A stretch of 38,470 nucleotides of DNA from a virus, in IMG/VR virus record IMGVR_UViG_3300045988_038517, positions 1 through 38,470 of that record; one strand, written 5' to 3'. The notes under the pieces were generated by a model that made no database searches, was not told the DNA's origin, and worked only from the letters and a program-made list of their open reading frames with translations. A program made the position numbers and the translations under genes. Of the stretch, positions 1 through 38,470 are shown piece by piece (within the stretch, counting starts at the first letter, position 1; every line of letters starts with the position of its first letter).

Positions 1-119
1 CAATACGGCACACGCGCTGCAATATCAACTTGGCATAGCTGGTCAACGTACCGCAACCGGGCGATTTTCCGGTCATACCTCCCAAGCGGCGCACGTTTTA
101 TCACAGCTTTTATCTGTTC
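1..119. repeat. Terminal overlap, copy 1 (identical to 38352-38470)
   Basis: Read base by base: caatacggcacacgcgctgc...cacagcttttatctgttc occurs at both ends of the window. Confidence 0.95.
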
Positions 120-123
120 TGCA

Positions 124-369
124 TTAAGCCCTTGCAACGCTGGTGGAAAAACTACACGAGCCGCCGCCACAGACAGCACCGAGCCAAAAAGGCTGCGGCA
201 GCTGTCCAGCGTTGCGCACCATAGTGCCAAGCGCGGCAAACCGGTGACAAAACGTCACCATTTTGCCGACGTTGTCAAAATGGTATGTTTTCGTGAGGTC
301 AAGAAAACGTCCGTGTGTGGCGTGCATTTTGTTGGAGTCAACAAAATGCTCATATGTAGTGCTTGCCAT
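124..369 (-). CDS. Hypothetical protein, 81 aa, last gene of the lysis cassette
   Basis: The ATG at 369 lies 5 nt after AAGGAGGA, which directly follows the holin stop. No family recognised. The 96-aa ORF-track start has no RBS. Confidence 0.45.
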   Translation of the reverse strand: MASTTYEHFVDSNKMHATHGRFLDLTKTYHFDNVGKMVTFCHRFAALGTMVRNAGQLPQPFWLGAVCGGGSCSFSTSVARA

Positions 370-379
370 GATATCCTCC

Positions 380-721
380 TTACTGCTTTTGTAGCGCTGC
401 CCTTGCGCGGTCAAAGAAAAACTGAATGACCTTGCTCATGGTCTCTTCGGTGATTGCCCAGCTGACCAGCTTGCCCCACCGGCTGTTGTTCAGATAGGTG
501 CGCAGCATCTTGACGCACCACGCCTTGCGCTCTGCGCCGCGCTTCGTGCCTTGAATCTCGCGCTCTGCTTGGTCGATAAGGTCAAGCACCAGCGTCTTGA
601 CCGCTGCGCCGTAGCCCAGACGGATAAGCCCCAGCACAAGCGACACAACGCCCACAACAATGAGCAACAGCGCCAGCCACGAGGGCAGCGGGGTGAGAAT
701 GGTGTTAAGGATTGCTTCCAT
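380..721 (-). CDS. Holin, LL-H-like (one N-terminal TM helix plus a charged C-terminal domain)
   Basis: 113 aa with TM segment WLALLLIVVGVVSLVLGLI followed by a basic/acidic tail. Size, topology and position beside the endolysin match LL-H-type holins. The start overlaps the upstream gene by 17 nt. Confidence 0.6.
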   Translation of the reverse strand: MEAILNTILTPLPSWLALLLIVVGVVSLVLGLIRLGYGAAVKTLVLDLIDQAEREIQGTKRGAERKAWCVKMLRTYLNNSRWGKLVSWAITEETMSKVIQFFFDRARAALQKQ

Positions 722-1094
722 GATTGGTTACTCCTTTCAGCAGGTAATTGTTAATGTCGGTCTTGCTTTTTTGCATACCTTCCCGGTTGTTGCCGGATAG
801 TTGCGCATCCAAAAGGTTCTGCACCCCAACGAGGACAAGTCGCATTTCTTCGTCAATGCCGTCAAATCGCCGGAGGTCTCTTGCAAGGGCCTGTGTGTGT
901 TGGAGCTGACCCTGTTCCAAGGTGCCGACGCGCTTGTCCAGCTCATCCAGCCGCTTGTTCTGCGCGTTGTCCGGAGCCTGTGCCTTCTTGATGTACTTAT
1001 GGATGATTTCCAGTACCTTATCAATCGTAATAGCAGCGGCGCACAGGCTGCCTAGGATGCCCAACACCCACAGCAAAGCTTCTTTTTCGCTCAT
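705..1094 (-). CDS. Membrane-anchored coiled-coil protein of the lysis cassette (function unknown)
   Basis: The real start is MSEKEALL, with an ATGA overlap onto the endolysin stop. It has an N-terminal TM helix (LLWVLGILGSLCAAAITI) and a long heptad-like region. The 298-aa ORF-track form is an out-of-frame run through the lysin gene. Confidence 0.55.
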   Translation of the reverse strand: MSEKEALLWVLGILGSLCAAAITIDKVLEIIHKYIKKAQAPDNAQNKRLDELDKRVGTLEQGQLQHTQALARDLRRFDGIDEEMRLVLVGVQNLLDAQLSGNNREGMQKSKTDINNYLLKGVTNHGSNP

Positions 1095-1774
1095 GCGCCA
1101 TCCCGGAGCCGGTCCAGCCCCTTTTTTGCGATAATGGCGGCGTAGTCCTTGTAAGCGTGGGAAAGGTCTGCGTTGCCCGTGATGCCCGGCACACTGGCGG
1201 TGCTGGTGTACTGCCACATGCCAAAAGAAAAGTCTGTTTTGGGCTTGTCTTCCGGTTTGGTTTTGCTCTTGTCTCTGGGATATCTTGCCAGCCATACATC
1301 GTACTTGCGCAGTGCAGCGCCGCCCATATACAGCCGGGTCTTGCCGAATTTGAGACCGGTGTACAGCAGAGCGTAGAAGCCCCACTGCTCGATGGTCGCC
1401 AGCGCATACGCGGTCAGGTCGGTCAACGCCTGCTTGCCAAGCTTGCGAAGCTTGTTGTCCTCCACATCCACGCAGATCGGCAGCTCGAAGGTTTTCCCGG
1501 TCAACGCAGTTTTGAGCATGGCCAGCTCTGCGTCGGCACTGGTATGCGAGACGGCGTAGGTGTAGTAGTACACGCCCACCGGCAAGCCGACACGCTTGCA
1601 CTCGGCATAATTGTGCTCAAACGTCGGGTCAATGTACAACCCGTCCTTGCGCTTGCTCAGCTTTCGGTTGGTGGACACCGTCTTGAGCATCACGCCGGCA
1701 ACCTTTCCGCTGGCCTTGACCGCATCCCAGTTAATCCTGCCTTGCCAGCGGGAAACGTCCATAATGGGGAGCAT
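1091..1774 (-). CDS. Endolysin, glycoside hydrolase family 25 muramidase
   Basis: MLPIMDVSRWQGRINWDAVKASG..., GVYYYTYA and DVWLARY.. are typical GH25 lysozyme motifs. The ATG at 1774 is preceded by AGAAAGGA. The TTG at 1813 was rejected. Confidence 0.85.
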   Translation of the reverse strand: MLPIMDVSRWQGRINWDAVKASGKVAGVMLKTVSTNRKLSKRKDGLYIDPTFEHNYAECKRVGLPVGVYYYTYAVSHTSADAELAMLKTALTGKTFELPICVDVEDNKLRKLGKQALTDLTAYALATIEQWGFYALLYTGLKFGKTRLYMGGAALRKYDVWLARYPRDKSKTKPEDKPKTDFSFGMWQYTSTASVPGITGNADLSHAYKDYAAIIAKKGLDRLRDGA

Positions 1775-1825
1775 TGTTATCAGTCCTTTCTTTTTATGTT
1801 GGTGAATAGTCAAATAAAGCCCTCT

Positions 1826-4093
1826 TTAGTTAATTGGTACCCAGCCAAGCCACGCTTTAGTTGTGTCCTCATCCCAAAATCTCATGTAGACTTTACATGT
1901 CTGATAAGATATCCATTTTTGATAAGACCATCCTGCGTATCCTTTATCATGATAGGTTTCCAAGATACCTGCTTGAGTTGGAAATCCTGCTGAACTTCCT
2001 TGAGAATAATTCACAGTGATTATGCTTGTCATTCCAGTTTTGAAATCTGTAATAGGTGAATTATTGCTAAGCTTTTCTCCTTTGAAGCCACCAACTTGTA
2101 CGGTAAACAAATTTGTAGCAAATCCTTTTCGCCCAATGAAAAGATACTCCTCATCAACATCACCGACCGCTACCAGATTCCGCTTTAATGCAAATGCTTC
2201 GCTCGGAGAAAGTATTTTGATCCCTTTACCAACAATGTAATCAATCAAATTAGAAAGCATCTCAATTTGATTTTCTGTTGTATGGGTGTCTGAAACACCG
2301 ACATGTGTATTAAAGATTAACCATTCCCCAGTTTCATATGCTGAGTCAATACATGCTTTATAATATTCCAATGTATCAGTTCCCTCAATGCCACTAATTT
2401 GAGGATTATATGATTCATAACTTCCATAGGCAAGACGATAAATTTTTGATGGGTCTATAAATTCATTACCATTTCGTGCAATTCCAGTAAAGCAATAATC
2501 AAAATATTTTCTAGCTTCCGTCCTGGATAATCTGTCTGTTGTATTTTGCGGAAAAACAAATGCGGAATACTCAAATCCATTTGACTTCAACCAGTTTTTA
2601 GATTCATTATACTGGTAGTCCATTTGAGTTTTTGTTAATGTCGGCATTTTATTGTAATTCGTGTGGCAATGTGATAATGTCTCAATATGTCCACTACTGT
2701 GCATTTCTTTTAATTGGTCAAGTGTAAGCAATCCGCTCGCTTCTCCAATTTTTCCTGTAACAAGAGCCACCCCGAATTTAATATTTTTCTCCTTTAAAAG
2801 TGGGTATAATGCCGTGTAAACAGCCTTGTCACCATCATCATCAATAAATGTAACCACACAATCTTCAACAGATGGCGCAGCGTTTACATACGGGAGAGTC
2901 AAACTAGATACTTCGACTTTTGTACAAGTTTGTTTTGAATTTTCTATTTTTCTATCAACTTGTGGCAAAATATAATCATCAACTGCTTTTTTTCCGTTAT
3001 CAGTCAATTCAATAGTTTCTTTATAATCTCCAATATTATTTATTGTTGATACATAAAATTTATTTTTTATATTTATAGTCGCGCTCGTTTGATAGAAAGC
3101 ACAATTTTCTGGTGTGGTAAATTGCCCTGTTGTGTCTGGGAATAACCATTTTATGATATTTTTATCTTTATCATAAAATACACCGTCACCATTTTCGTTT
3201 TTAAAATATTGTGTATTTGGTTCAACTGGAATAATATGAGTTATAAAATATGCTTTATTGGCAATTCTTCTTCCTTTATTAAGATAATATCCGTCAATAT
3301 TTTCCTCTGATTTTTTGTTGAACCTATTGGATGAATATTGGTATTCTAACGCATCAATTTTTTCTTTACCTTTTAAAAGTCTTTCAACACTTTTGTTTGA
3401 TATTTCAGTCTTATCGCCAGTATAAGCTATAACATTTACGATCGCCCATTTAGATTCACCAATATATTTAGTATATTTGTCTACGGTTTTAACGGAACAT
3501 CTAATATATTTTGCATTGGCATCAGTTGTAAATGGCGATTCATTCCATGCAATCGTTCTCACATACTTGTGTGCGGAATCATAGAGCACGCATGCGGCTT
3601 CGAAATTTTGATAATATTGTTTCCCCGGTTCAATCAACATTTCATCGGAAATATAATAATCTGCATTTTTGGAAGTGTTTTCTTTCGTCCCGGTATAAAT
3701 CTCGCCGTTAATATATGGAGCTGCCTCGGCATTAAACCTGTTCTGACTTAACGGCACACTCTTAAAAAAATCGGTCTTTTCAACTGTTACTGCGCCATCT
3801 TTTGTAGTCTCTAATGTTACTAAATCTTCCTTTAGCTGACTAACCCCCTTCGCGTTCTCCTCCTCCGCTGCCTTCGCTCTGGTTGCCTCCGCATTGACCG
3901 CCTCGCCCACCTTCGCCGCATCCGCAGCCTTGCCGGAGAGGGAGAGGGTGGGGTCGATGGCTTTCTGGATGTTTTCGCCTGCCGTATTTGCAAACTGCTC
4001 CACGTACTCGCCCATCTGGGCGATATCTTCGCGCACTTCCTTGCCCAGAACTGCGTTGCGGATCCCGTCGATGACTTCTTTCCATGGCTTCAT
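1826..4093 (-). CDS. Tail fiber / receptor-binding protein with an internal polysaccharide deacetylase (CE4, NodB-type) domain
   Basis: 755 aa, the last structural gene before lysis. It has a GC-rich conserved N-terminal anchor (about aa 1-85) and two internally similar ~100-aa modules (aa ~115-205 and ~255-345). NodB-like motifs are VTFIDDDGD and HSSGHIETLSHCH (aa ~412-636, nt ~2186-2860). Confidence 0.8.
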   Translation of the reverse strand: MKPWKEVIDGIRNAVLGKEVREDIAQMGEYVEQFANTAGENIQKAIDPTLSLSGKAADAAKVGEAVNAEATRAKAAEEENAKGVSQLKEDLVTLETTKDGAVTVEKTDFFKSVPLSQNRFNAEAAPYINGEIYTGTKENTSKNADYYISDEMLIEPGKQYYQNFEAACVLYDSAHKYVRTIAWNESPFTTDANAKYIRCSVKTVDKYTKYIGESKWAIVNVIAYTGDKTEISNKSVERLLKGKEKIDALEYQYSSNRFNKKSEENIDGYYLNKGRRIANKAYFITHIIPVEPNTQYFKNENGDGVFYDKDKNIIKWLFPDTTGQFTTPENCAFYQTSATINIKNKFYVSTINNIGDYKETIELTDNGKKAVDDYILPQVDRKIENSKQTCTKVEVSSLTLPYVNAAPSVEDCVVTFIDDDGDKAVYTALYPLLKEKNIKFGVALVTGKIGEASGLLTLDQLKEMHSSGHIETLSHCHTNYNKMPTLTKTQMDYQYNESKNWLKSNGFEYSAFVFPQNTTDRLSRTEARKYFDYCFTGIARNGNEFIDPSKIYRLAYGSYESYNPQISGIEGTDTLEYYKACIDSAYETGEWLIFNTHVGVSDTHTTENQIEMLSNLIDYIVGKGIKILSPSEAFALKRNLVAVGDVDEEYLFIGRKGFATNLFTVQVGGFKGEKLSNNSPITDFKTGMTSIITVNYSQGSSAGFPTQAGILETYHDKGYAGWSYQKWISYQTCKVYMRFWDEDTTKAWLGWVPIN

Positions 4094-4641
4094 AATCTGC
4101 CCACCTCCGTTGGAGTTGCATAAATCGTATCAGTTTCAAAGTTGAACGTATCCCACAGCCAGTCGTTCCCTGCAATTGCCGTTCGGCTGAACTTGTATGG
4201 GTTACAAGTGGCCATAATCGTTACGGTTGCGCTGTGATCTCCTGGTTTGAGCTCGACATCAAAAAAGCCATTCCATATCCAGGATGGATCCAGCTCAAAA
4301 TAAAATTGCAGCCATTGACCTTGCAGTGCGGTCTCCAAATCACTTCGGACAATCTCCCATGTTTTTTTGGGCCGGAGAACAGTGAATTCCATCGTGATCG
4401 TTCGCTTTTTGAAGTGCACCTTTCCGTCCAACGAACGGGTCAGGTTCAGAACCTTATCAGAGCCTGGCACATAGACCAGATTCGATTCGGTCTCAGCTTT
4501 CCCAATGGCGGGATAGCTTTTGTTAATCCACAAGCCAAACCGAGACCGAAGCGATGTTTCTTTCCCTTCAAGAAACACATGAACGTCATTCAGGCGAGGG
4601 TTCTTTGCCGCTGCGGAATTGATCGACTCATAAAAATTCAT
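4090..4641 (-). CDS. Distal tail protein (Dit)-like baseplate hub component
   Basis: 183 aa. The pattern FGLWI...VYVPGSDKVLNL...RTITMEFTVL...LQFYFELDP..W.G...ATCNPYKF resembles the Sipho_tail/Dit fold signature. ATGA overlaps occur at both ends. Confidence 0.45.
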   Translation of the reverse strand: MNFYESINSAAAKNPRLNDVHVFLEGKETSLRSRFGLWINKSYPAIGKAETESNLVYVPGSDKVLNLTRSLDGKVHFKKRTITMEFTVLRPKKTWEIVRSDLETALQGQWLQFYFELDPSWIWNGFFDVELKPGDHSATVTIMATCNPYKFSRTAIAGNDWLWDTFNFETDTIYATPTEVGRL

Positions 4642-4844
4642 TCATCCGCAGCCTCCTCTTCATCCAGTGTCGGGTCGTAGACCAGCTGGCCGTCCCGGAC
4701 TTTGTAGGTCTTCCGGAAAGGTCGCCCATCCGGGATGCTTTCCATGTACAGGACGCCGTCCGGAGTTGGATGTGCGTTGTATGCCGGGTCAACGCTTCCG
4801 ACGCTCATAATGGTTCCGTCCTCTTTGTAGGTAATCATGTACAT
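4638..4844 (-). CDS. Small tail-module protein, hypothetical
   Basis: 68 aa. AAGGAG lies 8 nt before the ATG, and the stop overlaps the next start (ATGA). The C-terminus is acidic. Confidence 0.5.
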   Translation of the reverse strand: MYMITYKEDGTIMSVGSVDPAYNAHPTPDGVLYMESIPDGRPFRKTYKVRDGQLVYDPTLDEEEAADE

Positions 4845-4856
4845 CCAAAAATCTCC

Positions 4857-6776
4857 TTACATCAACCCGTAAACGGAACATGGAACGCAGCAGGTGTCAT
4901 GTTTGCTAAACTTCACGCCAACAGCGCCTTCTTTGTAATATCCAGCTTGTCCAAATGTTATCCCGCTATATGAAACGTGGACTCTTCGGACTCTCGGATA
5001 GTCCCACACACGGCTTGCAATCGACCAAATTCCATTGATGGGGAAAACGGTATACTGCAAGTCGCTTCCGTTCACTCCGATGCCGTCCAAACCGGTGTAG
5101 TATTCACCGAATCCAATCACAATGGCGGAATATGGGCGCAATCGGCCATCGTTGCAGATCACAGCGCCATCGCCCATGCCGCTGTCGGGGTCGCCGTTCT
5201 CCCAAATTTTGTCCTGTCGAATGCCGAAGAATGTAATCTTTCCGGAATCGATGGTGCAGCTTCCGTTGCCGTCGGTGATGGAGATGCTGTCCGATTGGAT
5301 GTTGACCATGCTGGAATCGTTGAGGACCTTTACGCCGTCATGGGTGATCTGCACCCGCTTGCCGGGCAGGGATTCATGCCGGATGATCAGACCGTCGGTC
5401 TCGCTCCATTCCAGAAAGTTTGTCGCGGTCTTGGCTGCTTCTGTCACGTTTTTGTCCGTTTTCTTCAGATGCTCGATGAGCTGCTGGTTATAGCTTTCTG
5501 AGGCTGCGTTGCTCTCATCCAGCAGGTTCGTCTTGCCGAGGTTTTCCACATGCCGGTCGGTCAGGGTGCGGCGGGTCATGCCGAAGCTGTACTCTTTCTT
5601 TTCGGGGTGGTCGAGCGGCTCGGTCAGCTTGGAGCAGAGCATAATGGCGTCGACACTGTGCGGCGCGCTCAGAATGTGGGCATAGCAGGCAAAGGTCAGG
5701 CGCTCGGTGTCGTAACCGGCATCCACAAGGTCCACGGCCTTGATGGTGTAGCTCGTGACCATCAGATGGTTCTGCTGAAGCGCCTGCACACCGGCGGCAA
5801 AGGTATCGTTGGCGCTGTCGGTGTCGAACTCCACGATGCGCGCAAGGACGCCGAACTTTTTGACGGCGTCGGTGTTCTCGATGTAGCCATCCTCCAGATC
5901 GTACCGGTATCCGGACGGCGGCAGATATTTCTGGATGGTCGCGGAGTCGGTATCCATGATGCCGTAGCGCTCCTCGTGCTCATCCGTGTATTTCCCCAGC
6001 CCGCCGGGGAGCCACTTGAACTTATACTTCCACCGGGTCTCCTTCACGGTGTGCTTGTTGCCCACCGGATAGATGCGGGTGTATAAGCCGTTCGTGTCGG
6101 TCTTTTCGGTCAGGTCGAGCAGGTTGACGCCGTACTCGATCTTTTGGGCCGTCACCCGCTTTTCTTCCACTGCCTGGTCGCAATAGTTCAGGACATTGTA
6201 ACCCGTCGCTGCGTCAAACGTGCAGTAGGCGTACCCGCCGAAGACCTTGAGCACCAGCTTGTCGATGATGTCCCAGCACTTGCCGTAGTCCTCGCCGACG
6301 CCGTACTGGTCTGCGTCGCCGAAATGGACCACCTGGTCGCCCAAGGCAGCCGTCACGGTGCCCAGCTCGAACATCTTCATCTTCTGGCCGACCTGCGCGT
6401 TGTGCACGTCGATGAGGTGCTGCAAAAACTGCTTCAGTGTCCCCTCATAGTTGAAGGGCGTCACGCAGGAATCGTTAAAAAACGAGAGCGCACCCTCGCA
6501 GTAGACAGCCCGGTTGTTGTACCAGTCCGCCTCATGACTGAAGATGCGCCCGCGCCAGGTCTCCTTTCCGTCCTGCTTCACCACGACCACCGTGGACATC
6601 TTTTGCAGCATCTCGTACATCGGATGTTCACGGGTCATGGTGAAGGTCAGGCTCCCGCCCTTGCTGACCTCGCGGGTCAGTTTCGGGCTGAGGACCGTGC
6701 CGTTTTTGTTGCCCGGCTGATAGATGAGCAGCTCCGCGTCCGGGTTGCCGTAGGGATAGCCGTAGATTTCGTACAT
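4857..6776 (-). CDS. Tail-associated protein (Tal-like; phage minor structural protein / prophage-tail N-terminal region)
   Basis: 639 aa, immediately after the tape measure gene. The N-terminus (LSPKLTREVSKGGSLTFTM...VVVKQDGKETWRGRI) matches the pattern of Gram-positive siphophage Tal/anti-receptor N-domains. Confidence 0.65.
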   Translation of the reverse strand: MYEIYGYPYGNPDAELLIYQPGNKNGTVLSPKLTREVSKGGSLTFTMTREHPMYEMLQKMSTVVVVKQDGKETWRGRIFSHEADWYNNRAVYCEGALSFFNDSCVTPFNYEGTLKQFLQHLIDVHNAQVGQKMKMFELGTVTAALGDQVVHFGDADQYGVGEDYGKCWDIIDKLVLKVFGGYAYCTFDAATGYNVLNYCDQAVEEKRVTAQKIEYGVNLLDLTEKTDTNGLYTRIYPVGNKHTVKETRWKYKFKWLPGGLGKYTDEHEERYGIMDTDSATIQKYLPPSGYRYDLEDGYIENTDAVKKFGVLARIVEFDTDSANDTFAAGVQALQQNHLMVTSYTIKAVDLVDAGYDTERLTFACYAHILSAPHSVDAIMLCSKLTEPLDHPEKKEYSFGMTRRTLTDRHVENLGKTNLLDESNAASESYNQQLIEHLKKTDKNVTEAAKTATNFLEWSETDGLIIRHESLPGKRVQITHDGVKVLNDSSMVNIQSDSISITDGNGSCTIDSGKITFFGIRQDKIWENGDPDSGMGDGAVICNDGRLRPYSAIVIGFGEYYTGLDGIGVNGSDLQYTVFPINGIWSIASRVWDYPRVRRVHVSYSGITFGQAGYYKEGAVGVKFSKHDTCCVPCSVYGLM

Positions 6777-6781
6777 TGTTT

Positions 6782-9508
6782 TCAGTTCCCCCTTCCGCTC
6801 AGGACGGCCAGCTGGCCCAGATTTGCATTGACGTTCGGTGTGATGATGCGGGCCACCTCTTCGCCGTCCAGCGCGACGACGCCCTTGCCGGTCTCCGGCA
6901 GATACTTTTCCACAAACTCACAGATGCGGGCAATCTCGGTCTGCATCTTGCTCTGGTAGTCGCTCATCGTGGACTGTTGGCGGAAGGTGTAGGGGTCCGT
7001 GCGGTAGTCGTAGCCCGCAAAGGCCCGCTCGTTGCCGTACCAGTAGGCGTCCTGAATATCCTTGTAGGACAGCTTGGAGCTGGAGCTTGCCTTTTTCTCG
7101 GTCTGGTCCTTGTCCTTCGTGGCCCACTTGTAGATGCCGTAGCCCACAGCACCCACCGCCAGCACACCGGCCACGATGAGGCCGATCTGGGGGATGGACA
7201 GACCCAGTGCGGCCACCCCAGTGCCGGCCGTTGCAGCTCCTGCTGTTCCTGCAGCCCCGGCCGTTCCCGCAGCGACCGTTGCACCGCCTGCCCCGATAAG
7301 CTTGCCGATGCCGGAGACCACGCTGGAAATGCCGCCGGTGGCGTTGACGGCCTCGATGGTGGTCTTCAGGGTCTGCAGCGTCGTGACCAGCGTTTCAACG
7401 CTTGTTGCAAAATTGAGGGCCTGCGACACGCCGTTTGTGATGATCGTGAAAAAGTCACCGGCGTTCTGCAAGGTCTCGCTGTCGAAGAACTCGCCCAGGC
7501 TGGTCAGAGAGCTTCCAAAATCCGAAAACGCCGCATTGAACTCACTGATAAGGTTCTTGAACTTATTTGCTTGGGCGTTCGCGCGGTTGTTGTTCTTCTG
7601 GTATTCCTTTAACGCCTTGCTTGCAGCGTCGAGATTTTCCTCTTCTTCTGTGAGCAGATAACCGATCCGCAGTGTCTGTTCCGAGAACTCCCCGGTGCTG
7701 GCTGCGGACTCGTTGTAAGCGGCCTGCAGCTGGGCCACCATTTCGGCGGCAGCGCCGTAGTTGCTGTTCAGGGTGTCGTACTGGCTCACGACGGCCTGCG
7801 AGGTCTCCTTGCTGTCGGTCTCCACGCCGTCCATCAAGGTCTTGACCTTCGTGTAGGTCTCTAACGCCCCGTTGACGATGCGGGTGCCGGTCTCGGTGGC
7901 CATCTGCTCGATGTGCTCGGAGTTGTCCTGATATTTCTTCGTCACCGATTCGATGGTCGTAGAAACGCCGTTCTTCAGCGTCTGCGCGGTCTGCGTCAGG
8001 GTCGAGACCAGAGACTTCGAGGCGTCCTCATAGGTCTTCTGGGTCGTGGTGGTGACCTTGCCGTTCTCGTCTGTGACTTCTTTGGTGACCAGCTTGTAGT
8101 TTTTCACCACGCCGTTCACCAGCTCCTTGCCGGACTCGGTGGTGGTGCGGGTCAGCTGGTCATAGACCTTGCCGGTGCTGTCCTTGATGTGCTCGGTCAG
8201 CTCGGTGACGGAAGTCGTGATCTGCCCGTACTCATTGGAGGAATAGGACGTGGCCGCGTCGGTCAGGGCGGAGAGGACGGTCTTGGTGACGGTCTTGTTC
8301 TTGTTCTTGTCCGTGCCTCCGTTGCCGCCGCTGGTTATTCCGCTTCCTTCCTTTTCTTCAGCCTGCCGTTCCGTCCAGCTTTTGTTATAGATGCCTTTTC
8401 CGGCAAGTGCATCTTGTCGGCGGCGGTCACGGTTGCTTTGATGGTCTTGCGCGTCTCTGTACTCTTCGTAGCTGTCATAGTCAGAATAGGCGTCCTTTTT
8501 TAGAACATCATGATTCAGCCAATAACTTGCTTTGTCCAGAGCTGTAATCGCGGCGCTCCCAAGTTCGTTAAACTTCTGTTTTACGGAATCAATCGGCCCA
8601 CTCAAGCCAGTAATGGCACCAGCAAGTCCGAGCCAACCATCTTGTTTGTAGGCTTCCTGTGCCGCAACGACCATATCGTTCAGGTTGCCAATAACAACGC
8701 CGATGCCGCTTGAGAGGTCGCCCGTCATAAGCCCCGCCAGTTGGGAAACATTATCTTTCAGTGTGGAAATCCTGCCATTCATGGTCTGACTCTGGGTTTC
8801 CATACTGTTGTAGTAACGTCTGCCCTCTTCGCTGGCAGCGATTAACGCACTAGACAGCAGGTCGTAGCTGACCGTCATATTCTGGACTTCTTCCACTGTT
8901 TTTCCCGTGTAGTCGGCCAGCACCTGATAGATGTTGATTCCAGCAAAAGCAAACTGCTTAATGTCTACTGCGCTAGCTTTTCCAACATTGGCGATCTGCT
9001 GAAGGTTTGCGGCCATACGGGAAAGCTCATCGTTTCCGCCGCCGGTAGCAGATACAGCATCGCCCAGAGCCATAATGACCTTACGAGAACGGCCAGCGTT
9101 TTCGCCTGCACTGATGAGCAGCTGGTTTGCCTGCGTCAGAGATGCAACGTCAAACGGTGTGCGGGCTGCGTCTTCCTGAATGGCCTGCATAGCTTTCTGT
9201 GCTGCCTGTGCGCTGCCCAGCATATTGGTGAAGCCCGTGGTGTACTTTTCTATCTGCGCGTTGTAAGAAACGCCTGTCTCTACAAGGTTTTTTGCTAGTC
9301 CGGCTGCTTTTGTCCCAAGCGAGGTAAGCATATTTGCAAGGACAGTCGCTTTTGCGCTGGCTGCTGCAAACTGGCTTGCCATTCCTGCAACGCCATTCCC
9401 GGCGGTGTTTGCACTGCGGTTCAGCGAATTTGCGGCGCTTTGCGTCTCTTTTCTGGCCTGCTCGATGCCCTGCTCATACTCGGAGGTATCAAGCCCCAAA
9501 GTGGCCAT
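6782..9508 (-). CDS. Tail tape measure protein
   Basis: 908 aa, the longest ORF, located just after the G/GT chaperone. It is Ala/Thr/Gln-rich and helical, with a hydrophobic Gly/Ala segment (GAGGATVAAGTAGAAGTAGAATAGTGVAALGLSIPQIGLIVAGVLAVGAVG). Confidence 0.9.
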   Translation of the reverse strand: MATLGLDTSEYEQGIEQARKETQSAANSLNRSANTAGNGVAGMASQFAAASAKATVLANMLTSLGTKAAGLAKNLVETGVSYNAQIEKYTTGFTNMLGSAQAAQKAMQAIQEDAARTPFDVASLTQANQLLISAGENAGRSRKVIMALGDAVSATGGGNDELSRMAANLQQIANVGKASAVDIKQFAFAGINIYQVLADYTGKTVEEVQNMTVSYDLLSSALIAASEEGRRYYNSMETQSQTMNGRISTLKDNVSQLAGLMTGDLSSGIGVVIGNLNDMVVAAQEAYKQDGWLGLAGAITGLSGPIDSVKQKFNELGSAAITALDKASYWLNHDVLKKDAYSDYDSYEEYRDAQDHQSNRDRRRQDALAGKGIYNKSWTERQAEEKEGSGITSGGNGGTDKNKNKTVTKTVLSALTDAATSYSSNEYGQITTSVTELTEHIKDSTGKVYDQLTRTTTESGKELVNGVVKNYKLVTKEVTDENGKVTTTTQKTYEDASKSLVSTLTQTAQTLKNGVSTTIESVTKKYQDNSEHIEQMATETGTRIVNGALETYTKVKTLMDGVETDSKETSQAVVSQYDTLNSNYGAAAEMVAQLQAAYNESAASTGEFSEQTLRIGYLLTEEEENLDAASKALKEYQKNNNRANAQANKFKNLISEFNAAFSDFGSSLTSLGEFFDSETLQNAGDFFTIITNGVSQALNFATSVETLVTTLQTLKTTIEAVNATGGISSVVSGIGKLIGAGGATVAAGTAGAAGTAGAATAGTGVAALGLSIPQIGLIVAGVLAVGAVGYGIYKWATKDKDQTEKKASSSSKLSYKDIQDAYWYGNERAFAGYDYRTDPYTFRQQSTMSDYQSKMQTEIARICEFVEKYLPETGKGVVALDGEEVARIITPNVNANLGQLAVLSGRGN

Positions 9509-9522
9509 CAGATTAAAAAGAT

Positions 9523-10259
9523 TCAGGATCCCTCACCTCCGTTCTCTTCCACCATGCGGCGGCTGTCTTCCAATGCCTGCTCCCAGAACGCCTCCGCTTC
9601 GGCCAGCGTGGTCTCTCGCCAGTTCGCCCTCGGAGGCTCCACCTCTGCCACGACGTCGGAATAGGTGGTTTCCACCTCGACGCCTACCCCTTTCGCGCAA
9701 AGGCGGATCAGCGAGGACATATAATCGCGGTAAGCGTTCCGTTTGTAGTCTTCTTTGAGCAGATACAGTGCATAATTGTTGAAATACCGCAGGCCATAGG
9801 CCCGCAGATGTTCGAGGCTCGCCCGGCCGATCAGAACCCAAAATCGGTCGCGTTCAACATGCCGAGCGATTTGGTAAAACCCAGCACATCGGGCTGCATC
9901 AAGGTCTGCACCAGAGCGTCCAGAGCTTTCATGATGTTGTCTGATTCGCCCTCTTCCAGCGTGTACAGCTGGTGCAGTGCATCCACCGTGCGCTTCGGGT
10001 CCAGCTTCATCAGCGGCTTGGCAAAGTCCAGCGCGGCAAGGGCAAACTCACGCGGGGTGAGCTTTTTCTTCTCCGCCTGAGTCTCGACCGGTGCGCCCAG
10101 CAGCTTCATGGCGTTGTCCACGATGGCCTGCCGGGCCGCTTTGATCTCCGGGTTGTCCACATTGTCCTTGGCGTCCATCACCATGCGGGTGATGCTGTCG
10201 ATGGCGTCATACAGCTTGGGGATGGACTCCACAGGGTCCAGATTGATGGTCAGGATCAT
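9523..10259 (-). CDS. Tail assembly chaperone G-T fusion made by -1 programmed frameshift (about 245 aa)
   Basis: The -1 frame is open from the heptamer to 9523 and reads protein-like sequence (..LEHLRAYGLRYFNNYALYLLKEDYKRNAYRDYMSSLIRL..EEAFWEQALEDSRRMVEENGGEGS). It ends 14 nt before the tape measure ATG. Confidence 0.7.
9831..10259 (-). CDS. Tail assembly chaperone G
   Basis: 142 aa, acidic, between the major tail and tape measure genes. ATGA overlap with the major tail stop. Contains the slippery heptamer 14 codons before its stop. Confidence 0.75.
   Translation of the reverse strand: MILTINLDPVESIPKLYDAIDSITRMVMDAKDNVDNPEIKAARQAIVDNAMKLLGAPVETQAEKKKLTPREFALAALDFAKPLMKLDPKRTVDALHQLYTLEEGESDNIMKALDALVQTLMQPDVLGFTKSLGMLNATDFGF
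9876..9882 (-). promoter_or_regulatory. -1 ribosomal frameshift slippery heptamer G GGT TTT
   Basis: Minus-strand GGGTTTT sits in the X XXY YYZ phase of the G frame (ctG GGT TTT acc). I verified the phase against the stop at 9831-9833. Confidence 0.7.
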
Positions 10260-10825
10260 CCTTCGCCTCCGGTCGTCTTCACATAAAATTCCATCGGCAC
10301 CTTGCTGGTGTCGGCGATATCATAGTGCCCCTTCAGGCTCAGGGACAGATTGCCCTTGCCGTCCTTGCTGGTCTTGAGTTCCAGACCGCCGTCACTGGCG
10401 GCCTTCGACAGCCTGCAGGCTGCGTATCCGCCGCCGATCAGCTGGCCATACCACCAGACATCCTGAAAATCCTCTTCCTTGTAGTCCTCGCGCACCGTGA
10501 TCTTGTTTGCTTCGACATCTGCCGCACCGAGACTCAGCTTAATGGTGTCGGAACTGACGGTCAGGCAGGTGGTGGACAGGCCGCAATCCCAGCCCGTGAT
10601 ATGCTTGAGCTGATAGGTATTTTCGGGTACTTCGTCGATGTCCTCTCCAAAATCCACGGTTTTGGGCTTGCAGGTAATGGAGATGCCGCCGGAAGTCAGG
10701 CAGATGCGGTCTTCGGCAGCGATTGCTTTTGTCCCGGCGGGGTCAAAGGTCTTCAGCAGGGCACCCGCCTGGAACTGAAGCTTCTTGAACTCATCTGCCG
10801 AAACGGGCGTGAACATTTTGTTCAT
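10256..10825 (-). CDS. Major tail protein
   Basis: 189 aa, directly upstream of the chaperone G/GT pair. It is beta-rich and acidic. AAGGA RBS. Confidence 0.7.
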   Translation of the reverse strand: MNKMFTPVSADEFKKLQFQAGALLKTFDPAGTKAIAAEDRICLTSGGISITCKPKTVDFGEDIDEVPENTYQLKHITGWDCGLSTTCLTVSSDTIKLSLGAADVEANKITVREDYKEEDFQDVWWYGQLIGGGYAACRLSKAASDGGLELKTSKDGKGNLSLSLKGHYDIADTSKVPMEFYVKTTGGEG

Positions 10826-10838
10826 GGTTCATCCTTTC

Positions 10839-11216
10839 TCACACCACGAAGGATGTGACGTCAAAGTTAAGGTATGTGCACAGATATTTTTCCGGTGGGT
10901 TGTCCATTGGCTGCGCCCACGGGCTGCCTGCGCACAAAAGGACCGCGCCGCCCTCGCACTCGATGGTCAGTCCATCGCCAATGGCCGCGCGGAGTTCATC
11001 GGTCTTGCGAATGATGGGGAGCTTGCCGCCGTCCACCGGATACCACAGTCGCGCATGGAAGGTGCTGCTCTCGTCAAAACCTTTTGGGATGACCGGCCGC
11101 ACCGTGATATATGGTAGGGAAGCGCCCGGCGGCACGAAATCCTCCGGGTATACAGGAATATCGAACAGTATAAAAAATCTGTTCAGCGCCGTGGTAATGG
11201 CTTCTTCTGCGCCCAT
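10839..11216 (-). CDS. Tail terminator / tail completion protein (assigned by position)
   Basis: 125 aa starting at MGAEEAIT. The ATG overlaps the upstream stop (TGATG). It is the last neck gene before the major tail gene. Confidence 0.5.
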   Translation of the reverse strand: MGAEEAITTALNRFFILFDIPVYPEDFVPPGASLPYITVRPVIPKGFDESSTFHARLWYPVDGGKLPIIRKTDELRAAIGDGLTIECEGGAVLLCAGSPWAQPMDNPPEKYLCTYLNFDVTSFVV

Positions 11217-11587
11217 CAGGAAAGCACCACCTTTTTGCACTGCACAACGGCAAGATTCATCCCGCTTTCGGCGGGGGAAACCTTGTCGCTGCTTGCGGTG
11301 GTCACCTCATAGGTCTGCCCATCGTCCAGCCGCTTGATGCAGTCGAAGGGGGCCAGCTTGATGCCCTTGTCCACATAGAGGGAGTAGGTGGATGCCGTGC
11401 CCTGCTGCTCTGCCTGCTGCGCTTCAATGGTCTGGTCGTGGCGCTCGATGGCGAGGAATTCCATGCCGTCCTCCCATGTGGTGGTAGAGCCAAACAGGCC
11501 GTCCGATACCAGCTTCTTGACCATGAAGCAGAACTTTTTTGTAAAATTCTCCATCACGGTGAACTTGGTGAAATCGTTTACAGGCAT
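11216..11587 (-). CDS. Head closure / stopper-type neck protein (assigned by position)
   Basis: 123 aa starting at MPVNDF. GGAGGAA lies 6 nt upstream, and there is a TAATG overlap with the preceding gene. Confidence 0.5.
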   Translation of the reverse strand: MPVNDFTKFTVMENFTKKFCFMVKKLVSDGLFGSTTTWEDGMEFLAIERHDQTIEAQQAEQQGTASTYSLYVDKGIKLAPFDCIKRLDDGQTYEVTTASSDKVSPAESGMNLAVVQCKKVVLS

Positions 11588-11997
11588 TACAGTTTCCTCC
11601 ATTGGTTGATCTCCCGGCGGTAGCGGGTGCAGCCGTCTGCGGGCAGGCCGTCGGAGCCGGTGGCCATGGCGCCGGACCAGCCGTTGAAGGACTGGGAAAC
11701 ATAGCGCCCGCCGCCGGGGGTGGCTGCATCGTAGTCGGTGATCTTCTGGGCAAGCTCCACGAAATCAGGAGGGACGCGCATAGGCTGCACCGTGCCGGTA
11801 AAGGTCTCGGCGGTCAGGTCTCCGTCTCCCGCCTTGTGCACTCCGTCATTGAAAACAGACCCGCACACAAGGAAATACTGCCCGGCGGATACCCCGGCTG
11901 GGACGGTATCTGCCGTGAAGGTAAATTCCCCGGCGGTGGGGTCATCGTACCGGTCAAAGAAGTTTCGCGTGTACACGCACAGTTCTGGCACAGTCAT
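11587..11997 (-). CDS. Head-tail adaptor / connector protein (assigned by position)
   Basis: 136 aa, the first gene after the major capsid gene. GGAGGTGA RBS. Confidence 0.5.
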   Translation of the reverse strand: MTVPELCVYTRNFFDRYDDPTAGEFTFTADTVPAGVSAGQYFLVCGSVFNDGVHKAGDGDLTAETFTGTVQPMRVPPDFVELAQKITDYDAATPGGGRYVSQSFNGWSGAMATGSDGLPADGCTRYRREINQWRKL

Positions 11998-12018
11998 GCG
12001 GGGTCACCTCCTTGCCGG

Positions 12019-12918
12019 TCAGACCGATTCGCCCGGTGTAATGGTCTGGACAGAGATGCCGTCCAGATACTCCGCGAACAGGGTCACGCCGGTGATGGCG
12101 AAGCTCTCAGAGACGGCGGTGGTGTAGTTGCCCTGGGTGTGGAAGCCGATCAGGTTGCTGGCCTCTCCTGCGGTGGTGTACACCAGACCGGCCTTTGCGT
12201 AGTCGCTGTCGGAGGGGTCAACGTAGTACATCACGATGTTGTCCACAGGGGTGGCAATGACCTTGCCCTTTGCGATCTCGCCGTCGGACAGCAGGAAGAT
12301 GGTGTTGTAGCCCATGAAGTCTTTGATGTACTGGAAGCCGTACTGGTTCTGGATGGTGATGTTTGCGGTGCCCAGATACTCGGCCACATCCATGACGTTC
12401 ACGAAGCCCACCACGCCGGTGACGGTGCGGTGCATGTTCTTGAACTTGTTCTCCACACTGCCCTTTGCCATCGCCAGCGCCATCTGGAAGGTCTTGGGGG
12501 TGCCCTTCAGGCTGCCGGTGTTCAGGTACTTGTAGAACTTGTCGGTGACCTTGGCGGTCAGGTCGTACAGGAACTCGTCGTCGGTCTTCTGCACAGCGAC
12601 GTCGTAGCCATAGTTCTGGATCGCTTCCAGGGAGACGGCCTTGGCATACTTCTCAATGGTGATCTTGCCGTAATCCTTCTCCTTGACGGTGTACTGGCTG
12701 TAAGGGATCTCCTCGCCCTCTGCCACGGTGCCGCTCTGCAGGGTGCCCTGTGCATACTTGCTCTTCAGCACAGTGCCGGGCTGCATCCGGATGGGGCGCA
12801 TGATGCCCATGATCTCCCGCAGATGATCCCAGTTGCGCTGGAAGCGGGTCACGAAGTCGATCTCGCGGGGGTTGACGGTGATTTCGGTGGTGGTAATCAG
12901 ATTTTCTTTTGCTGCCAT
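12019..12918 (-). CDS. Major capsid protein (HK97-fold type)
   Basis: 299 aa, following the scaffold gene. The sequence pattern (..NPREIDFVTRFQRNWDHL.., ..GFVNVMDVAEYLG.., ..GFHTQGNYT..) is typical of Gram-positive siphophage capsid proteins. Confidence 0.85.
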   Translation of the reverse strand: MAAKENLITTTEITVNPREIDFVTRFQRNWDHLREIMGIMRPIRMQPGTVLKSKYAQGTLQSGTVAEGEEIPYSQYTVKEKDYGKITIEKYAKAVSLEAIQNYGYDVAVQKTDDEFLYDLTAKVTDKFYKYLNTGSLKGTPKTFQMALAMAKGSVENKFKNMHRTVTGVVGFVNVMDVAEYLGTANITIQNQYGFQYIKDFMGYNTIFLLSDGEIAKGKVIATPVDNIVMYYVDPSDSDYAKAGLVYTTAGEASNLIGFHTQGNYTTAVSESFAITGVTLFAEYLDGISVQTITPGESV

Positions 12919-12921
12919 AGG

Positions 12922-13509
12922 TTATTCCTTCCCGCCGCCTGTAAACAGGTCGGCATTTGCTGCAATCGCCGCCTGGCGTTCGCCTGCGTCCTTGATTGCA
13001 AAAATCTGGTCTTTGGTCATTTTGGAGCCGGCGTTTGCGGGCGGGTTGTCCACCGGTGCGCCCTTGGTTGAGGTGCTGCCCACATAGTCGCTCCAATCGG
13101 TTTTCAGGCTCTCAGCCAGCTTGTCCGCGTTCTTCACGTTGCCCTTGCTGTCCAGTTCCATCTTGTCGATGTCCTCGCCAGACAAGCGCACGATGCGGTC
13201 AAAGTACTTTTCCAGCACACCTGCGGCCTTGAGCTGCTCCCGGAACTTGGATTCCTTTGCGGCTCTGGATTCCTTTGCGGTCTGCTGGGTCTTGTAGTCG
13301 GTCAGCGCCTGCTCTGCGGTCTGCTTACCGCTGTTGGCTGCGTCCCGTTCCTTTTCCGCTGCAACGCGGGCGTTTTTCTCGGTATCCAGTTCGTCCCGGA
13401 GGGCATCGGTCTCCTCGTGCAAGGCGTCCAGAATGGCTTTTGCCTTGTCATCGTTGGAGGTTTCGGCGTTTTCCAGAATCTTGCGGATATCTGCTCTTTT
13501 GAGTGCCAT
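12922..13509 (-). CDS. Capsid scaffolding protein
   Basis: 195 aa starting at MALKRADIRKIL. It is highly charged and helical (E/K/A-rich) and lies immediately upstream of the capsid gene. The ORF-track N-terminal extension runs through the tRNA-Met gene and was rejected. Confidence 0.75.
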   Translation of the reverse strand: MALKRADIRKILENAETSNDDKAKAILDALHEETDALRDELDTEKNARVAAEKERDAANSGKQTAEQALTDYKTQQTAKESRAAKESKFREQLKAAGVLEKYFDRIVRLSGEDIDKMELDSKGNVKNADKLAESLKTDWSDYVGSTSTKGAPVDNPPANAGSKMTKDQIFAIKDAGERQAAIAANADLFTGGGKE

Positions 13510-13586
13510 GTGTGTTCGTCCTTTCTGCCCTTGCTTGGGCTGCCATGCTTGGCAATAAGGTGTTTTTTCCGGTCGTGCTGCCGGTG

Positions 13587-13662
13587 TGGTGCCGCTTGCA
13601 GGGGTCGAACCTGCAACTACCCGGTTATGAGCCGGGAGCACTGCCAGTTGTGCGAAAACGGC
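13587..13662 (-). tRNA. tRNA-Met(CAT), elongator-like (or Ile2 if lysidine-modified), CCA encoded
   Basis: Hand-folded as 76 nt. Acceptor GCCGTTT/AAGCGGC, D arm GCAC-AACTGGCA-GTGC, anticodon arm CCCGG-CTCATAA-CCGGG, variable TAGTT, T arm GCAGG-TTCGACC-CCTGC, A73, CCA. The G1-C72 pair and absence of a 3xGC anticodon stem argue against an initiator. Confidence 0.85.
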
Positions 13663-13703
13663 ATATAAAAAGCGGCTGACGCTGTGCGCCAACCTCTGAG
13701 TAT

Positions 13704-13919
13704 TTAGTTTTTGCGTTCAACTTTGGTGATACATTCGACCGCCCAAAACTTCGCTTCCTGTAATTTTGTCATGCACAGACTCTTTTCTCGGCTTTCAGGA
13801 AGTGCGTCAAGCTGGGTTGCAAGTTCAAGGAAAAGGTCTTCTGCCTCGCAGTGCGCAGTTTTCACATCATCGGACAGGAACTTTTCTTTTGGTGTTTTGA
13901 ACATTTTTTCCAAATTCAT
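13704..13919 (-). CDS. Hypothetical small protein
   Basis: 71 aa. AAGGAGG lies 9 nt before the ATG. The region is lower in GC than its neighbours. No family recognised. Confidence 0.55.
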   Translation of the reverse strand: MNLEKMFKTPKEKFLSDDVKTAHCEAEDLFLELATQLDALPESREKSLCMTKLQEAKFWAVECITKVERKN

Positions 13920-13922
13920 GAA

Positions 13923-14375
13923 TTACGCCTCCTTGTTTCCTTCCTCTACTGCAATCTCTTGCAGTTCCTTGATATGATCTTCCACCGCCGGTCGCAGGAA
14001 GGGGCGGGGAGCCATTCCCCTGGTAAAGTGCCACTTGCCGTTGAAGTCTTGCCAGACCCACGGCGTTTTGCGTCCATCGCCCTTCGCTGCAAAAATACCA
14101 GTGCCTAACTCCACAGGCACACTGTAAAACAGGTTTGAGCCGATGGTCACGATCTTTTGTGCCGCTGATACAACGTAGGTAATGGATGCTTTCAGCGCGC
14201 CGCCAACATAGCCCTCTATGCCGGTGCTGTCTTCCGTGCCGGTGGGCACAAGCAGCTGGGCATAGTCCTGCACCTTCATGCCCCAGATGGTCAGCACCCG
14301 CTCCACCCACGCTTCCAGCGCTTCATAGAGCTGCGGGGTGTTGTCGGTAACCTTGATGTCGTAGTTGAATTTCAT
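13923..14375 (-). CDS. HK97 gp10-like neck/tail-component protein
   Basis: 150 aa starting at MKFNYDIKV. The YSVPVELGTG....RPFLRPA motif resembles the HK97 gp10 family. Its position upstream of the scaffold/capsid genes is unusual. Confidence 0.55.
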   Translation of the reverse strand: MKFNYDIKVTDNTPQLYEALEAWVERVLTIWGMKVQDYAQLLVPTGTEDSTGIEGYVGGALKASITYVVSAAQKIVTIGSNLFYSVPVELGTGIFAAKGDGRKTPWVWQDFNGKWHFTRGMAPRPFLRPAVEDHIKELQEIAVEEGNKEA

Positions 14376-14422
14376 TTCTTTCTCTTGCACCAGATTTCAA
14401 CAAACGCCTTACATTAGGCCTC

Positions 14423-14779
14423 TTATCTGCGCCGTTTCTGAACACGCCCTGCAAGCCGTGAGGTGCGGGCCGCTTTTCTCGCGGCCAAATCAATGCCGCC
14501 GCCCGGCCCGGTTCCGTAACCAAGCGAATAATCCGGGCTTGCTACAAGTTCTTTGTTACGAGCGTCTTTAATTTTGTCCATTTTCGCCTTTGAAATCGGT
14601 TTAGCTTTTCCGTTCTTCAGAAGTTTGTTCGCCATTTCTTTTGAAATAATGTCATTCGCGTCTTGCAAACCTCGAAACTCTCCACCGGCGGCCTGAAAAT
14701 AGATTTTTTCTTTTCCACGAATCGTAATGGAAAATCCGCCGTTTGACCGTGTAGAACTTCCAGAGCCTCGTTTACTCAT
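14423..14779 (-). CDS. Hypothetical basic protein (possible head-internal protein)
   Basis: 118 aa, Gly/Lys/Arg-rich. Its start overlaps the Mu-F-like gene stop by 8 nt. Confidence 0.5.
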   Translation of the reverse strand: MSKRGSGSSTRSNGGFSITIRGKEKIYFQAAGGEFRGLQDANDIISKEMANKLLKNGKAKPISKAKMDKIKDARNKELVASPDYSLGYGTGPGGGIDLAARKAARTSRLAGRVQKRRR

Positions 14780-15806
14780 TTTTGGAACCCTCCTTTCTGC
14801 GTTTTCGTTCTTTTGCCCGCCACATCTGTTCGGCTTCCGTGCCGCCCTTTGCCTTGTACCACTCGGTATAGGTCAGGTCTCCTGTCCGCTCTTTGGTGAC
14901 GTTATCCCGCCGCATAGCGTTCTGCCGGGGATACTTGACCAGCGCACTGGACAGCTTGCACCGGCAGTGATAAACCATTTCCGGCGCTGCGTTGGGGTCG
15001 CCTGGGTACTGTATCTCGTAGCCCTGCACCTTGAAAGGCTCGTCTAGGTCTGCGGTTTCCTTATCCAGCAGGCGGTGCGTCTCGCGGGTGCGGTAGTCCA
15101 GTGTGCTGTTCCAACGCTTCTGCACCTCAATGCCAATGGCTTGGGCGTTGCGCAGTTGCTGCATCGTCCCTGCGTTCTGTGCGCCGGTAAGGGCTGTGAT
15201 GGCGTTGTTCATCGCCCAGTGCACCTCGCTGTCTGCCATGCCTTTCACGGCCTGTGTGGCGATGTCATGGACGCTTTTGCCCTGTATGATGCCTTTTGTG
15301 ACGTAGCGGTTGAATACCCGCGCGTCATAGGTGCGGTTGCTCTCGCTCTTGATGCGCTTGTTGGGCACAAGCTTGGGGTTTTCCAGCAGCAACCGCTTGA
15401 CCGCTTCGGTGTTGTACAAGGTCAGGTTGAACGTCACGCCTGCGGCCTGTTCCAGTTCGTAGAACGCCCAGTTTGCGCCAAGGGCAAAGATATCGTACTG
15501 CTCATCCCGCGCCAGCTTGTATGCCGTCTGCTGGGCTGTGGTGCACGTCTGGGTGATGTTGTCCAACTTCTGGCGCATCATCTCGGACTGAAACACCTGA
15601 TTCCGCAGCCATGTTCGGTAGTCGCTCTCGGTGATCTTCCCGGCTTCCAACTGCGCCCGCTTGTAGGCGTCCAACTTCTGGTAATGTTCCAGAAACTCGG
15701 TCAGCTGCTCGGTTATTTCCCGGCGGGCTGTTCCATAGACCCGCAAAATGCGGCGGCGCAGGCGGTTCAGCTGCCGGGTTGAGATGCGGTCAAGGTCGGT
15801 CGTCAT
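14772..15806 (-). CDS. Head morphogenesis protein, Mu F / SPP1 gp7 family
   Basis: 344 aa, immediately after the portal gene (ATGA overlap). Motif DYRTRETHRLLD...PGDPNAAPEMVYHCRCKL is typical of Phage_Mu_F. Confidence 0.85.
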   Translation of the reverse strand: MTTDLDRISTRQLNRLRRRILRVYGTARREITEQLTEFLEHYQKLDAYKRAQLEAGKITESDYRTWLRNQVFQSEMMRQKLDNITQTCTTAQQTAYKLARDEQYDIFALGANWAFYELEQAAGVTFNLTLYNTEAVKRLLLENPKLVPNKRIKSESNRTYDARVFNRYVTKGIIQGKSVHDIATQAVKGMADSEVHWAMNNAITALTGAQNAGTMQQLRNAQAIGIEVQKRWNSTLDYRTRETHRLLDKETADLDEPFKVQGYEIQYPGDPNAAPEMVYHCRCKLSSALVKYPRQNAMRRDNVTKERTGDLTYTEWYKAKGGTEAEQMWRAKERKRRKEGSKNE

Positions 15807-17182
15807 TCTTCATCACCGCCGGTGTCCTCGTTTTCATCCGTTTCTTCTCGCTCTACGCTCTCAGCCATCAGCGCGGCCTTTGCCTGCTCCTTCTGCTCCT
15901 GTGTGAGGTTCGGCAGCAGCTCAATTGCCATCTCGTTGCCGATGATAGTCGCCTCCGCAAGCGCCATGTCCACCTGCTCCTTGGTGTTGGAGATGCGCAC
16001 ATGGGTGTACTGCGGCTTTGCGTCCGGCAGACCGGCGATCTTGAGCACCTGACGCACAAACCGGGTGATCTGCTGCTCAAAGTCGCGGGCGTTCTCGTCC
16101 AGCGGCTGATAGGCGGCTTCCAGATGGTCGTTGGTGCTGTCTGCGCTTACGCAATGTACATCCAGCCCTCCGAAATCCTCATACAGGGAGCTGTGCAGCC
16201 GCTGCAACAGGGTCTCCCGCGCCTGTGTGGGAATCTCCTGCGTGTAAGGCTGAACACTGCCGCCGTTGTCCCCGGCGTTGTCTACGTTGGCGGCGTGGTT
16301 GAACCGCAGCCGCTGCATGAACTTGCGCAGATCTTCGTCATTCATGCCGCCGTAGTTGGAAATAAGCCAGTACACTTGCGCACACTCGCGCAGATCATCG
16401 CAAAAGCCGTTGACAATCAGGTCAATGTTGTCGATGTACCCTTTGAGGTTGACAAGTGTGCTCTGCTTTGCGCTGCTGCCCCACAACGGCACAATGGGCA
16501 GCGTTCCGTAACCCTCGCCCTCCACGATCTCGTCCCCGGCGGGGGTTGTGGTCGTGGTAGTCTTGTAGGGCTGATGCTCACCGTCCTGATGCAACATGCG
16601 CTCGCCCTTGCTGTCCTCGGTGTAGCGGGTGTAGCCGCTCTCCTCATACAGTACAGCGTGCATGGGCTTGTCTGGCTGCAAGCGCCAGAACCGGATGCCA
16701 GCCCGCATAGTGCCGTCCTGCTCGTCATACAGGGGCGCAAACTCGGTCAGCTTGAACACGTCCAAGTGGTCGTTGTTCCAAAAGCCAAAGCTTTCCCCGT
16801 GGATGCAGGCAAGGTAACCCAACCGGTAAAGCTGCTCGTCAAAGCTTTCGCCCAACTGCGCTTTTACTTCGTCTGCGTCCGGCAGGGTGATTCCGTTTGC
16901 AAGGCTGTATGCCACGCGCTGCACGTTGAGCCGGTGAAAGGAGTTGCTTTTCACAGTCTCCGGTCGGGCTCTCTTGGTGATGCCGTTGAGCTTATAGTCG
17001 ATGTTGGCAAGTGCATCCAGAAAGTCATCCACGCCGGTGTTGAGCTGCCTGTCGTACTTGTCAGCCTTTTCAGCGGTACGCACCGGGGCGCTTGTAACGT
17101 GCTCCGCGATAAAGCTTTGCACAAAAGCGGTTTTGGCTGCGGGGTCGTTCTGTACCGCTTCAAGGTCTTGGTATGTTCTCAC
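15803..17182 (-). CDS. Portal protein (SPP1 gp6-like)
   Basis: 459 aa, between the terminase and Mu-F-like genes. GTG start with AAGGAG 8 nt upstream. Acidic C-terminal tail. Confidence 0.85.
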   Translation of the reverse strand: MRTYQDLEAVQNDPAAKTAFVQSFIAEHVTSAPVRTAEKADKYDRQLNTGVDDFLDALANIDYKLNGITKRARPETVKSNSFHRLNVQRVAYSLANGITLPDADEVKAQLGESFDEQLYRLGYLACIHGESFGFWNNDHLDVFKLTEFAPLYDEQDGTMRAGIRFWRLQPDKPMHAVLYEESGYTRYTEDSKGERMLHQDGEHQPYKTTTTTTPAGDEIVEGEGYGTLPIVPLWGSSAKQSTLVNLKGYIDNIDLIVNGFCDDLRECAQVYWLISNYGGMNDEDLRKFMQRLRFNHAANVDNAGDNGGSVQPYTQEIPTQARETLLQRLHSSLYEDFGGLDVHCVSADSTNDHLEAAYQPLDENARDFEQQITRFVRQVLKIAGLPDAKPQYTHVRISNTKEQVDMALAEATIIGNEMAIELLPNLTQEQKEQAKAALMAESVEREETDENEDTGGDEE

Positions 17183-17194
17183 TTGCTTTGCTCC

Positions 17195-18850
17195 TTATTT
17201 TCCGGGCTTGTGCCACACAAGTTCCATGGCGTAGCGTGTAGCGTCTATGTGGTGGTTATCGTGGTCGGGGTATCCGGGCAGCGGCTCGCCGTTCTTGTCC
17301 GCGTCATACTCGTACTCGGTGAACTCCTTCAGAGTGTCCGGGCAGCGCACCGGGTCTATTACGATGGCGGTCAGACTTTGCAGCCACTTCACGCCCTGCC
17401 CAACGCTGTTCGGACCTTTTATCGCGGGCAAGCATTTCATTCCCCATGCAGTATAGTCGGTGCAGCTCTTTGGCTCGGCGCTGTCACCGGTCAGGCGCTC
17501 GCTCTCTGGGTGCTCCATAACGTGCCTGTCTTGCAGCATCTTGAACGTGTCCTCGTTTCGTGTGCGCCGCACGGTGATCTCGTCATAAATATACAGGGTC
17601 TTACGGGCTGCGTCGTAACTCATGCAGTTGTAGGCAAAGGGGTCAGGATACCAGCCCCAGTCAATGCCGTGGTACTTGCGCTCAAATTTGGAAGGGTCTA
17701 TCTTTTCTGCCTTGATGTTGGTGAAGATTTCCTTTCCGCAGCCGGTCACCTCGCCCAGATACTCGTGCTTGTAGGCGATCAGGTTGTGTTTCTTTAGATT
17801 TTCTGCATCATCAAGGAAACGCCTGCCAAGCCACTCCTGCGGCACCATCGTGTAGTCGGAGTGCTGGATGATCTTGCGGTCGCGCACTTCCAGAGCATAA
17901 CGGTTTGCCCAGTTACGGGGTGATGCAGGCGGGTTGAAGCTCTTGAACGTGAAAGAGAAATCTCCTCCACGCAGACAGGACTGTTCCACGTTGCGGATTT
18001 GTTCCTCTCCGTCATACTGGTCTAGCTCTTCAAACCATAGAATGCCGATGTATCCGCGCGGCAGTTTGATAGATTTGAGCTTTCCGGGGTCATCCAGACC
18101 AAAAAATAGAATCTTCTGACCTGTGTTTTTGTTTGTCATCTCCATTGGAGAGACCGTACATTTCCACATTCCGGGTTCCAGCTGGTCAACCGCCCACTGC
18201 ATCTGTGCATACACGGACGTTCGCAGGGTATTGCCCACCTTTCGGATGCATACCGCGTTGCAATCCGGGTGCAATTGCAAAAGTTTGATAATGCCGATGC
18301 TGCAGAAGCTGGATTTTGTGGATCCGCGTCCACCCTTTTCCAGCGCTTCGTCTGCATCGCCTCTCATGATCTTCTGCCATGTCGGCAGGAATTGCGGTGC
18401 CAAAAGCTCAAACAGCCTGTTTTCGGAAACTGCCGGGCTTGCGCTTTCGCTTTCTTCTGTTTTTTCCTCTTTGTTGTCCCAGCCAAAGTTAAACTTCAGG
18501 CTAAATTGTGCTCCGTTCGTTCCGTCCCGGTCGAACAGCCGCTCTTCGGAGTATTTTTCGCACAGGGCTTTTGCGCGCGTAATCGTGTTTACAAATTCCT
18601 GCTTGCCTTGATATTCCAGTAGCGATTTTCGCGATGCAAACCCCAAAGCCAACGCTAATCCGGTGACAGTGGGCGGGCGCTGATGCAGATAGATTTCATT
18701 TCCGTACTTATCCAGAATCGGAGCTCCATTCGCGTCCTGCAAGAGTTCTCCTTCGCAGTCGGAAAAGTAAGCATCTATCTTTTCCTGCATTTCTGCGGAA
18801 TTTTTATATTTCGGCGGTGCACCTACCGGATTCTTTTTCTTGTAGGTCAT
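17195..18850 (-). CDS. Terminase: small-subunit-like N-terminal module fused to a PBSX-type large subunit
   Basis: 551 aa from the ATG at 18850 (GAGGTGG RBS). Aa ~10-128 (GAPPKY..PPTVTGLALALGFASRKSLLEY..FSLKFNFGW) looks like a TerS DNA-binding module. An acidic linker follows, then Walker A KGGRGSTKS and a nuclease half. No separate terS ORF lies nearby. Confidence 0.85.
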   Translation of the reverse strand: MTYKKKNPVGAPPKYKNSAEMQEKIDAYFSDCEGELLQDANGAPILDKYGNEIYLHQRPPTVTGLALALGFASRKSLLEYQGKQEFVNTITRAKALCEKYSEERLFDRDGTNGAQFSLKFNFGWDNKEEKTEESESASPAVSENRLFELLAPQFLPTWQKIMRGDADEALEKGGRGSTKSSFCSIGIIKLLQLHPDCNAVCIRKVGNTLRTSVYAQMQWAVDQLEPGMWKCTVSPMEMTNKNTGQKILFFGLDDPGKLKSIKLPRGYIGILWFEELDQYDGEEQIRNVEQSCLRGGDFSFTFKSFNPPASPRNWANRYALEVRDRKIIQHSDYTMVPQEWLGRRFLDDAENLKKHNLIAYKHEYLGEVTGCGKEIFTNIKAEKIDPSKFERKYHGIDWGWYPDPFAYNCMSYDAARKTLYIYDEITVRRTRNEDTFKMLQDRHVMEHPESERLTGDSAEPKSCTDYTAWGMKCLPAIKGPNSVGQGVKWLQSLTAIVIDPVRCPDTLKEFTEYEYDADKNGEPLPGYPDHDNHHIDATRYAMELVWHKPGK

Positions 18851-18881
18851 TGCCACCACCTCTCAAAAAATCGCTTAAAAC

Positions 18882-18906
18882 AAAAGCCGCCCGAAAAATC
18901 GAACGG
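18882..18906 (-). pseudogene. tRNA 3'-half remnant (T-loop TTCGATT plus GGGCGGCTTTT)
   Basis: Minus strand CCGTTCGATTTTTCGGGCGGCTTTT aligns with the 3' half of the pseudo-tRNA at 19240-19264 (TGGTTCGATTCCAAGGGCGGCTTTT). No 5' half is present. Confidence 0.4.
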
Positions 18907-18921
18907 TTAAAATATCGAATG

Positions 18922-19057
18922 TGCCGCCAGCTGGATTTGAACCAGCACCCACGGAATGGATGTGCGCAGTGGTTGGCTGTGCAGTGATGTTCCCGTGGTG
19001 TCACCAACGTTGTCCCGCCTTAAATGGGCGGCGCTCTCCCAATTGAGCTATGGCGGC
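18922..19057 (-). tRNA. tRNA-Lys(TTT)-like gene with A at position 33 and a 68-nt insertion at the variable-loop position; no encoded CCA
   Basis: Hand-folded. Acceptor GCCGCCA/TGGCGGC (7 bp), TA, D arm GCTC-AATTGGGA-GAGC, anticodon arm CCGCC-CATTTAA-GGCGG. A 68-nt insert that can form a bulged hairpin follows, then T arm GCTGG-TTCAAAT-CCAGC and A73. Confidence 0.55.
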
Positions 19058-19160
19058 ATATAATAAGCAGCTTTGCCTGTCGTACACAAAGCCGCTGCAT
19101 CTGGAACTTTCGCGGCCAGATGCCCCGCTATCTGCGCAGCCCCCTCACAGGGTACGCAGC

Positions 19161-19236
19161 TGGCATTCCCGGCAGGGCTCAAACCTGCAGCCTGCGGTTT
19201 TGGAGACCGCTGTTCCATCACTTGAACTACGGGAAT
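19161..19236 (-). tRNA. tRNA-Trp(CCA), CCA encoded
   Basis: Hand-folded as 76 nt. Acceptor ATTCCCG/CGGGAAT, D arm GTTC-AAGTGATG-GAAC, anticodon arm GCGGT-CTCCAAA-ACCGC, variable AGGCT, T arm GCAGG-TTTGAGC-CCTGC, G73, CCA. Confidence 0.85.
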
Positions 19237-19242
19237 ATAAAA

Positions 19243-19310
19243 AGCCGCCCTTGGAATCGAACCAGCCGTGTCTACACACGCACCGCGCTCCAAACTGCGC
19301 TCAGGCGGCC
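19243..19310 (-). pseudogene. Degenerate tRNA-like gene (68 nt) lacking a functional anticodon arm
   Basis: The acceptor (GGCCGCC/GGCGGCT), D arm (GCGC-AGTTTGGA-GCGC) and T-loop TTCGATT are recognisable. The anticodon position holds only a 5-bp/4-nt hairpin (CGTGT-GTAG-ACACG), and the T stem has mismatches. Confidence 0.5.
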
Positions 19311-19344
19311 ATATAAAACAGCCCTGGTTCTCCGCCAGGGCTGT
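19311..19344 (-). terminator. Intrinsic terminator inside the tRNA cluster
   Basis: Minus strand 10-bp stem ACAGCCCTGG/CCAGGGCTGT with a 7-nt loop, followed by TTTTATAT. It abuts the 5' end of the pseudo-tRNA. Confidence 0.6.
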
Positions 19345-19460
19345 TGTTTGACGCACATCCCGTCGGGAAGTCTACCCACACCTTCAGGGATTCAAAGCTT
19401 TCTCTCGTAGCACGGGAGGTTAAGCGTGCAGCTTTGTGGGGGATGAGTCCATGCGCCATC

Positions 19461-19562
19461 TGGTGCGAAACCGTGGAGTCGAACCACGCGGAGAGGGAGG
19501 CGATCACCCTGCCCCATTCGCCCAGAACTGCCGTTCTGAACGGAGCCGTGCCGAAATCTCGC
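19461..19562 (-). ncRNA. 102-nt tRNA-like RNA with canonical acceptor, T arm and CCA but a non-canonical core
   Basis: Acceptor GCGAGAT/GTTTCGC (two G-U pairs), T arm CGTGG-TTCGACT-CCACG, A73, CCA. The 65-nt interior folds as CGG/CCG (7-nt loop), CAGAAC-GGCA-GTTCTG and GGCGA/TCGCC (14-nt loop). No 5-bp/7-nt anticodon arm could be drawn. Confidence 0.45.
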
Positions 19563-19732
19563 ATAGAATCAGCCCGCGAAACGTTGGTGATCTGTGCCTA
19601 CGGACAGCACAGGGCCGGAACGTTTGGGGGCTGCATTGCATCGGTGGGCCTTTTCGGCTCTGCCGATACTACTACAATACCACCGATTCCACTCAGGTGT
19701 CGATGATATCCACTGTCGAAAAGTACCACGAA

Positions 19733-20248
19733 TTATTGTGCAAAACTGTCAAAATCGCAGAACGGTGTATCCTCCCATATCTCTGCCAGCTGACGAAATC
19801 CCTCCGAAATGGCTGTGGAGACCGTCCGCGAGTTTGAATAACCGACCTCTCCGGCGGCGGCTGCCCTGGTCTTTCCCTCCACATAGCAGAGCGTGATACA
19901 CCGACTGCGCTTGATGGACGCAGGGTCCGCGTTGAGGAGATAAGCGAAGTCGATGGCTTCTTTCTGCATCTCGGCGTACTGGCATTTCATCTCGTGCAGA
20001 TGCTTTTCGGCGTCCATCGCGGCATCGGTATTGTTTCCGACCTTATCGCTGACGCCAGAGCGCCCGGACGCACCGGATACGCTGGAAGTAGTCGTTGTAG
20101 CTGCGTTCTTGAGGTCTGCGATGCGCTCCTTCTGCTGCAAAATAAGAGATCTCATTCGGGGCAGGCGTTCAAAATAGCTCCGTACTTCCAGCGCGCGGGG
20201 GTCCTCTGTTTTCGGCGCGTCTGCGTCAGGTGTCCATGTGCGGGTCAT
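19733..20248 (-). CDS. Probable late-gene transcriptional activator (sigma-70 region-4-like HTH; RinA/ArpU/DUF1492-like)
   Basis: 171 aa starting at MTRTWTPD, with GGAGG 7 nt upstream. The C-terminal RCITLCYVEGKTRAAAAGEVGYSNSRTVSTAISEGFRQL is a region-4-type HTH. It is the last early gene before the packaging module. Confidence 0.55.
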   Translation of the reverse strand: MTRTWTPDADAPKTEDPRALEVRSYFERLPRMRSLILQQKERIADLKNAATTTTSSVSGASGRSGVSDKVGNNTDAAMDAEKHLHEMKCQYAEMQKEAIDFAYLLNADPASIKRSRCITLCYVEGKTRAAAAGEVGYSNSRTVSTAISEGFRQLAEIWEDTPFCDFDSFAQ

Positions 20249-20277
20249 GTATCTGCCTCCAATCATATATTGTTCGA

Positions 20278-20358
20278 TTATTTTGCATAAGGCCCTCCAC
20301 CTAAATATCCAACAAAAAGCGCGATAGAAATGATTATCAGTGCGGTTATGACTCTCAT
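20278..20358 (-). CDS. 26-aa hydrophobic micro-ORF coupled to rusA
   Basis: MRVITALIIISIALFVGYLGGGPYAK. The ATG overlaps the RusA stop (ATGA). It forms a single TM-like helix and is too short for the ORF track. Confidence 0.3.
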   Translation of the reverse strand: MRVITALIIISIALFVGYLGGGPYAK

Positions 20359-20735
20359 ACTCTTTCATCCTCCATTTCTTCGATCCAAATTTCAGCTCTG
20401 GGGTTTTTCTTGTCGTAATTTACCCGACTGCCATCGTGGGCTGCCACGATTCTGCTGTTGTCGTCTTCCAGCACACTTGCCTTCACCAGTATGTCGCAGG
20501 TTGCTTCGATCAGGTTGGCAAGGTCAACCTTGCGCCGGGTAGCCATGTAGTACACGCACCGCACGTTCACGCGGGCAGAAATAGGCTCAGGATGGGCGCG
20601 TATCTGCCATAGACAGCTTGTCTGGTAATCCTCAAACGCCGCGCTTGGGGCCACGTATCGCCGTCCTCCGCGCCCTTGCAGGATGCGGGCGGAGTTTTTC
20701 TTTGTGCGGGGGTCGCCGTAAAGGGTCAGGTGCAT
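20355..20735 (-). CDS. rusA: Holliday junction resolvase, RusA family
   Basis: 126 aa. GDPRTKKNS... and DLANLIEATCDILVKASVLEDDNSRIV match the RusA catalytic Asp-rich motif pattern. Confidence 0.8.
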   Translation of the reverse strand: MHLTLYGDPRTKKNSARILQGRGGRRYVAPSAAFEDYQTSCLWQIRAHPEPISARVNVRCVYYMATRRKVDLANLIEATCDILVKASVLEDDNSRIVAAHDGSRVNYDKKNPRAEIWIEEMEDERV

Positions 20736-20741
20736 TTTTAA

Positions 20742-21086
20742 TCATTCCTCCTTTGGCGGCTCTGGCAGAGGCATCCGCGGGAGAGGCAGTTCTTCCGGCT
20801 TTATGCCAGAGTTTTTCATCTTTGCCCCACACTCGCCGCAATATTTGGTAGCCACGCAGTTGATGAAGTAACACTTCTTGCAACGGAAATGCTCGCAGGT
20901 GATGCGGCCTGGATTCAGCTCCCACTCCGATTCAGGTCGCAGCGTTTCCGGGTCGATGGTAGGCGCGTTTTGAATCATCTCTGCAATGACATCAGCCGTT
21001 CCGCTATGGTGTCCCAGAACAGAGCCGTTCGACAGGCCCATCGGGGCAATCTTTTTCAGCAGCTCGTCGCGGTCAATCATCGTCAT
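20742..21086 (-). CDS. Hypothetical protein with a C-terminal zinc ribbon (paralog A)
   Basis: 114 aa with ..NAPTIDPETLRPESEWE.. then CEHFRCKKC...CGECG. It is a paralog of the gene immediately upstream. Confidence 0.6.
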   Translation of the reverse strand: MTMIDRDELLKKIAPMGLSNGSVLGHHSGTADVIAEMIQNAPTIDPETLRPESEWELNPGRITCEHFRCKKCYFINCVATKYCGECGAKMKNSGIKPEELPLPRMPLPEPPKEE

Positions 21087-21435
21087 ACGGCACGTCCTCC
21101 ATTCTGAATCCGCACATCGGACAAAACGGCGTTTTGAGACCGCACGGATTGGCCTCTCCGCAATCTGGGTTTGAGCAACGGGTCGCGGCTACACACCACG
21201 AGCCGCTTTTCCCGGCACAGACCTCATAGGAGCCGGGAATTTCTTCCCAGTGCGCCACAGGCCGCAGCGTCTTCGGGTCGATGGTAGGCGCGTTTTCAAT
21301 ATTTTTCTTCATGAGAGCAATACCGTCCCGCCAAGCATCGGCTTCTTTTTCACTGTATTGCTTGATTGACCAATTATTTTGGTCAAGTAGCGCATTTGCA
21401 TCAATTAAACGTACTGTCTTTTCTTTCTTATCCAT
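21073..21435 (-). CDS. Hypothetical protein with a C-terminal zinc ribbon (paralog B); start uncertain
   Basis: ..NAPTIDPKTLRPVAHWEE.. then C..NPDCG...CPMCG. Alignment to paralog A favours the ATG at 21435 (MDKKEKTVRLIDANALL). ATG 21447 and TTG 21483 are also possible, and none has a strong RBS. Confidence 0.55.
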   Translation of the reverse strand: MDKKEKTVRLIDANALLDQNNWSIKQYSEKEADAWRDGIALMKKNIENAPTIDPKTLRPVAHWEEIPGSYEVCAGKSGSWCVAATRCSNPDCGEANPCGLKTPFCPMCGFRMEDVPYDDD

Positions 21436-21492
21436 TTTTACCCACATTGTTCGAACATTGCTTTTGCGATTCCTCGCAGGCAACTAAAACTT

Positions 21493-21708
21493 TCATTCGT
21501 CTCCTCCGTTTGCTCCCAGATAGCGCTTTCGGCCCCGCTCACGGTGCTTGTCCTCGTATGTACGGTGGTAGCATCTCATGGTGTGGGTCATATCGTAGGT
21601 GTAGGCCAGCTCGGCCTTGTGCATCTGCTGCCATGCCTTGAACCGCTCGCAGCGGTCGTGACAGCCGGGCTTCCGGTCCGGGCAGCCCTTGCAGGTCGGG
21701 TTCGTCAT
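21493..21708 (-). CDS. Small Cys-rich protein, hypothetical
   Basis: 71 aa (MTNPTCKGCPDRKPGCHDRCERF...). GGAGG lies 7 nt upstream. ATGA overlap with the upstream micro-gene. Confidence 0.55.
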   Translation of the reverse strand: MTNPTCKGCPDRKPGCHDRCERFKAWQQMHKAELAYTYDMTHTMRCYHRTYEDKHRERGRKRYLGANGGDE

Positions 21709-21881
21709 CGGACCGCCTCCGTCCGCACCGGCTCGAACTCGTCGAACTCCGGGTAATGGCTTTGCGCGAGCTGCGTTGCGATGTAACCGGACTCGCCGGG
21801 ATTGCTGGCATCTACCCGCCAGCAATGGAGGTCTGTACCGCCTGCGTTGCGGCACTCGACCATGACGTTGTATTTAGGCAT
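21705..21881 (-). CDS. Hypothetical 58-aa protein (below the ORF-track cutoff)
   Basis: MPKYNVMVECRNAGGTDLHCWRVDASNPGESGYIATQLAQSHYPEFDEFEPVRTEAVR. AGGAGAGG RBS. The start overlaps the replication gene stop and the stop overlaps the next ATG (ATGA). Confidence 0.45.
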   Translation of the reverse strand: MPKYNVMVECRNAGGTDLHCWRVDASNPGESGYIATQLAQSHYPEFDEFEPVRTEAVR

Positions 21882-22638
21882 TGTGAACCTCTCCTTTCTT
21901 TTTGCTCAGAGGGCGGCGGGCCGCAGCATTCTTGAGGAAGTCGTTCGGATGCGCTGCCGCCTCTTCGGGGGACCGGGACGCCATGAACGGCTTGCTGCGC
22001 GGAGCGCTGGCCTTCTGGGCGCTCTCCTTGTCTCTGGACATCCAGCCGGATGCAGCAGCCTTCCAGCTCTTCATGGGGGTCTTGCCGACCTTCCAGCCGT
22101 TGGACTCGTAGAAGTCCCGGAAACGCTCCGCCTGTGCAGCCGTACCGCCTTTCTCGGCAAAATACGCCTCGATCTCTTCCAGCCCCGGCGGAGAAAACCG
22201 TTTCGATGCTCTGGAAGATGGAGACGCGGAAGCGTCTATCTCTATAGACTCTATAGAGTCTGTGTACTTTGTACTTTGTACTTTGTACTTTGTACTTTGG
22301 TTTTTATGGGTTTCGTTGGGTTCCCCATGGGTTTCCGTGGGTTTTTCAGAAAACCCATCGGTTTCTTTCGCTTTTCTGGGTCTCCCGCCTTTTCGCCCAT
22401 TCTGACGATTCGCCTCAATCGTGCGTTGATACGTCTTTATGTTCTCGTTCATAAAGGCCCGCAGAGACTCGAACGCCATCTGCTCCATTGGTTCCAGCCC
22501 TTCCGGTTCTTCTCCGTGCTCTACATACTGCCGCATCTTGGTCAGGGTGTTTTTGTACTGTTCCGGCGGCAGGATATCCAAAATCACAAACTTGTCAAAT
22601 GGGATCATCAGCGCTTTTGGCCTGATTTCGTCTTCCAT
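21874..22638 (-). CDS. Replication organizer-like protein (DnaD-like / phage replication C-terminal module)
   Basis: 254 aa with a GGAGGTGA RBS. The C-terminal PPGLEEIEAYFAEKGG..AERFRDFYESNGWKVGKTPMKSWKAAASGW resembles the conserved tail of Firmicutes phage replication/DnaD-like proteins. The central low-complexity linker is encoded by a DNA repeat field. Confidence 0.55.
   Translation of the reverse strand: MEDEIRPKALMIPFDKFVILDILPPEQYKNTLTKMRQYVEHGEEPEGLEPMEQMAFESLRAFMNENIKTYQRTIEANRQNGRKGGRPRKAKETDGFSEKPTETHGEPNETHKNQSTKYKVQSTKYTDSIESIEIDASASPSSRASKRFSPPGLEEIEAYFAEKGGTAAQAERFRDFYESNGWKVGKTPMKSWKAAASGWMSRDKESAQKASAPRSKPFMASRSPEEAAAHPNDFLKNAAARRPLSKKKGEVHNA
22222..22370. repeat. Candidate origin of replication: palindromes, heptamer x5 and helically phased GGGTTT iterons
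   Basis: Inverted repeat AGACGC-GGAA-GCGTCT (22222-22237). 14-bp perfect palindrome GACTCTATAGAGTC (22247-22260). (GTACTTT)x5 at 22264-22298. ATGGGTTTC-type repeats start at 22306, 22316, 22327 and 22337, with an inverted copy AAAACCCAT at 22350-22358. Confidence 0.5.
22264..22298. repeat. Perfect heptanucleotide tandem repeat (GTACTTT)x5 inside a CDS
   Basis: Counted base by base. On the coding strand it is AAAGTAC x5, translated ..STKYKVQSTKYT... The unit length is not a multiple of 3. Confidence 0.95.
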
Positions 22639-22692
22639 GTTTCACCTCCTTCCGAGCGCCCGTATCGCCAGATAGCACAGCTTTCTTGTCGA

Positions 22693-23106
22693 TTACGAGC
22701 GGTTCTCTTCTGAAATTATCTTGAGTTCTTTTACCTCTTCGGGTGAAAAAGTCAAAACCGCTCCGCTGGAATCATACTCGCCGTCTTTCCAATCCTCTGC
22801 AAACTTGTCAAAGTTGTCTTTGTACTGAGTAAATGGATTGGACTGTTCTGCAAAGTAGATTCCCTGCATCATGGCGTCATCGTCAACGAGGTTCCAGTCG
22901 TACAGATGATAGCTTTCATGGTTGTCATACTCCCACAGCGAAAGGAGAACGGTCAGTCCATCGAATTTCTCATATGCCTTCTGGATGTTTTCGAGGTCGA
23001 AATCCGACATTCCTTGGTCTTTGAATTTCTCCCGAAACTCTTTAATGCTTTTTCCGCCTGTTTTCAGTCTACACAGGACAATTTTGGGCCGATATCCCAT
23101 TTTCAT
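22693..23106 (-). CDS. Hypothetical acidic protein (AT-rich gene)
   Basis: 137 aa with an AGGGAGAA RBS. Asp/Glu/aromatic-rich (..DWNLVDDDAMMQGIYFAEQSNPFTQYKDNFDKFAEDWKDGEYDSSG..). Visibly lower in GC than the flanking genes. Confidence 0.6.
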   Translation of the reverse strand: MKMGYRPKIVLCRLKTGGKSIKEFREKFKDQGMSDFDLENIQKAYEKFDGLTVLLSLWEYDNHESYHLYDWNLVDDDAMMQGIYFAEQSNPFTQYKDNFDKFAEDWKDGEYDSSGAVLTFSPEEVKELKIISEENRS

Positions 23107-23581
23107 TTCTCCCTTCAGAATGGAAAATCGTCATCATCCGAGATGACGGAAAATCGTCCGGGGCACCCTGAGACGCCTGAGGTGCGCTGTGAGAGGCATT
23201 TGCCTGCTGGGCATAACTTTGCGTCTGCTGCTCGTAGGACGCGGCAGTGGACTTCTCTGCCGCCTTGGGTCCTGCGAAGCTGATATGGTTAGCCAGAACC
23301 TCCACCGCCGTGCGGTTGCTGCCCTGCTTGTCCTGATACTGCCGGGTCTGCAAGCTGCCCTCAATGGCGATCATGCTGCCCTTCTGGAAATACTTGCTGA
23401 CGAACTCCGCCGACTGCCTCCAGGCGACGACGTCAATGAAATCGGCCTTCCGCTCCTGGCCATTCGGGGTATAGCTGCGGTCGCAGGCAATGCGGAAGCT
23501 GCACACGCTGGTTCCCTGCTGGGTGGTCTTGAGTTCCGGGTCGTGGACCAGACTGCCCATAATTGCGACGATGTTAAGCAT
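23069..23581 (-). CDS. ssb: Single-stranded DNA-binding protein (zero-frame ORF; canonical C-terminal tip lies in the -1 frame)
   Basis: MLNIVAIMGSLVHDPELKTTQQGTSVCSFRIACDRSY...DFIDVVAWRQSAEF is a classic OB-fold SSB N-terminus. The ATG overlaps the recT stop. The zero frame ends ..APDDFPSSRMMTIFHSEGRNENGISAQNCPV, whereas DDDDFPF-TGA (stop at 23115-23117) is in the -1 frame. Confidence 0.85.
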   Translation of the reverse strand: MLNIVAIMGSLVHDPELKTTQQGTSVCSFRIACDRSYTPNGQERKADFIDVVAWRQSAEFVSKYFQKGSMIAIEGSLQTRQYQDKQGSNRTAVEVLANHISFAGPKAAEKSTAASYEQQTQSYAQQANASHSAPQASQGAPDDFPSSRMMTIFHSEGRNENGISAQNCPV

Positions 23582-24266
23582 TGGGCAGGCCCCCCTCCTC
23601 GTCGCTGTCGCCAGCACCGGCCTCGTAGTCTACGTTTGCGCCCATGAGCACTTCCGGGCATTCTGCGCGGGCAAAATAAGCGGCAGCGCGGTATTTGAGC
23701 ATCATTTCGGTCATACGCGGCCAATAACTGCCCTTTTTGTCCCACCAGCCCAGGTCGTGCGCCATCTGGACCGTGACTTTTGGACCAATGACCTTCTCGC
23801 CGGTGAGCTTGTCCACGCCGATCAGGCGACAGCCCCAGGACGGCGTTCCCTCTTCGCCCTCCATGCGGTAACGGGTACGGCCCACAAACTCGCCGCTGTT
23901 GTCGATCAGGGCCTTGCAGCTCTTGCCGCTCCACGTCGGCTGGCCGTAAACGACATACAGATTCTGCATAACAAAAAGCTCGGAGACGTTCATCCGCTGG
24001 GCCATATCGCAGGCAATGGCGCAGGCACCGACATTCCCGGCGTAGGACTGCGGGAGCATCCCGTCGGGCAGATTTGCCATTGCGACGGCCTTGGATTTTG
24101 CCAGCGTCCAGATGCGCTCATTGGCGGTCAAGCCCTGGACTTTTTCTGCATAGGTCAGCTGCCGGTTGGCCGGAGCAGCAGGGACTGGAACTTCCGGAAC
24201 GGCTGCGGGGGCAGCGTCCATCTGAAGCTGTTCGACAGGGGTCTTCTTGATTTCGTTTTCAGGCAT
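23574..24266 (-). CDS. recT: RecT-family single-strand annealing recombinase
   Basis: 230 aa starting at MPENEIKK, with GGAGG 9 nt upstream. ..ELFVMQNLYVVYGQPTWSGKSCKALI.. and ..MLKYRAAAYFARAECPEVLMG.. fit the RecT pattern. It lies adjacent to ssb. Confidence 0.7.
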   Translation of the reverse strand: MPENEIKKTPVEQLQMDAAPAAVPEVPVPAAPANRQLTYAEKVQGLTANERIWTLAKSKAVAMANLPDGMLPQSYAGNVGACAIACDMAQRMNVSELFVMQNLYVVYGQPTWSGKSCKALIDNSGEFVGRTRYRMEGEEGTPSWGCRLIGVDKLTGEKVIGPKVTVQMAHDLGWWDKKGSYWPRMTEMMLKYRAAAYFARAECPEVLMGANVDYEAGAGDSDEEGGLPNA

Positions 24267-24897
24267 GGTGGATTTCCTCCTCAGTGAATTTGATCTCAAC
24301 AATATTTGCATACCGCTCGATTGCGGCAAGCTCGGCTTTTGTGCAGTGGAACACAAGCTTCCGGTCGCGGGGCTCTTCCTTCTGGAGGAAGCCATCGAAT
24401 AGATCATCGTAGAACGCATCCCGGAAATCGTTCTCCGGCGGGGTCTGGTAAACAGCAACGCCGGGCCTGACCAGTTTGACGCAGATCTGCGGCGGGTTTT
24501 GCGCCGAGCCTTTGTAGTTGTCCGGCATCCCCTTGATGACCGCCTCCCGAAGCATGGTGCGATACTCCGTCATATAGCAGTAGTCGATGGAGTTGTACGG
24601 CTCCGGCATGATGGGTTCACCGGAGGCTGCGTGGATGATGTCAATCAGGCACAGAAGCCTGCCCACGCGGCGGTAGATCGAGTTGATCGTATCCCGCGTG
24701 ATCTTGCTGCCCAGTTTGCCATTTCTGGCGAAATTCGTGAACAATGCAACAGCAGCATTGACATCGCTGGTCAGCTCGTTGCCGGTGCTGATGAGCCGGA
24801 ACAGTACATTGTCCCGACCGACGTACTGAAAAATACCCTCGGCCTTGTTGGACAGGTCTTTGACCTGGGCGCGCCTTGCGGCGAAATCGGTCTTCAT
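24259..24897 (-). CDS. Hypothetical protein upstream of recT
   Basis: 212 aa starting at MKTDFAARRAQV, with a GGAGGTGA RBS. No nuclease motif recognised. Confidence 0.6.
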   Translation of the reverse strand: MKTDFAARRAQVKDLSNKAEGIFQYVGRDNVLFRLISTGNELTSDVNAAVALFTNFARNGKLGSKITRDTINSIYRRVGRLLCLIDIIHAASGEPIMPEPYNSIDYCYMTEYRTMLREAVIKGMPDNYKGSAQNPPQICVKLVRPGVAVYQTPPENDFRDAFYDDLFDGFLQKEEPRDRKLVFHCTKAELAAIERYANIVEIKFTEEEIHHA

Positions 24898-24904
24898 TGT
24901 GTGC

Positions 24905-25078
24905 TCACCTCCGATACGCCAAAACGCCGACGTTATCATAGACCTCGTACAGATCACCGGGCTGGCCTTTGGCCAGGTCGTCGGCCATCCGGACCATTTC
25001 CTGTGTGGTTTCGCCGTAGCGCATCGTGCGGAACGCTGGCGGGTTCTTCTGCCCGTCGAAGATCATCAAAATTGCCAT
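24905..25078 (-). CDS. Hypothetical small protein
   Basis: 57 aa from the ATG at 25078. GGAGG lies 14 nt upstream, which is a long spacing. The stop is embedded in the next gene's RBS. Confidence 0.4.
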   Translation of the reverse strand: MAILMIFDGQKNPPAFRTMRYGETTQEMVRMADDLAKGQPGDLYEVYDNVGVLAYRR

Positions 25079-25183
25079 TTTGCTTGTCAAAACCTCCAAA
25101 GTATGTTATTCTTCGGGGTGATGGGAATTGTCAAAACCATCACCTCTGGAGCTCGTCGGTGTTGCTGCGCCGGAGGGCTCTTT

Positions 25184-25372
25184 TCAGTTGATGTCATCGG
25201 CATCTTCAATCGCAGTCTGAAGCTCAATGGTGAACAGGTCAAAATCCTCGGCCATCGTCTCCCACTTTGAAGCTTCCGCTGCTGTAGCGGAAAACGAAGC
25301 TCGCTTCCGAGCTTTTCGGGAACAGTTCTGATACTGACGGATGAGTGACCTGATATTCTCTTCCAGTGTCAT
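25184..25372 (-). CDS. Hypothetical small protein
   Basis: 62 aa starting at MTLEENIRSL. GGAGGA RBS. ATGA overlap with the upstream membrane protein gene. Confidence 0.45.
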   Translation of the reverse strand: MTLEENIRSLIRQYQNCSRKARKRASFSATAAEASKWETMAEDFDLFTIELQTAIEDADDIN

Positions 25373-25698
25373 GCGCTGTGTTCCTCCTTCCGGTCCTGCC
25401 GGCAATCCGGCTCATGGGTGCGGGCGTGGGTGCGGTCGATGCGGCCATAGGGGCTGTTCCGCTTGTATTGCCGGTTCTCGCGGCGCAGCTCGTACAGGCT
25501 GAATGCAAGCCCTGCCGCCGTGCAAAGCACAGCCCACAGCACCAGCGGGGCGCGGGCAGCGGCGGCACCGTAGGCGTAGCCGCCCCAGACCATCAGCAGC
25601 AGGGTGATGCCCGCTTCAGCCAGATCCAGCGCTTTCATGCCCAGCAGAAAGCCGCACATCGCGAAACCGGCAAGGGTAATGGTGTTGAGTCGTTTCAT
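25369..25698 (-). CDS. Small integral membrane protein (about 3 TM helices)
   Basis: 109 aa with hydrophobic segments ITLAGFAMCGFLLG, GITLLLMVWGGYAY and LVLWAVLCTAAGLAFSLY. ATGA overlaps occur at both ends. Confidence 0.55.
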   Translation of the reverse strand: MKRLNTITLAGFAMCGFLLGMKALDLAEAGITLLLMVWGGYAYGAAAARAPLVLWAVLCTAAGLAFSLYELRRENRQYKRNSPYGRIDRTHARTHEPDCRQDRKEEHSA

Positions 25699-25916
25699 AA
25701 TCCGTATACCACCTCCAACTTATAAAATTCTTTTAGCCATGCGATAAAGCCTGCGCTAGAAATCAGCGGCGCGGCGGTCCTGGTGCCCACAGACGGAACA
25801 GCCCACCCAGGAAACGCCCCCGCCTGAATCATTTTCATAAGCGTAGATTCGCTTATGGGAATTTGGTTTGCGCGCATCAGCTCGCAACAATCGTGAATGC
25901 TCATTGTGGGACGCAT
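25695..25916 (-). CDS. Small HTH DNA-binding protein (excisionase/MerR-like fold guess)
   Basis: 73 aa starting at MRPTMSIHDCCELMRANQIPISESTLMKMIQAG. GAGGAGGA lies 6 nt upstream. The longer ORF-track form is an Arg-rich upstream extension. Confidence 0.5.
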   Translation of the reverse strand: MRPTMSIHDCCELMRANQIPISESTLMKMIQAGAFPGWAVPSVGTRTAAPLISSAGFIAWLKEFYKLEVVYGL

Positions 25917-25939
25917 GGCGCATCCTCCTCTCTTTTGAC

Positions 25940-26116
25940 TTATATCTCCACTCTTCTGTACTTGCCTCTGTCGCCAAATTTGTGGACGCTGTGGCTGATG
26001 GCGGAGGGCGTGACGCCCCGCAGCTTTGCAAGGGCTCTCAGGCTGGCTGCCACGGCTACAGGCAGTTCGTACTTGTCCGGCGTGACTTCCATCCAGATGT
26101 AGCGCGTCACCTTCAC
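25940..26116 (-). CDS. Hypothetical small protein (below the ORF-track cutoff)
   Basis: ..TRYIWMEVTPDKYELPVAVAASLRALAKLRGVTPSAISHSVHKFGDRGKYRRVEI. GTG starts at 26116 or 26110 follow GAGGAGG. The second half is HTH-like. Confidence 0.4.
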   Translation of the reverse strand: MKVTRYIWMEVTPDKYELPVAVAASLRALAKLRGVTPSAISHSVHKFGDRGKYRRVEI

Positions 26117-26733
26117 GCCTCCTCAAACTCTCCATTTTTGAGCGTATACCAGACATTTTCATTAATTGCAGTTCCATCGACCTTTGCAATCTTAGCCCAC
26201 AAAAGCTTTCCGCCATCGTCATACTCGGTCAAAACCAGATAGCAGCCAAGCACACCACGCGCCTTGCTATGAGCGCCGTTTGCAATTGCAAGGCTGTTTT
26301 TTCCTTCTACTTGTGCGATGCAATAGCCGCCTGTGGCTGTGGCGCTGCTGGAATAGCCGGACGTGGCCGCGCTGCTGTAATCGCCGGACGTCTTTTTCTT
26401 TGCACGGTTCATTGCCAGCTCAAAAGTTGTTTGCACAGACAATCGAATAAATTTCGCCAAACTAAGCTCGCCGGTAACCTTTAGCTCTGTGCATGCGAGC
26501 TTGCTATCGTTTTCTCCCTTGTTGATAGCTCCGTTGCACTCGACCTCGAAGAATCGGTTCTTGCCGTCTGGGCGGTAGTATTGGAACACGTCCAGAGGGT
26601 TTTCGCATGCGTGCATACCGGAGATACAGCAGATGGCCTTGTCCTCGGTGTAGGTCTTTCCAATCTCGTACTGCTTGCCACGGCAGCACATATTCTCGTC
26701 CATGCCCTTGTAGGCGATAATTTTGTCACTCAT
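26113..26733 (-). CDS. Conserved phage protein of unknown function (Cys-rich N-terminal module)
   Basis: 206 aa with an AAGGAGGA RBS. The N-terminal AYKGMDENMCCRGKQYEIGKTYTEDKAICCISGMHACENPLDVFQYY pattern recurs in many phage proteins I recognise, but I cannot name the family with certainty. Confidence 0.6.
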   Translation of the reverse strand: MSDKIIAYKGMDENMCCRGKQYEIGKTYTEDKAICCISGMHACENPLDVFQYYRPDGKNRFFEVECNGAINKGENDSKLACTELKVTGELSLAKFIRLSVQTTFELAMNRAKKKTSGDYSSAATSGYSSSATATGGYCIAQVEGKNSLAIANGAHSKARGVLGCYLVLTEYDDGGKLLWAKIAKVDGTAINENVWYTLKNGEFEEA

Positions 26734-26766
26734 TGGGATCCTCCTTAACGACCCATGCGGTCAGTG

Positions 26767-27480
26767 TCATTTTGCGCACCCCATCTCAAACAGGCTGGTC
26801 TGTCCGTTGGTCTGCTGGATCAGCATCACGGTGTTGGTGCTGGGCTTCCAGCGCTGAATGTACTCCACAGCCTCGTCAAAGCGCTTGCGGGGGATGTTGC
26901 CCACGCTGTTTACCCGGAACCAGTCCTGCACATCGTGGTTGCACTCGCTGTACACCTTGCTGCGCACATGGTTGTCGATGTAGGCCGGGGCATTTTCATT
27001 GCCAAGGGCGCAGATCACCGACCGGCTGATGCTCTTGCGCAGCACACGCTGCTGGTTGTAATCCACCGTCATGGTATTCTCCAGCGCCGTGAGCCGCTGC
27101 TCCTGCCTCTGGGTGCGGTCGTCCAGCAGGAACAGCGCCTGCATCTCCTTGCTGAGCTTGGGCATCTGCGGAGTACTCAGCTTCTTCTCCATCTCGTTGA
27201 ACGCCTGGATGTACTTCAGCTTCCACTCCAGCGCCGCCTTGCCGGTAAAGCCCATCACCAGCAGGCTGAAACCGTCCCGGTTCATCAGGTACATGGGGTA
27301 CTGTTTGCCGCGGTTCTCAAACGTTGTCTCGTAGAACATGGATTTGGCGGCGCAATTTTGTGCCGCCAGTTCTTCGATAGAACGCAAAACCGTTTTGTGT
27401 TCCTTGCCGAAACTCTCGGCGATCTGGCGGCTGGATGCCACCGGCTCTCCGTTCTGGGTGAATAAGATAATGTCGTTCAT
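26767..27480 (-). CDS. Rha-family phage regulatory protein with an ORF6C-like C-terminal domain (antirepressor-type)
   Basis: N-terminal ..GEPVASSRQIAESFGKEHKTVLRSIEEL...FENRGKQYPMYLMNRDGFSLLVMGFTGKAALEWKLKYIQAFNEME is the Rha signature. ATGA overlap with the cro-like gene. Confidence 0.8.
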   Translation of the reverse strand: MNDIILFTQNGEPVASSRQIAESFGKEHKTVLRSIEELAAQNCAAKSMFYETTFENRGKQYPMYLMNRDGFSLLVMGFTGKAALEWKLKYIQAFNEMEKKLSTPQMPKLSKEMQALFLLDDRTQRQEQRLTALENTMTVDYNQQRVLRKSISRSVICALGNENAPAYIDNHVRSKVYSECNHDVQDWFRVNSVGNIPRKRFDEAVEYIQRWKPSTNTVMLIQQTNGQTSLFEMGCAK

Positions 27481-27680
27481 GCTGTTTTGTTCTCCTTTTC
27501 CTTAATCAGTTCGCTGACTGCGGCTTCCATCTTCTCGCGGATGCCGCGCGGCTTGCGCTTGCTGTTCAGGATCAGCGAGCAATAGCTCTTTGTCCATCCC
27601 AGACGTTCCGCAAGCTGTTCCAGCGTGACTTCGTTGTTGTGCATTCTGCCGATCAATCGACCAGTCCACGGTTCAGGCAC
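27477..27680 (-). CDS. Cro-like small HTH regulator, first early gene
   Basis: 67 aa. GTG start 7 nt after GGGAGG. ..VTLEQLAERLGWTKSYCSLILNSKRKP.. is an HTH. It is divergent from the cI-like gene. Confidence 0.6.
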   Translation of the reverse strand: MPEPWTGRLIGRMHNNEVTLEQLAERLGWTKSYCSLILNSKRKPRGIREKMEAAVSELIKEKENKTA

Positions 27681-27710
27681 TCTTTCACCTCCCTGTTATG
27701 TGTTAATGAA

Positions 27711-27739
27711 TTGACAACGGCGCACCGATTTGCTATACT
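27711..27739 (+). promoter_or_regulatory. Sigma70-type promoter TTGACA-17-TATACT firing rightward (away from cro)
   Basis: Exact -35 consensus, 17-nt spacer, 5/6 match at -10. It overlaps a weaker minus-strand TTTAAC-17-TATAGC that could serve cro. Confidence 0.55.
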
Positions 27740-27745
27740 GTTTTA

Positions 27746-28054
27746 CGGCTCCTAGTTAAACTGATTCAAAAGGACGGTGATTTCATTGACCCAACTTTTG
27801 AGCCAGCCAGTTCCAGACACGAGCAAGTGCGTGAAGCGCTAGGGCTTACAAGGCGGCGCCGACCCGCCAAAGGAAGCGGCGCACCCATAGCCCTGCAAGT
27901 TGTTTTTGCAGCCCAGACGTTACTTTTGCGGCATACATGACCGAAAAAGACGTGCAAACGCGCATGTTTGCATTACCGCCGGGGTGCAAGTGCGTTCTGG
28001 TGACAAATCGGTGAAAAGTCTGTCTGTGAAACAACCGCAGGCAGATTTTTTCTT
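27746..28054 (+). ncRNA. Candidate ~300-nt structured RNA, antisense to the early-operon leader
   Basis: Bounded by the promoter at 27711-27739 and the terminator at 28019-28054. No ORF has an RBS. Several GC-rich helices and hairpins are present (27842-27893, 27893-27911, 27953-27972). Confidence 0.4.
28019..28054 (+). terminator. Intrinsic terminator
   Basis: 8-bp stem TCTGTCTG/CAGGCAGA (one G-U pair), 11-nt loop, then TTTTTTCTT. Confidence 0.6.
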
Positions 28055-28073
28055 ATCGCCGTGTCAAAAGTAG

Positions 28074-28102
28074 TTGAAAAAGTTTACAAAACGTGCTATT
28101 AT
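28074..28102 (+). promoter_or_regulatory. Sigma70-type promoter TTGAAA-17-TATTAT upstream of the cI-like gene
   Basis: 5/6 match at -35, 17-nt spacer and 5/6 match at -10. It lies face to face with the minus-strand consensus promoter at 28189-28217. Confidence 0.5.
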
Positions 28103-28188
28103 TGTGTTGCAGACACATAGTATAGATAGCTTGGGCGGGATAGCCGCCGGGGCTTTGTGTTTTGTTAGCTTTTTTAACTTACAAGAGC

Positions 28189-28217
28189 ATTATACAGCTA
28201 GCAAAGTTAGCTGTCAA
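28189..28217 (-). promoter_or_regulatory. Consensus sigma70 promoter TTGACA-17-TATAAT, probable early lytic promoter
   Basis: Minus strand aaaaacgTTGACAgctaactttgctagctgTATAATgct, perfect at both hexamers and in spacing. It sits about 60 bp from the cI-like start and points toward cro. Confidence 0.65.
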
Positions 28218-28238
28218 CGTTTTTTACTAACTTTGCTA
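28199..28238. promoter_or_regulatory. Operator-like 12-bp inverted repeat TAGCAAAGTTAG / CTAACTTTGCTA
   Basis: Arms at 28199-28210 (inside the promoter spacer) and 28227-28238 (just upstream of the -35), 16 nt apart. Confidence 0.5.
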
Positions 28239-28274
28239 ACATTTGTAAGGATGCACGAAAAAGGAGTTTCTTTT

Positions 28275-28628
28275 ATGAGCACTTTTTACGACAACTATAT
28301 TAAGCTGTGTGCATCTTGTGGCAAAAAACCAACTACGGTGTCAAAAGAAATCGGGCTTTCAAATGCTGCGGCAACTGGGTGGAAGAATGGAAAAACCCCA
28401 TCTGCCATAACCAAGCAAAGACTGGCTGATTATTTTGGGATCTCTGTTTCCGAACTTACCGGCGAAGAGCAAAAAGAAAAGCCCAGCACCCCGGAGGATG
28501 CTGAGCGTGAATCGCACGGGCAGGCTATATTAGATAAGTATAATATGCTTGACCCGGCAACACAGGCCATGTTTGAAAAAATGCTCGATGCCGCGCTTGA
28601 GGCGGCAAAAGGGAAAGAAAATGGTTGA
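28275..28628 (+). CDS. cI-like repressor, XRE-family HTH
   Basis: 117 aa starting at MSTFYDNYIKLCASCGKKPTTVSKEIGLSNAAATGWKNGKTPSAITKQRLADYFGISVSEL (HTH_3 pattern). AAAGGAG RBS. The ORF-track 184-aa form has no RBS. Confidence 0.8.
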   Translation: MSTFYDNYIKLCASCGKKPTTVSKEIGLSNAAATGWKNGKTPSAITKQRLADYFGISVSELTGEEQKEKPSTPEDAERESHGQAILDKYNMLDPATQAMFEKMLDAALEAAKGKENG

Positions 28629-29022
28629 TCTTGAACAAGAAGAAGATGCTCTGCGTTATCTTTTGGAAAATTATGAGCGAACACCTGAAATTCCAGACGT
28701 TCCATTTTCCGTTTTTAAGGAGCGGTATGGGAGATACGCAGATGTCGTTACAGATTTATTGATGTCAGATGAGCTGATTGAGGTCAAGCGCAAGGTACAA
28801 AAACTGGATGAGCGCCATTCTACAGTGGTCAATTGTCTGATTCCGACAGCCAAAGGAAGAACATATTTCTTGAAGCAGCAGCGAGAAGCCCGGATTTCAC
28901 GAAAACAGTTCATCCAGAGTGCCGTAATAGCGGTGATATCAGCTATAATTTCTTCTCTTTTGACGCTTCTTGCATCTCATAAGAGTGAAAGTTCATCTGA
29001 ATTTATGAGTTCGAGTTCATAA
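28621..29022 (+). CDS. Hypothetical protein with a C-terminal TM anchor, co-transcribed with the repressor
   Basis: 133 aa. The ATG overlaps the repressor stop. TM segment AVIAVISAIISSLLTLLA. AT-rich gene. Candidate lysogen-expressed cargo. Confidence 0.5.
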   Translation: MVDLEQEEDALRYLLENYERTPEIPDVPFSVFKERYGRYADVVTDLLMSDELIEVKRKVQKLDERHSTVVNCLIPTAKGRTYFLKQQREARISRKQFIQSAVIAVISAIISSLLTLLASHKSESSSEFMSSSS

Positions 29023-29363
29023 TTTTTTGCGTTTATCTTTTTGATAAAGATTGTCCGATAGAATTCCAGCTTCTTTTCCTCGATTGCTTCCGTGTCAATG
29101 CAAACGATTTTTTCGTCATTCCCTCTTACCCTGAAAAGCTTTCGAGGGCAAAGCTCGCATATATCGGCTAATGTTACGCCGGTATAGACGTTCACGATTT
29201 TGAAGGGATTGTTTTGATCCGGAGTGGCCATGGGTGGTGGTTCAATTGTAACTTTTCTTTTGAACAGGCGAAAATCGTTCAGATCCAGAAACTCCCATGT
29301 CAAAATCGAAGTGATGAAAATGACCGCAAGGAGTATCAGGCCGAGCAGGACATTGTTAAGCAT
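28977..29363 (-). CDS. Hypothetical protein with an N-terminal TM anchor
   Basis: 128 aa (MLNNVLLGLILLAVIFITSILTW...). AT-rich. The 3' end overlaps the convergent gene 28621-29022 by 46 bp. The start overlaps the stop of an upstream micro-ORF. Confidence 0.5.
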   Translation of the reverse strand: MLNNVLLGLILLAVIFITSILTWEFLDLNDFRLFKRKVTIEPPPMATPDQNNPFKIVNVYTGVTLADICELCPRKLFRVRGNDEKIVCIDTEAIEEKKLEFYRTIFIKKINAKNYELELINSDELSLL

Positions 29364-29484
29364 TCTTTTTAGCCTCCTTCAAAAGCTTGTCCACGTCGAT
29401 ACCAAGGGAAAGTGCAAGCTTGATTTTCTCAAGTATAACACACTCCGGCGTTGATTTCATCAATTTTGTGCTAGTATCTTGCAC
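29356..29484 (-). CDS. 42-aa micro-ORF resembling the C-terminal half of an XRE HTH
   Basis: GTG start 7 nt after GGGGGA (alternative ATG at 29460). ..CVILEKIKLALSLGIDVDKLLKEAKKNA. The stop overlaps the next ATG. Confidence 0.35.
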   Translation of the reverse strand: MQDTSTKLMKSTPECVILEKIKLALSLGIDVDKLLKEAKKNA

Positions 29485-29573
29485 TTTATTTTCCCCCTTT
29501 GGCTAGTTCATTGATAATTTAGTTTTTCGGCGGCTGGTTGGCTGCCTGTTTTTGTATGTGTGAGGTGCTTATT

Positions 29574-30287
29574 ATGGCAAATATCTGTCCCGTCTGCGGT
29601 GGCAAGTTGGGTCTGCTGAACCGCGAGAAGAGCGCGGACGGCCTGATCTGTTCTGGGTGCAGTAACTTTTTCTTTTCAAAATTGGGCATCCGGGCAGCAA
29701 AGCAACCGACAGATGCACTTGCTGCATACTGGGTGACGCTGGAACAGCGCCGTAAGACATTCAAGGAAACGGATTCCATCTATGACGGAGATTCTCTTTT
29801 CGTGTCCATTGACAAAATCAACCGTCTCTTTTTCTTCGGCCATCGTGGCGGGGATAAAGGCCAGCGTATGATCTACGGTTTCGATGAAGTTTCCGGGTAT
29901 GAGTCAGATGCGGACGACGTAATGGTCACTCAGTCCGTGGGTGGCATTGGACGTGCTGTGGTAGGCGCTGCCATTGCCGGGCCGGTTGGTGCGATCGTTG
30001 GCGCGTCCACTGCCAAAAGCGAGACAAGGAAGAGGCGCAGCAAGGAAAACGTCTCCATCCGCTTTGAGCTCCCTCTTGGGGAGCAGGTTCTGCCTGTCCA
30101 GAAGTATCCAGGCGGCATCACGGAGTTTTTGAAGGAATGCGTTTCCGGCAGGCAAAAGGCGTCAGCTTCAACAGGTGCGTCGGGAAGCGTTGCGGATGAG
30201 CTGCTGAAATTTAAACAACTTCTCGATCTCGGCGCCATCACCGAAGAGGAATACAACGCAAAGAAAGCGCGACTTCTTGACCTGTGA
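29574..30287 (+). CDS. Zinc-ribbon / glycine-zipper / SHOCT-domain protein
   Basis: 237 aa starting at MANICPVCGGKLG...CSGC (zinc ribbon). The central segment GGIGRAVVGAAIAGPVGAIVGAS is a glycine zipper. The C-terminal ADELLKFKQLLDLGAITEEEYNAKKARLLDL is a SHOCT motif. Confidence 0.7.
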   Translation: MANICPVCGGKLGLLNREKSADGLICSGCSNFFFSKLGIRAAKQPTDALAAYWVTLEQRRKTFKETDSIYDGDSLFVSIDKINRLFFFGHRGGDKGQRMIYGFDEVSGYESDADDVMVTQSVGGIGRAVVGAAIAGPVGAIVGASTAKSETRKRRSKENVSIRFELPLGEQVLPVQKYPGGITEFLKECVSGRQKASASTGASGSVADELLKFKQLLDLGAITEEEYNAKKARLLDL

Positions 30288-30455
30288 ATTTGTTCACAAC
30301 CACATTGTACAACCATTTAGTGTATTTGTCAATCAAATTTAATTGCGCAAGAATGCGCTGAAAATTCGACATTTGCGCTGAATCGCGCGATTTGCGCGCG
30401 CTTTTAAGCGAAAAACGCGCGGTTTGCATTTGCAATGTGCAAAATATGCACGTTG

Positions 30456-30668
30456 CTACTGCTTTCCGGTGTCAGGCCGTTGCAATTTTTGCAACAACTG
30501 GGCGGCGCACTCACCGCCGGGGCTGGCCGCTGCGGCGCGCAGGGCGTGAAGCCCGGTGATCTTGCGGCTGGCATACATGGCGGCGCGGGCTTGCTGTTCC
30601 GGGGTCATATCAACGTAGCAGGCAAGCGCGGCGCGGATGTGGCGACAAAACAGCTGCATCTTATCCAT
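30456..30668 (-). CDS. Hypothetical small protein
   Basis: 70 aa. GGGAGGA lies 7 nt before the ATG. Confidence 0.45.
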   Translation of the reverse strand: MDKMQLFCRHIRAALACYVDMTPEQQARAAMYASRKITGLHALRAAAASPGGECAAQLLQKLQRPDTGKQ

Positions 30669-30671
30669 AGG

Positions 30672-30782
30672 TTATTCCTCCCAGGGCTGCGGTGTGCGGT
30701 CGGTGCCGGTCAGAACGCTGGCGGGCATTCCGTCAATGAGGGTCATTTCGTTTTCTTTACTGTTTCTTTGCTCTAAATCCAT
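30672..30782 (-). CDS. 36-aa micro-ORF
   Basis: MDLEQRNSKENEMTLIDGMPASVLTGTDRTPQPWEE. AGGAGGAA lies 8 nt before the ATG. Its stop is 3 nt before the next gene's ATG, and that gene's RBS lies within its last codons. Confidence 0.35.
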   Translation of the reverse strand: MDLEQRNSKENEMTLIDGMPASVLTGTDRTPQPWEE

Positions 30783-30829
30783 TTTGTTTTCCTCCTGATT
30801 TTTGGCGATTGTGTCAATCTATGTACCAA

Positions 30830-30857
30830 ATTTTACCATGCGCCAGAGGAAATTGAA
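30830..30857 (-). promoter_or_regulatory. Possible promoter TTCAAT-16-TAAAAT for the two small minus-strand genes
   Basis: Minus strand ..TTCAATttcctctggcgcatggTAAAAT.., about 50 nt upstream of the ATG at 30782. Confidence 0.35.
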
Positions 30858-30877
30858 ATCAGCAATCATTTTGTCGA

Positions 30878-30915
30878 ACGGCGCAGAAAAATTCTGCGTC
30901 GTTTTTTGTTTGTTT
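30878..30915 (+). terminator. Intrinsic terminator upstream of the XRE-int operon
   Basis: 11-bp stem ACGGCGCAGAA/TTCTGCGTCGT (one G-U pair), loop AAA, then TTTTTGTTTGTTT. Confidence 0.65.
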
Positions 30916-30946
30916 CGCGCAATATATTTCGAGGGGAAGGACGAGT

Positions 30947-31540
30947 ATGAGTTATTTTACGGCGGCTAAAATTGGCACTGCGCTTGCAAAAGCGCGTGTG
31001 GAAGCGGGCTTGAGCCAGCGGGAAATGGCGCACCTGATCGGAATGACCGAGCGCACCGTGCAGAACTGGGAAAAAGGGCAGTCAAGCCCAGACGGTGACG
31101 AGATCATGGACTGGTTCACCGCCTGCGGGGCTTCCCCGCTTGCTGCAATGCAAGAGATGCTGCACCCGGAGCTGTATCGGAAGCAGGCCACCAACATGAC
31201 GGACGAGGAGCTGGATGCAGCGATAGCGGGCTTTTTGGACACCTCTCCACGCATCGTTAAAGAAATGATTCTCTTCATCGTGCTGGGCAAACACGGCAGC
31301 TATCCCCCGGCGGCGATCGCCGAAATCTGCGCAAACCTTCACACGCCGCTGCAAAACAAGGTTTCGGTCTGCGGTCAGGTGCTGGATAACTATAACTGCG
31401 CCGTTGCCACCCATACGGACCCCGTGCCAGATGATGTGCACCCGCCGTTGGATTTGCTGGAGACCTCGTACAAGGCAGGCAAGGAAGCTTCCAGACGCGG
31501 AGAAACCGCCTATATGACCAAGAAAGGGCAAAAAGAATGA
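30947..31540 (+). CDS. XRE-family HTH protein with a C-terminal domain, translationally coupled to the integrase
   Basis: 197 aa. ..ALAKARVEAGLSQREMAHLIGMTERTVQNWEKGQSSP is an HTH_3 pattern. The stop overlaps the int ATG (ATGA). Confidence 0.75.
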   Translation: MSYFTAAKIGTALAKARVEAGLSQREMAHLIGMTERTVQNWEKGQSSPDGDEIMDWFTACGASPLAAMQEMLHPELYRKQATNMTDEELDAAIAGFLDTSPRIVKEMILFIVLGKHGSYPPAAIAEICANLHTPLQNKVSVCGQVLDNYNCAVATHTDPVPDDVHPPLDLLETSYKAGKEASRRGETAYMTKKGQKE

Positions 31541-32727
31541 ACTGTATCAGATGCAAGCGAGAGATCCCGGACGGCGCTGCATTCTGCCCATGGTGTGGCA
31601 AGCGTCAGCCGGAGACCGCACAGCCCGCGCAAAGAAAAAAGCGCCGCCGCCCAAAGGGCAGCGGCAGTGTGCGAAAATTGACCGATTCCCATAGATCCCG
31701 CCCGTGGATGGCCAGAACGGGCAAAGGAGAGCTTTTGGGGATGTTCGCCACGTCATCCGAAGCGGTCATTGCATTGGACGAGTACAACGCCAAGCATTCG
31801 AGCGTCGCGCGGATGCGGTACACCTTCAAGGATGTCTATGAACGATGGAATGCTGTGCATTTCAAGGAAGTGGGTGAAAATGGCCGGTACAGCTACGAGC
31901 AGGCATATACAAAGGCCTCTTCCCTCTGGGATTGCGAAATGCGGGAGCTGAAGACCGAGGACTATCAAAAGATCATCACTGAGCTGGCCGAGGCCGGGCT
32001 TTCGCGAAGCACCTGTGAGAAGCAGCGGCAGCTCTTCAGCCAGCTTTGCAAGTGGGCCATGCAGAACGATATCATCTCAATCAACTATGCGGAGGGGCTG
32101 AAGCTGCCCGCGCCCCCGCCCAAAAAGGAACGCACCCTCACAGACGAAGAGATCTCCAAGATTCAGGCTCTTGCCGATGATCGCAGCAAAAACAACCGGT
32201 TCCGCTTTACCGCTCAATTTTCCATTGTGCTGGTTTATACTGGGATGCGCATTGATGAGCTGCTTTCCATGCGCCGGGATGATGTGCATCTGGATGCCGG
32301 GTATCTGATCGGCGGCGAAAAGACCGATGCAGGCCGTCAGCGAATGATTCCAATTCTCGACCCCATCCGCACCATCCTGGCCGGTTGGATGCTGGATAGC
32401 CTGGGCAGCGAGTATCTGCTCCCAACGGCCAACGGGCGCAAGAAGGACGTGAACACGGTCGAGCATTCTTTCCGCCGGATGATGGAGGTCTGCGAGATCA
32501 ACAGGCCCAACACGCCGAAGGAAAAGCGCGTCACCCCGCATTCTCTTCGCCGAACCGCTGCGACCCGCCTTGTGGAAGGCAAGGCAGAACCGACTGCCGT
32601 ACAGGCCATTCTTGGCCACTCCGATTTCACCACTACGGCGGACTATTACACCGCCCACAGCACCGATTATCTGGCCGAAGAAATGAAAAAGTTCAAGTAT
32701 GTAAAGGAACAAAAAGAGAACAAATAG
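31537..32727 (+). CDS. int: Tyrosine site-specific integrase with an N-terminal zinc ribbon
   Basis: 396 aa. CIRCKREIPDGAAFCPWCG. The catalytic region has ..RIDELLSMRRDDV.., HSLRRTAATRL and ILGHSDFTTTADYYTA (R..HxxR..Y pattern). Confidence 0.9.
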   Translation: MNCIRCKREIPDGAAFCPWCGKRQPETAQPAQRKKRRRPKGSGSVRKLTDSHRSRPWMARTGKGELLGMFATSSEAVIALDEYNAKHSSVARMRYTFKDVYERWNAVHFKEVGENGRYSYEQAYTKASSLWDCEMRELKTEDYQKIITELAEAGLSRSTCEKQRQLFSQLCKWAMQNDIISINYAEGLKLPAPPPKKERTLTDEEISKIQALADDRSKNNRFRFTAQFSIVLVYTGMRIDELLSMRRDDVHLDAGYLIGGEKTDAGRQRMIPILDPIRTILAGWMLDSLGSEYLLPTANGRKKDVNTVEHSFRRMMEVCEINRPNTPKEKRVTPHSLRRTAATRLVEGKAEPTAVQAILGHSDFTTTADYYTAHSTDYLAEEMKKFKYVKEQKENK

Positions 32728-32757
32728 CCATATTGCATCGTTACTTCGACGTTTTTT

Positions 32758-32807
32758 CTTGCTTCCCAAGCAGTAGGCGGCGGGTTCGAGTCCCGTATCC
32801 TGCTCCA
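32758..32807 (+). other. attP core: 3' portion (positions ~27-76) of a tRNA-Gly(CCC) gene
   Basis: CTTGC-TTCCCAA-GCAGT (anticodon arm, CCC), AGGCG, T arm GCGGG-TTCGAGT-CCCGT, acceptor 3' strand ATCCTGC, U73, CCA. No matching 5' half lies upstream. It sits 30 bp after int. Confidence 0.7.
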
Positions 32808-32812
32808 AAATA

Positions 32813-32860
32813 AAGCGGCAGAACGTCTCATTTTTGAGAGATTCTGCCGCTTTTCTTTTT
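32813..32860 (+). terminator. Intrinsic terminator following the tRNA fragment
   Basis: 11-bp stem AAGCGGCAGAA/TTCTGCCGCTT, extended by inner TCTC/GAGA pairs, then TTCTTTTT. Confidence 0.7.
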
Positions 32861-32928
32861 GATTCAAACCTAAAAACAACGTAGATTATCCTGGATACTT
32901 GTGATAAAGGAACAAATAAAGGAACGAA

Positions 32929-33261
32929 TCACATGGATTTGAGCCTGTATATAATCGAACTGTACTCTTTTGGGTACACAAGCTTTATACTATCCATGTG
33001 CTTGTCTAGCACCTCCATCAACCCGCTGAACGGCACAGCGCTTGCAGCCTCTACAAATTCGCTCTGCGGTTCTTGTGGTCTTGTGGAATACTCTATTTGT
33101 CTGGCTGGTTCAGGCTGCGGAGAAGAGCTGCTTTCCCGGCTTTCCGCTTCGCTCAGTTCATTTCTCACAGTGCAGAGGGCGGCAAGCTTTTCCACGCTCT
33201 GCCAGTTCGTTTCTTCGCATTTCAGTTTGCGGATGTGCTCGTTGATCTCCACGATGTCCAT
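32929..33261 (-). CDS. Cargo cassette gene 8: hypothetical protein
   Basis: 110 aa starting at MDIVEINEHIRKLKC. AAGGAGGGTGG RBS. Central Ser/Pro/Glu-rich linker. Confidence 0.5.
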   Translation of the reverse strand: MDIVEINEHIRKLKCEETNWQSVEKLAALCTVRNELSEAESRESSSSPQPEPARQIEYSTRPQEPQSEFVEAASAVPFSGLMEVLDKHMDSIKLVYPKEYSSIIYRLKSM

Positions 33262-33278
33262 GCCTGCCACCCTCCTTA

Positions 33279-33677
33279 TCACATACTGCGCAGAATGTCA
33301 AGAGCGCGCTTATACGCGTCACGCTCGTTGCCGGTCGCGTCCTGCATCATGTTTTCGATGTCGGAAATCATCCGTTCCCGGCCATCACCGCGCGAGTAGT
33401 GCCCGCGTACATAATGCCGCCCACGGTTTGCGTAGCTGTTGCCTTGGCCATAGTTTTCGGTACGTCCGTAGTTGCCGCGCATATCAGCTTCCCACTCACC
33501 AGCGCGGCTGTAATCGCCGTCCTCCAGCATCATGATCTTGTCGATGTTTTTGATGGTGTCGGTCAGCTTGTGAACGGTATCCAATGTACGCTCATTCAGG
33601 CCGTTCTTTGCATCGCGGTTGTACTCATCCAGCTCTTCGCAGAGCATTTCCCGCAGATTATAAAGATTCTTACTCAT
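33279..33677 (-). CDS. Cargo cassette gene 7: hypothetical protein with a Gly/Arg/Tyr-rich centre
   Basis: 132 aa with an AAAGGAG RBS. Helical ends flank ..RGNYGRTENYGQGNSYANRGRHYVRGHYSRGDGRE... Confidence 0.55.
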   Translation of the reverse strand: MSKNLYNLREMLCEELDEYNRDAKNGLNERTLDTVHKLTDTIKNIDKIMMLEDGDYSRAGEWEADMRGNYGRTENYGQGNSYANRGRHYVRGHYSRGDGRERMISDIENMMQDATGNERDAYKRALDILRSM

Positions 33678-33692
33678 GTTGTACTCCTTTCT

Positions 33693-34115
33693 TTATGCAA
33701 CGCGCTCAACAATCAGATTGCTATTTGCGATGCTGATCGCCTGCGCGCTGGTGTTTTTGAGCGCCACAGTAACGCAGCATCCACGGGGGACTTCCACGAA
33801 AACCTCCGTAAAGACGTTGCTGTACTGATCCACTGCCGCCGGGGTGACGATTGCGGTGGCGCTGTTGAGCGCCTCTCCGCCGACAGCCAGCGCCACAGAG
33901 ATAGCGCCCACAGTGCCCCCGGTAGGGATGGCGATGTTTCCGCCAAAGCTCACTTTGAACAGTGCTTTACACTGATTCGTAAGCCCACGCAGCGTCACAT
34001 TGCCAGCACCTGCTCGGTGGTTGATGCAGTTTGACCCCTTGATAGCGGTTTCGGTCAAGGGAAGATTCTGACCGGCTGCCACGGTCTGAATCGTGGTAGA
34101 GGTAAATTCAGCCAT
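33693..34115 (-). CDS. Cargo cassette gene 6: predicted all-beta (jelly-roll, BclA-C/C1q-like pattern) protein
   Basis: 140 aa starting at MAEFTSTT, with a GGAGGA RBS. The alternating pattern ..GNVTLRGL..ALFKVSFGGNIAIPTGGTVGAISVALAVGGEAL..VFVEVPRGCCVTVALKNTS..ISIANSNLIVERV suggests this fold. The fold call is a guess. Confidence 0.55.
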   Translation of the reverse strand: MAEFTSTTIQTVAAGQNLPLTETAIKGSNCINHRAGAGNVTLRGLTNQCKALFKVSFGGNIAIPTGGTVGAISVALAVGGEALNSATAIVTPAAVDQYSNVFTEVFVEVPRGCCVTVALKNTSAQAISIANSNLIVERVA

Positions 34116-34329
34116 TATTCGCGTCCTCCTTTTCTGCACAGACATCCGCTTTACTTGCATAGATGTTTTTCAGCACATCCATGCAGGAAGCCGAAAAGTC
34201 CGGTCGTTCAGTGTCCAGCAAAGTCCGCACGATTGAACTGTATACGCTCAGATCCATCATGCTCATTTTGTTTTTGTCCATGCTGGCCAAATGGTCAACA
34301 AACTGCTGCTTCAAGTCTGTTACGGTCAT
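34108..34329 (-). CDS. Cargo cassette gene 5: hypothetical small protein
   Basis: 73 aa starting at MTVTDLKQQF. AAAGGAG RBS. 8-nt overlap with gene 6. Confidence 0.5.
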   Translation of the reverse strand: MTVTDLKQQFVDHLASMDKNKMSMMDLSVYSSIVRTLLDTERPDFSASCMDVLKNIYASKADVCAEKEDANNG

Positions 34330-34443
34330 TTGAATGCTCCTTTCATAATAAAAACGCCGGGACTGCTGCCCCGGCGCTCTGGTTTGCAAAATCAGCTCTG
34401 GGGCTGAACAGGCTACAAATTGTAGTCAGTTGCCGTGATTCAG

Positions 34444-35292
34444 TTATGCGCAGCTGCCGCAGCCGGTCCCACAGCCATAGTAAATGGCGTTGGGGTTGGG
34501 CACCTGATAGGCAGGCACGGGAGCTTTCTGCTGCAGAGTCCCGATGATCTGGTTGGTCTGCGCGTTCATCGCGGTGGTCAGGAACGCGCTCTGGCGATCC
34601 TGAGAAGCAGCCCGGCGCAGCTCGTTGTTCTCGCTCTGCAGGGTGGCGATCTTATCATTGGTCAGGAAGTCGAGCACCGCGCGGGTGTTGCTGTTCTGAT
34701 TCTCGATGATGTCCCTGGTGTTGTTGTTCATGGTGTTCTGAGTTGCGCAGAAGCCCTGCTGCATCTGGTTCCGGGTGTCGCACTCCTGCGTGGCCATATT
34801 GTAGTTGACGCCCTGGATCGCGGTCTGGGTCTTGCAGCAGCAGTCTGCCAGCTGTGTAGCCAGAGCATTCTGCCCCTGCATCAGCGCAACGTTGGTGCTG
34901 TTGAAGCCCTGCTGCATGGCGTTGGTGACACCGTTCAGGCCCTGCTGCACGCCGTTGAAACCCTGAAGCATCCCGGTGTTCATGGCATAAAAGCCATCAC
35001 ACAGGCCGCTTTCCAGCCCGTTTAGCTTGTTCATGACGCTCTGGTTGTCGAAGCCGCGCTGCAGGTCTGCCTGGGTCACTGCGCTGGTCATATAAGGCGA
35101 AGCACCGCCCATGCCCATACCGCCGCCCCAGCCAAAGCCGCCCATGCCACCCCAGCCGAACATGCCGAAGATCAGAAAGAGGACAATCCAGCCCATCCAG
35201 TCGCCGCCCCAGCCATTACAACCATTGTTATAGCTGTTGTTGGCAGGCTGCACCGGCATGGTCAGGACTGCGCTATCGGAAGATAAAGACAT
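34444..35292 (-). CDS. Cargo cassette gene 4: membrane protein with a Gly/Trp-rich TM region, Q/N-rich QGF repeats and a Cys-rich C-terminus
   Basis: 282 aa with an AAAGGAG RBS. ..NGWGGDWMGWIVLFLIFGMFGWGGMGGFGWGGGMGMGG.. Repeated (L/M)QQGF(N) units follow, and the protein ends YYGCGTGCGSCA. Confidence 0.6.
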   Translation of the reverse strand: MSLSSDSAVLTMPVQPANNSYNNGCNGWGGDWMGWIVLFLIFGMFGWGGMGGFGWGGGMGMGGASPYMTSAVTQADLQRGFDNQSVMNKLNGLESGLCDGFYAMNTGMLQGFNGVQQGLNGVTNAMQQGFNSTNVALMQGQNALATQLADCCCKTQTAIQGVNYNMATQECDTRNQMQQGFCATQNTMNNNTRDIIENQNSNTRAVLDFLTNDKIATLQSENNELRRAASQDRQSAFLTTAMNAQTNQIIGTLQQKAPVPAYQVPNPNAIYYGCGTGCGSCA

Positions 35293-35345
35293 AATCTTGC
35301 TCCTTTCGTGTTTTTTGAAACATTTATTCTAAATGCGGCCGCATT

Positions 35346-35570
35346 TTAGAATCCAAACATGTTTTTCATGCCGTTGAGCATCGGCGCGATCTGCTGCGCC
35401 CGCTGCTGAATGGCGTTGAGCTGCTGTTGTGAGAGCTTCCCTGAAGTGAGCATCTGGTTTATCATCTCCTGCGGGTTCTTGCCCTGCATCTGGCCCATAA
35501 ACTGTTGAAACTGCCCGCCAATGGGGTTCTGGGTCTGTCGGCCCATCGAGTTATACAAGCTGCTGCTCAT
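35346..35570 (-). CDS. Cargo cassette gene 3: small Q-rich protein
   Basis: 74 aa with an AAAGGAGAG RBS. ..GGQFQQFMGQMQGKNPQEMINQMLTSGKLSQQQLNAIQQRAQQIAPMLNGMKNMFGF. Confidence 0.55.
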   Translation of the reverse strand: MSSSLYNSMGRQTQNPIGGQFQQFMGQMQGKNPQEMINQMLTSGKLSQQQLNAIQQRAQQIAPMLNGMKNMFGF

Positions 35571-35573
35571 CGT

Positions 35574-36014
35574 TTAGCTCTCCTTTTCCGGCTCTTGTGC
35601 TTCCTGCTTCTCCAACGCCGCCAGCTTTGCCGCCAGCGCATCGAACTCCTTACGGGTGACATACTCCCCGCCTGCGGCTTGCGTGGCTGCAATCGACGCT
35701 TTGGGACCTCCGGTGCGTTCCTTGTAGTCGTAGATGCGGAGCGGGAACGGCCTGCCGTCCTGCCCAACCTCTTTGATGTAAAATGTATCGGAATCGGCAT
35801 CCAGTAAAAGCACCCGGCTCCCGTTGGCGACCAAATATCCGCGCGCTGCAGCCTCGCCCTGCACCCAGATAAAGCCGCTGTCAGCCGGTGCGGCCTGTGC
35901 CTGCATTGCCGGCATCATGACAGGCTGAGGCTGGTATTGCGCCGCCCGGAGTTGTTCCAACTGCCCCTGTGGCTGTTGGTAGTACGTCTGCGGGTATCCG
36001 TTATAAATCGGCAT
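35574..36014 (-). CDS. Cargo cassette gene 2: P/Q-rich N-terminus, small beta domain and C-terminal coiled coil
   Basis: 146 aa with an AAGGAGGA RBS. ..GFIWVQGEAAARGYLVANGSRVLLLDADSDTFYIKEVGQDGRPFPLRIYDYKERT.. is a motif I have seen in Firmicutes phage proteins of unknown function. Confidence 0.55.
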   Translation of the reverse strand: MPIYNGYPQTYYQQPQGQLEQLRAAQYQPQPVMMPAMQAQAAPADSGFIWVQGEAAARGYLVANGSRVLLLDADSDTFYIKEVGQDGRPFPLRIYDYKERTGGPKASIAATQAAGGEYVTRKEFDALAAKLAALEKQEAQEPEKES

Positions 36015-36017
36015 TGC

Positions 36018-36395
36018 TTAGTCCTCCTTATACCAGTAGTAGATCGGGCACTCCCTGCCGCTGTCCCAGCTGTCCCACCACTCGCCGTTGACCACAGCCA
36101 GAACGTGACCAGAGCAGCCCAGAACGTAGATCCCGCGCGGGCACTCCCTTGCAAAATCCTCCACGGTATAGCAGGTGGAGCAGTCTGCCTCGACAAGACG
36201 GCGCTTGAATCCGCGCTTTTGGAGGTACGCGCCCCATGTGCGGTTAGCGCTTGGCATATCGCCCAACGCATAGCCCATCATTGCAAGCCCTACATACGCC
36301 TGCTCCCAGCTTTGCCCGGTGGCAGCTGCAACGGCTCGCACTGCACAGTCTCCGACGCTGCTGCCGCGCGGGTTTGGGTTGAACTTGTGCCACAT
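36018..36395 (-). CDS. Cargo cassette gene 1: predicted papain-like/C39-like Cys-His peptidase-fold protein
   Basis: 125 aa with an AAAGGAGGGG RBS. FNPNPRGSSVGDCAVRAVAAATGQSWEQAY (Cys) ... GIYVLGCSGHVLAVVNGEWWDSWDSG (His) is a widespread phage family. The catalytic assignment is inference. Confidence 0.6.
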   Translation of the reverse strand: MWHKFNPNPRGSSVGDCAVRAVAAATGQSWEQAYVGLAMMGYALGDMPSANRTWGAYLQKRGFKRRLVEADCSTCYTVEDFARECPRGIYVLGCSGHVLAVVNGEWWDSWDSGRECPIYYWYKED

Positions 36396-36465
36396 GAGCG
36401 CCCCTCCTTTTGCGGTTATCGTACCAGAATGTCACACCGGGAGAGACAACGAGCGCCAAACGAAG

Positions 36466-36512
36466 GACAAAAAAGAAAAGCGCCCACACGGCATTACACC
36501 GCGTGAGCGCTT
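36466..36512 (-). terminator. Strong intrinsic terminator between the RHH gene and the cargo cassette
   Basis: Minus strand AAGCGCTCACGCGG-TGTAAT-GCCGTGTGGGCGCTT forms a ~14-bp stem with G-U pairs, followed by TTCTTTTTTG. Confidence 0.7.
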
Positions 36513-36532
36513 AATTTTTCAGCTATTCTATT

Positions 36533-36799
36533 TTACAGATTCTTGATTTGTTCTAGCAATGCAGCCCGCCGAACTTCCGTCTCTGCATCCCCCGGCGGCG
36601 CTTCTGGCTCTTCCGGCACGGGGTGGGCGTCAATATAGTCCCGTACCGCCTGCTGTAAAACGGCGTTCGAGGTCGTATCTTCTGCCGCACAAGCCGCTTT
36701 GAACTTGTCAGCAACTTCCTTCCTCACCTTGCAGGCCAGCACCGTCATGTTCTCTTTGTCCCATTTTGCGTTTGCTCTCTTTTGAGATTCCGAAGTCAT
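36533..36799 (-). CDS. Ribbon-helix-helix (Arc/Mnt/CopG-like) regulator
   Basis: 88 aa starting at MTSESQKRANAKWDKENMTVLACKVRKEVADKFKAACAAEDTTSNAVLQQAVRDYI (strand-helix-helix pattern). AGGAGG lies 7 nt upstream. It is divergent from the antirepressor operon. Confidence 0.7.
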   Translation of the reverse strand: MTSESQKRANAKWDKENMTVLACKVRKEVADKFKAACAAEDTTSNAVLQQAVRDYIDAHPVPEEPEAPPGDAETEVRRAALLEQIKNL

Positions 36800-36841
36800 G
36801 CTTTTACCTCCTTTCAATTTGCGGGATAACTTCCCGATGCT

Positions 36842-36847
36842 ATTATA
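36842..36847 (-). promoter_or_regulatory. -10 element (TGaTATAAT, extended -10-like) for the RHH gene
   Basis: Minus strand ..ggtgTGATATAATagc.., about 45 nt upstream of the ATG. The -35 is weak. Confidence 0.4.
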
Positions 36848-36862
36848 TCACACCTTCTACAC

Positions 36863-36937
36863 TGTTTACACCATAAAATTAAACAAAATTATGCGGTAAA
36901 CATTATACAATGTGACAATTTACATATGCTGTAAACC
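36863..36937. promoter_or_regulatory. Operator-like TGTAAAC / GTTTACA half-sites in the divergent RHH-antirepressor control region
   Basis: TGTTTACA at 36863-36870, GTAAACA at 36896-36902, TTTACA at 36919-36924 and TGTAAAC at 36930-36936. The last pair forms TTTACA-5-TGTAAA across the -35 of the plus promoter. Confidence 0.45.
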
Positions 36938-36947
36938 GTATTATAAT
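36919..36947 (+). promoter_or_regulatory. Sigma70-type promoter TTTACA-17-TATAAT for the antirepressor operon
   Basis: 5/6 match at -35, 17-nt spacer and a perfect -10. A ~160-nt leader contains a 13-bp imperfect inverted repeat AATCCGCAAGCTG/CAGCTTACGGATT. Confidence 0.6.
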
Positions 36948-37105
36948 AGATGCATTGAAGCGAGGTGAACAAAAAAAGAAAATCCGCAAGCTGTCTGCAT
37001 CCAAACTTTCAGCTTACGGATTCCAACCATCAGAGGTTACTCTTTGGTAAAGCTATTATACCAAAGTCGGCGACCTCTTACAAGAGAATAAGAGGTATTT
37101 TAGCA

Positions 37106-37390
37106 ATGAACACACCAAAAATCACGAAAGCGGAGCTTGAACTGGATGCTGTTTCTGGTGAACTTCGAGTAATGCACGACCTACTGAACATCTTTGCAAA
37201 CTGGTTTGAGGAGACCCACAAGACCGATATGATCAAGCGGGAGCGCACCAGCGAGCTTGTGAGCCAGATTTGGAGAGAAGCCCCGATGTACAACTCTTTG
37301 ATTACGGCTTTGTTTGCATCCATCACCGGTCTGGAAAAGGAAGTCGATGCAGTTCTGGACGCAGAGATTGCACAAGGGGTGAGCGCATGA
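37106..37390 (+). CDS. Hypothetical protein, first gene of the antirepressor operon
   Basis: 94 aa starting at MNTPKITKAELELDAV. AAGAGG lies 10 nt upstream. The stop overlaps the next ATG (ATGA). Confidence 0.5.
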   Translation: MNTPKITKAELELDAVSGELRVMHDLLNIFANWFEETHKTDMIKRERTSELVSQIWREAPMYNSLITALFASITGLEKEVDAVLDAEIAQGVSA

Positions 37391-38193
37391 ACGATTTGCA
37401 GATTTTTAACAGCCCTGACTTTGGTAGCATCCGCACACTGGTTGAGAATAACGGCAAGGTGCTTTTCTGTGCCGCAGATGTAGCAAAAGCGCTTGGTTAC
37501 GCAAAACCTCAGAACGCAATCGCCACTCACTGCAAGGGTGCCCTGAAACGGGGCATCCTTACCAATGGCGGTGAGCAGGAGATGAATTTTATCCCGGAGG
37601 GCGATGTAATCCGCCTTATCACCCACAGCAAGCTCCCTAATGCCGAAAAGTTTGAGAGTTGGGCATTTGATGAAGTGCTCCCGCAGGTGTTGCGCACTGG
37701 CAACTACTCTGTCAAGCCCGAAACTCCTGAACTCACCCTCTCCAAAGCACTTGTCATGGCACAGGGCATCATTGCAAGGGAACAGGAGCGCTCCAAACAG
37801 CTTGAAAAGGAAAACGCCAAGCTCAAGCCCGCTGCCGAGTACGCCCACAATATGCTTTTGAGCGATGAAACGCTTACTGTGACGCAGATTGCGTTAAACT
37901 TTGGCATGACCGCCAACAAACTCAATAAGTTACTGGAAGAATGGGGAATCCAGAAGAAGGTCAACAAGCAGTGGATACCCAAGCGCAAGTACATCGACAA
38001 GGGTTATACAGTGAGTATTCCTGTTGAGGTGGGCAACGGTGAGACCAAAGAGAACACCCGCTGGAGCCGCACCGGACAGGCGTTTATCTACAAGCAGATG
38101 CACGACCACGGATATTTGACCGTGAAGGAACAGGCAGAGTCGAAAGCGAAGGAACGCAAGGTGATTCCCGCCCCTGCTGAGCAGTCCGCGTAA
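37387..38193 (+). CDS. Antirepressor, Bro-N domain plus KilAC/ANT-type C-terminal domain
   Basis: 268 aa. N-terminal LQIFNSPDFGSIRTLVENNGKVLFCAADVAKALGY..P.NAI..HCK is the Bro-N signature. The C-terminal ..TVTQIALNFGMTANKLNKLLEEWGIQKK is an ANT/KilAC-like HTH. Confidence 0.85.
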   Translation: MNDLQIFNSPDFGSIRTLVENNGKVLFCAADVAKALGYAKPQNAIATHCKGALKRGILTNGGEQEMNFIPEGDVIRLITHSKLPNAEKFESWAFDEVLPQVLRTGNYSVKPETPELTLSKALVMAQGIIAREQERSKQLEKENAKLKPAAEYAHNMLLSDETLTVTQIALNFGMTANKLNKLLEEWGIQKKVNKQWIPKRKYIDKGYTVSIPVEVGNGETKENTRWSRTGQAFIYKQMHDHGYLTVKEQAESKAKERKVIPAPAEQSA

Positions 38194-38202
38194 ACAAAAA
38201 TA

Positions 38203-38235
38203 CCCCCGGTGTCCACAGTGGACACCGGGGGTTTT
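38203..38235. terminator. Bidirectional intrinsic terminator
   Basis: 13-bp perfect stem CCCCCGGTGTCCA/TGGACACCGGGGG with loop CAG. TTTTC follows on the plus strand and TATTTTTGTTT on the minus strand. It closes both the antirepressor operon and, across the circular junction, the late operon. Confidence 0.8.
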
Positions 38236-38351
38236 CAAATATCCACCCTAATGCGCTTCTTTGAGAGGCCGAGCGGATTTCGTTAGTTTAATTTTATCAC
38301 ACATCCAGCATTTTATCAATAATTTTTAGCCTATTGCCGATTGATGTCCGG

Positions 38352-38470
38352 CAATACGGCACACGCGCTGCAATATCAACTTGGCATAGCTGGTCAACGT
38401 ACCGCAACCGGGCGATTTTCCGGTCATACCTCCCAAGCGGCGCACGTTTTATCACAGCTTTTATCTGTTC
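38352..38470. repeat. Terminal overlap, copy 2 (identical to 1-119)
   Basis: Exact 119-bp match to the window start. This fits circular-assembly overlap or terminal redundancy. Confidence 0.95.

What the first reader, a model, noticed from the sequence alone, without database searches (positions are those of the whole stretch)
18922..19057. tRNA-Lys(UUU)-like gene with A33 and a 68-nt structured insertion
Folding the minus strand by hand gives an otherwise textbook tRNA:
- acceptor GCCGCCA/TGGCGGC
- TA
- D arm GCTC-AATTGGGA-GAGC
- anticodon arm CCGCC-CATTTAA-GGCGG
- T arm GCTGG-TTCAAAT-CCAGC
- A73, with no encoded CCA

Two features are abnormal.
(1) The anticodon loop reads C-A-TTT-A-A, so the nearly invariant U33 is an A next to a UUU anticodon.
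(2) 68 nt (GACAACGTTGGTGACACCACGGGAAC...CATTCCGTGGGT) sit where a 4-5 nt variable loop belongs. They can form a bulged stem of about 9 bp (ACCACGGGAA / TTCCGTGGGT) capped by a second imperfect helix. That is far longer than any class II variable arm and far shorter than a group I intron.

An 11-mer within the insert (TCACCAACGTT, 19001-19011) recurs inverted at 19580-19590, upstream of the other aberrant tRNA-like gene.

Established knowledge: tRNA-Lys(UUU) is the target of anticodon nucleases such as PrrC and the PARIS effector, and phage T5 carries a tRNA-Lys variant that bypasses PARIS.

Inference: this could be a nuclease-resistant or decoy tRNA-Lys, a tRNA carrying a novel small intervening element, or a decaying pseudogene.
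Basis: partly seen in the sequence, partly recalled or inferred. Interest (0 to 1): 0.7.

Follow-up and report, generated by a model that had tools for sequence, protein, structure and literature searches.

The report
Phage tRNA with pseudoknotted variable domain
This gut-phage gene is not a broken tRNA but one member of a large, conserved and apparently undescribed family of tRNA-shaped RNAs that carry a folded 65-85-nt extra domain where the variable loop should be and a deliberately abnormal anticodon loop, most likely as a countermeasure against bacterial enzymes that destroy tRNAs during infection.

Summary
Window 18922-19057(-) matches the Rfam tRNA model (51.1 bits) with one 68-nt insertion at the variable-loop position and an anticodon loop CAUUUAA (A33, UUU).

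It is not a pseudogene or a random indel.
- I found at least 260 loci, 144 distinct genes and 9 acceptor-stem scaffolds. All come from uncultivated, almost all human-gut, phage or metagenome contigs.
- Every copy carries the insert, and no insert-free version exists in IMG/VR.
- The acceptor, anticodon and T stems all show compensatory changes.

The insert is one conserved module: a 5' motif YUGRYGAYAC, a basal stem P1, an apical hairpin P2, and a 4-bp pseudoknot between the motif and the P2 loop. All four R/Y combinations of that pseudoknot are compensated (UGGU:ACCA, UGAU:AUCA, UGAC:GUCA, UGGC:GCCA).

The anticodon loop is the variable part.
- CAUUUAA is kept on four different stems.
- Other loops are GAGUUAA, CAGUUAA, UAGCUAA, UUUCUAA, GYGAUAA and some 6- or 8-nt loops.
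- Position 33 is usually not U.
- Nearly all readable anticodons are NNU followed by A37-A38.

The upstream 11-mer complement is specific to this window. No Rfam family or paper describes the insert.

Best reading (0.4): a nuclease-proofed tRNA mimic used against tRNA-targeting defences. A protected decoder is the main rival (0.3).

The parts
18922..19057 (-). Whole V-domain tRNA-like gene (136 nt, Lys-type loop, no encoded CCA)
   Evidence: Rfam RF00005 at 51.1 bits with one insertion; cloverleaf fold; homologues in at least 260 loci
19051..19057 (-). Acceptor stem 5' strand GCCGCCA (pairs with 18923-18929)
   Evidence: All 7 pairs show compensatory double changes across scaffolds; 99.5% of cells paired
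19033..19048 (-). D arm GCUC-AAUUGGGA-GAGC with A14, A15, G18, G19 and A21
   Evidence: Read directly; the D stem is invariant in all copies; the D loop is shortened to 5-6 nt without GG in one subfamily
19015..19031 (-). Anticodon arm CCGCC-CAUUUAA-GGCGG
   Evidence: All 5 stem pairs covary in the unanchored sample. The same loop occurs on the stems CCGCC/GGCGG, GCGGG/CCCGC, GUGGG/CCCAC and CUGCC/GGCGG
19025..19025 (-). A33 in place of the near-universal U33
   Evidence: A33 in all 106 distinct main-scaffold genes. The non-A33 version of the same arm occurs in only 1 unrelated viral contig, against at least 119 with A33
19022..19024 (-). Anticodon-position triplet UUU
   Evidence: Read directly. 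Replaced by GUU, GCU, UCU, GAU or GGU in relatives, always NNU
18947..19014 (-). 68-nt variable-region insert (V-domain), between tRNA positions 45 and 46
   Evidence: Insertion in the Rfam alignment; always present, 52-86 nt long; no insert-free form
18998..19013 (-). Conserved 5' motif ACAACGUUGGUGACAC (family consensus N-C-A-(A)-C-R-Y-U-G-R-Y-G-A-Y-A-C)
   Evidence: Conserved across all classes and scaffolds; outside the family it occurs only by chance inside coding sequence
19003..19006 (-). Pseudoknot strand UGGU (pairs with ACCA at 18970-18973)
   Evidence: Four compensated versions in one register. AUCA occurs in 17/18 UGAU genes against 0/126 others; GUCA in 21/42 UGAC genes against 1/102 others; GCCA in 4/4 UGGC genes
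18991..18998 (-). P1 5' strand CCACGGGA (pairs with 18949-18956, UUCCGUGG)
   Evidence: 6 of 8 pairs have double changes; different P1 sequences in each class
18963..18983 (-). P2 hairpin UGCACAG-CCAACCA-CUGCGCA (one A x C mismatch, repaired to G-C in L195)
   Evidence: Folded in every class, with a different stem sequence in each; variant seen
18949..18956 (-). P1 3' strand UUCCGUGG, followed by G110-U111 (U at the position-48 equivalent, able to pair with A15)
   Evidence: GGU before the T stem is conserved in all sequences
18930..18946 (-). T arm GCUGG-UUCAAAU-CCAGC
   Evidence: 3 of 5 pairs have double changes and 100% of cells are paired
18922..18922 (-). Discriminator A73
   Evidence: Varies freely among near-identical genes: T 61, A 42, G 2, C 1 among distinct genes
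18887..18906 (-). Intrinsic terminator directly after the gene, ahead of the terminase RBS and ATG (18850)
   Evidence: CCGTTCGATTTTTCGGGCGG followed by CTTTTGTTTT. It is also retained in relatives that lack the V-domain gene

Best explanation
The gene encodes a tRNA-shaped RNA of a phage-specific family, called here V-domain tRNAs.

Maturation and core fold (inferred). It is transcribed within the tRNA array in the leader of the late operon. It is presumably matured like a tRNA: RNase P at the 5' end, trimming and CCA addition at the 3' end. It should fold into a normal L-shape, because U8, A14, A15-U48, G18G19 and the T loop are all kept.

The V-domain (shown by covariation). Between positions 45 and 46 it carries a compact domain. 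P1 is a class II-like variable arm. P2 folds back and is locked by a 4-bp pseudoknot to the conserved 5' strand. The domain therefore sits against the 3' strand of the anticodon stem and the variable region.

The anticodon loop (shown). It keeps a Lys-type U34-U35-U36-A37-A38 face, but the 5' half is remodelled (A33).

Function (inferred). My reading is that the two remodelled places are where defence tRNases recognise or cut tRNAs: the 33/34 loop junction, the anticodon-stem 3' strand and the variable arm. The RNA would act as an uncleavable stand-in for host tRNA-Lys(UUU) when an abortive-infection nuclease is triggered. I lean towards it working mainly as a bait or competitor that occupies the nuclease, rather than as an efficient decoder. 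Relatives retarget the same scaffold by changing positions 32-35.
For: Real, selected RNA:
- Rfam tRNA hit.
- At least 260 loci and 144 distinct genes.
- Compensatory changes in the acceptor, anticodon, T and P1 helices.
- Pseudoknot compensated in all four R/Y states.
- No insert-free form.

The loop is under selection, not drifting:
- CAUUUAA is kept on four different compensated stems.
- A33 is invariant in 106 distinct main-scaffold genes.
- Near-identical genes differ only at loop positions 32 and 34 (CAUUUAA against GAGUUAA).

Features that fit a mimic better than a decoder:
- A, C or G at position 33; G32; 6- and 8-nt loops; C37 variants that still have intact V-domains (about 9% of loci).
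- The discriminator flips A/U among near-identical genes.
- The D loop lacks G18G19 in one subfamily.
- A canonical tRNA-Lys(UUU) sits beside it in 15 of 198 loci, and in 5 of 6 CAGUUAA loci.

Accessory cargo: the gene is present or absent among phages with 95-97% identical terminase.

Precedents:
- PrrC, PARIS AriB and a bacterial Schlafen all target tRNA-Lys(UUU). AriB and Schlafen cut the anticodon stem at about 29-32 and 39-41 (PMC11464382; PMC13056530).
- PtuAB and Septu cut the tRNA-Tyr variable arm. SP15 tRNA-Tyr needs its longer variable loop to neutralise Retron-Eco7.
- Phage tRNAs carry loop mutations at nuclease sites (PMC10264068).
Against: - There is no expression, processing, cleavage or binding data.
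- The host is unknown, so no cognate nuclease can be named.
- Some scaffolds have fully canonical loops (UUUCUAA, CUGGUAC, GUGAUAA). That fits real decoders at least as well as baits.
- All characterised phage counter-defence tRNAs work mainly by replenishing the decoding pool.
- The NNU bias of the anticodons could simply reflect supply of A/U-rich ANN codons.
- That the V-domain shields the anticodon stem is a geometric inference only.
Confidence: 0.4

Rival explanations
1. Protected decoder. The RNA is a working tRNA, charged by LysRS (by AsnRS, SerRS, ArgRS, IleRS or ThrRS in relatives) and used on the ribosome. The V-domain and A33 only make it resistant to host tRNases, so that it replenishes the decoding pool as the T5 tRNA-Lys and SP15 tRNA-Tyr do.
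For: - The full cloverleaf and tertiary-pair nucleotides are conserved.
- Several scaffolds have canonical 7-nt loops with U33 and a purine at 37.
- The anticodons belong to synthetases that read the anticodon as the main identity element, or, for Ser, the long variable arm. That is established tRNA-identity knowledge (review PMC9976931, listed but not read here), and it makes anticodon shifts on one scaffold feasible.
- The genes sit among ordinary tRNAs in arrays.
- In most loci it is the only Lys-type tRNA.
- Known precedents act by replenishment.
- The low-GC gene 1826-4093 is rich in AAA and AAT.
Against: - A33 removes the U-turn nucleotide and is invariant in the largest subfamily. G32-A33, C33, G33, 6- and 8-nt loops and C37 variants persist with intact V-domains.
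- The discriminator is unconstrained.
- A 65-85-nt domain faces the side from which class II synthetases (Lys, Asn, Ser, Thr) approach, and it may clash on the ribosome (inference from established structural knowledge).
- Core genes prefer AAG and AAC.
Confidence: 0.3
2. tRNA-scaffolded RNA with another target. The V-domain and loop bind and modulate some other tRNA-recognising host factor. Candidates are the t6A37 or wobble-modification machinery, a T-box leader, or a MenT/AbiE-type nucleotidyltransferase that reads long variable arms. Alternatively, the V-domain could be a small-molecule aptamer or a new ribozyme.
For: - U36-A37-A38 is nearly universal and the anticodons are the ANN (t6A-bearing) set.
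- The G34 anticodons GUU, GCU, GAU and GGU match NNC codons, which T-box specifiers favour (my own knowledge).
- The MenT3 paper listed (PMC11541572) reports a preference for tRNA-Ser. I did not read its text, and the link to long variable arms is my inference.
- The V-domain is a conserved pseudoknotted fold with invariant unpaired nucleotides (GAYAC, ARYCA), as ligand- or protein-binding RNAs have.
Against: - No specific partner gene travels with it.
- The discriminator varies, which a T-box interaction would constrain.
- No Rfam riboswitch or ribozyme match even at E <= 10.
- None of these ideas explains the non-U33 preference better than nuclease evasion does.
Confidence: 0.15
3. Intervening sequence. 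The 68 nt are removed after transcription (a new kind of small intron or self-excising element) to give a tRNA of about 70 nt.
For: The position is precise. The flanks (G44-A45 ... G-G-U48) would leave a plausible 5-nt variable loop. Archaeal tRNA introns are known at non-canonical positions (my own knowledge).
Against: - No insert-free allele exists anywhere in IMG/VR.
- The insert co-diverges with its host gene across 9 scaffolds.
- No group I, group II, HDV-like or other ribozyme match. Its topology differs from HDV/theta ribozymes.
- I saw no bulge-helix-bulge motif at the junctions, by eye only.
- Excision would still leave the abnormal A33 loop.
- Bacteria have no known tRNA splicing endonuclease (established knowledge).
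Confidence: 0.05
4. Non-functional relic: an eroding tRNA-Lys pseudogene with a chance insertion, or a DNA-level signal (attP, pac site, cis antiterminator for the late operon).
For: ARAGORN fails to call it. It lies next to the terminase, with a terminator between them. The phage is temperate.
Against: - Strong RNA-level covariation in five helices plus the pseudoknot.
- Hundreds of conserved copies.
- The integrase is 12 kb away.
- Close relatives keep the same terminator and terminase without the gene.
- It also occurs inside large tRNA arrays of unrelated phages.
Confidence: 0.03

Closest known systems
Phage counter-defence tRNAs (T5 tRNA-Lys against PARIS; SP15/T5 tRNA-Tyr against Retron-Eco7 PtuAB; phage tRNA-Lys against PrrC170; mycobacteriophage loop-mutant tRNAs)
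   Same: These are phage-encoded tRNAs for exactly the species that defence nucleases hit (Lys above all). Their substitutions lie in the anticodon stem-loop or in a lengthened variable loop, and those changes are required for escape.
   Different: The known cases differ from host tRNAs by a few substitutions or 5 extra nucleotides, and they remain canonical decoders. Here the variable region is a 65-85-nt pseudoknotted domain, U33 is replaced, and some members cannot decode at all. Resistance has not been tested.
Class II (long-variable-arm) tRNAs: Leu, Ser, bacterial Tyr, Sec; and allo-tRNAs (PMC5389517)
   Same: An extra helix emerges between positions 45 and 46, with 1-3 unpaired nucleotides before the T stem. 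P1 occupies that place.
   Different: Class II arms are 10-24 nt and form a simple hairpin that starts right after position 45. Here 15 conserved nucleotides precede the stem, and there is a second helix and a pseudoknot. The anticodons are Lys, Asn, Ser(GCU), Arg, Ile and Thr, mostly class I-type tRNAs. The acceptor/T architecture is the normal 7/5, not the 8/4 or 9/3 of allo-tRNAs.
tmRNA and viral tRNA-like structures
   Same: tRNA-like acceptor and T-arm module combined with pseudoknots; some are phage-encoded.
   Different: tmRNA lacks an anticodon arm and carries a tag reading frame, and ARAGORN finds no tmRNA here. In plant-virus TLSs the pseudoknot builds the acceptor stem itself. Here the complete cloverleaf is present and the pseudoknot lies in the variable region.
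Theta (minimal HDV-like) ribozymes next to gut-phage tRNAs (PMC10879173)
   Same: Small pseudoknotted RNAs of about 60-70 nt, physically associated with tRNA genes of human-gut Caudoviricetes.
   Different: Theta ribozymes lie 3' of the tRNA and cut at its 3' end. They have the nested double-pseudoknot HDV topology. The insert lies inside the tRNA, its pseudoknot partner is within a hairpin loop, and no HDV-family Rfam hit appears.
tRNA introns (bacterial group I in the anticodon loop; archaeal bulge-helix-bulge introns at non-canonical positions)
   Same: Extra sequence interrupting a tRNA gene.
   Different: Wrong position and size for group I. I saw no bulge-helix-bulge motif. No intron-less alleles exist. 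The element is conserved as a structured domain.

Membership tests
tRNA (Rfam RF00005) | Cloverleaf scoring above the curated gathering score | tested here: met
   51.1 bits against 29; model positions 1-71 all matched
tRNA (Rfam RF00005) | Helices maintained by compensatory change | tested here: met
   Acceptor 7/7, anticodon stem 5/5 and T stem 3/5 pairs with double changes; 96.7% paired against 24-48% when slid
tRNA (canonical decoder) | 7-nt anticodon loop with U33 and a purine at 37 | tested here: not met
   The window has a 7-nt loop and A37 but A33. In the family, position 33 is A, C, G or U, and there are 6- and 8-nt loops and C37 variants
tRNA (canonical decoder) | Variable region of 4-5 nt (class I) or 10-24 nt (class II) | tested here: not met
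   68 nt here; 52-86 nt in the family
tRNA (canonical decoder) | Aminoacylation and ribosomal decoding | not testable with these tools
   Needs charging assays, tRNA-seq or translation assays
Class II tRNA | Simple variable-arm hairpin starting right after position 45; Leu, Ser, Tyr or Sec identity | tested here: not met
   15-nt conserved strand before P1, then P2 and a pseudoknot; anticodon UUU
Phage counter-defence tRNA | Phage-encoded tRNA of a nuclease-targeted species, with changes at known recognition or cleavage sites | tested here: met
   Temperate siphovirus context. Lys-type loop with A33, and a remodelled variable region next to the anticodon-stem 3' strand. Target sites taken
Phage counter-defence tRNA | Resists cleavage and rescues infection in the presence of the defence system | not testable with these tools
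   Requires the host or a heterologous nuclease assay
tRNA pseudogene | Erosion: broken pairs, sporadic non-conserved indels, patchy conservation | tested here: not met
Group I intron in tRNA | More than 200 nt, P1-P9 core, inserted in the anticodon loop | tested here: not met
   68 nt at position 45/46; no Rfam intron hit at E <= 10
Archaeal-type tRNA intron | Bulge-helix-bulge motif at the exon-intron junctions; intron-less alleles or paralogues exist | tested here: inconclusive
   I saw no bulge-helix-bulge motif at the junctions, by inspection only. There are no insert-free alleles, and the context is bacterial phage
HDV-like / theta ribozyme | Nested double pseudoknot (P1 partner lies between the P3 and P4 hairpins), catalytic C in J4/2, cleavage site at its own 5' end abutting a tRNA 3' end | tested here: not met
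   The pseudoknot partner lies inside the P2 loop; the element is internal to the tRNA; no Rfam HDV-family hit; definition
tmRNA | tRNA-like domain without an anticodon arm, plus a tag-peptide reading frame | tested here: not met
   ARAGORN finds no tmRNA; a complete anticodon arm is present

The most novel reading that the evidence does not exclude
The V-domain is a dedicated RNA anti-defence module. A tRNA body with a swappable anticodon-loop 'address' delivers a pseudoknotted domain that jams or traps a tRNA-directed immune nuclease. That would be an RNA-only inhibitor class that phages retarget by mutating loop positions 32-35. A second unexcluded novelty is that these are working tRNAs, which would mean that the ribosome and the synthetases tolerate a domain of about 20 kDa in the variable region and a purine at position 33.
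Probability: 0.3. Interest if true: 0.9.

Novelty: new variant of a known kind. Interest (0 to 1): 0.8.

Why it matters
tRNA-targeting nucleases (PrrC/RloC, PARIS, retron-PtuAB, Septu, Schlafens) are emerging as a major arm of bacterial immunity. The known viral answers are tRNAs with a few substitutions. This family would be a far more radical answer. [quoted passage not shown]

It gives three things:
- A defined RNA fold, with a covariation-supported pseudoknot, for structural study.
- A direct test of how much deviation (A33, a bulky variable domain) the translation apparatus or the defence nucleases tolerate.
- A marker for finding unknown tRNA-directed defences in gut Firmicutes.

It is also a possible natural template for nuclease-proof or scaffolded tRNAs.

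Tried and rejected
1. Upstream 11-mer complement (19580-19590) as a pairing partner. It is absent from 120 homologous loci, although it is unexpected by chance within the window.
2. Prophage or host search in 185,579 reference genomes with the anticodon-arm pattern. It gave 28 unrelated chance hits, so there is no host.
3. Host through the exact terminase. Only 20-50-kb metagenomic contigs were returned.
4. Any annotated or cultured phage with these scaffolds. None was found, apart from unannotated faecal contigs such as MT839005.
5. Insert-free 'empty site'. 0 hits.
6. Known RNA families for the insert. Nothing at E <= 10.
7. HDV-like/theta ribozyme. Wrong topology and position.
8. Hammerhead (CUGAUGA) and box C/D k-turn (UGAUGA) resemblances of the motif. 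The partner elements (GAAA, CUGA) are absent or not conserved, by inspection.
9. Programmed frameshift helper. The tail-chaperone slippery site is GGGTTTT, not Lys or Asn.
10. Simple codon supply. Core genes prefer AAG and AAC.
11. Local hairpin GUC/GAC proposed by RNAalifold. It is not maintained in the window class or in the paralogue, whereas the pseudoknot is.
12. Two collection scans were too unspecific and needed heavy filtering.
13. MAFFT misaligns P1 and P2 between classes, so those helices were tested on register-preserving concatenated segments and per-sequence folds.
14. Literature searches found no description of such tRNAs.
Full report
**1. Observation**

On the minus strand, window 19057-18922 reads as a complete cloverleaf:
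- acceptor GCCGCCA/UGGCGGC
- U8A9
- D arm GCUC-AAUUGGGA-GAGC
- anticodon arm CCGCC-CAUUUAA-GGCGG
- T arm GCUGG-UUCAAAU-CCAGC
- A73, with no encoded CCA

Sixty-eight nucleotides sit between the anticodon stem and the T stem. Rfam's tRNA covariance model matches exactly these coordinates at 51.1 bits (gathering score 29; E = 3e-8), with one insertion after model position 44. ARAGORN reports only the neighbouring tRNA-Trp (19161-19236) and a tRNA-Met (13587-13662). The minimum-energy fold reproduces the cloverleaf and a two-helix structure in the insert (z = -3.1).

**2. A large conserved family, not a one-off**

It also occurs in a human-faecal phage contig in GenBank that is 84% identical over the cluster. 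Every copy has an insert of 52-86 nt at the same place.

The same arm with any other base at position 33 occurs in a single unrelated 128-kb phage, as an ordinary tRNA-Lys without an insert. A scan for the A33 arm followed by a normal-length variable loop and T arm found nothing.

The first set was anchored on the anticodon arm, so I drew two further samples that were not:
- Loci fetched through the neighbouring terminase.
- A metagenome scan anchored only on the D arm, the insert motif and the T arm (95 loci, nearly all human-gut assemblies).

Across everything held, a generic detector finds the architecture in 260 loci, with 144 distinct genes. There are nine different acceptor stems: GCCGYYR, GCUGCCA, UGCGGUG, CGCGGUG, GCGCCAA, GCGCACA, GCGGCGG, UUUGCAG and CGGAACG.

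None was found by an exact-pattern scan (anchored on this family's anticodon stem) of 185,579 reference genomes. None was found in annotated phage records.

**3. The RNA structure is under selection**

I used an 82-sequence alignment of register-preserving core segments. These are real segments, joined without the length-variable D loop and insert interior. On it, 96.7% of cells form standard pairs, against 91.5% in column shuffles (0 of 500 reach the observed value) and 24-48% when the partners are slid. Eleven pairs show changes on both sides: two in the acceptor stem, three in the T stem and six of the eight in P1.

RNAalifold on 20 full-length genes from the diverse scaffolds gave an independent check. 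All seven acceptor pairs, all five anticodon-stem pairs and three T-stem pairs have compensatory double changes. The D stem never varies.

The nucleotides that build the tRNA core are kept: U8, A14, A15 with U at the position-48 equivalent, G18G19 in most copies, and the UUCRAAU T loop.

**4. Anatomy of the insert (V-domain)**

All classes share one plan:
- After G44 comes a conserved strand of about 15 nt, N-C-A-(A)-C-R-Y-U-G-R-Y-G-A-Y-A-C. In the window this is ACAACGUUGGUGACAC (19013-18998).
- A basal stem P1 follows. Its sequence differs completely between classes: CCACGGGA/UUCCGUGG here; CGCAAGAG/CUCUUGUG, ACGAGAA/UUUCGUG, CAUGCGU/GCGUAUG and GUCGGU/GCCGAC elsewhere.
- Then come an internal loop, an apical hairpin P2 with a 7-10-nt loop, and an invariant G-G-U before the T stem.

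The four motif bases preceding GAYA are complementary to four bases at the 3' side of the P2 loop, and both sides change together:
- UGGU:ACCA in the window class and in the 68-nt and 81-86-nt classes
- UGAU:AUCA
- UGAC:GUCA
- UGGC:GCCA in a paralogous scaffold

So both variable positions occur in both states, and all four combinations are compensated. The complements are class-specific. AUCA is present in the central insert of 17 of 18 UGAU genes and of 0 of 126 others. GUCA is present in 21 of 42 UGAC genes and 1 of 102 others; the remaining 21 are one subclass with GUCC, which keeps three pairs plus a shifted G-U. GCCA is present in 4 of 4 UGGC genes.

I take the pseudoknot as established by covariation. 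Only four nucleotides (GAYA) link it to the base of P1. P2 must therefore fold back along P1, giving a compact domain seated at the hinge beside the 3' strand of the anticodon stem. That last step is a geometric inference.

The insert enters exactly between positions 45 and 46, where class II variable arms emerge.

**5. The anticodon loop is the variable, selected element**

CAUUUAA is retained on the stems CCGCC/GGCGG, GCGGG/CCCGC, GUGGG/CCCAC and CUGCC/GGCGG. Near-identical genes differ only in the loop: CAUUUAA against GAGUUAA, in genes with the same 68-nt insert class.

Loops seen:

| Loop | Position 33 | Anticodon type |
|---|---|---|
| CAUUUAA | A | Lys UUU; 198 of 260 loci |
| GAGUUAA, CAGUUAA | A | Asn GUU |
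| UAGCUAA | A | Ser GCU |
| UAGAUAA | A | Ile GAU |
| GCGAUAA / GUGAUAA | C / U | Ile GAU |
| UUUCUAA, CUUCUAA | U | Arg UCU |
| UUGCUAA | U | Ser GCU |
| CUGGUAC / CUGAUAC | U | Thr GGU / Ile GAU; on an 8-bp stem |
| UGGUCUAA | - | 8-nt loop |
| GUUGCA, UUUGCA, CAGCGA | - | 6-nt loops |
| CGAUGCA | G | C at position 37 |

Three regularities stand out:
- Position 33 is usually not U.
- U36-A37-A38 is nearly universal.
- Every readable anticodon is NNU, the ANN-decoding (t6A37-bearing) set.

About 9% of loci carry loops that cannot decode yet have intact P1, P2 and pseudoknot. The discriminator flips between U and A among near-identical genes (T 61, A 42, G 2, C 1). One subfamily has a 5-6-nt D loop without G18G19.

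**6. Context**

The window is a temperate siphovirus. Its genes include:
- integrase 31537-32727
- repressor-like gene 28074-28628
- anti-repressor
- RecT, SSB, RusA
- late regulator 19733-20368
- terminase 17195-18850
- portal, MuF, major head protein, tape measure

The gene is the last cassette of a tRNA and tRNA-like array in the roughly 900-nt leader between the late regulator and the terminase. An intrinsic terminator follows it directly (18906-18887).

The nearest cultured terminases belong to Clostridium and Blautia phages, at 40-45% identity. The host is unknown.

The cassette is accessory. Phages with 95-97% identical terminase have it, lack it, have a different insert class, or have two copies (L163).

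tRNA-Trp is the usual neighbour (150 of 198 Lys-type loci). A canonical tRNA-Lys(UUU) accompanies it in 15 of 198 loci, and in 5 of 6 CAGUUAA loci. One divergent member sits inside a 17-tRNA array of an unrelated 69.5-kb phage that also has a normal tRNA-Arg(UCU).

**7. What it is not**

- Pseudogene or random indel: excluded by sections 2-4.
- Mobile or spliced intron: unlikely. There are no empty sites. The insert co-diverges with the host gene. There is no intron or ribozyme match. I saw no bulge-helix-bulge motif.
- HDV-like theta ribozyme: these are known beside gut-phage tRNAs, but they lie 3' of the tRNA and have a different topology.
- Hammerhead or k-turn: the resemblances of the motif lack their partner elements.
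- Upstream 11-mer: window-specific.
- Frameshift helper: the slippery site is GGGTTTT.
- Plain codon supply: core genes prefer AAG and AAC. One low-GC gene (1826-4093) is AAA/AAT-rich.
- attP, pac site or cis antiterminator: contradicted by the RNA-level covariation, by relatives that keep the terminator without the gene, and by occurrence in unrelated tRNA arrays.

**8. Mechanism**

Shown: a tRNA-shaped RNA family with a conserved pseudoknotted variable domain and a selected but non-canonical, retargetable anticodon loop.

Inferred: tRNA-like maturation; placement of the V-domain against the anticodon-stem 3' strand; and the function.

From the literature:
- PrrC targets tRNA-Lys(UUU). That it cuts 5' of the wobble base is my own knowledge.
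- PARIS AriB cuts tRNA-Lys between residues 40 and 41. T5 escapes with stem-loop substitutions.
- A bacterial Schlafen cuts positions 29-32 and 39-41 of tRNA-Lys(UUU), and also hits Met and Ile(CAU) tRNAs.
- PtuAB and Septu cut the tRNA-Tyr variable arm at U47/C48. SP15 tRNA-Tyr needs its own, longer variable loop to neutralise Retron-Eco7.
- Phage tRNAs generally carry loop mutations at nuclease sites.

The two remodelled regions of this RNA coincide with those target sites. I therefore read it as a nuclease-proofed stand-in for the targeted tRNA.

Whether it still decodes is open:
- For a bait or competitor (0.4): the non-U33 loops, the G32 and C37 and 6-nt variants, the free discriminator, the truncated D loops, and co-occurrence with canonical tRNA-Lys.
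- For a protected decoder (0.3): the canonical-loop members, anticodons from anticodon-read synthetases, and the array context.
- Other tRNA-binding targets remain possible (0.15): the t6A or wobble-modification machinery, T-box leaders, MenT/AbiE-type enzymes.

**9. Novelty and limits**

No Rfam family and no paper found describes a tRNA with such a variable domain. A large survey of phage structured RNAs mentions tRNA-like candidates only generically. I file it as a new variant of a known kind (phage non-canonical or counter-defence tRNAs), not as a new category, because the function is untested.

Limits:
- The anticodon-stem invariance in the first set is circular; it is resolved.
- P2 covariation rests on per-class folds, not on one alignment.
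- There are no expression data.
- The host is unknown.

Noticed in passing
window 19461-19562 (-): Another tRNA-like gene: acceptor GCGAGAU/GUUUCGC, T arm CGUGG-UUCGACU-CCACG and an encoded A73-CCA. In place of an anticodon arm it has a 6-bp hairpin with a 4-nt loop, plus a G/C-rich possible pseudoknot (GGGGCAGGG / CCCUCUCC). Relatives carry different tRNA-like cassettes at this slot.
   Followed up: partly
window 19243-19309 (-): A third aberrant tRNA-like gene. The D arm is normal. The anticodon arm is replaced by CGUGU-GUAG-ACACG, and the T stem has only about 3 bp. Rfam gives only a weak tRNA-Sec match (16.6 bits). In relatives the same gene carries G32-A33 loops (GAGAUAU, GAAAUAU), so purines at 32/33 recur in this phage group.
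   Followed up: partly
window ~19311-19460 (-): A conserved non-coding stretch of about 150 nt between two tRNA-like genes. It is closed by a long-range helix (GGCGCAU ... AUGUGCGUC) and ends in an intrinsic terminator (CAGCCCUGG-CGGAGAA-CCAGGGCUG-UUUUAUAU). It has no Rfam match and may be another structured RNA.
   Followed up: no
window 27827-28050 (+): FuFi-1 RNA (Rfam RF02986, 67.1 bits against a gathering score of 59.6), with a roughly 50-nt insertion. It lies immediately upstream of the repressor-like gene 28074-28628 in the lysogeny module.
   Followed up: no
window 1826-4093 (-): A 755-aa gene with a polysaccharide-deacetylase domain at 36% GC in a genome of about 55% GC. It is strongly AAA- and AAT-biased (50/16 and 38/13), unlike all other genes. 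It is probably a recent acquisition, and it is the only gene that would profit from extra Lys(UUU) or Asn tRNAs.
   Followed up: partly
window 13587-13662 (-): A canonical tRNA-Met(CAU) lies alone inside the head-morphogenesis module, far from the tRNA array.
   Followed up: no
L151:1067-1143, L158:1881-1957, L168:1945-2021: Close relatives (96-97% terminase identity) carry, in the same leader, a tRNA with an 8-nt anticodon loop CUAUUGAA (an extra A before UUG) and an A x A mismatch in the stem. It is homologous to a normal tRNA-Asn in L162.
   Followed up: no
L537 (Ga0209407_1000290), 473-7604: An unrelated 69.5-kb phage has an array of 17 tRNAs. The array includes a CUA-anticodon (amber-suppressor-type) tRNA, and a V-domain gene with the 8-nt loop UGGUCUAA at 1267-1404 next to ordinary tRNAs.
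   Followed up: no
window 18850-19700 and loci L149-L208: The leader upstream of the terminase behaves as a cassette hotspot. Each tRNA or tRNA-like unit is preceded by a UUAUAU-like sequence, and units are gained, lost or swapped among phages with nearly identical structural genes. L151 has a methyltransferase-like ORF inserted there.
   Followed up: partly
window 17195-18859 (-): The terminase is a fusion of small-subunit (GP3_package) and large-subunit domains. The mechanical ORF start (GTG at 18859) is three codons upstream of the real ATG (18850), which follows the RBS GAGAGGUGG. Only the 551-aa form is on record in public assemblies.
   Followed up: yes

Follow-up and report, generated by a model that had tools for sequence, protein, structure and literature searches.

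The window, that is, the whole 38,470-nucleotide stretch of viral DNA that was analysed, represents a temperate phage and encodes an integrase, a terminase and tail proteins; its relatives were human-gut viral contigs. The integrase lies on the same strand as a cI-like gene and thereby defines the lysogeny strand, while a cro-like gene is the first of a minus-strand early/lytic operon, followed by Rha/ORF6C (26767-27480) and then by lytic genes. The cI-like and cro-like labels are weak assignments from weak HTH matches and gene order. The comparison set comprised ~170 related phages and loci. Promoters were located by scanning for a sigma-70-type consensus, and the promoters, transcription start and 3' end given here are consensus or fold predictions. 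The elements of the switch were as follows.

27477-27680, minus strand: cro-like gene for a small HTH protein of 67 aa (Pfam HTH_3 at 22.8 bits, borderline; PHROG 1468, 'transcriptional repressor').
27711-27739, plus strand: predicted promoter of the FuFi-1 RNA unit described below, TTGACA-17-tgcTATACT, 11/12 in the consensus scan with an extended -10 TG.
28074-28102, plus strand: predicted promoter of the cI-like gene, TTGAAA-17-TATTAT, 10/12 in the consensus scan, with TG.
28217-28189, minus strand: predicted early lytic promoter, TTGACA-17-TATAAT, 12/12 in the consensus scan.
28199-28210 and 28227-28238: operator-like inverted repeat TAGCAAAGTTAG / CTAACTTTGCTA, exact 12-bp arms flanking the -35 of the lytic promoter.
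28275-28628, plus strand: cI-like XRE-family HTH gene, 117 aa (Pfam HTH_3 at 23.7 bits; PHROG 8 at 3e-9).
31537-32727, plus strand: integrase (Pfam match at 1.8e-26).

The three near-consensus promoters of the original prediction were recovered on rescan with scores of 12/12, 11/12 and 10/12 and recurred among 38 contexts; overall, the consensus scan of 3 kb returned six promoter-like sites where 2.8 ± 1.8 were expected. The FuFi-1 unit promoter, from which transcription is predicted by consensus to start near 27746, was nearly invariant among relatives and held a fixed position in 36-38 of the 38 distinct contexts. In all 38 of these contexts the promoter of the cI-like gene kept its offset, and so did the early lytic promoter, represented by a site of 10-12/12; the former was also found in L049, a relative lacking FuFi-1. 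The lytic and cI promoters were predicted by the scan to stand face to face with a transcript overlap of ~73 nt (~55 nt in L049), which agrees with the convergent 186/P2-like layout first proposed, and the same head-on layout was observed in distant FuFi-1 loci. No minus-strand promoter-like site closer to cro than 28217-28189 was found by the consensus scan. The lytic transcript must cross the FuFi-1 gene in antisense, as a leader of ~500 nt, before reaching the cro-like gene, which supports the earlier view that the RNA is antisense to this leader.

The arms of the inverted repeat were exact as described previously and are the only two exact copies within the window, and the 28199-28238 repeat is considered a putative operator. 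Near the FuFi-1 promoter no operator-like site was found, so it is from the head-on geometry alone that we infer lysogen-specific expression of this unit. All features listed in the original prediction were found at the coordinates given for them, among them the GGCGG/CCGCC pair, both hairpins (27893-27911 and 27953-27972) and the two copies of the 9-mer CCGCCGGGG, and they keep fixed positions in 38 distinct related contexts. A 10-nt complement was also observed between the promoter spacer (27723-32) and an RNA motif (28004-13), and it did not generalise to canonical FuFi-1 loci.

A scan with Rfam covariance models identified the interval RNA as FuFi-1 (RF02986): the match, confined to the plus strand, reached 67.1 bits (E 1.3e-13), where 59.6 is the gathering score. 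The RNA and its leader comprise the following elements, all on the plus strand.

27761-27806: 5' hairpin, in which the A-rich part of the Shine-Dalgarno-like (SD) sequence (CAAAAG) pairs with mini-ORF codons 4-5 (CUUUUG).
27769-27781: SD-like sequence AAAGGAcGGUGAU ahead of the mini-ORF.
27786-27842: candidate leader mini-ORF MTQLLSQPVPDTSKCVKR of 18 codons, TTG start and TAG stop.
27823-27832 and 27986-27995: the two copies of a direct repeat, GCAAGTGCGT.
27827-28050: FuFi-1 RNA, full-length match to model positions 1-175.
27852-27868: P2 hairpin GGCGG / CCGCC, 100% paired, with one pair changed from G-C to A-U in 11 sequences.
27880-27994: closing helix CGCACC (27880-85) / AGUGCG (27989-94) of the Rfam alignment, enclosing P3 and P4.
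27893-27911: P3 hairpin, helix 100% paired, whose loop GUUGUUU (27899-27905) kisses the terminator loop.
27912-27984: P4 stem (CCCAGACG / CGCCGGGG) with a clade-specific insertion of ~55 nt relative to the Rfam model.
27995-28015: 3' junction motif UUCUGGUGACAAAUCGGUGAA, invariant within the clade and the counterpart of canonical AUAGGGUAAACAAAUUUGG.
28016-28053: intrinsic terminator, part of the Rfam model, with a 13-bp stem, loop AAACAAC at 28029-28035 and U6.

The interval RNA is thus almost certainly a divergent member of the FuFi-1 family, and the antisense RNA candidate is a divergent copy of a catalogued orphan family rather than a new RNA. The novelty claimed for it falls with this match; a confident Rfam match had been named beforehand as evidence against the claim, and the family found is one without known function. 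Other Rfam matches in 27000-29000 were microRNA/snoRNA-type chance matches far under their thresholds, and the interval held no tRNA or tmRNA. FuFi-1 was described by Weinberg et al. 2017 (PMC5737381) as an orphan motif without assigned function, found across Fusobacteria and Firmicutes, with a pseudoknot, highly conserved unpaired nucleotides and junction nucleotides that are 97% conserved. In its passages on FuFi-1 that paper reports no self-cleavage, judges a riboswitch role improbable and counts FuFi-1 among the few orphan RNAs credited with a 'sophisticated biochemical function' from conservation and pseudoknot; its main text gives no gene association (PMC5737381). In the library searched, only the 2017 paper (PMC5737381) dealt with FuFi-1, and no later mention was found.

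Comparison with canonical FuFi-1, copies of which score 118-147 bits against 67 in the window, showed that P2, P3, the closing helix, the CAUAG and UGCA junctions, the 3' terminator, the pairing of P3 loop with terminator loop and the Firmicutes phage context are all shared. The window copy differs in a poorly formed P1 (60% paired), in the ~55-nt insertion in P4 and in a diverged P2 loop and 3' motif (GGUGACAAAUCGG versus GGUAAACAAAUUUGG), and its mini-ORF abuts the core directly whereas a 100-170-nt 5' domain separates the two in canonical FuFi-1. From the family's junction set (GAAC..AAAC loop, AUAGAA, UGCA, GGUAAACAAAUUUGG) the window keeps CAUAG and UGCA, and its P2 loop (CGCCGAC) and 3' motif match the consensus partly. 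The canonical CAAAUUUG is palindromic. Genuine canonical matches in genomes were all from Clostridia. The window-clade pattern gave no matches in bacterial contigs sampled at one genome per species. Against GenBank phages, blastn of the window returned only an 81-nt match in the Rha gene of Faecalibacterium phage Aster, and blastn of the canonical units returned nothing.

The predicted fold was well supported by comparative evidence. RNA 27746-28053 folded more stably than shuffled sequences (z -3.2), and the FuFi-1 fold was 93.6% paired in comparison to 38-44% in slid controls. The covariation check on relatives yielded 8 compensatory pairs with a score reached by 0/500 shuffles, and G-U pairs assigned the fold to the plus strand. 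A discrete, structured plus-strand RNA running from promoter to terminator, as originally predicted, is backed as a predicted unit by the Rfam match, covariation and fold stability. P2, P3, P4, the closing helix (89.7% of cells) and the terminator were 89-100% paired; P1 reached just 60%, is weakly supported in the window clade; an alternative GUGCG/CGCAC pairing was noted that would compete with the closing helix. Three pairs of the P4 stem carried compensatory changes, and its insertion includes the hairpin 27953-27972. The 5' hairpin (-15.0 kcal/mol, z -2.6) kept 100% of its pairing across 39 sequences, and one of its pairs was compensatory in the RNAalifold model. The 7-bp kissing helix was 99.6% paired with two doubly compensated pairs, its loops reading GUUGUUU/AAACAAC in the window and GUCGCUU/AAGCGAC in a sister clade. 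Across the family, a loop-loop complement of at least 6 bp was present in 92% of 101 unique FuFi-1 sequences against 2.5% of mismatched controls and spanned more than 17 distinct loop pairs.

The plus-strand intrinsic terminator was likewise upheld, the 28016-28048 hairpin and U-run giving -21.5 kcal/mol and z -5.1, although a simple terminator scan did not list it. Because its minus-strand mirror hairpin is weak (-11.2 kcal/mol, z -1.0), a bidirectional terminator was rejected. A minus-strand terminator-like hairpin at 27972-27953 was also discarded, as it was no more stable than shuffles (z -0.35).

The original prediction had found no credible ORF between the cro- and cI-like genes, and this held for ORFs of at least 25 aa (27766-27957, 27846-28034, 27827-27940, 27937-28014 and 27920-28006), which were rejected as genes because they were intact in only 2-17 of 39 relatives. 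It did not hold for the SD-bearing 18-codon mini-ORF, which was kept in 39/39 relatives and falls outside the Rfam FuFi-1 model. Of 69 unique regions upstream of canonical FuFi-1, 59 had an SD, a start codon (TTG, ATG or GTG) and MTxLLxLPxP. In the variant clade the ORF begins at a different TTG but stays in the same ..LxQPVP.. frame, and there, as in L162, the ..[LF]..LPVP frame persists although the nucleotides diverge. The predicted peptides are 12-36 aa long, with unrelated tails behind ~10 N-terminal residues conserved together with SD and start codon; a 1-nt insertion turns LPVP into LPCS in a large clade, and the stop ranges from ~160 nt upstream of P2 to inside P2. Entropy by codon position (0.66/0.54/0.67) showed no excess of third-position variation, the peptides matched no Pfam or PHROG family, and three loci (L181, L220, L240) carry FuFi-1 without the mini-ORF. 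The mini-ORF is a candidate leader ORF. Its codons 9-11 (27810-27817) may pair with the 3' junction motif, but the evidence is mixed: one position of the helix between codons 7-11 and the motif reads A-U, C-G or U-A in three clades, the variants UGCU, GGACAU and GGAAAA break pairs, and the duplex energy was just 0.75 sd better than shuffles, so that this long-range helix is only suggested.

By its distribution among relatives, the predicted promoter, RNA and terminator together form a self-contained optional cassette of ~345 bp. Its parts are the promoter (27711-27739), the 5' hairpin with SD and mini-ORF, a pseudoknotted core (27827-28015) and the terminator, and it occupies the slot bounded by the start codon of the cro-like gene and the promoter of cI. 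In 58 relatives the cassette was 78-98% identical at the nucleotide level while the flanking cI-like proteins were just 38-91% identical. The cro-to-cI gap measured 595-609 bp where the cassette is present and 224-251 bp where it is absent, and cassette-less close relatives exist, of which L049 keeps the same face-to-face promoter pair. This pattern suggests insertion of the cassette into a shorter switch that already bore face-to-face lytic and lysogenic promoters. Two relatives, L009 and L133, are natural deletions of the FuFi-1 core whose end points are the GCAAGTGCGT repeats, and in the L053 clade the slot holds a small protein ORF, matching no PHROG family, behind a near-identical promoter. 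The cassette thus appears dispensable, given relatives that lack it or carry a protein ORF in its place.

A similar arrangement was observed in canonical FuFi-1 loci. An opposing promoter scoring at least 10/12 was located within 700 nt downstream of FuFi-1 in 67/75 canonical loci (for example L163, L193 and L164) in comparison to 0/75 upstream. A co-oriented cI-like gene lay downstream in at least 69/96 loci, Pfam matches among the encoded proteins comprising XRE HTH domains and five Peptidase_S24 repressors, and the antirepressor and cro-like genes were on the strand opposite to FuFi-1. Type II loci have the RNA flanked by the cro-like gene on one side and the antirepressor on the other. In L163 and L164 the cI and lytic promoters are back-to-back rather than face-to-face, and some canonical terminators have interrupted U-tracts. 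Overall, this comparison of predicted features shows that FuFi-1 RNA resides in the lysis/lysogeny control region, on the repressor strand and opposing a near-consensus lytic promoter.

Our preferred interpretation, held tentatively, is that the FuFi-1 cassette is a lysogeny-side RNA placed head-on in the early lytic transcript, where it antagonises cro and antirepressor expression. In the inferred mechanism, the RNA would be made from the repressor/integrase strand, mainly while the lytic promoter is repressed. As its gene would lie head-on within the initial 0.5 kb of early lytic transcription, any polymerase starting at the lytic promoter would have to pass through ~300 bp of converging transcription, and the leader it made would fully complement an RNA that is abundant, stable and folded. 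Mutual antagonism would be expected through transcriptional interference and through antisense pairing and cleavage, which would damp expression of cro and the Rha antirepressor and make lysogeny and immunity sharper or more stable. The terminator would halt FuFi-1 transcription ahead of the cI and lytic promoters yet be weak in the lytic direction, and the conserved fold and junction nucleotides would probably serve stability and/or the binding of a conserved partner. A fold conserved across phyla and conserved junctions exceed the needs of simple antisense or interference, and the conserved mini-ORF, which this antagonism leaves unexplained, counts against it. RNA 27746-28053 also overlaps the ribosome-binding site of neither cro (start 27680) nor Rha (27480).

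Alternatively, the cassette may encode a trans-acting structured RNA (an 'RNA moron') that binds a conserved host or phage partner in a role unrelated to antisense control, such as superinfection exclusion, defence or host physiology, its head-on position merely shutting it off when the lytic promoter fires and so making it lysogen-specific. This is the less likely explanation, even if a pseudoknot and unpaired nucleotides that stay highly conserved from Fusobacteria to Firmicutes (PMC5737381), the promoter-gene-terminator organization in a slot that holds a protein ORF in the L053 clade, the dispensability of the cassette and the 78-98% identity among phages with different repressors are all in its favour, as its neighbours, generic genes of cI, cro and ant type from many different families, include no consistently associated protein family, and its position, always opposed to the lytic promoter and within ~0.5 kb of it, is far tighter than that of ordinary morons. 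A cis-acting leader or attenuator of the repressor gene is considerably more doubtful. Ribosome occupancy of the mini-ORF would here remodel the fold and couple translation status to repressor supply, by conditional terminator readthrough into cI in type I loci and, in type II loci, by lambda P_RE-like readthrough antisense through cro into cI. Consistent with it are a cI-like gene that follows next on the same strand in at least 69/96 loci, a hairpin that holds the SD and start codon of the conserved mini-ORF, the possible pairing of codons 9-11 with the conserved motif adjoining the terminator and the interrupted U-tracts of some canonical terminators. Set against these are a cI promoter of its own past the terminator, also in FuFi-less relatives, the strong terminator of the window (U6, -21.5 kcal/mol), the search for a conserved antiterminator alternative, which found none, the variable mini-ORF stop, the mixed covariation of the long-range pairing and the judgement of Weinberg et al. 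that a riboswitch role is improbable (PMC5737381).

It is very unlikely that function resides in the small peptide (MTxLLxLPxP...) and that FuFi-1 merely stabilises or terminates its mRNA: the conserved SD, start codon and ~10 N-terminal residues and the frame kept in L162 and the variant clade despite nucleotide divergence speak for this, against which stand the unrelated tails, the LPCS frameshift, the flat codon-position entropy, an open frame of 12 codons that is likely by chance, the FuFi-1 loci without the ORF, the lack of Pfam or PHROG matches and an RNA core better conserved than the ORF. It is scarcely credible that the interval is a long spacer without function in which promoter-like and hairpin sequences arose by chance. 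Consensus scans alone do not prove function, but the Rfam E value of 1e-13, the compensatory changes, conservation above that of the flanking genes and fixed positions in 38 contexts argue against it, and the covariation and family match already contradict it. A further reading, which we regard as rather improbable, takes FuFi-1 as just the 3' domain of a larger family-wide unit acting as a translation-sensitive lysis-lysogeny riboregulator; this unit may consist of promoter, SD-bearing mini-ORF (MTxLLxLPxP, with SD and codons in helices), pseudoknotted core and terminator, and would in every case share the orientation of cI and run head-on into the early lytic transcript. If so, ribosome occupancy of the mini-ORF would decide between a stable, terminated anti-lytic RNA and opening with readthrough toward the repressor, and host translational status would feed the switch in many gut Clostridia phages.

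The comparison gives orphan FuFi-1 a testable functional hypothesis in lysis/lysogeny control, for which the natural knockouts and cassette-less sister phages are ready comparators. It also suggests that control of phage switches by RNA, for which a few phages of enterobacteria provide the known examples, may be common among phages of gut Firmicutes. Coliphages 186 and P2 (pR/pL, Pe/Pc) share with the window the face-to-face lytic and lysogenic promoters (predicted here by consensus scan) and transcriptional interference as the expected coupling. The window differs from them in unrelated proteins and a Gram-positive-type host, in a third promoter and RNA gene that add a second convergent zone of ~300 bp, and in that not all FuFi-1 phages have face-to-face cI and lytic promoters; its regulators are generic XRE HTH proteins without family match to CI/Apl or C/Cox. 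The 186/P2 link is one of analogy, not membership. P22 sar (immI: arc-ant) is, like FuFi-1, a small RNA against an early regulatory operon near an antirepressor gene, but it is simple, ~69 nt long and covers the ant ribosome-binding site, whereas FuFi-1 is 170-300 nt, pseudoknotted, conserved across phyla and, in the window, free of the ribosome-binding-site overlap of the sar/OOP type. The lambda OOP and P_RE anti-cro transcripts resemble FuFi-1 as lysogeny-direction antisense to early lytic mRNA beside the switch, and type II readthrough would be antisense to cro and sense to cI as from P_RE; FuFi-1 differs in having no CII-type activator site, no similarity of sequence or structure and its own strong terminator.

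P4 CI RNA and P1/P7 c4 are stable processed or terminated phage RNAs with immunity proposed to act by early-transcript pairing, and they use short seed-target repeats that lead to premature termination or a translation block. Repeats of this kind were not found in the window, where there is full antisense overlap only, with the exception of the 10-nt complement in the promoter spacer. The prgQ (Qs RNA)/Anti-Q system of pCF10 controls plasmid conjugation, and its prgQ encodes a secreted pheromone-inhibitor precursor; we know of no homology with the FuFi-1 unit. It can nevertheless be likened to that unit as a terminated structured RNA with a small 5' peptide ORF, lodged in a bistable switch where, as in the window, promoters converge and a gene for an XRE-type repressor is close by.

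In the window, 594 bp separate the minus-strand GTG (27680) of the cro-like gene from the plus-strand ATG (28275) of the cI-like gene, labels that derive from weak helix-turn-helix (HTH) matches and gene order. Every feature that the original prediction had listed for this interval was found at its place, including its three promoters, which were recovered by a consensus scan, the 12-bp inverted repeat with exact arms, the hairpins, the GGCGG/CCGCC pair and the duplicated 9-mer.

28217-28189, minus strand: promoter, TTGACA-17-TATAAT (consensus scan, 12/12)
27711-27739, plus strand: promoter, TTGACA-17-TATACT (consensus scan, 11/12, extended -10 TG)
28074-28102, plus strand: promoter, TTGAAA-17-TATTAT (consensus scan, 10/12, TG)
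28199-28210 / 28227-28238: 12-bp inverted repeat, exact arms, the only two exact copies within the window
27769-27781: SD-like AAAGGAcGGUGAU, directly after the predicted transcription start
27786 (TTG) to 27840-42 (TAG), plus strand: mini-ORF of 18 codons, MTQLLSQPVPDTSKCVKR
27823-32 / 27986-95: direct repeats GCAAGTGCGT, 10 nt

The scan returned 6 promoter-like sites in 3 kb in comparison to 2.8 +/- 1.8 in shuffles. The offsets of all three promoters were unchanged across 38 distinct related contexts, and these features are not due to chance. Where the face-to-face cI and lytic promoters overlap, over ~73 nt, window 28135-28152 holds a small hairpin (GGCGG 28135-39 / CCGCC 28144-48), the 3' arm of which is the second copy of CCGCCGGGG; an imperfect 21-nt inverted repeat (28072-92 / 28159-79) brackets this overlap region. 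The integrase gene (31537-32727) shares its strand with cI, and the lytic genes share theirs with cro. A further XRE-family HTH protein, larger than the cI-like one (197 aa; HTH_3, 1.6e-11), is encoded at 30947-31540 (+), directly upstream of the integrase gene and overlapping it; either this or the cI-like protein could be the maintenance repressor.

The Rfam cmscan that had been proposed for the interval gave a full-length plus-strand match to FuFi-1 (RF02986) at 27827-28050 (67.1 bits, gathering score 59.6, E 1.3e-13), with the terminator as the last helix of the model. The predicted RNA is therefore real, but as part of an already known family that is functionally orphan; the original prediction had said that such a match would 'explain the structure'. 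Most membership features are present, and the window RNA is a FuFi-1 member and a divergent variant of it. FuFi-1 (Fusobacteria/Firmicutes-1) is among the 224 motifs of Weinberg et al. 2017 (PMC5737381), where the main text reports no self-cleavage, deems a riboswitch role improbable and gives no protein association; our literature search found no further mention of the family. Among the matches listed, true FuFi-1 matches in bacterial genomes were all in Clostridia, and deposited GenBank phages gave none at blastn sensitivity, so that there is no cultured model. Rfam also gave a whole-model tRNA match of 136 nt at window 18922-19057 (-) (51.1 bits), adjoining tRNA-Trp (19161-19236) in the phage lytic region. 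It carries ~65 nt of extra sequence in place of the variable loop, its anticodon loop (CAUUUAA) is odd, and ARAGORN did not call it. In L253, an IMG/VR locus, a match to the Hammerhead type II ribozyme at 9879-9947 (-), with 44.2 bits for a gathering score of 37, lies ~2.3 kb from the FuFi-1 RNA on the same viral contig.

For the predicted RNA over its entire length (27746-28053), the folding energy is -111 kcal/mol (z -3.2). The terminator also held up, as hairpin 28016-28048, followed by U6, folds at -21.5 kcal/mol (z -5.1) on the plus strand in comparison to -11.2 kcal/mol for its minus-strand mirror; this asymmetry, together with G-U pairs, assigns the functional fold to the plus-strand RNA and indicates a unidirectional terminator. 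Covariation was assessed in 39 unique cassette sequences using the Rfam-derived structure extended by a 5' hairpin and a loop-loop helix. In this set 93.6% of cells were paired, versus 38-44% in slid controls, compensatory changes occurred at 8 pairs and the observed covariation score was reached by 0/500 shuffles. Within the window clade helix P1 is weak (60% paired) and P4 carries an insertion of ~55 nt. The P3 loop GUUGUUU (27899-27905) is the complement of AAACAAC (28029-28035), the terminator loop; in the sister clade the two loops read GUCGCUU/AAGCGAC and are doubly compensated. Of 101 unique FuFi-1 sequences (the window clade and the higher-scoring, distant canonical members; >17 different loop sequences), 92% had a loop-loop Watson-Crick complement of at least 6 bp, as opposed to 2.5% of mismatched sequence pairs. 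Covariation thus argues firmly for the predicted fold and pseudoknot. Four cassettes (L075, L039, L017, L002) join the P3 loop of one clade to the terminator loop of the other, indicating recombination inside the RNA gene, and their kissing helix rests on G-U wobbles only. The FuFi-1 promoter spacer at 27723-27732 (CACCGATTTG) and the conserved 3' motif of the RNA at 28004-28013 (CAAATCGGTG) are perfectly complementary over 10 nt.

Retrieval that started from the cI-like and Rha proteins on either side gave 160 related IMG/VR loci, 58 of which carry the cassette at 78-98% nucleotide identity, while their cI-like proteins are just 38-91% identical to that of the window. The distance from cro start to cI start was 595-609 bp in all relatives with the cassette and 224-251 bp in those with homologous genes and no FuFi-1 (L049, L050, L107, L128, L160); 17 cassette-less relatives scanned with Rfam gave no FuFi-1 match. 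In L049 the cI promoter on the plus strand is kept at 22 nt from the cro start, and TTGACT-17-TATACT lies on the minus strand ~70 bp from cI. The ancestral switch is therefore short and has face-to-face promoters, in agreement with the analogy to 186/P2 drawn in the original prediction. The FuFi-1 unit is an insertion of ~345 bp into the cro leader. In the L053 clade (L053 3490-3790; also L054-L070, L076), the slot between the cro-like and cI-like genes holds, in place of the FuFi-1 RNA, a 39-codon ORF with an RBS (MRNAAHTSSELASLAGKLMHHEDKDVRSLAAIALANRRK), its own GC hairpin/T-run and no PHROG family match; as its promoter is nearly identical to the FuFi-1 promoter, the slot is an interchangeable-cargo position. 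This L053-type promoter lacks the 10-nt complement to the RNA 3' motif. L009 (3562-4001) and L133 (3338-3765) have natural deletions of the FuFi-1 core between the GCAAGTGCGT repeats that retain promoter, mini-ORF start and terminator, making them ready-made FuFi-1 knockouts. Cassette-less relatives, replacement and deletions together show a cassette that is optional and mobile by recombination.

The original prediction saw no credible ORF in the interval and missed the 18-codon frame behind the SD-like sequence, which is kept in 39/39 clade members and the stop of which falls within the first helix of the Rfam model. A variant clade uses another start and a 30-codon frame, yet has the same ..[LF]L[NS]QPVPDTSKC.. 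reading. Upstream of canonical FuFi-1 we found GGCAAnGAAAGGAG, 7-9 nt, ATG/TTG/GTG and then ACC-CAA-CTT-TTG-AAT-TTG-CCT-GTT-CCC; this element, the frame of which (12-36 codons) would read MTxLLxLPxP, occurs in 59/69 unique upstream regions from distant phages. Neither the FuFi-1 model nor any other Rfam family includes the mini-ORF. Chance alone can readily give an open frame of 12 codons, third codon positions show no excess of variation, one large clade has LPCS for LPVP after a 1-nt insertion, and L181, L220 and L240 have FuFi-1 without the mini-ORF. A conserved hairpin (-15 kcal/mol, z -2.6) pairs the A-run of the SD with codons 4-5. Given this conservation and these caveats, we regard the mini-ORF as a candidate leader ORF that may be translated, with constraint acting at both the RNA and the peptide level. 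Codons 9-11 may also pair with the conserved 3' motif, a hypothesis only, since three clade-specific variants are complementary but others contradict it. In canonical loci (L161, L167, L193, L213 and similar), ~100-170 nt between mini-ORF and model start hold an extra conserved 5' domain (GGUCGCAA ... CCAAAGCNCNUUAAACUGG ... ACUGAUACGGCG ... CUCAGNGAAGAGG) covered by no Rfam family, and L240 is a natural deletion of it between AATGGGCA repeats. The transcribed RNA there is probably 350-400 nt, ~2x the Rfam model.

A scan of IMG/VR with the canonical 3' motif pattern returned 120 loci; 111 also have the P2 motif, and all 11 tested were FuFi-1 (118-147 bits). Two layouts were seen.

Type I (as in the window): small divergent HTH gene, then promoter, mini-ORF, FuFi-1 and terminator, cI-type gene on the same strand
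Type II: antirepressor (ORF6N or AntA/KilAC) leftward, FuFi-1 rightward, small cro-like gene leftward ending at the terminator, cI-type gene rightward

Of 96 loci with sufficient flanking sequence, at least 69 have a recognisable cI-like gene downstream of FuFi-1 in the same orientation, and Pfam found XRE-type HTH domains in 16 and Peptidase_S24 (LexA/CI-type) in 5 of 29 diverse representatives. An opposite-strand promoter-like site (≥10/12, mostly 11-12/12) within 700 nt downstream is aimed at FuFi-1 in 67/75 unique loci, versus 0/75 with such a site upstream; a same-strand promoter just upstream of the mini-ORF is present in 65/75, and separate scans of L163, L193 and L164 agree. This conserved geometry indicates that FuFi-1 generally lies in antisense within the first half-kilobase of the predicted early lytic transcription unit and points the same way as the repressor gene. 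To judge from the accessible literature, three findings go beyond the 2017 main text: this context rule (immunity region, strand of the repressor, lytic promoter in opposition), the 5' domain with the conserved mini-ORF and the quantified loop-loop covariation.

We tentatively favour reciprocal antagonism between FuFi-1 RNA and lytic transcription, at slightly under even chances, because it is the sole model that uses the invariant feature of the family, opposition to a lytic promoter near the switch. The promoters and terminator would operate as predicted, FuFi-1 RNA would build up in lysogens, and head-on transcription with ~300 nt of perfect complementarity would lower cro/Rha expression. 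Reciprocal antagonism leaves the phylum-wide conserved junction nucleotides and the mini-ORF unexplained, which keeps two alternatives alive. One, somewhat less likely, is a trans-acting RNA with a partner, for which the geometry would merely give lysogen-specific expression; the other, a translation-coupled cis leader feeding the repressor gene, seems considerably more doubtful.

Under reciprocal antagonism, the window RNA system would work like the 186/P2 convergent switches without being a member, as the 186/P2 proteins differ. It would likewise resemble the sar/OOP antisense RNAs in action and is not one of them, since an RBS falls within the overlap of sar/OOP RNAs, which have no conserved tertiary fold, whereas the window FuFi-1 RNA overlaps none and has such a fold.

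Follow-up and report, generated by a model that had tools for sequence, protein, structure and literature searches.

Phage 'morons' and integrase-adjacent prophage defence loci, such as lambda bor/lom and the mycobacteriophage loci, are units bounded by a promoter and a terminator that lie between conserved modules and hold one or two genes. To our knowledge, exclusion systems usually consist of one or two genes as well. In the Bacillus cereus group, ExsF, ExsFA, BxpB and the C-terminal domain of BclA are C1q/TNF-like trimers of the exosporium. The window analysed here (the whole 38,470-nt stretch, positions 1 to 38,470 of IMG/VR record IMGVR_UViG_3300045988_038517) carries a cassette that, once a neighbouring RHH gene is set aside, represents the form taken in Faecalibacterium phages by an accessory operon of Clostridia siphophages that is both mobile and autonomous.

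Eight minus-strand ORFs, g1 to g8 (125, 146, 74, 282, 73, 140, 132 and 110 aa), make up the cassette. Each is preceded by a strong Shine-Dalgarno sequence, and the gaps from g1 to g8 are short (3, 3, 53, 114, -8, 15 and 17 nt). Independent public gene calls are identical to all eight proteins, each named 'hypothetical protein', and g1 to g8 are genuine genes. An earlier note had placed these genes, the RHH gene, a terminator and a 16-bp palindrome in the window, and all of its positions were borne out; the motifs it had quoted (GDCAVRA, SGHVLAVV, a Gly/Trp-rich segment, QQGF repeats and the YYGCGTGCGSCA end) were likewise found. No cassette protein has a signal peptide. None of the eight families matched Pfam, NCBIfam or PADLOC, the PHROGs matched were only of unknown function, and the set as a whole matched no structural, replication or known defence family.

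The signals around the cassette indicate an autonomous transcription unit with an upstream terminator, an 80-nt leader and a terminator at attP. The upstream intrinsic terminator (36466-36512, minus strand) has a stem of 16 pairs (36478-36512) with a T run behind it, and would shield the operon from transcription arriving from upstream. Its hairpin is also retained at loci with different upstream genes. Among distinct upstream regions, a terminator-like hairpin with a T run was found for g1 in 49 of 104, for g4 in 1 of 113 and for g7 in 1 of 94. The leader of about 80 nt (36396-36477, minus strand) has the form TTTTTTGTCCTTCGTTTGGCGCTCGTT ... TGgTACGAT ... AAAGGAGGGG, where the TTTTTTGTCCTTCGTTTGGCGCTCGTT part is a TTCGTT-N5-TTCGTT direct repeat, imperfect in the window copy, TGgTACGAT is a -10-like element and AAAGGAGGGG is the RBS. 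It is conserved regardless of the upstream gene, is single copy within the window genome and is present a single time in each of 78 loci, some of which continue with another module variant. At the opposite end, a bidirectional terminator (32807-32858) containing the 24-nt inverted repeat I1 lies between g8 and attP/integrase. The attP core (32760-32809, plus strand) corresponds to the 3' end of the host tRNA-Gly(CCC) gene, as a comparison of the integrated with the circular forms shows: the sequence identity that the window shares with the integrated prophage L082 stops within that gene. The att-proximal position and the separate control that had been proposed for the cassette are both in agreement with these boundaries.

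Two further elements lie inside the unit. The palindrome AAATGCGGCCGCATTT (35331-35346) is perfect over 16 bp, has a GGCC centre and is located in the g3-g4 spacer, 38 nt upstream of the g4 start. By our estimate about 0.6 such palindromes are expected by chance per 38 kb, which concerns a 16-bp palindrome by itself. The exact window sequence recurs in some 50 loci, the divergent Dulem virus 33 among them, and other lineages have different perfect palindromes in which the GGCC centre is kept and both arms are altered together. Among the 53 distinct spacers between g3 and g4, arms of 7 nt or longer are present in 41, and the GGCC centre in 33. The palindrome picked out in the earlier note is a genuine conserved element. 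After g4 there is a terminator-like hairpin (34350-34376, minus strand; CGCCGGGG...TCCCGGCG plus T5), and 65 of the 119 distinct regions 5' of g6 have a hairpin with a T run.

The operon is present in more than 600 viral contigs and in 69 Clostridia or Bacilli genomes. The order g1-g2-g3-palindrome-g4-terminator-g6-g7-(g8) recurs in 162 related loci at protein identities of 30-65%, and the cassette genes are a coherent, co-inherited set. Its constant core is g2, g3, the GGCC palindrome, g4, the terminator and the C1q/TNF-like g6, with g1 usually first and g7 and g8 usually after. The g2-g3-g4 block is exchanged as a whole while g1 (97%) and g6 (88-95%) are unchanged. Phages with lysins 85-94% identical carry at least four module variants, some of them lacking g1 or having a different beta protein where g6 would be, and phages whose tail and lysin genes are 85-98% identical either have alleles that are 37-42% identical or have neither g1 nor g6. 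The same leader precedes very different alleles in closely related phages.

Unrelated small moron genes that are chance neighbours at a recombination hot spot would form no system, and such a view finds some backing in that the presence of g5, g8 and the RHH gene varies, that homing endonuclease genes are inserted within the block, and that g1 also occurs without the rest of the cassette in Bacillus, Geobacillus and Lak phages. However, the order g2-g3-g4-g6-g7 is retained over deep divergence and at three distinct genomic positions (after the lysis genes, within the head cluster and directly behind a holin gene), g1 and g2 are naturally fused in some phages (P0383 and P0427), and the internal palindrome and terminator are conserved. 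Synteny has already largely refuted the chance assemblage, to which we give very little credence.

The RHH gene (36533-36799, minus strand), with weak RHH_10, ParG and Arc-like matches, had been taken as the starting point of the cassette. It is present in only 7 of the 162 loci, has its own extended -10 box TGATATAAT at 36842-36850 and is oriented divergently from the ant operon, with which it probably pairs; cassette membership is rejected. It is probably a Mnt-like partner of the divergent antirepressor operon, an arrangement recalling P22 immI (Mnt / Arc-Ant), in which the likeness is the transcription of the RHH gene divergently from the antirepressor operon. The differences are that the window gene gives weak RHH profile matches only and that other relatives have the antirepressor without this RHH gene. 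The immI arrangement nonetheless accounts for the gene better than cassette membership does. The regulator-type companion of the module in most lineages is a small sigma-70-region-4-like HTH gene. Its 3' part lies at 38297-38470 (minus strand; weak Pfam Sigma70_r4 and PHROG sigma-factor matches), and it runs over the circular junction into window positions ~120-230, spanning the 119-nt terminal overlap. Homologous small HTH genes lie just 5' of g1 in six numbered loci (L001, L088, L096, L097, L107 and L108) and in Ceridwen, and within the module in L045.

The first gene, g1 (36018-36395, minus strand; phrog_3754, 3823 representative relatives), had been suggested to encode a papain/C39-like fold from a conserved Cys and His. 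Residues C17, H97 and D108 are invariant in 40 homologues, and in the AF2 model (pLDDT 95) the Cys stands at a helix start and the His and Asp on subsequent strands. The best Foldseek matches were weak (E >= 0.13, TM <= 0.49), with the list headed by papain-fold enzymes: ComA C39 first, then Josephin, PCAT (PCAT1), staphopain and Tae4. No peptidase family was matched by sequence profile in Pfam, NCBIfam or PDB. The model points, as had been suggested, to a minimal papain-fold protein, with a putative Cys17/His97/Asp108 triad. Next are g2 (35574-36014, minus strand; 146 aa), with a P/Q/Y-rich N-terminus, a small beta domain and a C-terminal coiled coil, and g3 (35346-35570, minus strand; 74 aa, 22% Gln). 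The g2 family (phrog_21718) is found in 127 loci and has no Pfam or PDB match; iterative searches placed g3 (phrog_22984) in 123.

The sole membrane protein of the cassette is g4 (34444-35292, minus strand; 282 aa). Its hydropathy maximum of 1.69 falls at residues 36-54, no other cassette protein has a hydrophobic segment, and the N-terminal flank of the segment is without positive charge. The Gly/Trp-rich segment is followed by a Q/N-rich helical region of about 200 aa with QQGF repeats spaced 11 residues apart, a CCC motif, and a Pro-rich PxPAY..P motif leading into a Cys/Gly tail; the PxPAY motif and Cys tail are nearly invariant in 32 diverse homologues. The protein belongs to phrog_16490 (E 3e-62), occurs in more than 598 IMG/VR contigs and is always adjacent to g6 across loci. 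The resemblance to YjcZ-like proteins that had been noted was undetected by NCBIfam or Pfam profiles. The remaining proteins are g5 (34108-34329, minus strand; 73 aa), a variable accessory gene product present in only 25 of the 162 loci and without a Pfam or PHROG family; g7 (33279-33677, minus strand; 132 aa), found in 124 loci, without a PDB or Pfam match and having, in 32 aligned homologues, a disordered Tyr/Arg/Gly/Ser-rich core (RGxHYVRGHYSR or RDSMGRYS) with a helix on either side; and g8 (32929-33261, minus strand; 110 aa), the acidic, helical and optional last gene product, found in 62 loci with homologues in Dulem virus 33 and Ceridwen.

The jelly roll of BclA-C/C1q type that had been read from the strand pattern of g6 (33693-34115, minus strand; 140 aa) is upheld by the agreement of the AF2 model (pLDDT 88) with Foldseek. 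Against PDB, g6 matched the F-BclA C-domain (9h38, E 4e-6), ExsF (9h3d, TM 0.74), ExsFA (7r1m, TM 0.75), BxpB (8d02) and BclA (1wck), and there was no Pfam BclA_C or other profile match. Cys30, Cys49 and Cys113-Cys114 are conserved. The family (phrog_20016) has at least 8000 public relatives, and many gut-phage proteins of 130-145 aa appear in BFVD, some labelled 'BclA protein'.

These matches bear on the earlier proposal of lysogenic conversion, in which the prophage would express proteins remodelling the cell or spore surface. Such a module might give an exosporium-like layer of BclA/ExsF-like and Cys-/Gln-rich proteins, with an enzyme to cross-link or process them. The Cys-rich g4 and g6, the Gln-rich g2-g4 and the papain-fold g1 recall the spore-coat cross-linking of GerQ by Tgl, and in one relative the prophage interrupts a sigF/G-like sporulation sigma gene. 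The att-proximal location at the prophage end, with its own terminator and leader, also fits. However, neither of the main hosts, Faecalibacterium and Butyrivibrio fibrisolvens, forms spores, signal peptides are absent, g4 is the one membrane protein, and YjcZ, GerQ, Tgl, BclA_C and DUF3992 gave no profile match; the spore-surface idea does not generalise. The proposal is further weakened by the head-cluster lineage, by the copy behind a holin gene and by an isolated, integrase-less and probably virulent Butyrivibrio phage that carries the full gene set. We hold lysogenic conversion to be unlikely.

Position also bears on whether the proteins belong to the particle. In the large head-cluster lineage the operon is found between the portal and the scaffold genes, where minor capsid protein 2 precedes it, g1 overlaps the stop codon of that gene, and the scaffold and major capsid genes come after. 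In L088 it follows the gene of a giant polyvalent protein, which we take to be of the packaged and injected type. These placements, together with the C1q/TNF-like knobs common on phage fibres, would suit virion-associated proteins encoded outside the main structural block, with g6 as a trimeric decoration or fibre knob and g4 ejected and membrane-inserting, matured by g1. However, most phages place the operon after the lysis genes and behind a terminator, PHROGs puts none of the families in a structural category, and alleles so divergent beside near-identical tail and lysin genes are unlike parts fitting a conserved particle. A role in the virion seems quite improbable.

A late accessory of lysis or release, at the tail end of the late operon and acting with holin and endolysin in timing, membrane disruption or fusion, or envelope release, has somewhat more to recommend it. 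The operon is always co-oriented with the endolysin and holin genes and usually directly downstream, it is present in the probably virulent phage, and a lysis-cassette gene relocates with it into the head cluster. This gene (705-1094, minus strand), directly behind the GH25 endolysin, encodes a 129-aa TM and coiled-coil protein with an SGNN motif and without a Pfam or PHROG family; its homologues occur in 64 loci, within the module in the head-cluster lineage (L045, 8548-8853). The layout of g4 recalls the TM-plus-coiled-coil-plus-Cys layout of i-spanins, and its profile weakly matches the influenza HA2 fusion peptide and helix A (E 0.012), a match below significance and probably composition-driven. 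However, a conserved strong terminator parts the operon from the lysis genes in many lineages, near-identical lysins accompany very different or reduced module variants, and, because the hosts are monoderm, no spanin-type step is expected. A lysis function is possible but on balance unlikely.

The occurrence of very different alleles behind the same leader in close relatives points to an envelope-associated accessory function under diversifying selection, for which superinfection exclusion or defence is the most likely purpose. Our preferred reading, at a probability of roughly 0.4, is an accessory complex, polymorphic and anchored in the membrane, that probably serves in exclusion or defence and would be expressed from a promoter of its own, not as part of virion assembly. 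In this complex the single Gly/Trp-rich segment of g4 would serve as its anchor in the cytoplasmic membrane. Because the flank is without positive charge and the partners are without signal peptides, the Q/N-rich helical stalk and Pro/Cys-rich tail are probably on the cytoplasmic side. By analogy with ExsF/BxpB, which dock the N-terminal F-Anchor peptide, a g6 trimer may dock onto the Pro-rich tail of g4; BclA probably attaches similarly, through a Pro-rich N-terminal motif. The conserved Cys clusters may form cross-links or metal sites, g2 and g3 would co-evolve with g4 as a replaceable block, and g1, a putative Cys-His-Asp enzyme, may target g2 or work alongside it, either as a protease or by cross-linking Gln-rich partners in the manner of a transglutaminase. 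We infer this topology, docking and enzymatic role from the features described above.

Several observations weigh against an exclusion or defence complex. The alternative offered in the earlier note, an exclusion or defence function whose mechanism it left undefined, agrees with the strong polymorphism, but the PADLOC defence search found nothing. Placement in the head cluster implies late, high-level expression; in L091, g1 begins 3 nt past the holin gene; the full set is carried by a probably virulent phage; the operon has five to nine genes; and the structural neighbours of g1 are statistically weak. The operon is widespread among gut Clostridia phages, self-contained and highly variable, and it matches no characterised system, which makes it a good candidate for a new function in phages.

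Among solved structures, the exosporium proteins are the best matches of g6, which superposes on ExsF, BxpB and BclA-C at TM 0.65-0.75 (E 4e-6 to 8e-5) and, like ExsF, is standalone and of about 140 aa. ExsF binds the N-terminal F-Anchor peptide (title of PDB 9h3d), and a Pro-rich motif, nearly invariant, stands at the end of g4. However, sequence identity is just 9-16%, the hosts of the phages that encode g6 do not sporulate, and g6 lacks a collagen-like partner. With the papain-fold (clan CA-like) cysteine peptidases, a comparison set that also takes in NlpC/P60-type amidases and Tgl, g1 shares the invariant Cys/His/Asp layout and its top Foldseek neighbours, and its Gln-rich neighbours recall the Tgl substrate GerQ. 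It differs from the C39 double-glycine peptidase domains of ComA and PCAT in its weak scores (E >= 0.13, TM < 0.5), its 125 aa and the lack of a transporter partner. The operon resembles morons and prophage defence loci as a bounded unit between conserved modules that is att-proximal, dispensable and swapped between close relatives. Unlike these loci of one or two genes, it has five to nine co-evolving genes, and it also turns up within a head-gene cluster and in a phage that is probably virulent.

The window begins and ends with the same 119 nt (1-119 and 38352-38470), so it represents a complete phage genome, circular or terminally redundant, with 38,351 unique base pairs. The late operon runs on the minus strand from terminase to the tail genes and continues with genes for the GH25 endolysin (1091-1813), for a protein with a transmembrane segment plus coiled coil (705-1094) and for a holin-like product (380-721). 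Next on the same strand is a small gene resembling sigma-70 region 4 (the small HTH gene), which spans the circular junction and ends at 38297. A plus-strand antirepressor block (36965-38193) separates it from the region holding the RHH gene and the cassette. The eight ORFs of the cassette (g1 to g8, minus strand, within 32929-36395) have the lengths, motifs, spacing and Shine-Dalgarno sequences described in the earlier note, and the RHH gene (36533-36799), a 16-pair terminator (36478-36512) and the palindrome between g3 and g4 (35331-35346) are also present. For each of the eight an identical, independently called public protein exists, every one named ‘hypothetical’.

When the window is compared with integrated copies, phage-host identity stops within a host tRNA-Gly(CCC) gene (L082, 12486-12561), which places the attP core, corresponding to the 3' ~50 nt of that gene, at 32760-32809, 120 nt past g8. 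An Rfam scan of the region gave only a sub-threshold tmRNA-like match (E 0.2), inside the att tRNA fragment. Products of the host genes flanking integrated copies match DnaB_2, IstB_IS21/Bac_DnaA, VanY, M16 peptidase, LGT, L21, L27 and Obg. In Lachnospira intestinalis CLA-AA-H89B a prophage with the module abuts a sigF/sigG-like gene that has regions 3 and 4 only (L109, 7427-7915), which suggests an element interrupting a sporulation sigma gene, in the manner of skin, which interrupts sigK. The tyrosine integrase of the window (31537-32727) has an N-terminal CxxC...CxxC zinc-ribbon-like extension, MNCIRCKREIPDGAAFCPWCG. Elsewhere in the genome, two phage tRNA genes lie on the late strand, Met(CAT) at 13587-13662 and Trp(CCA) at 19161-19236, and a 755-aa late gene (1826-4093) has 35-37% G+C against about 55% for the genome. 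Versions of this gene in related phages differ greatly (41-92% identity), and it has the look of a tail fibre or receptor-binding gene acquired recently.

Iterative searches were run over 162 sequences, consisting of the window and 161 loci, for which 80 of the IMG/VR g4 loci were pooled with loci from g1 and g6 homologues, a one-genome-per-species scan and annotated phages. Within this set g6 was found in 155 sequences, g4 in 154, g2 in 127, g7 in 124, and g1 and g3 in 123 each; g8 (62), g5 (25) and the RHH gene (7) are less constant, and many absences are contig ends. Gene order in the related loci is without exception g1-g2-g3-g4-(g5)-g6-g7-(g8), with g4 and g6 always neighbours, and identity of the module proteins drops to 30-65% across lineages. 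Relatives of g4 occur in more than 598 IMG/VR contigs, the g6 family comprises at least 8000 protein clusters at 90% identity, and a g6 variant 99% identical to that of the window is found in at least 1000 Faecalibacterium prausnitzii contigs. Hosts of the module belong to the Oscillospiraceae, the Lachnospiraceae and some Bacilli. Natural g1-g2 fusions in the public set (P0383, P0427) tie the enzyme-like g1 to its neighbour g2; fusions of this kind, together with tandem g1-g1 proteins that carry an N-terminal hydrophobic anchor, make up the group P0383, P0427, P0414 and P0447. The operon is coherent, mobile and separately bounded, and its constant core is g2, g3, g4 and the jelly-roll protein.

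The earlier note had placed the RHH gene at the head of the cassette, and its presence in so few of the loci speaks against that. The gene, whose profile matches in Pfam fall below the curated cut-offs, has its own extended -10 box, TGATATAAT, at 36842-36850 and its own terminator. It diverges from the antirepressor operon from a single control region of ~170-300 nt (within 36533-38193), a layout like that of the Mnt/Arc-Ant immI region of P22. Because of this likeness to the P22 Mnt/ant pair, we infer that the RHH gene belongs to the antirepressor control region and not to the cassette.

The ~80 nt before g1 (36396-36477) are conserved regardless of which gene lies upstream. This leader is composed of a TTCGTT-N5-TTCGTT direct repeat, a -10-like box (TGgTACGAT in the window, TGaTATGAT in L082) and a ribosome-binding site, and its motif is present in 78 loci, one copy in each, also where a different module variant stands behind it. 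A sigma-A promoter with canonical -35/-10 spacing could not be placed in the leader, which offers a -10-like or extended -10 box only, and for this reason no mapped promoter is claimed. A search across the window genome for a further copy of the motif, which would have linked the operon with a late promoter, found none. Terminators bound the operon upstream (36478-36512) and downstream (32807-32858). A terminator-type hairpin with a T run, sought in the 160 nt before each gene, is present in 49 of 104 distinct upstream regions for g1 and in 65 of 119 for g6, against 1 of 113 (g4) and 1 of 94 (g7) by the same test. The survey thus yields the layout terminator, g1-g2-g3, palindrome, g4, terminator, g6-g8, terminator. 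Judged by its sequence, the operon would qualify as a moron, a terminator-bounded unit with its own promoter-like leader.

The palindrome of the window recurs unchanged in about 50 loci, among them Dulem virus 33 with proteins just 42-64% identical to those of the window. Other lineages carry different perfect palindromes with the same GGCC centre, for example CAATCTGGCCAGATTG, AATCGTGGCCACGATT and AAAACGTGGCCACGTTTT, which lie 31-52 nt before the start of the g4 ORF and have an A/T-rich TAAAT box behind them. Both arms vary jointly between lineages and the centre remains self-complementary, which would fit a palindrome at the DNA level, perhaps a protein-binding site, somewhat better than a plain RNA hairpin. 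An ordinary intrinsic terminator was also considered and dropped as less likely, as the palindrome is without a T run and its centre is always self-complementary.

The gene neighbourhood of the operon differs between lineages. In Faecalibacterium prophages the tail genes and the GH25 endolysin are followed by an SPP1-type holin, the small HTH gene and a variable block encoded on the opposite strand; then comes the operon, and after it host DNA or, in the circular form, the integrase. In Dulem virus 33, L088, L107 and the isolated Butyrivibrio virus Ceridwen, the endolysin, a holin-like gene, the small HTH gene and a terminator precede g1 and the rest of the operon, and in L091 g1 follows a Dp-1-type holin gene after 3 nt. 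In a large lineage of low G+C (38 of the first 80 loci, together with L112, L121 and L123) the operon lies between portal/minor capsid protein 2 (Pfam E 3e-75) and the scaffold/major capsid genes; here g1 overlaps the capsid gene stop on the minor capsid protein 2 side, and the transmembrane plus coiled-coil gene and the small HTH gene lie between g1 and g2. From the gene orders in all lineages compared, the operon is mobile, is always co-oriented with the late genes and carries the HTH gene along.

A function in late lysis or in the virion would accord with some of these positions, namely the head cluster of the low-GC lineage and the site directly behind a holin gene in L091, and also with carriage by a probably virulent phage. 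Butyrivibrio virus Ceridwen lacks an integrase and carries the module; only lytic growth of this phage has been seen, and its authors regard it as virulent (PMC7372960). With regard to a structural module, the operon lies in the head cluster in one lineage and behind the lysis genes elsewhere, and the PHROGs families matched by its proteins are annotated as ‘unknown function’. We regard the late-lysis role as unlikely and the virion role as very unlikely. The same three observations, the head-cluster position, the position behind a holin gene and the probably virulent carrier, also count against a purely lysogenic function. The earlier note had favoured a lysogenic-conversion module, and a set restricted to temperate phages is at odds with the integrase-less Ceridwen and with the position in the late head-gene cluster.

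Variation between sister phages was followed in a second survey anchored on the endolysin, in which the lysins are 83-94% identical and the HTH genes 62-98% identical. Behind a single leader, these phages carry at least four versions of the operon. The first is the window type. In the second (L180, L186, L207) g1 (97% identity) and g6 (88-95%) are retained, and g2 (51%), g3 and g4 (40-42%) are swapped as a block. The third (L177) lacks g1, has a g4 of 38% identity and replaces g6 by a Cys-rich beta protein of 123 aa, and the fourth (L206) also lacks g1 and has g2', g3', g4' and a different BclA-C-like protein of 142 aa. Several phages have HNH-type endonuclease genes inserted at the g3/g4 and g6/g7 junctions. 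Since four versions and such insertions are seen, the sequences point to a locus that is dispensable in detail, recombines by sub-blocks and diverges much faster than its flanks; as would be expected of a moron, phages with lysins 85-94% identical differ in the variant they carry, some doing without g1 or g6. Genes for HNH/AP2-type endonucleases were noted at 10738-11289 in L001, at 16901-17725 and ~14700-15339 in L180 and at 9518-10312 in L242, and the insertion junctions are also the junctions of block exchange between phages. The variant module of L177 sits on a 68.5-kb contig that also encodes, as judged by sequence, ParA-like and Rep-like proteins (17358-19591), and this contig may be a phage-plasmid.

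The proteins themselves comprise one membrane anchor, one protein with a C1q/TNF fold and one papain-fold-like protein with a conserved triad. The model of g6 (pLDDT 88) is a C1q/TNF jelly roll, with best Foldseek matches to 9h38, 9h3d, 8d02, 7r1m and 1wck (probability 1.0, E 4e-6 to 1e-4, TM 0.65-0.75). These best solved matches are the exosporium proteins F-BclA C-domain, ExsF, BxpB, ExsFA and BclA-C, and next come TNF-family ligands, C1q and phage fibre knobs. Many gut-phage proteins of 130-145 aa in BFVD have the same fold. Profile searches with g6 gave no match in Pfam (BclA_C or C1q) or the PDB, and the BclA-C/C1q-type jelly roll that the earlier note had read from the strand pattern is borne out by Foldseek on the predicted structure.

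This resemblance to exosporium proteins is what speaks for a role in spore or surface conversion. Host biology and the absence of export signals tell against it, and no signal peptide was found on any module protein. The main hosts of module phages do not sporulate, so the spore hypothesis was dropped as a general explanation, and we consider conversion of the spore or cell surface improbable, more so than the late-lysis role.

In g1, residues C17, H97 and D108 are invariant in 40 homologues. Its AlphaFold model (pLDDT 95) has Cys17 opening the helix 17-26, His97 on the strand 97-102 and Asp108 on the strand 105-108, a predicted geometry compatible with the catalytic layout of a papain-like peptidase, with the conserved Cys at a helix start and His/Asp on the sheet. 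Papain-fold enzymes lead the Foldseek matches (ComA C39, Josephin, PCAT1, staphopain, Tae4), albeit weakly (E 0.13-1.2, TM 0.42-0.49). Searches of g1 and the 40 homologues in Pfam, NCBIfam and PDB profiles gave no clan CA match. The papain/C39-like fold proposed earlier is made plausible by the invariant Cys, His and Asp on a fitting model and not by sequence profiles. The g1 family has 3823 representative relatives, and g1 is found alone, without the module, in Tsamsa-like Bacillus phages, Geobacillus phage GBK2 and Lak megaphages.

Among the module proteins, only g4 has a membrane-type hydrophobic segment. Thirty-two diverse g4 homologues share a WWIIxLFLF segment with Gly/Trp/Asn flanks, a CCC motif, NTRDIIDNQNAN and AASQxAQN boxes, a PxPVPAYxVxNP motif and a Cys/Gly tail. 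The N-terminus had been likened to YjcZ, a similarity of composition only, as neither NCBIfam (E <= 0.1) nor Pfam (E <= 1) gave a match. Against the PDB, the g4 family profile gave ~160 weak matches at profile positions 45-140 (best E 0.012, 18 bits), and all 60 of those listed are the fusion peptide and helix A of influenza haemagglutinin HA2, which has a similar layout in that a long helix comes after a Gly-rich hydrophobic segment. This sub-significant match is probably a composition effect, and a relationship with HA2 was not accepted. In low-GC ‘Bacilli’/Clostridium MAGs the g4 homologue is spread over two or three ORFs under table 11 (L119, 5291-6118; L134, 9313-9984). Two or three separate g4 copies were rejected for these contigs, where the split ORFs suggest broken reading frames, caused perhaps by an alternative genetic code, by stop-codon recoding or by pseudogenisation. 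Gln content of g2, g3 and g4 is 10-22%, compared with 4.4% in the phage's other proteins, and g7 has two helices with a Tyr/Arg/Gly/Ser-rich core between them. PDB profile searches with g1, g2 and g7, and Pfam searches with seven g2 homologues, returned nothing.

Quick allelic turnover behind a fixed leader, insulation by terminators and, in temperate phages, an att-proximal position make an exclusion or defence-type accessory role, named as an alternative in the earlier note, the likeliest reading, to which we assign a probability of about 0.4. A fixed gene order, paired with an extreme turnover of alleles among sister phages, is what marks a function in an arms race. Within such a scheme g4 would hold a complex at the cytoplasmic face of the membrane, a placement based on the lack of export of any partner and of positive charge in the N-terminal flank of g4. 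The jelly roll of g6 might cap the tail of g4, which is rich in Pro and Cys, much as ExsF binds the N-terminal peptide of F-Anchor. For g1, processing or cross-linking of g2 and other Gln-rich partners could be envisaged, and the small HTH protein may control the leader. A broader and more doubtful proposal joins these parts into a previously undescribed machine, in which a membrane-anchored, Gln/Cys-rich fibrous assembly with an exosporium-type C1q/TNF cap, matured by a g1-type protease/transglutaminase, under its own sigma-region-4-like control and diversifying rapidly, might act as a new multi-component system of superinfection exclusion or defence, or as a phage-built envelope layer. Its setting would be bacteria that rank among the most abundant in the human gut.

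If the exclusion or defence reading is true, the operon would be a new type of multi-gene system and would help to account for competition among phages in key butyrate producers. Were it to serve lysis or the virion instead, a new step in how Clostridia siphophages complete their life cycle would come to light. These ideas are testable now, as the gene boundaries are defined and there are candidates for the catalytic triad, for a docking pair (the g4 tail and g6) and for a regulator and an operator, with Butyrivibrio virus Ceridwen as a culturable model.

With respect to described systems, Pfam, NCBIfam and PADLOC searches with all nine proteins (the eight plus RHH) gave nothing usable, and six proteins match PHROGs families. 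No component matched a known anti-phage defence system in PADLOC-DB 2.0 above threshold, g4 giving just two sub-threshold ZorA coiled-coil matches (E 0.03-0.07). None of the module's five to nine proteins falls in a described family despite their prevalence. The literature on Faecalibacterium prophages and on phage BclA/exosporium proteins yielded no description of the module; a Mushuvirus preprint was considered and set aside, as it concerns a different phage. We know of no multi-gene system of this composition, and in view of the lack of a published description and of any component in a described family, we rate the operon as categorically new as a system, with a function that we infer.
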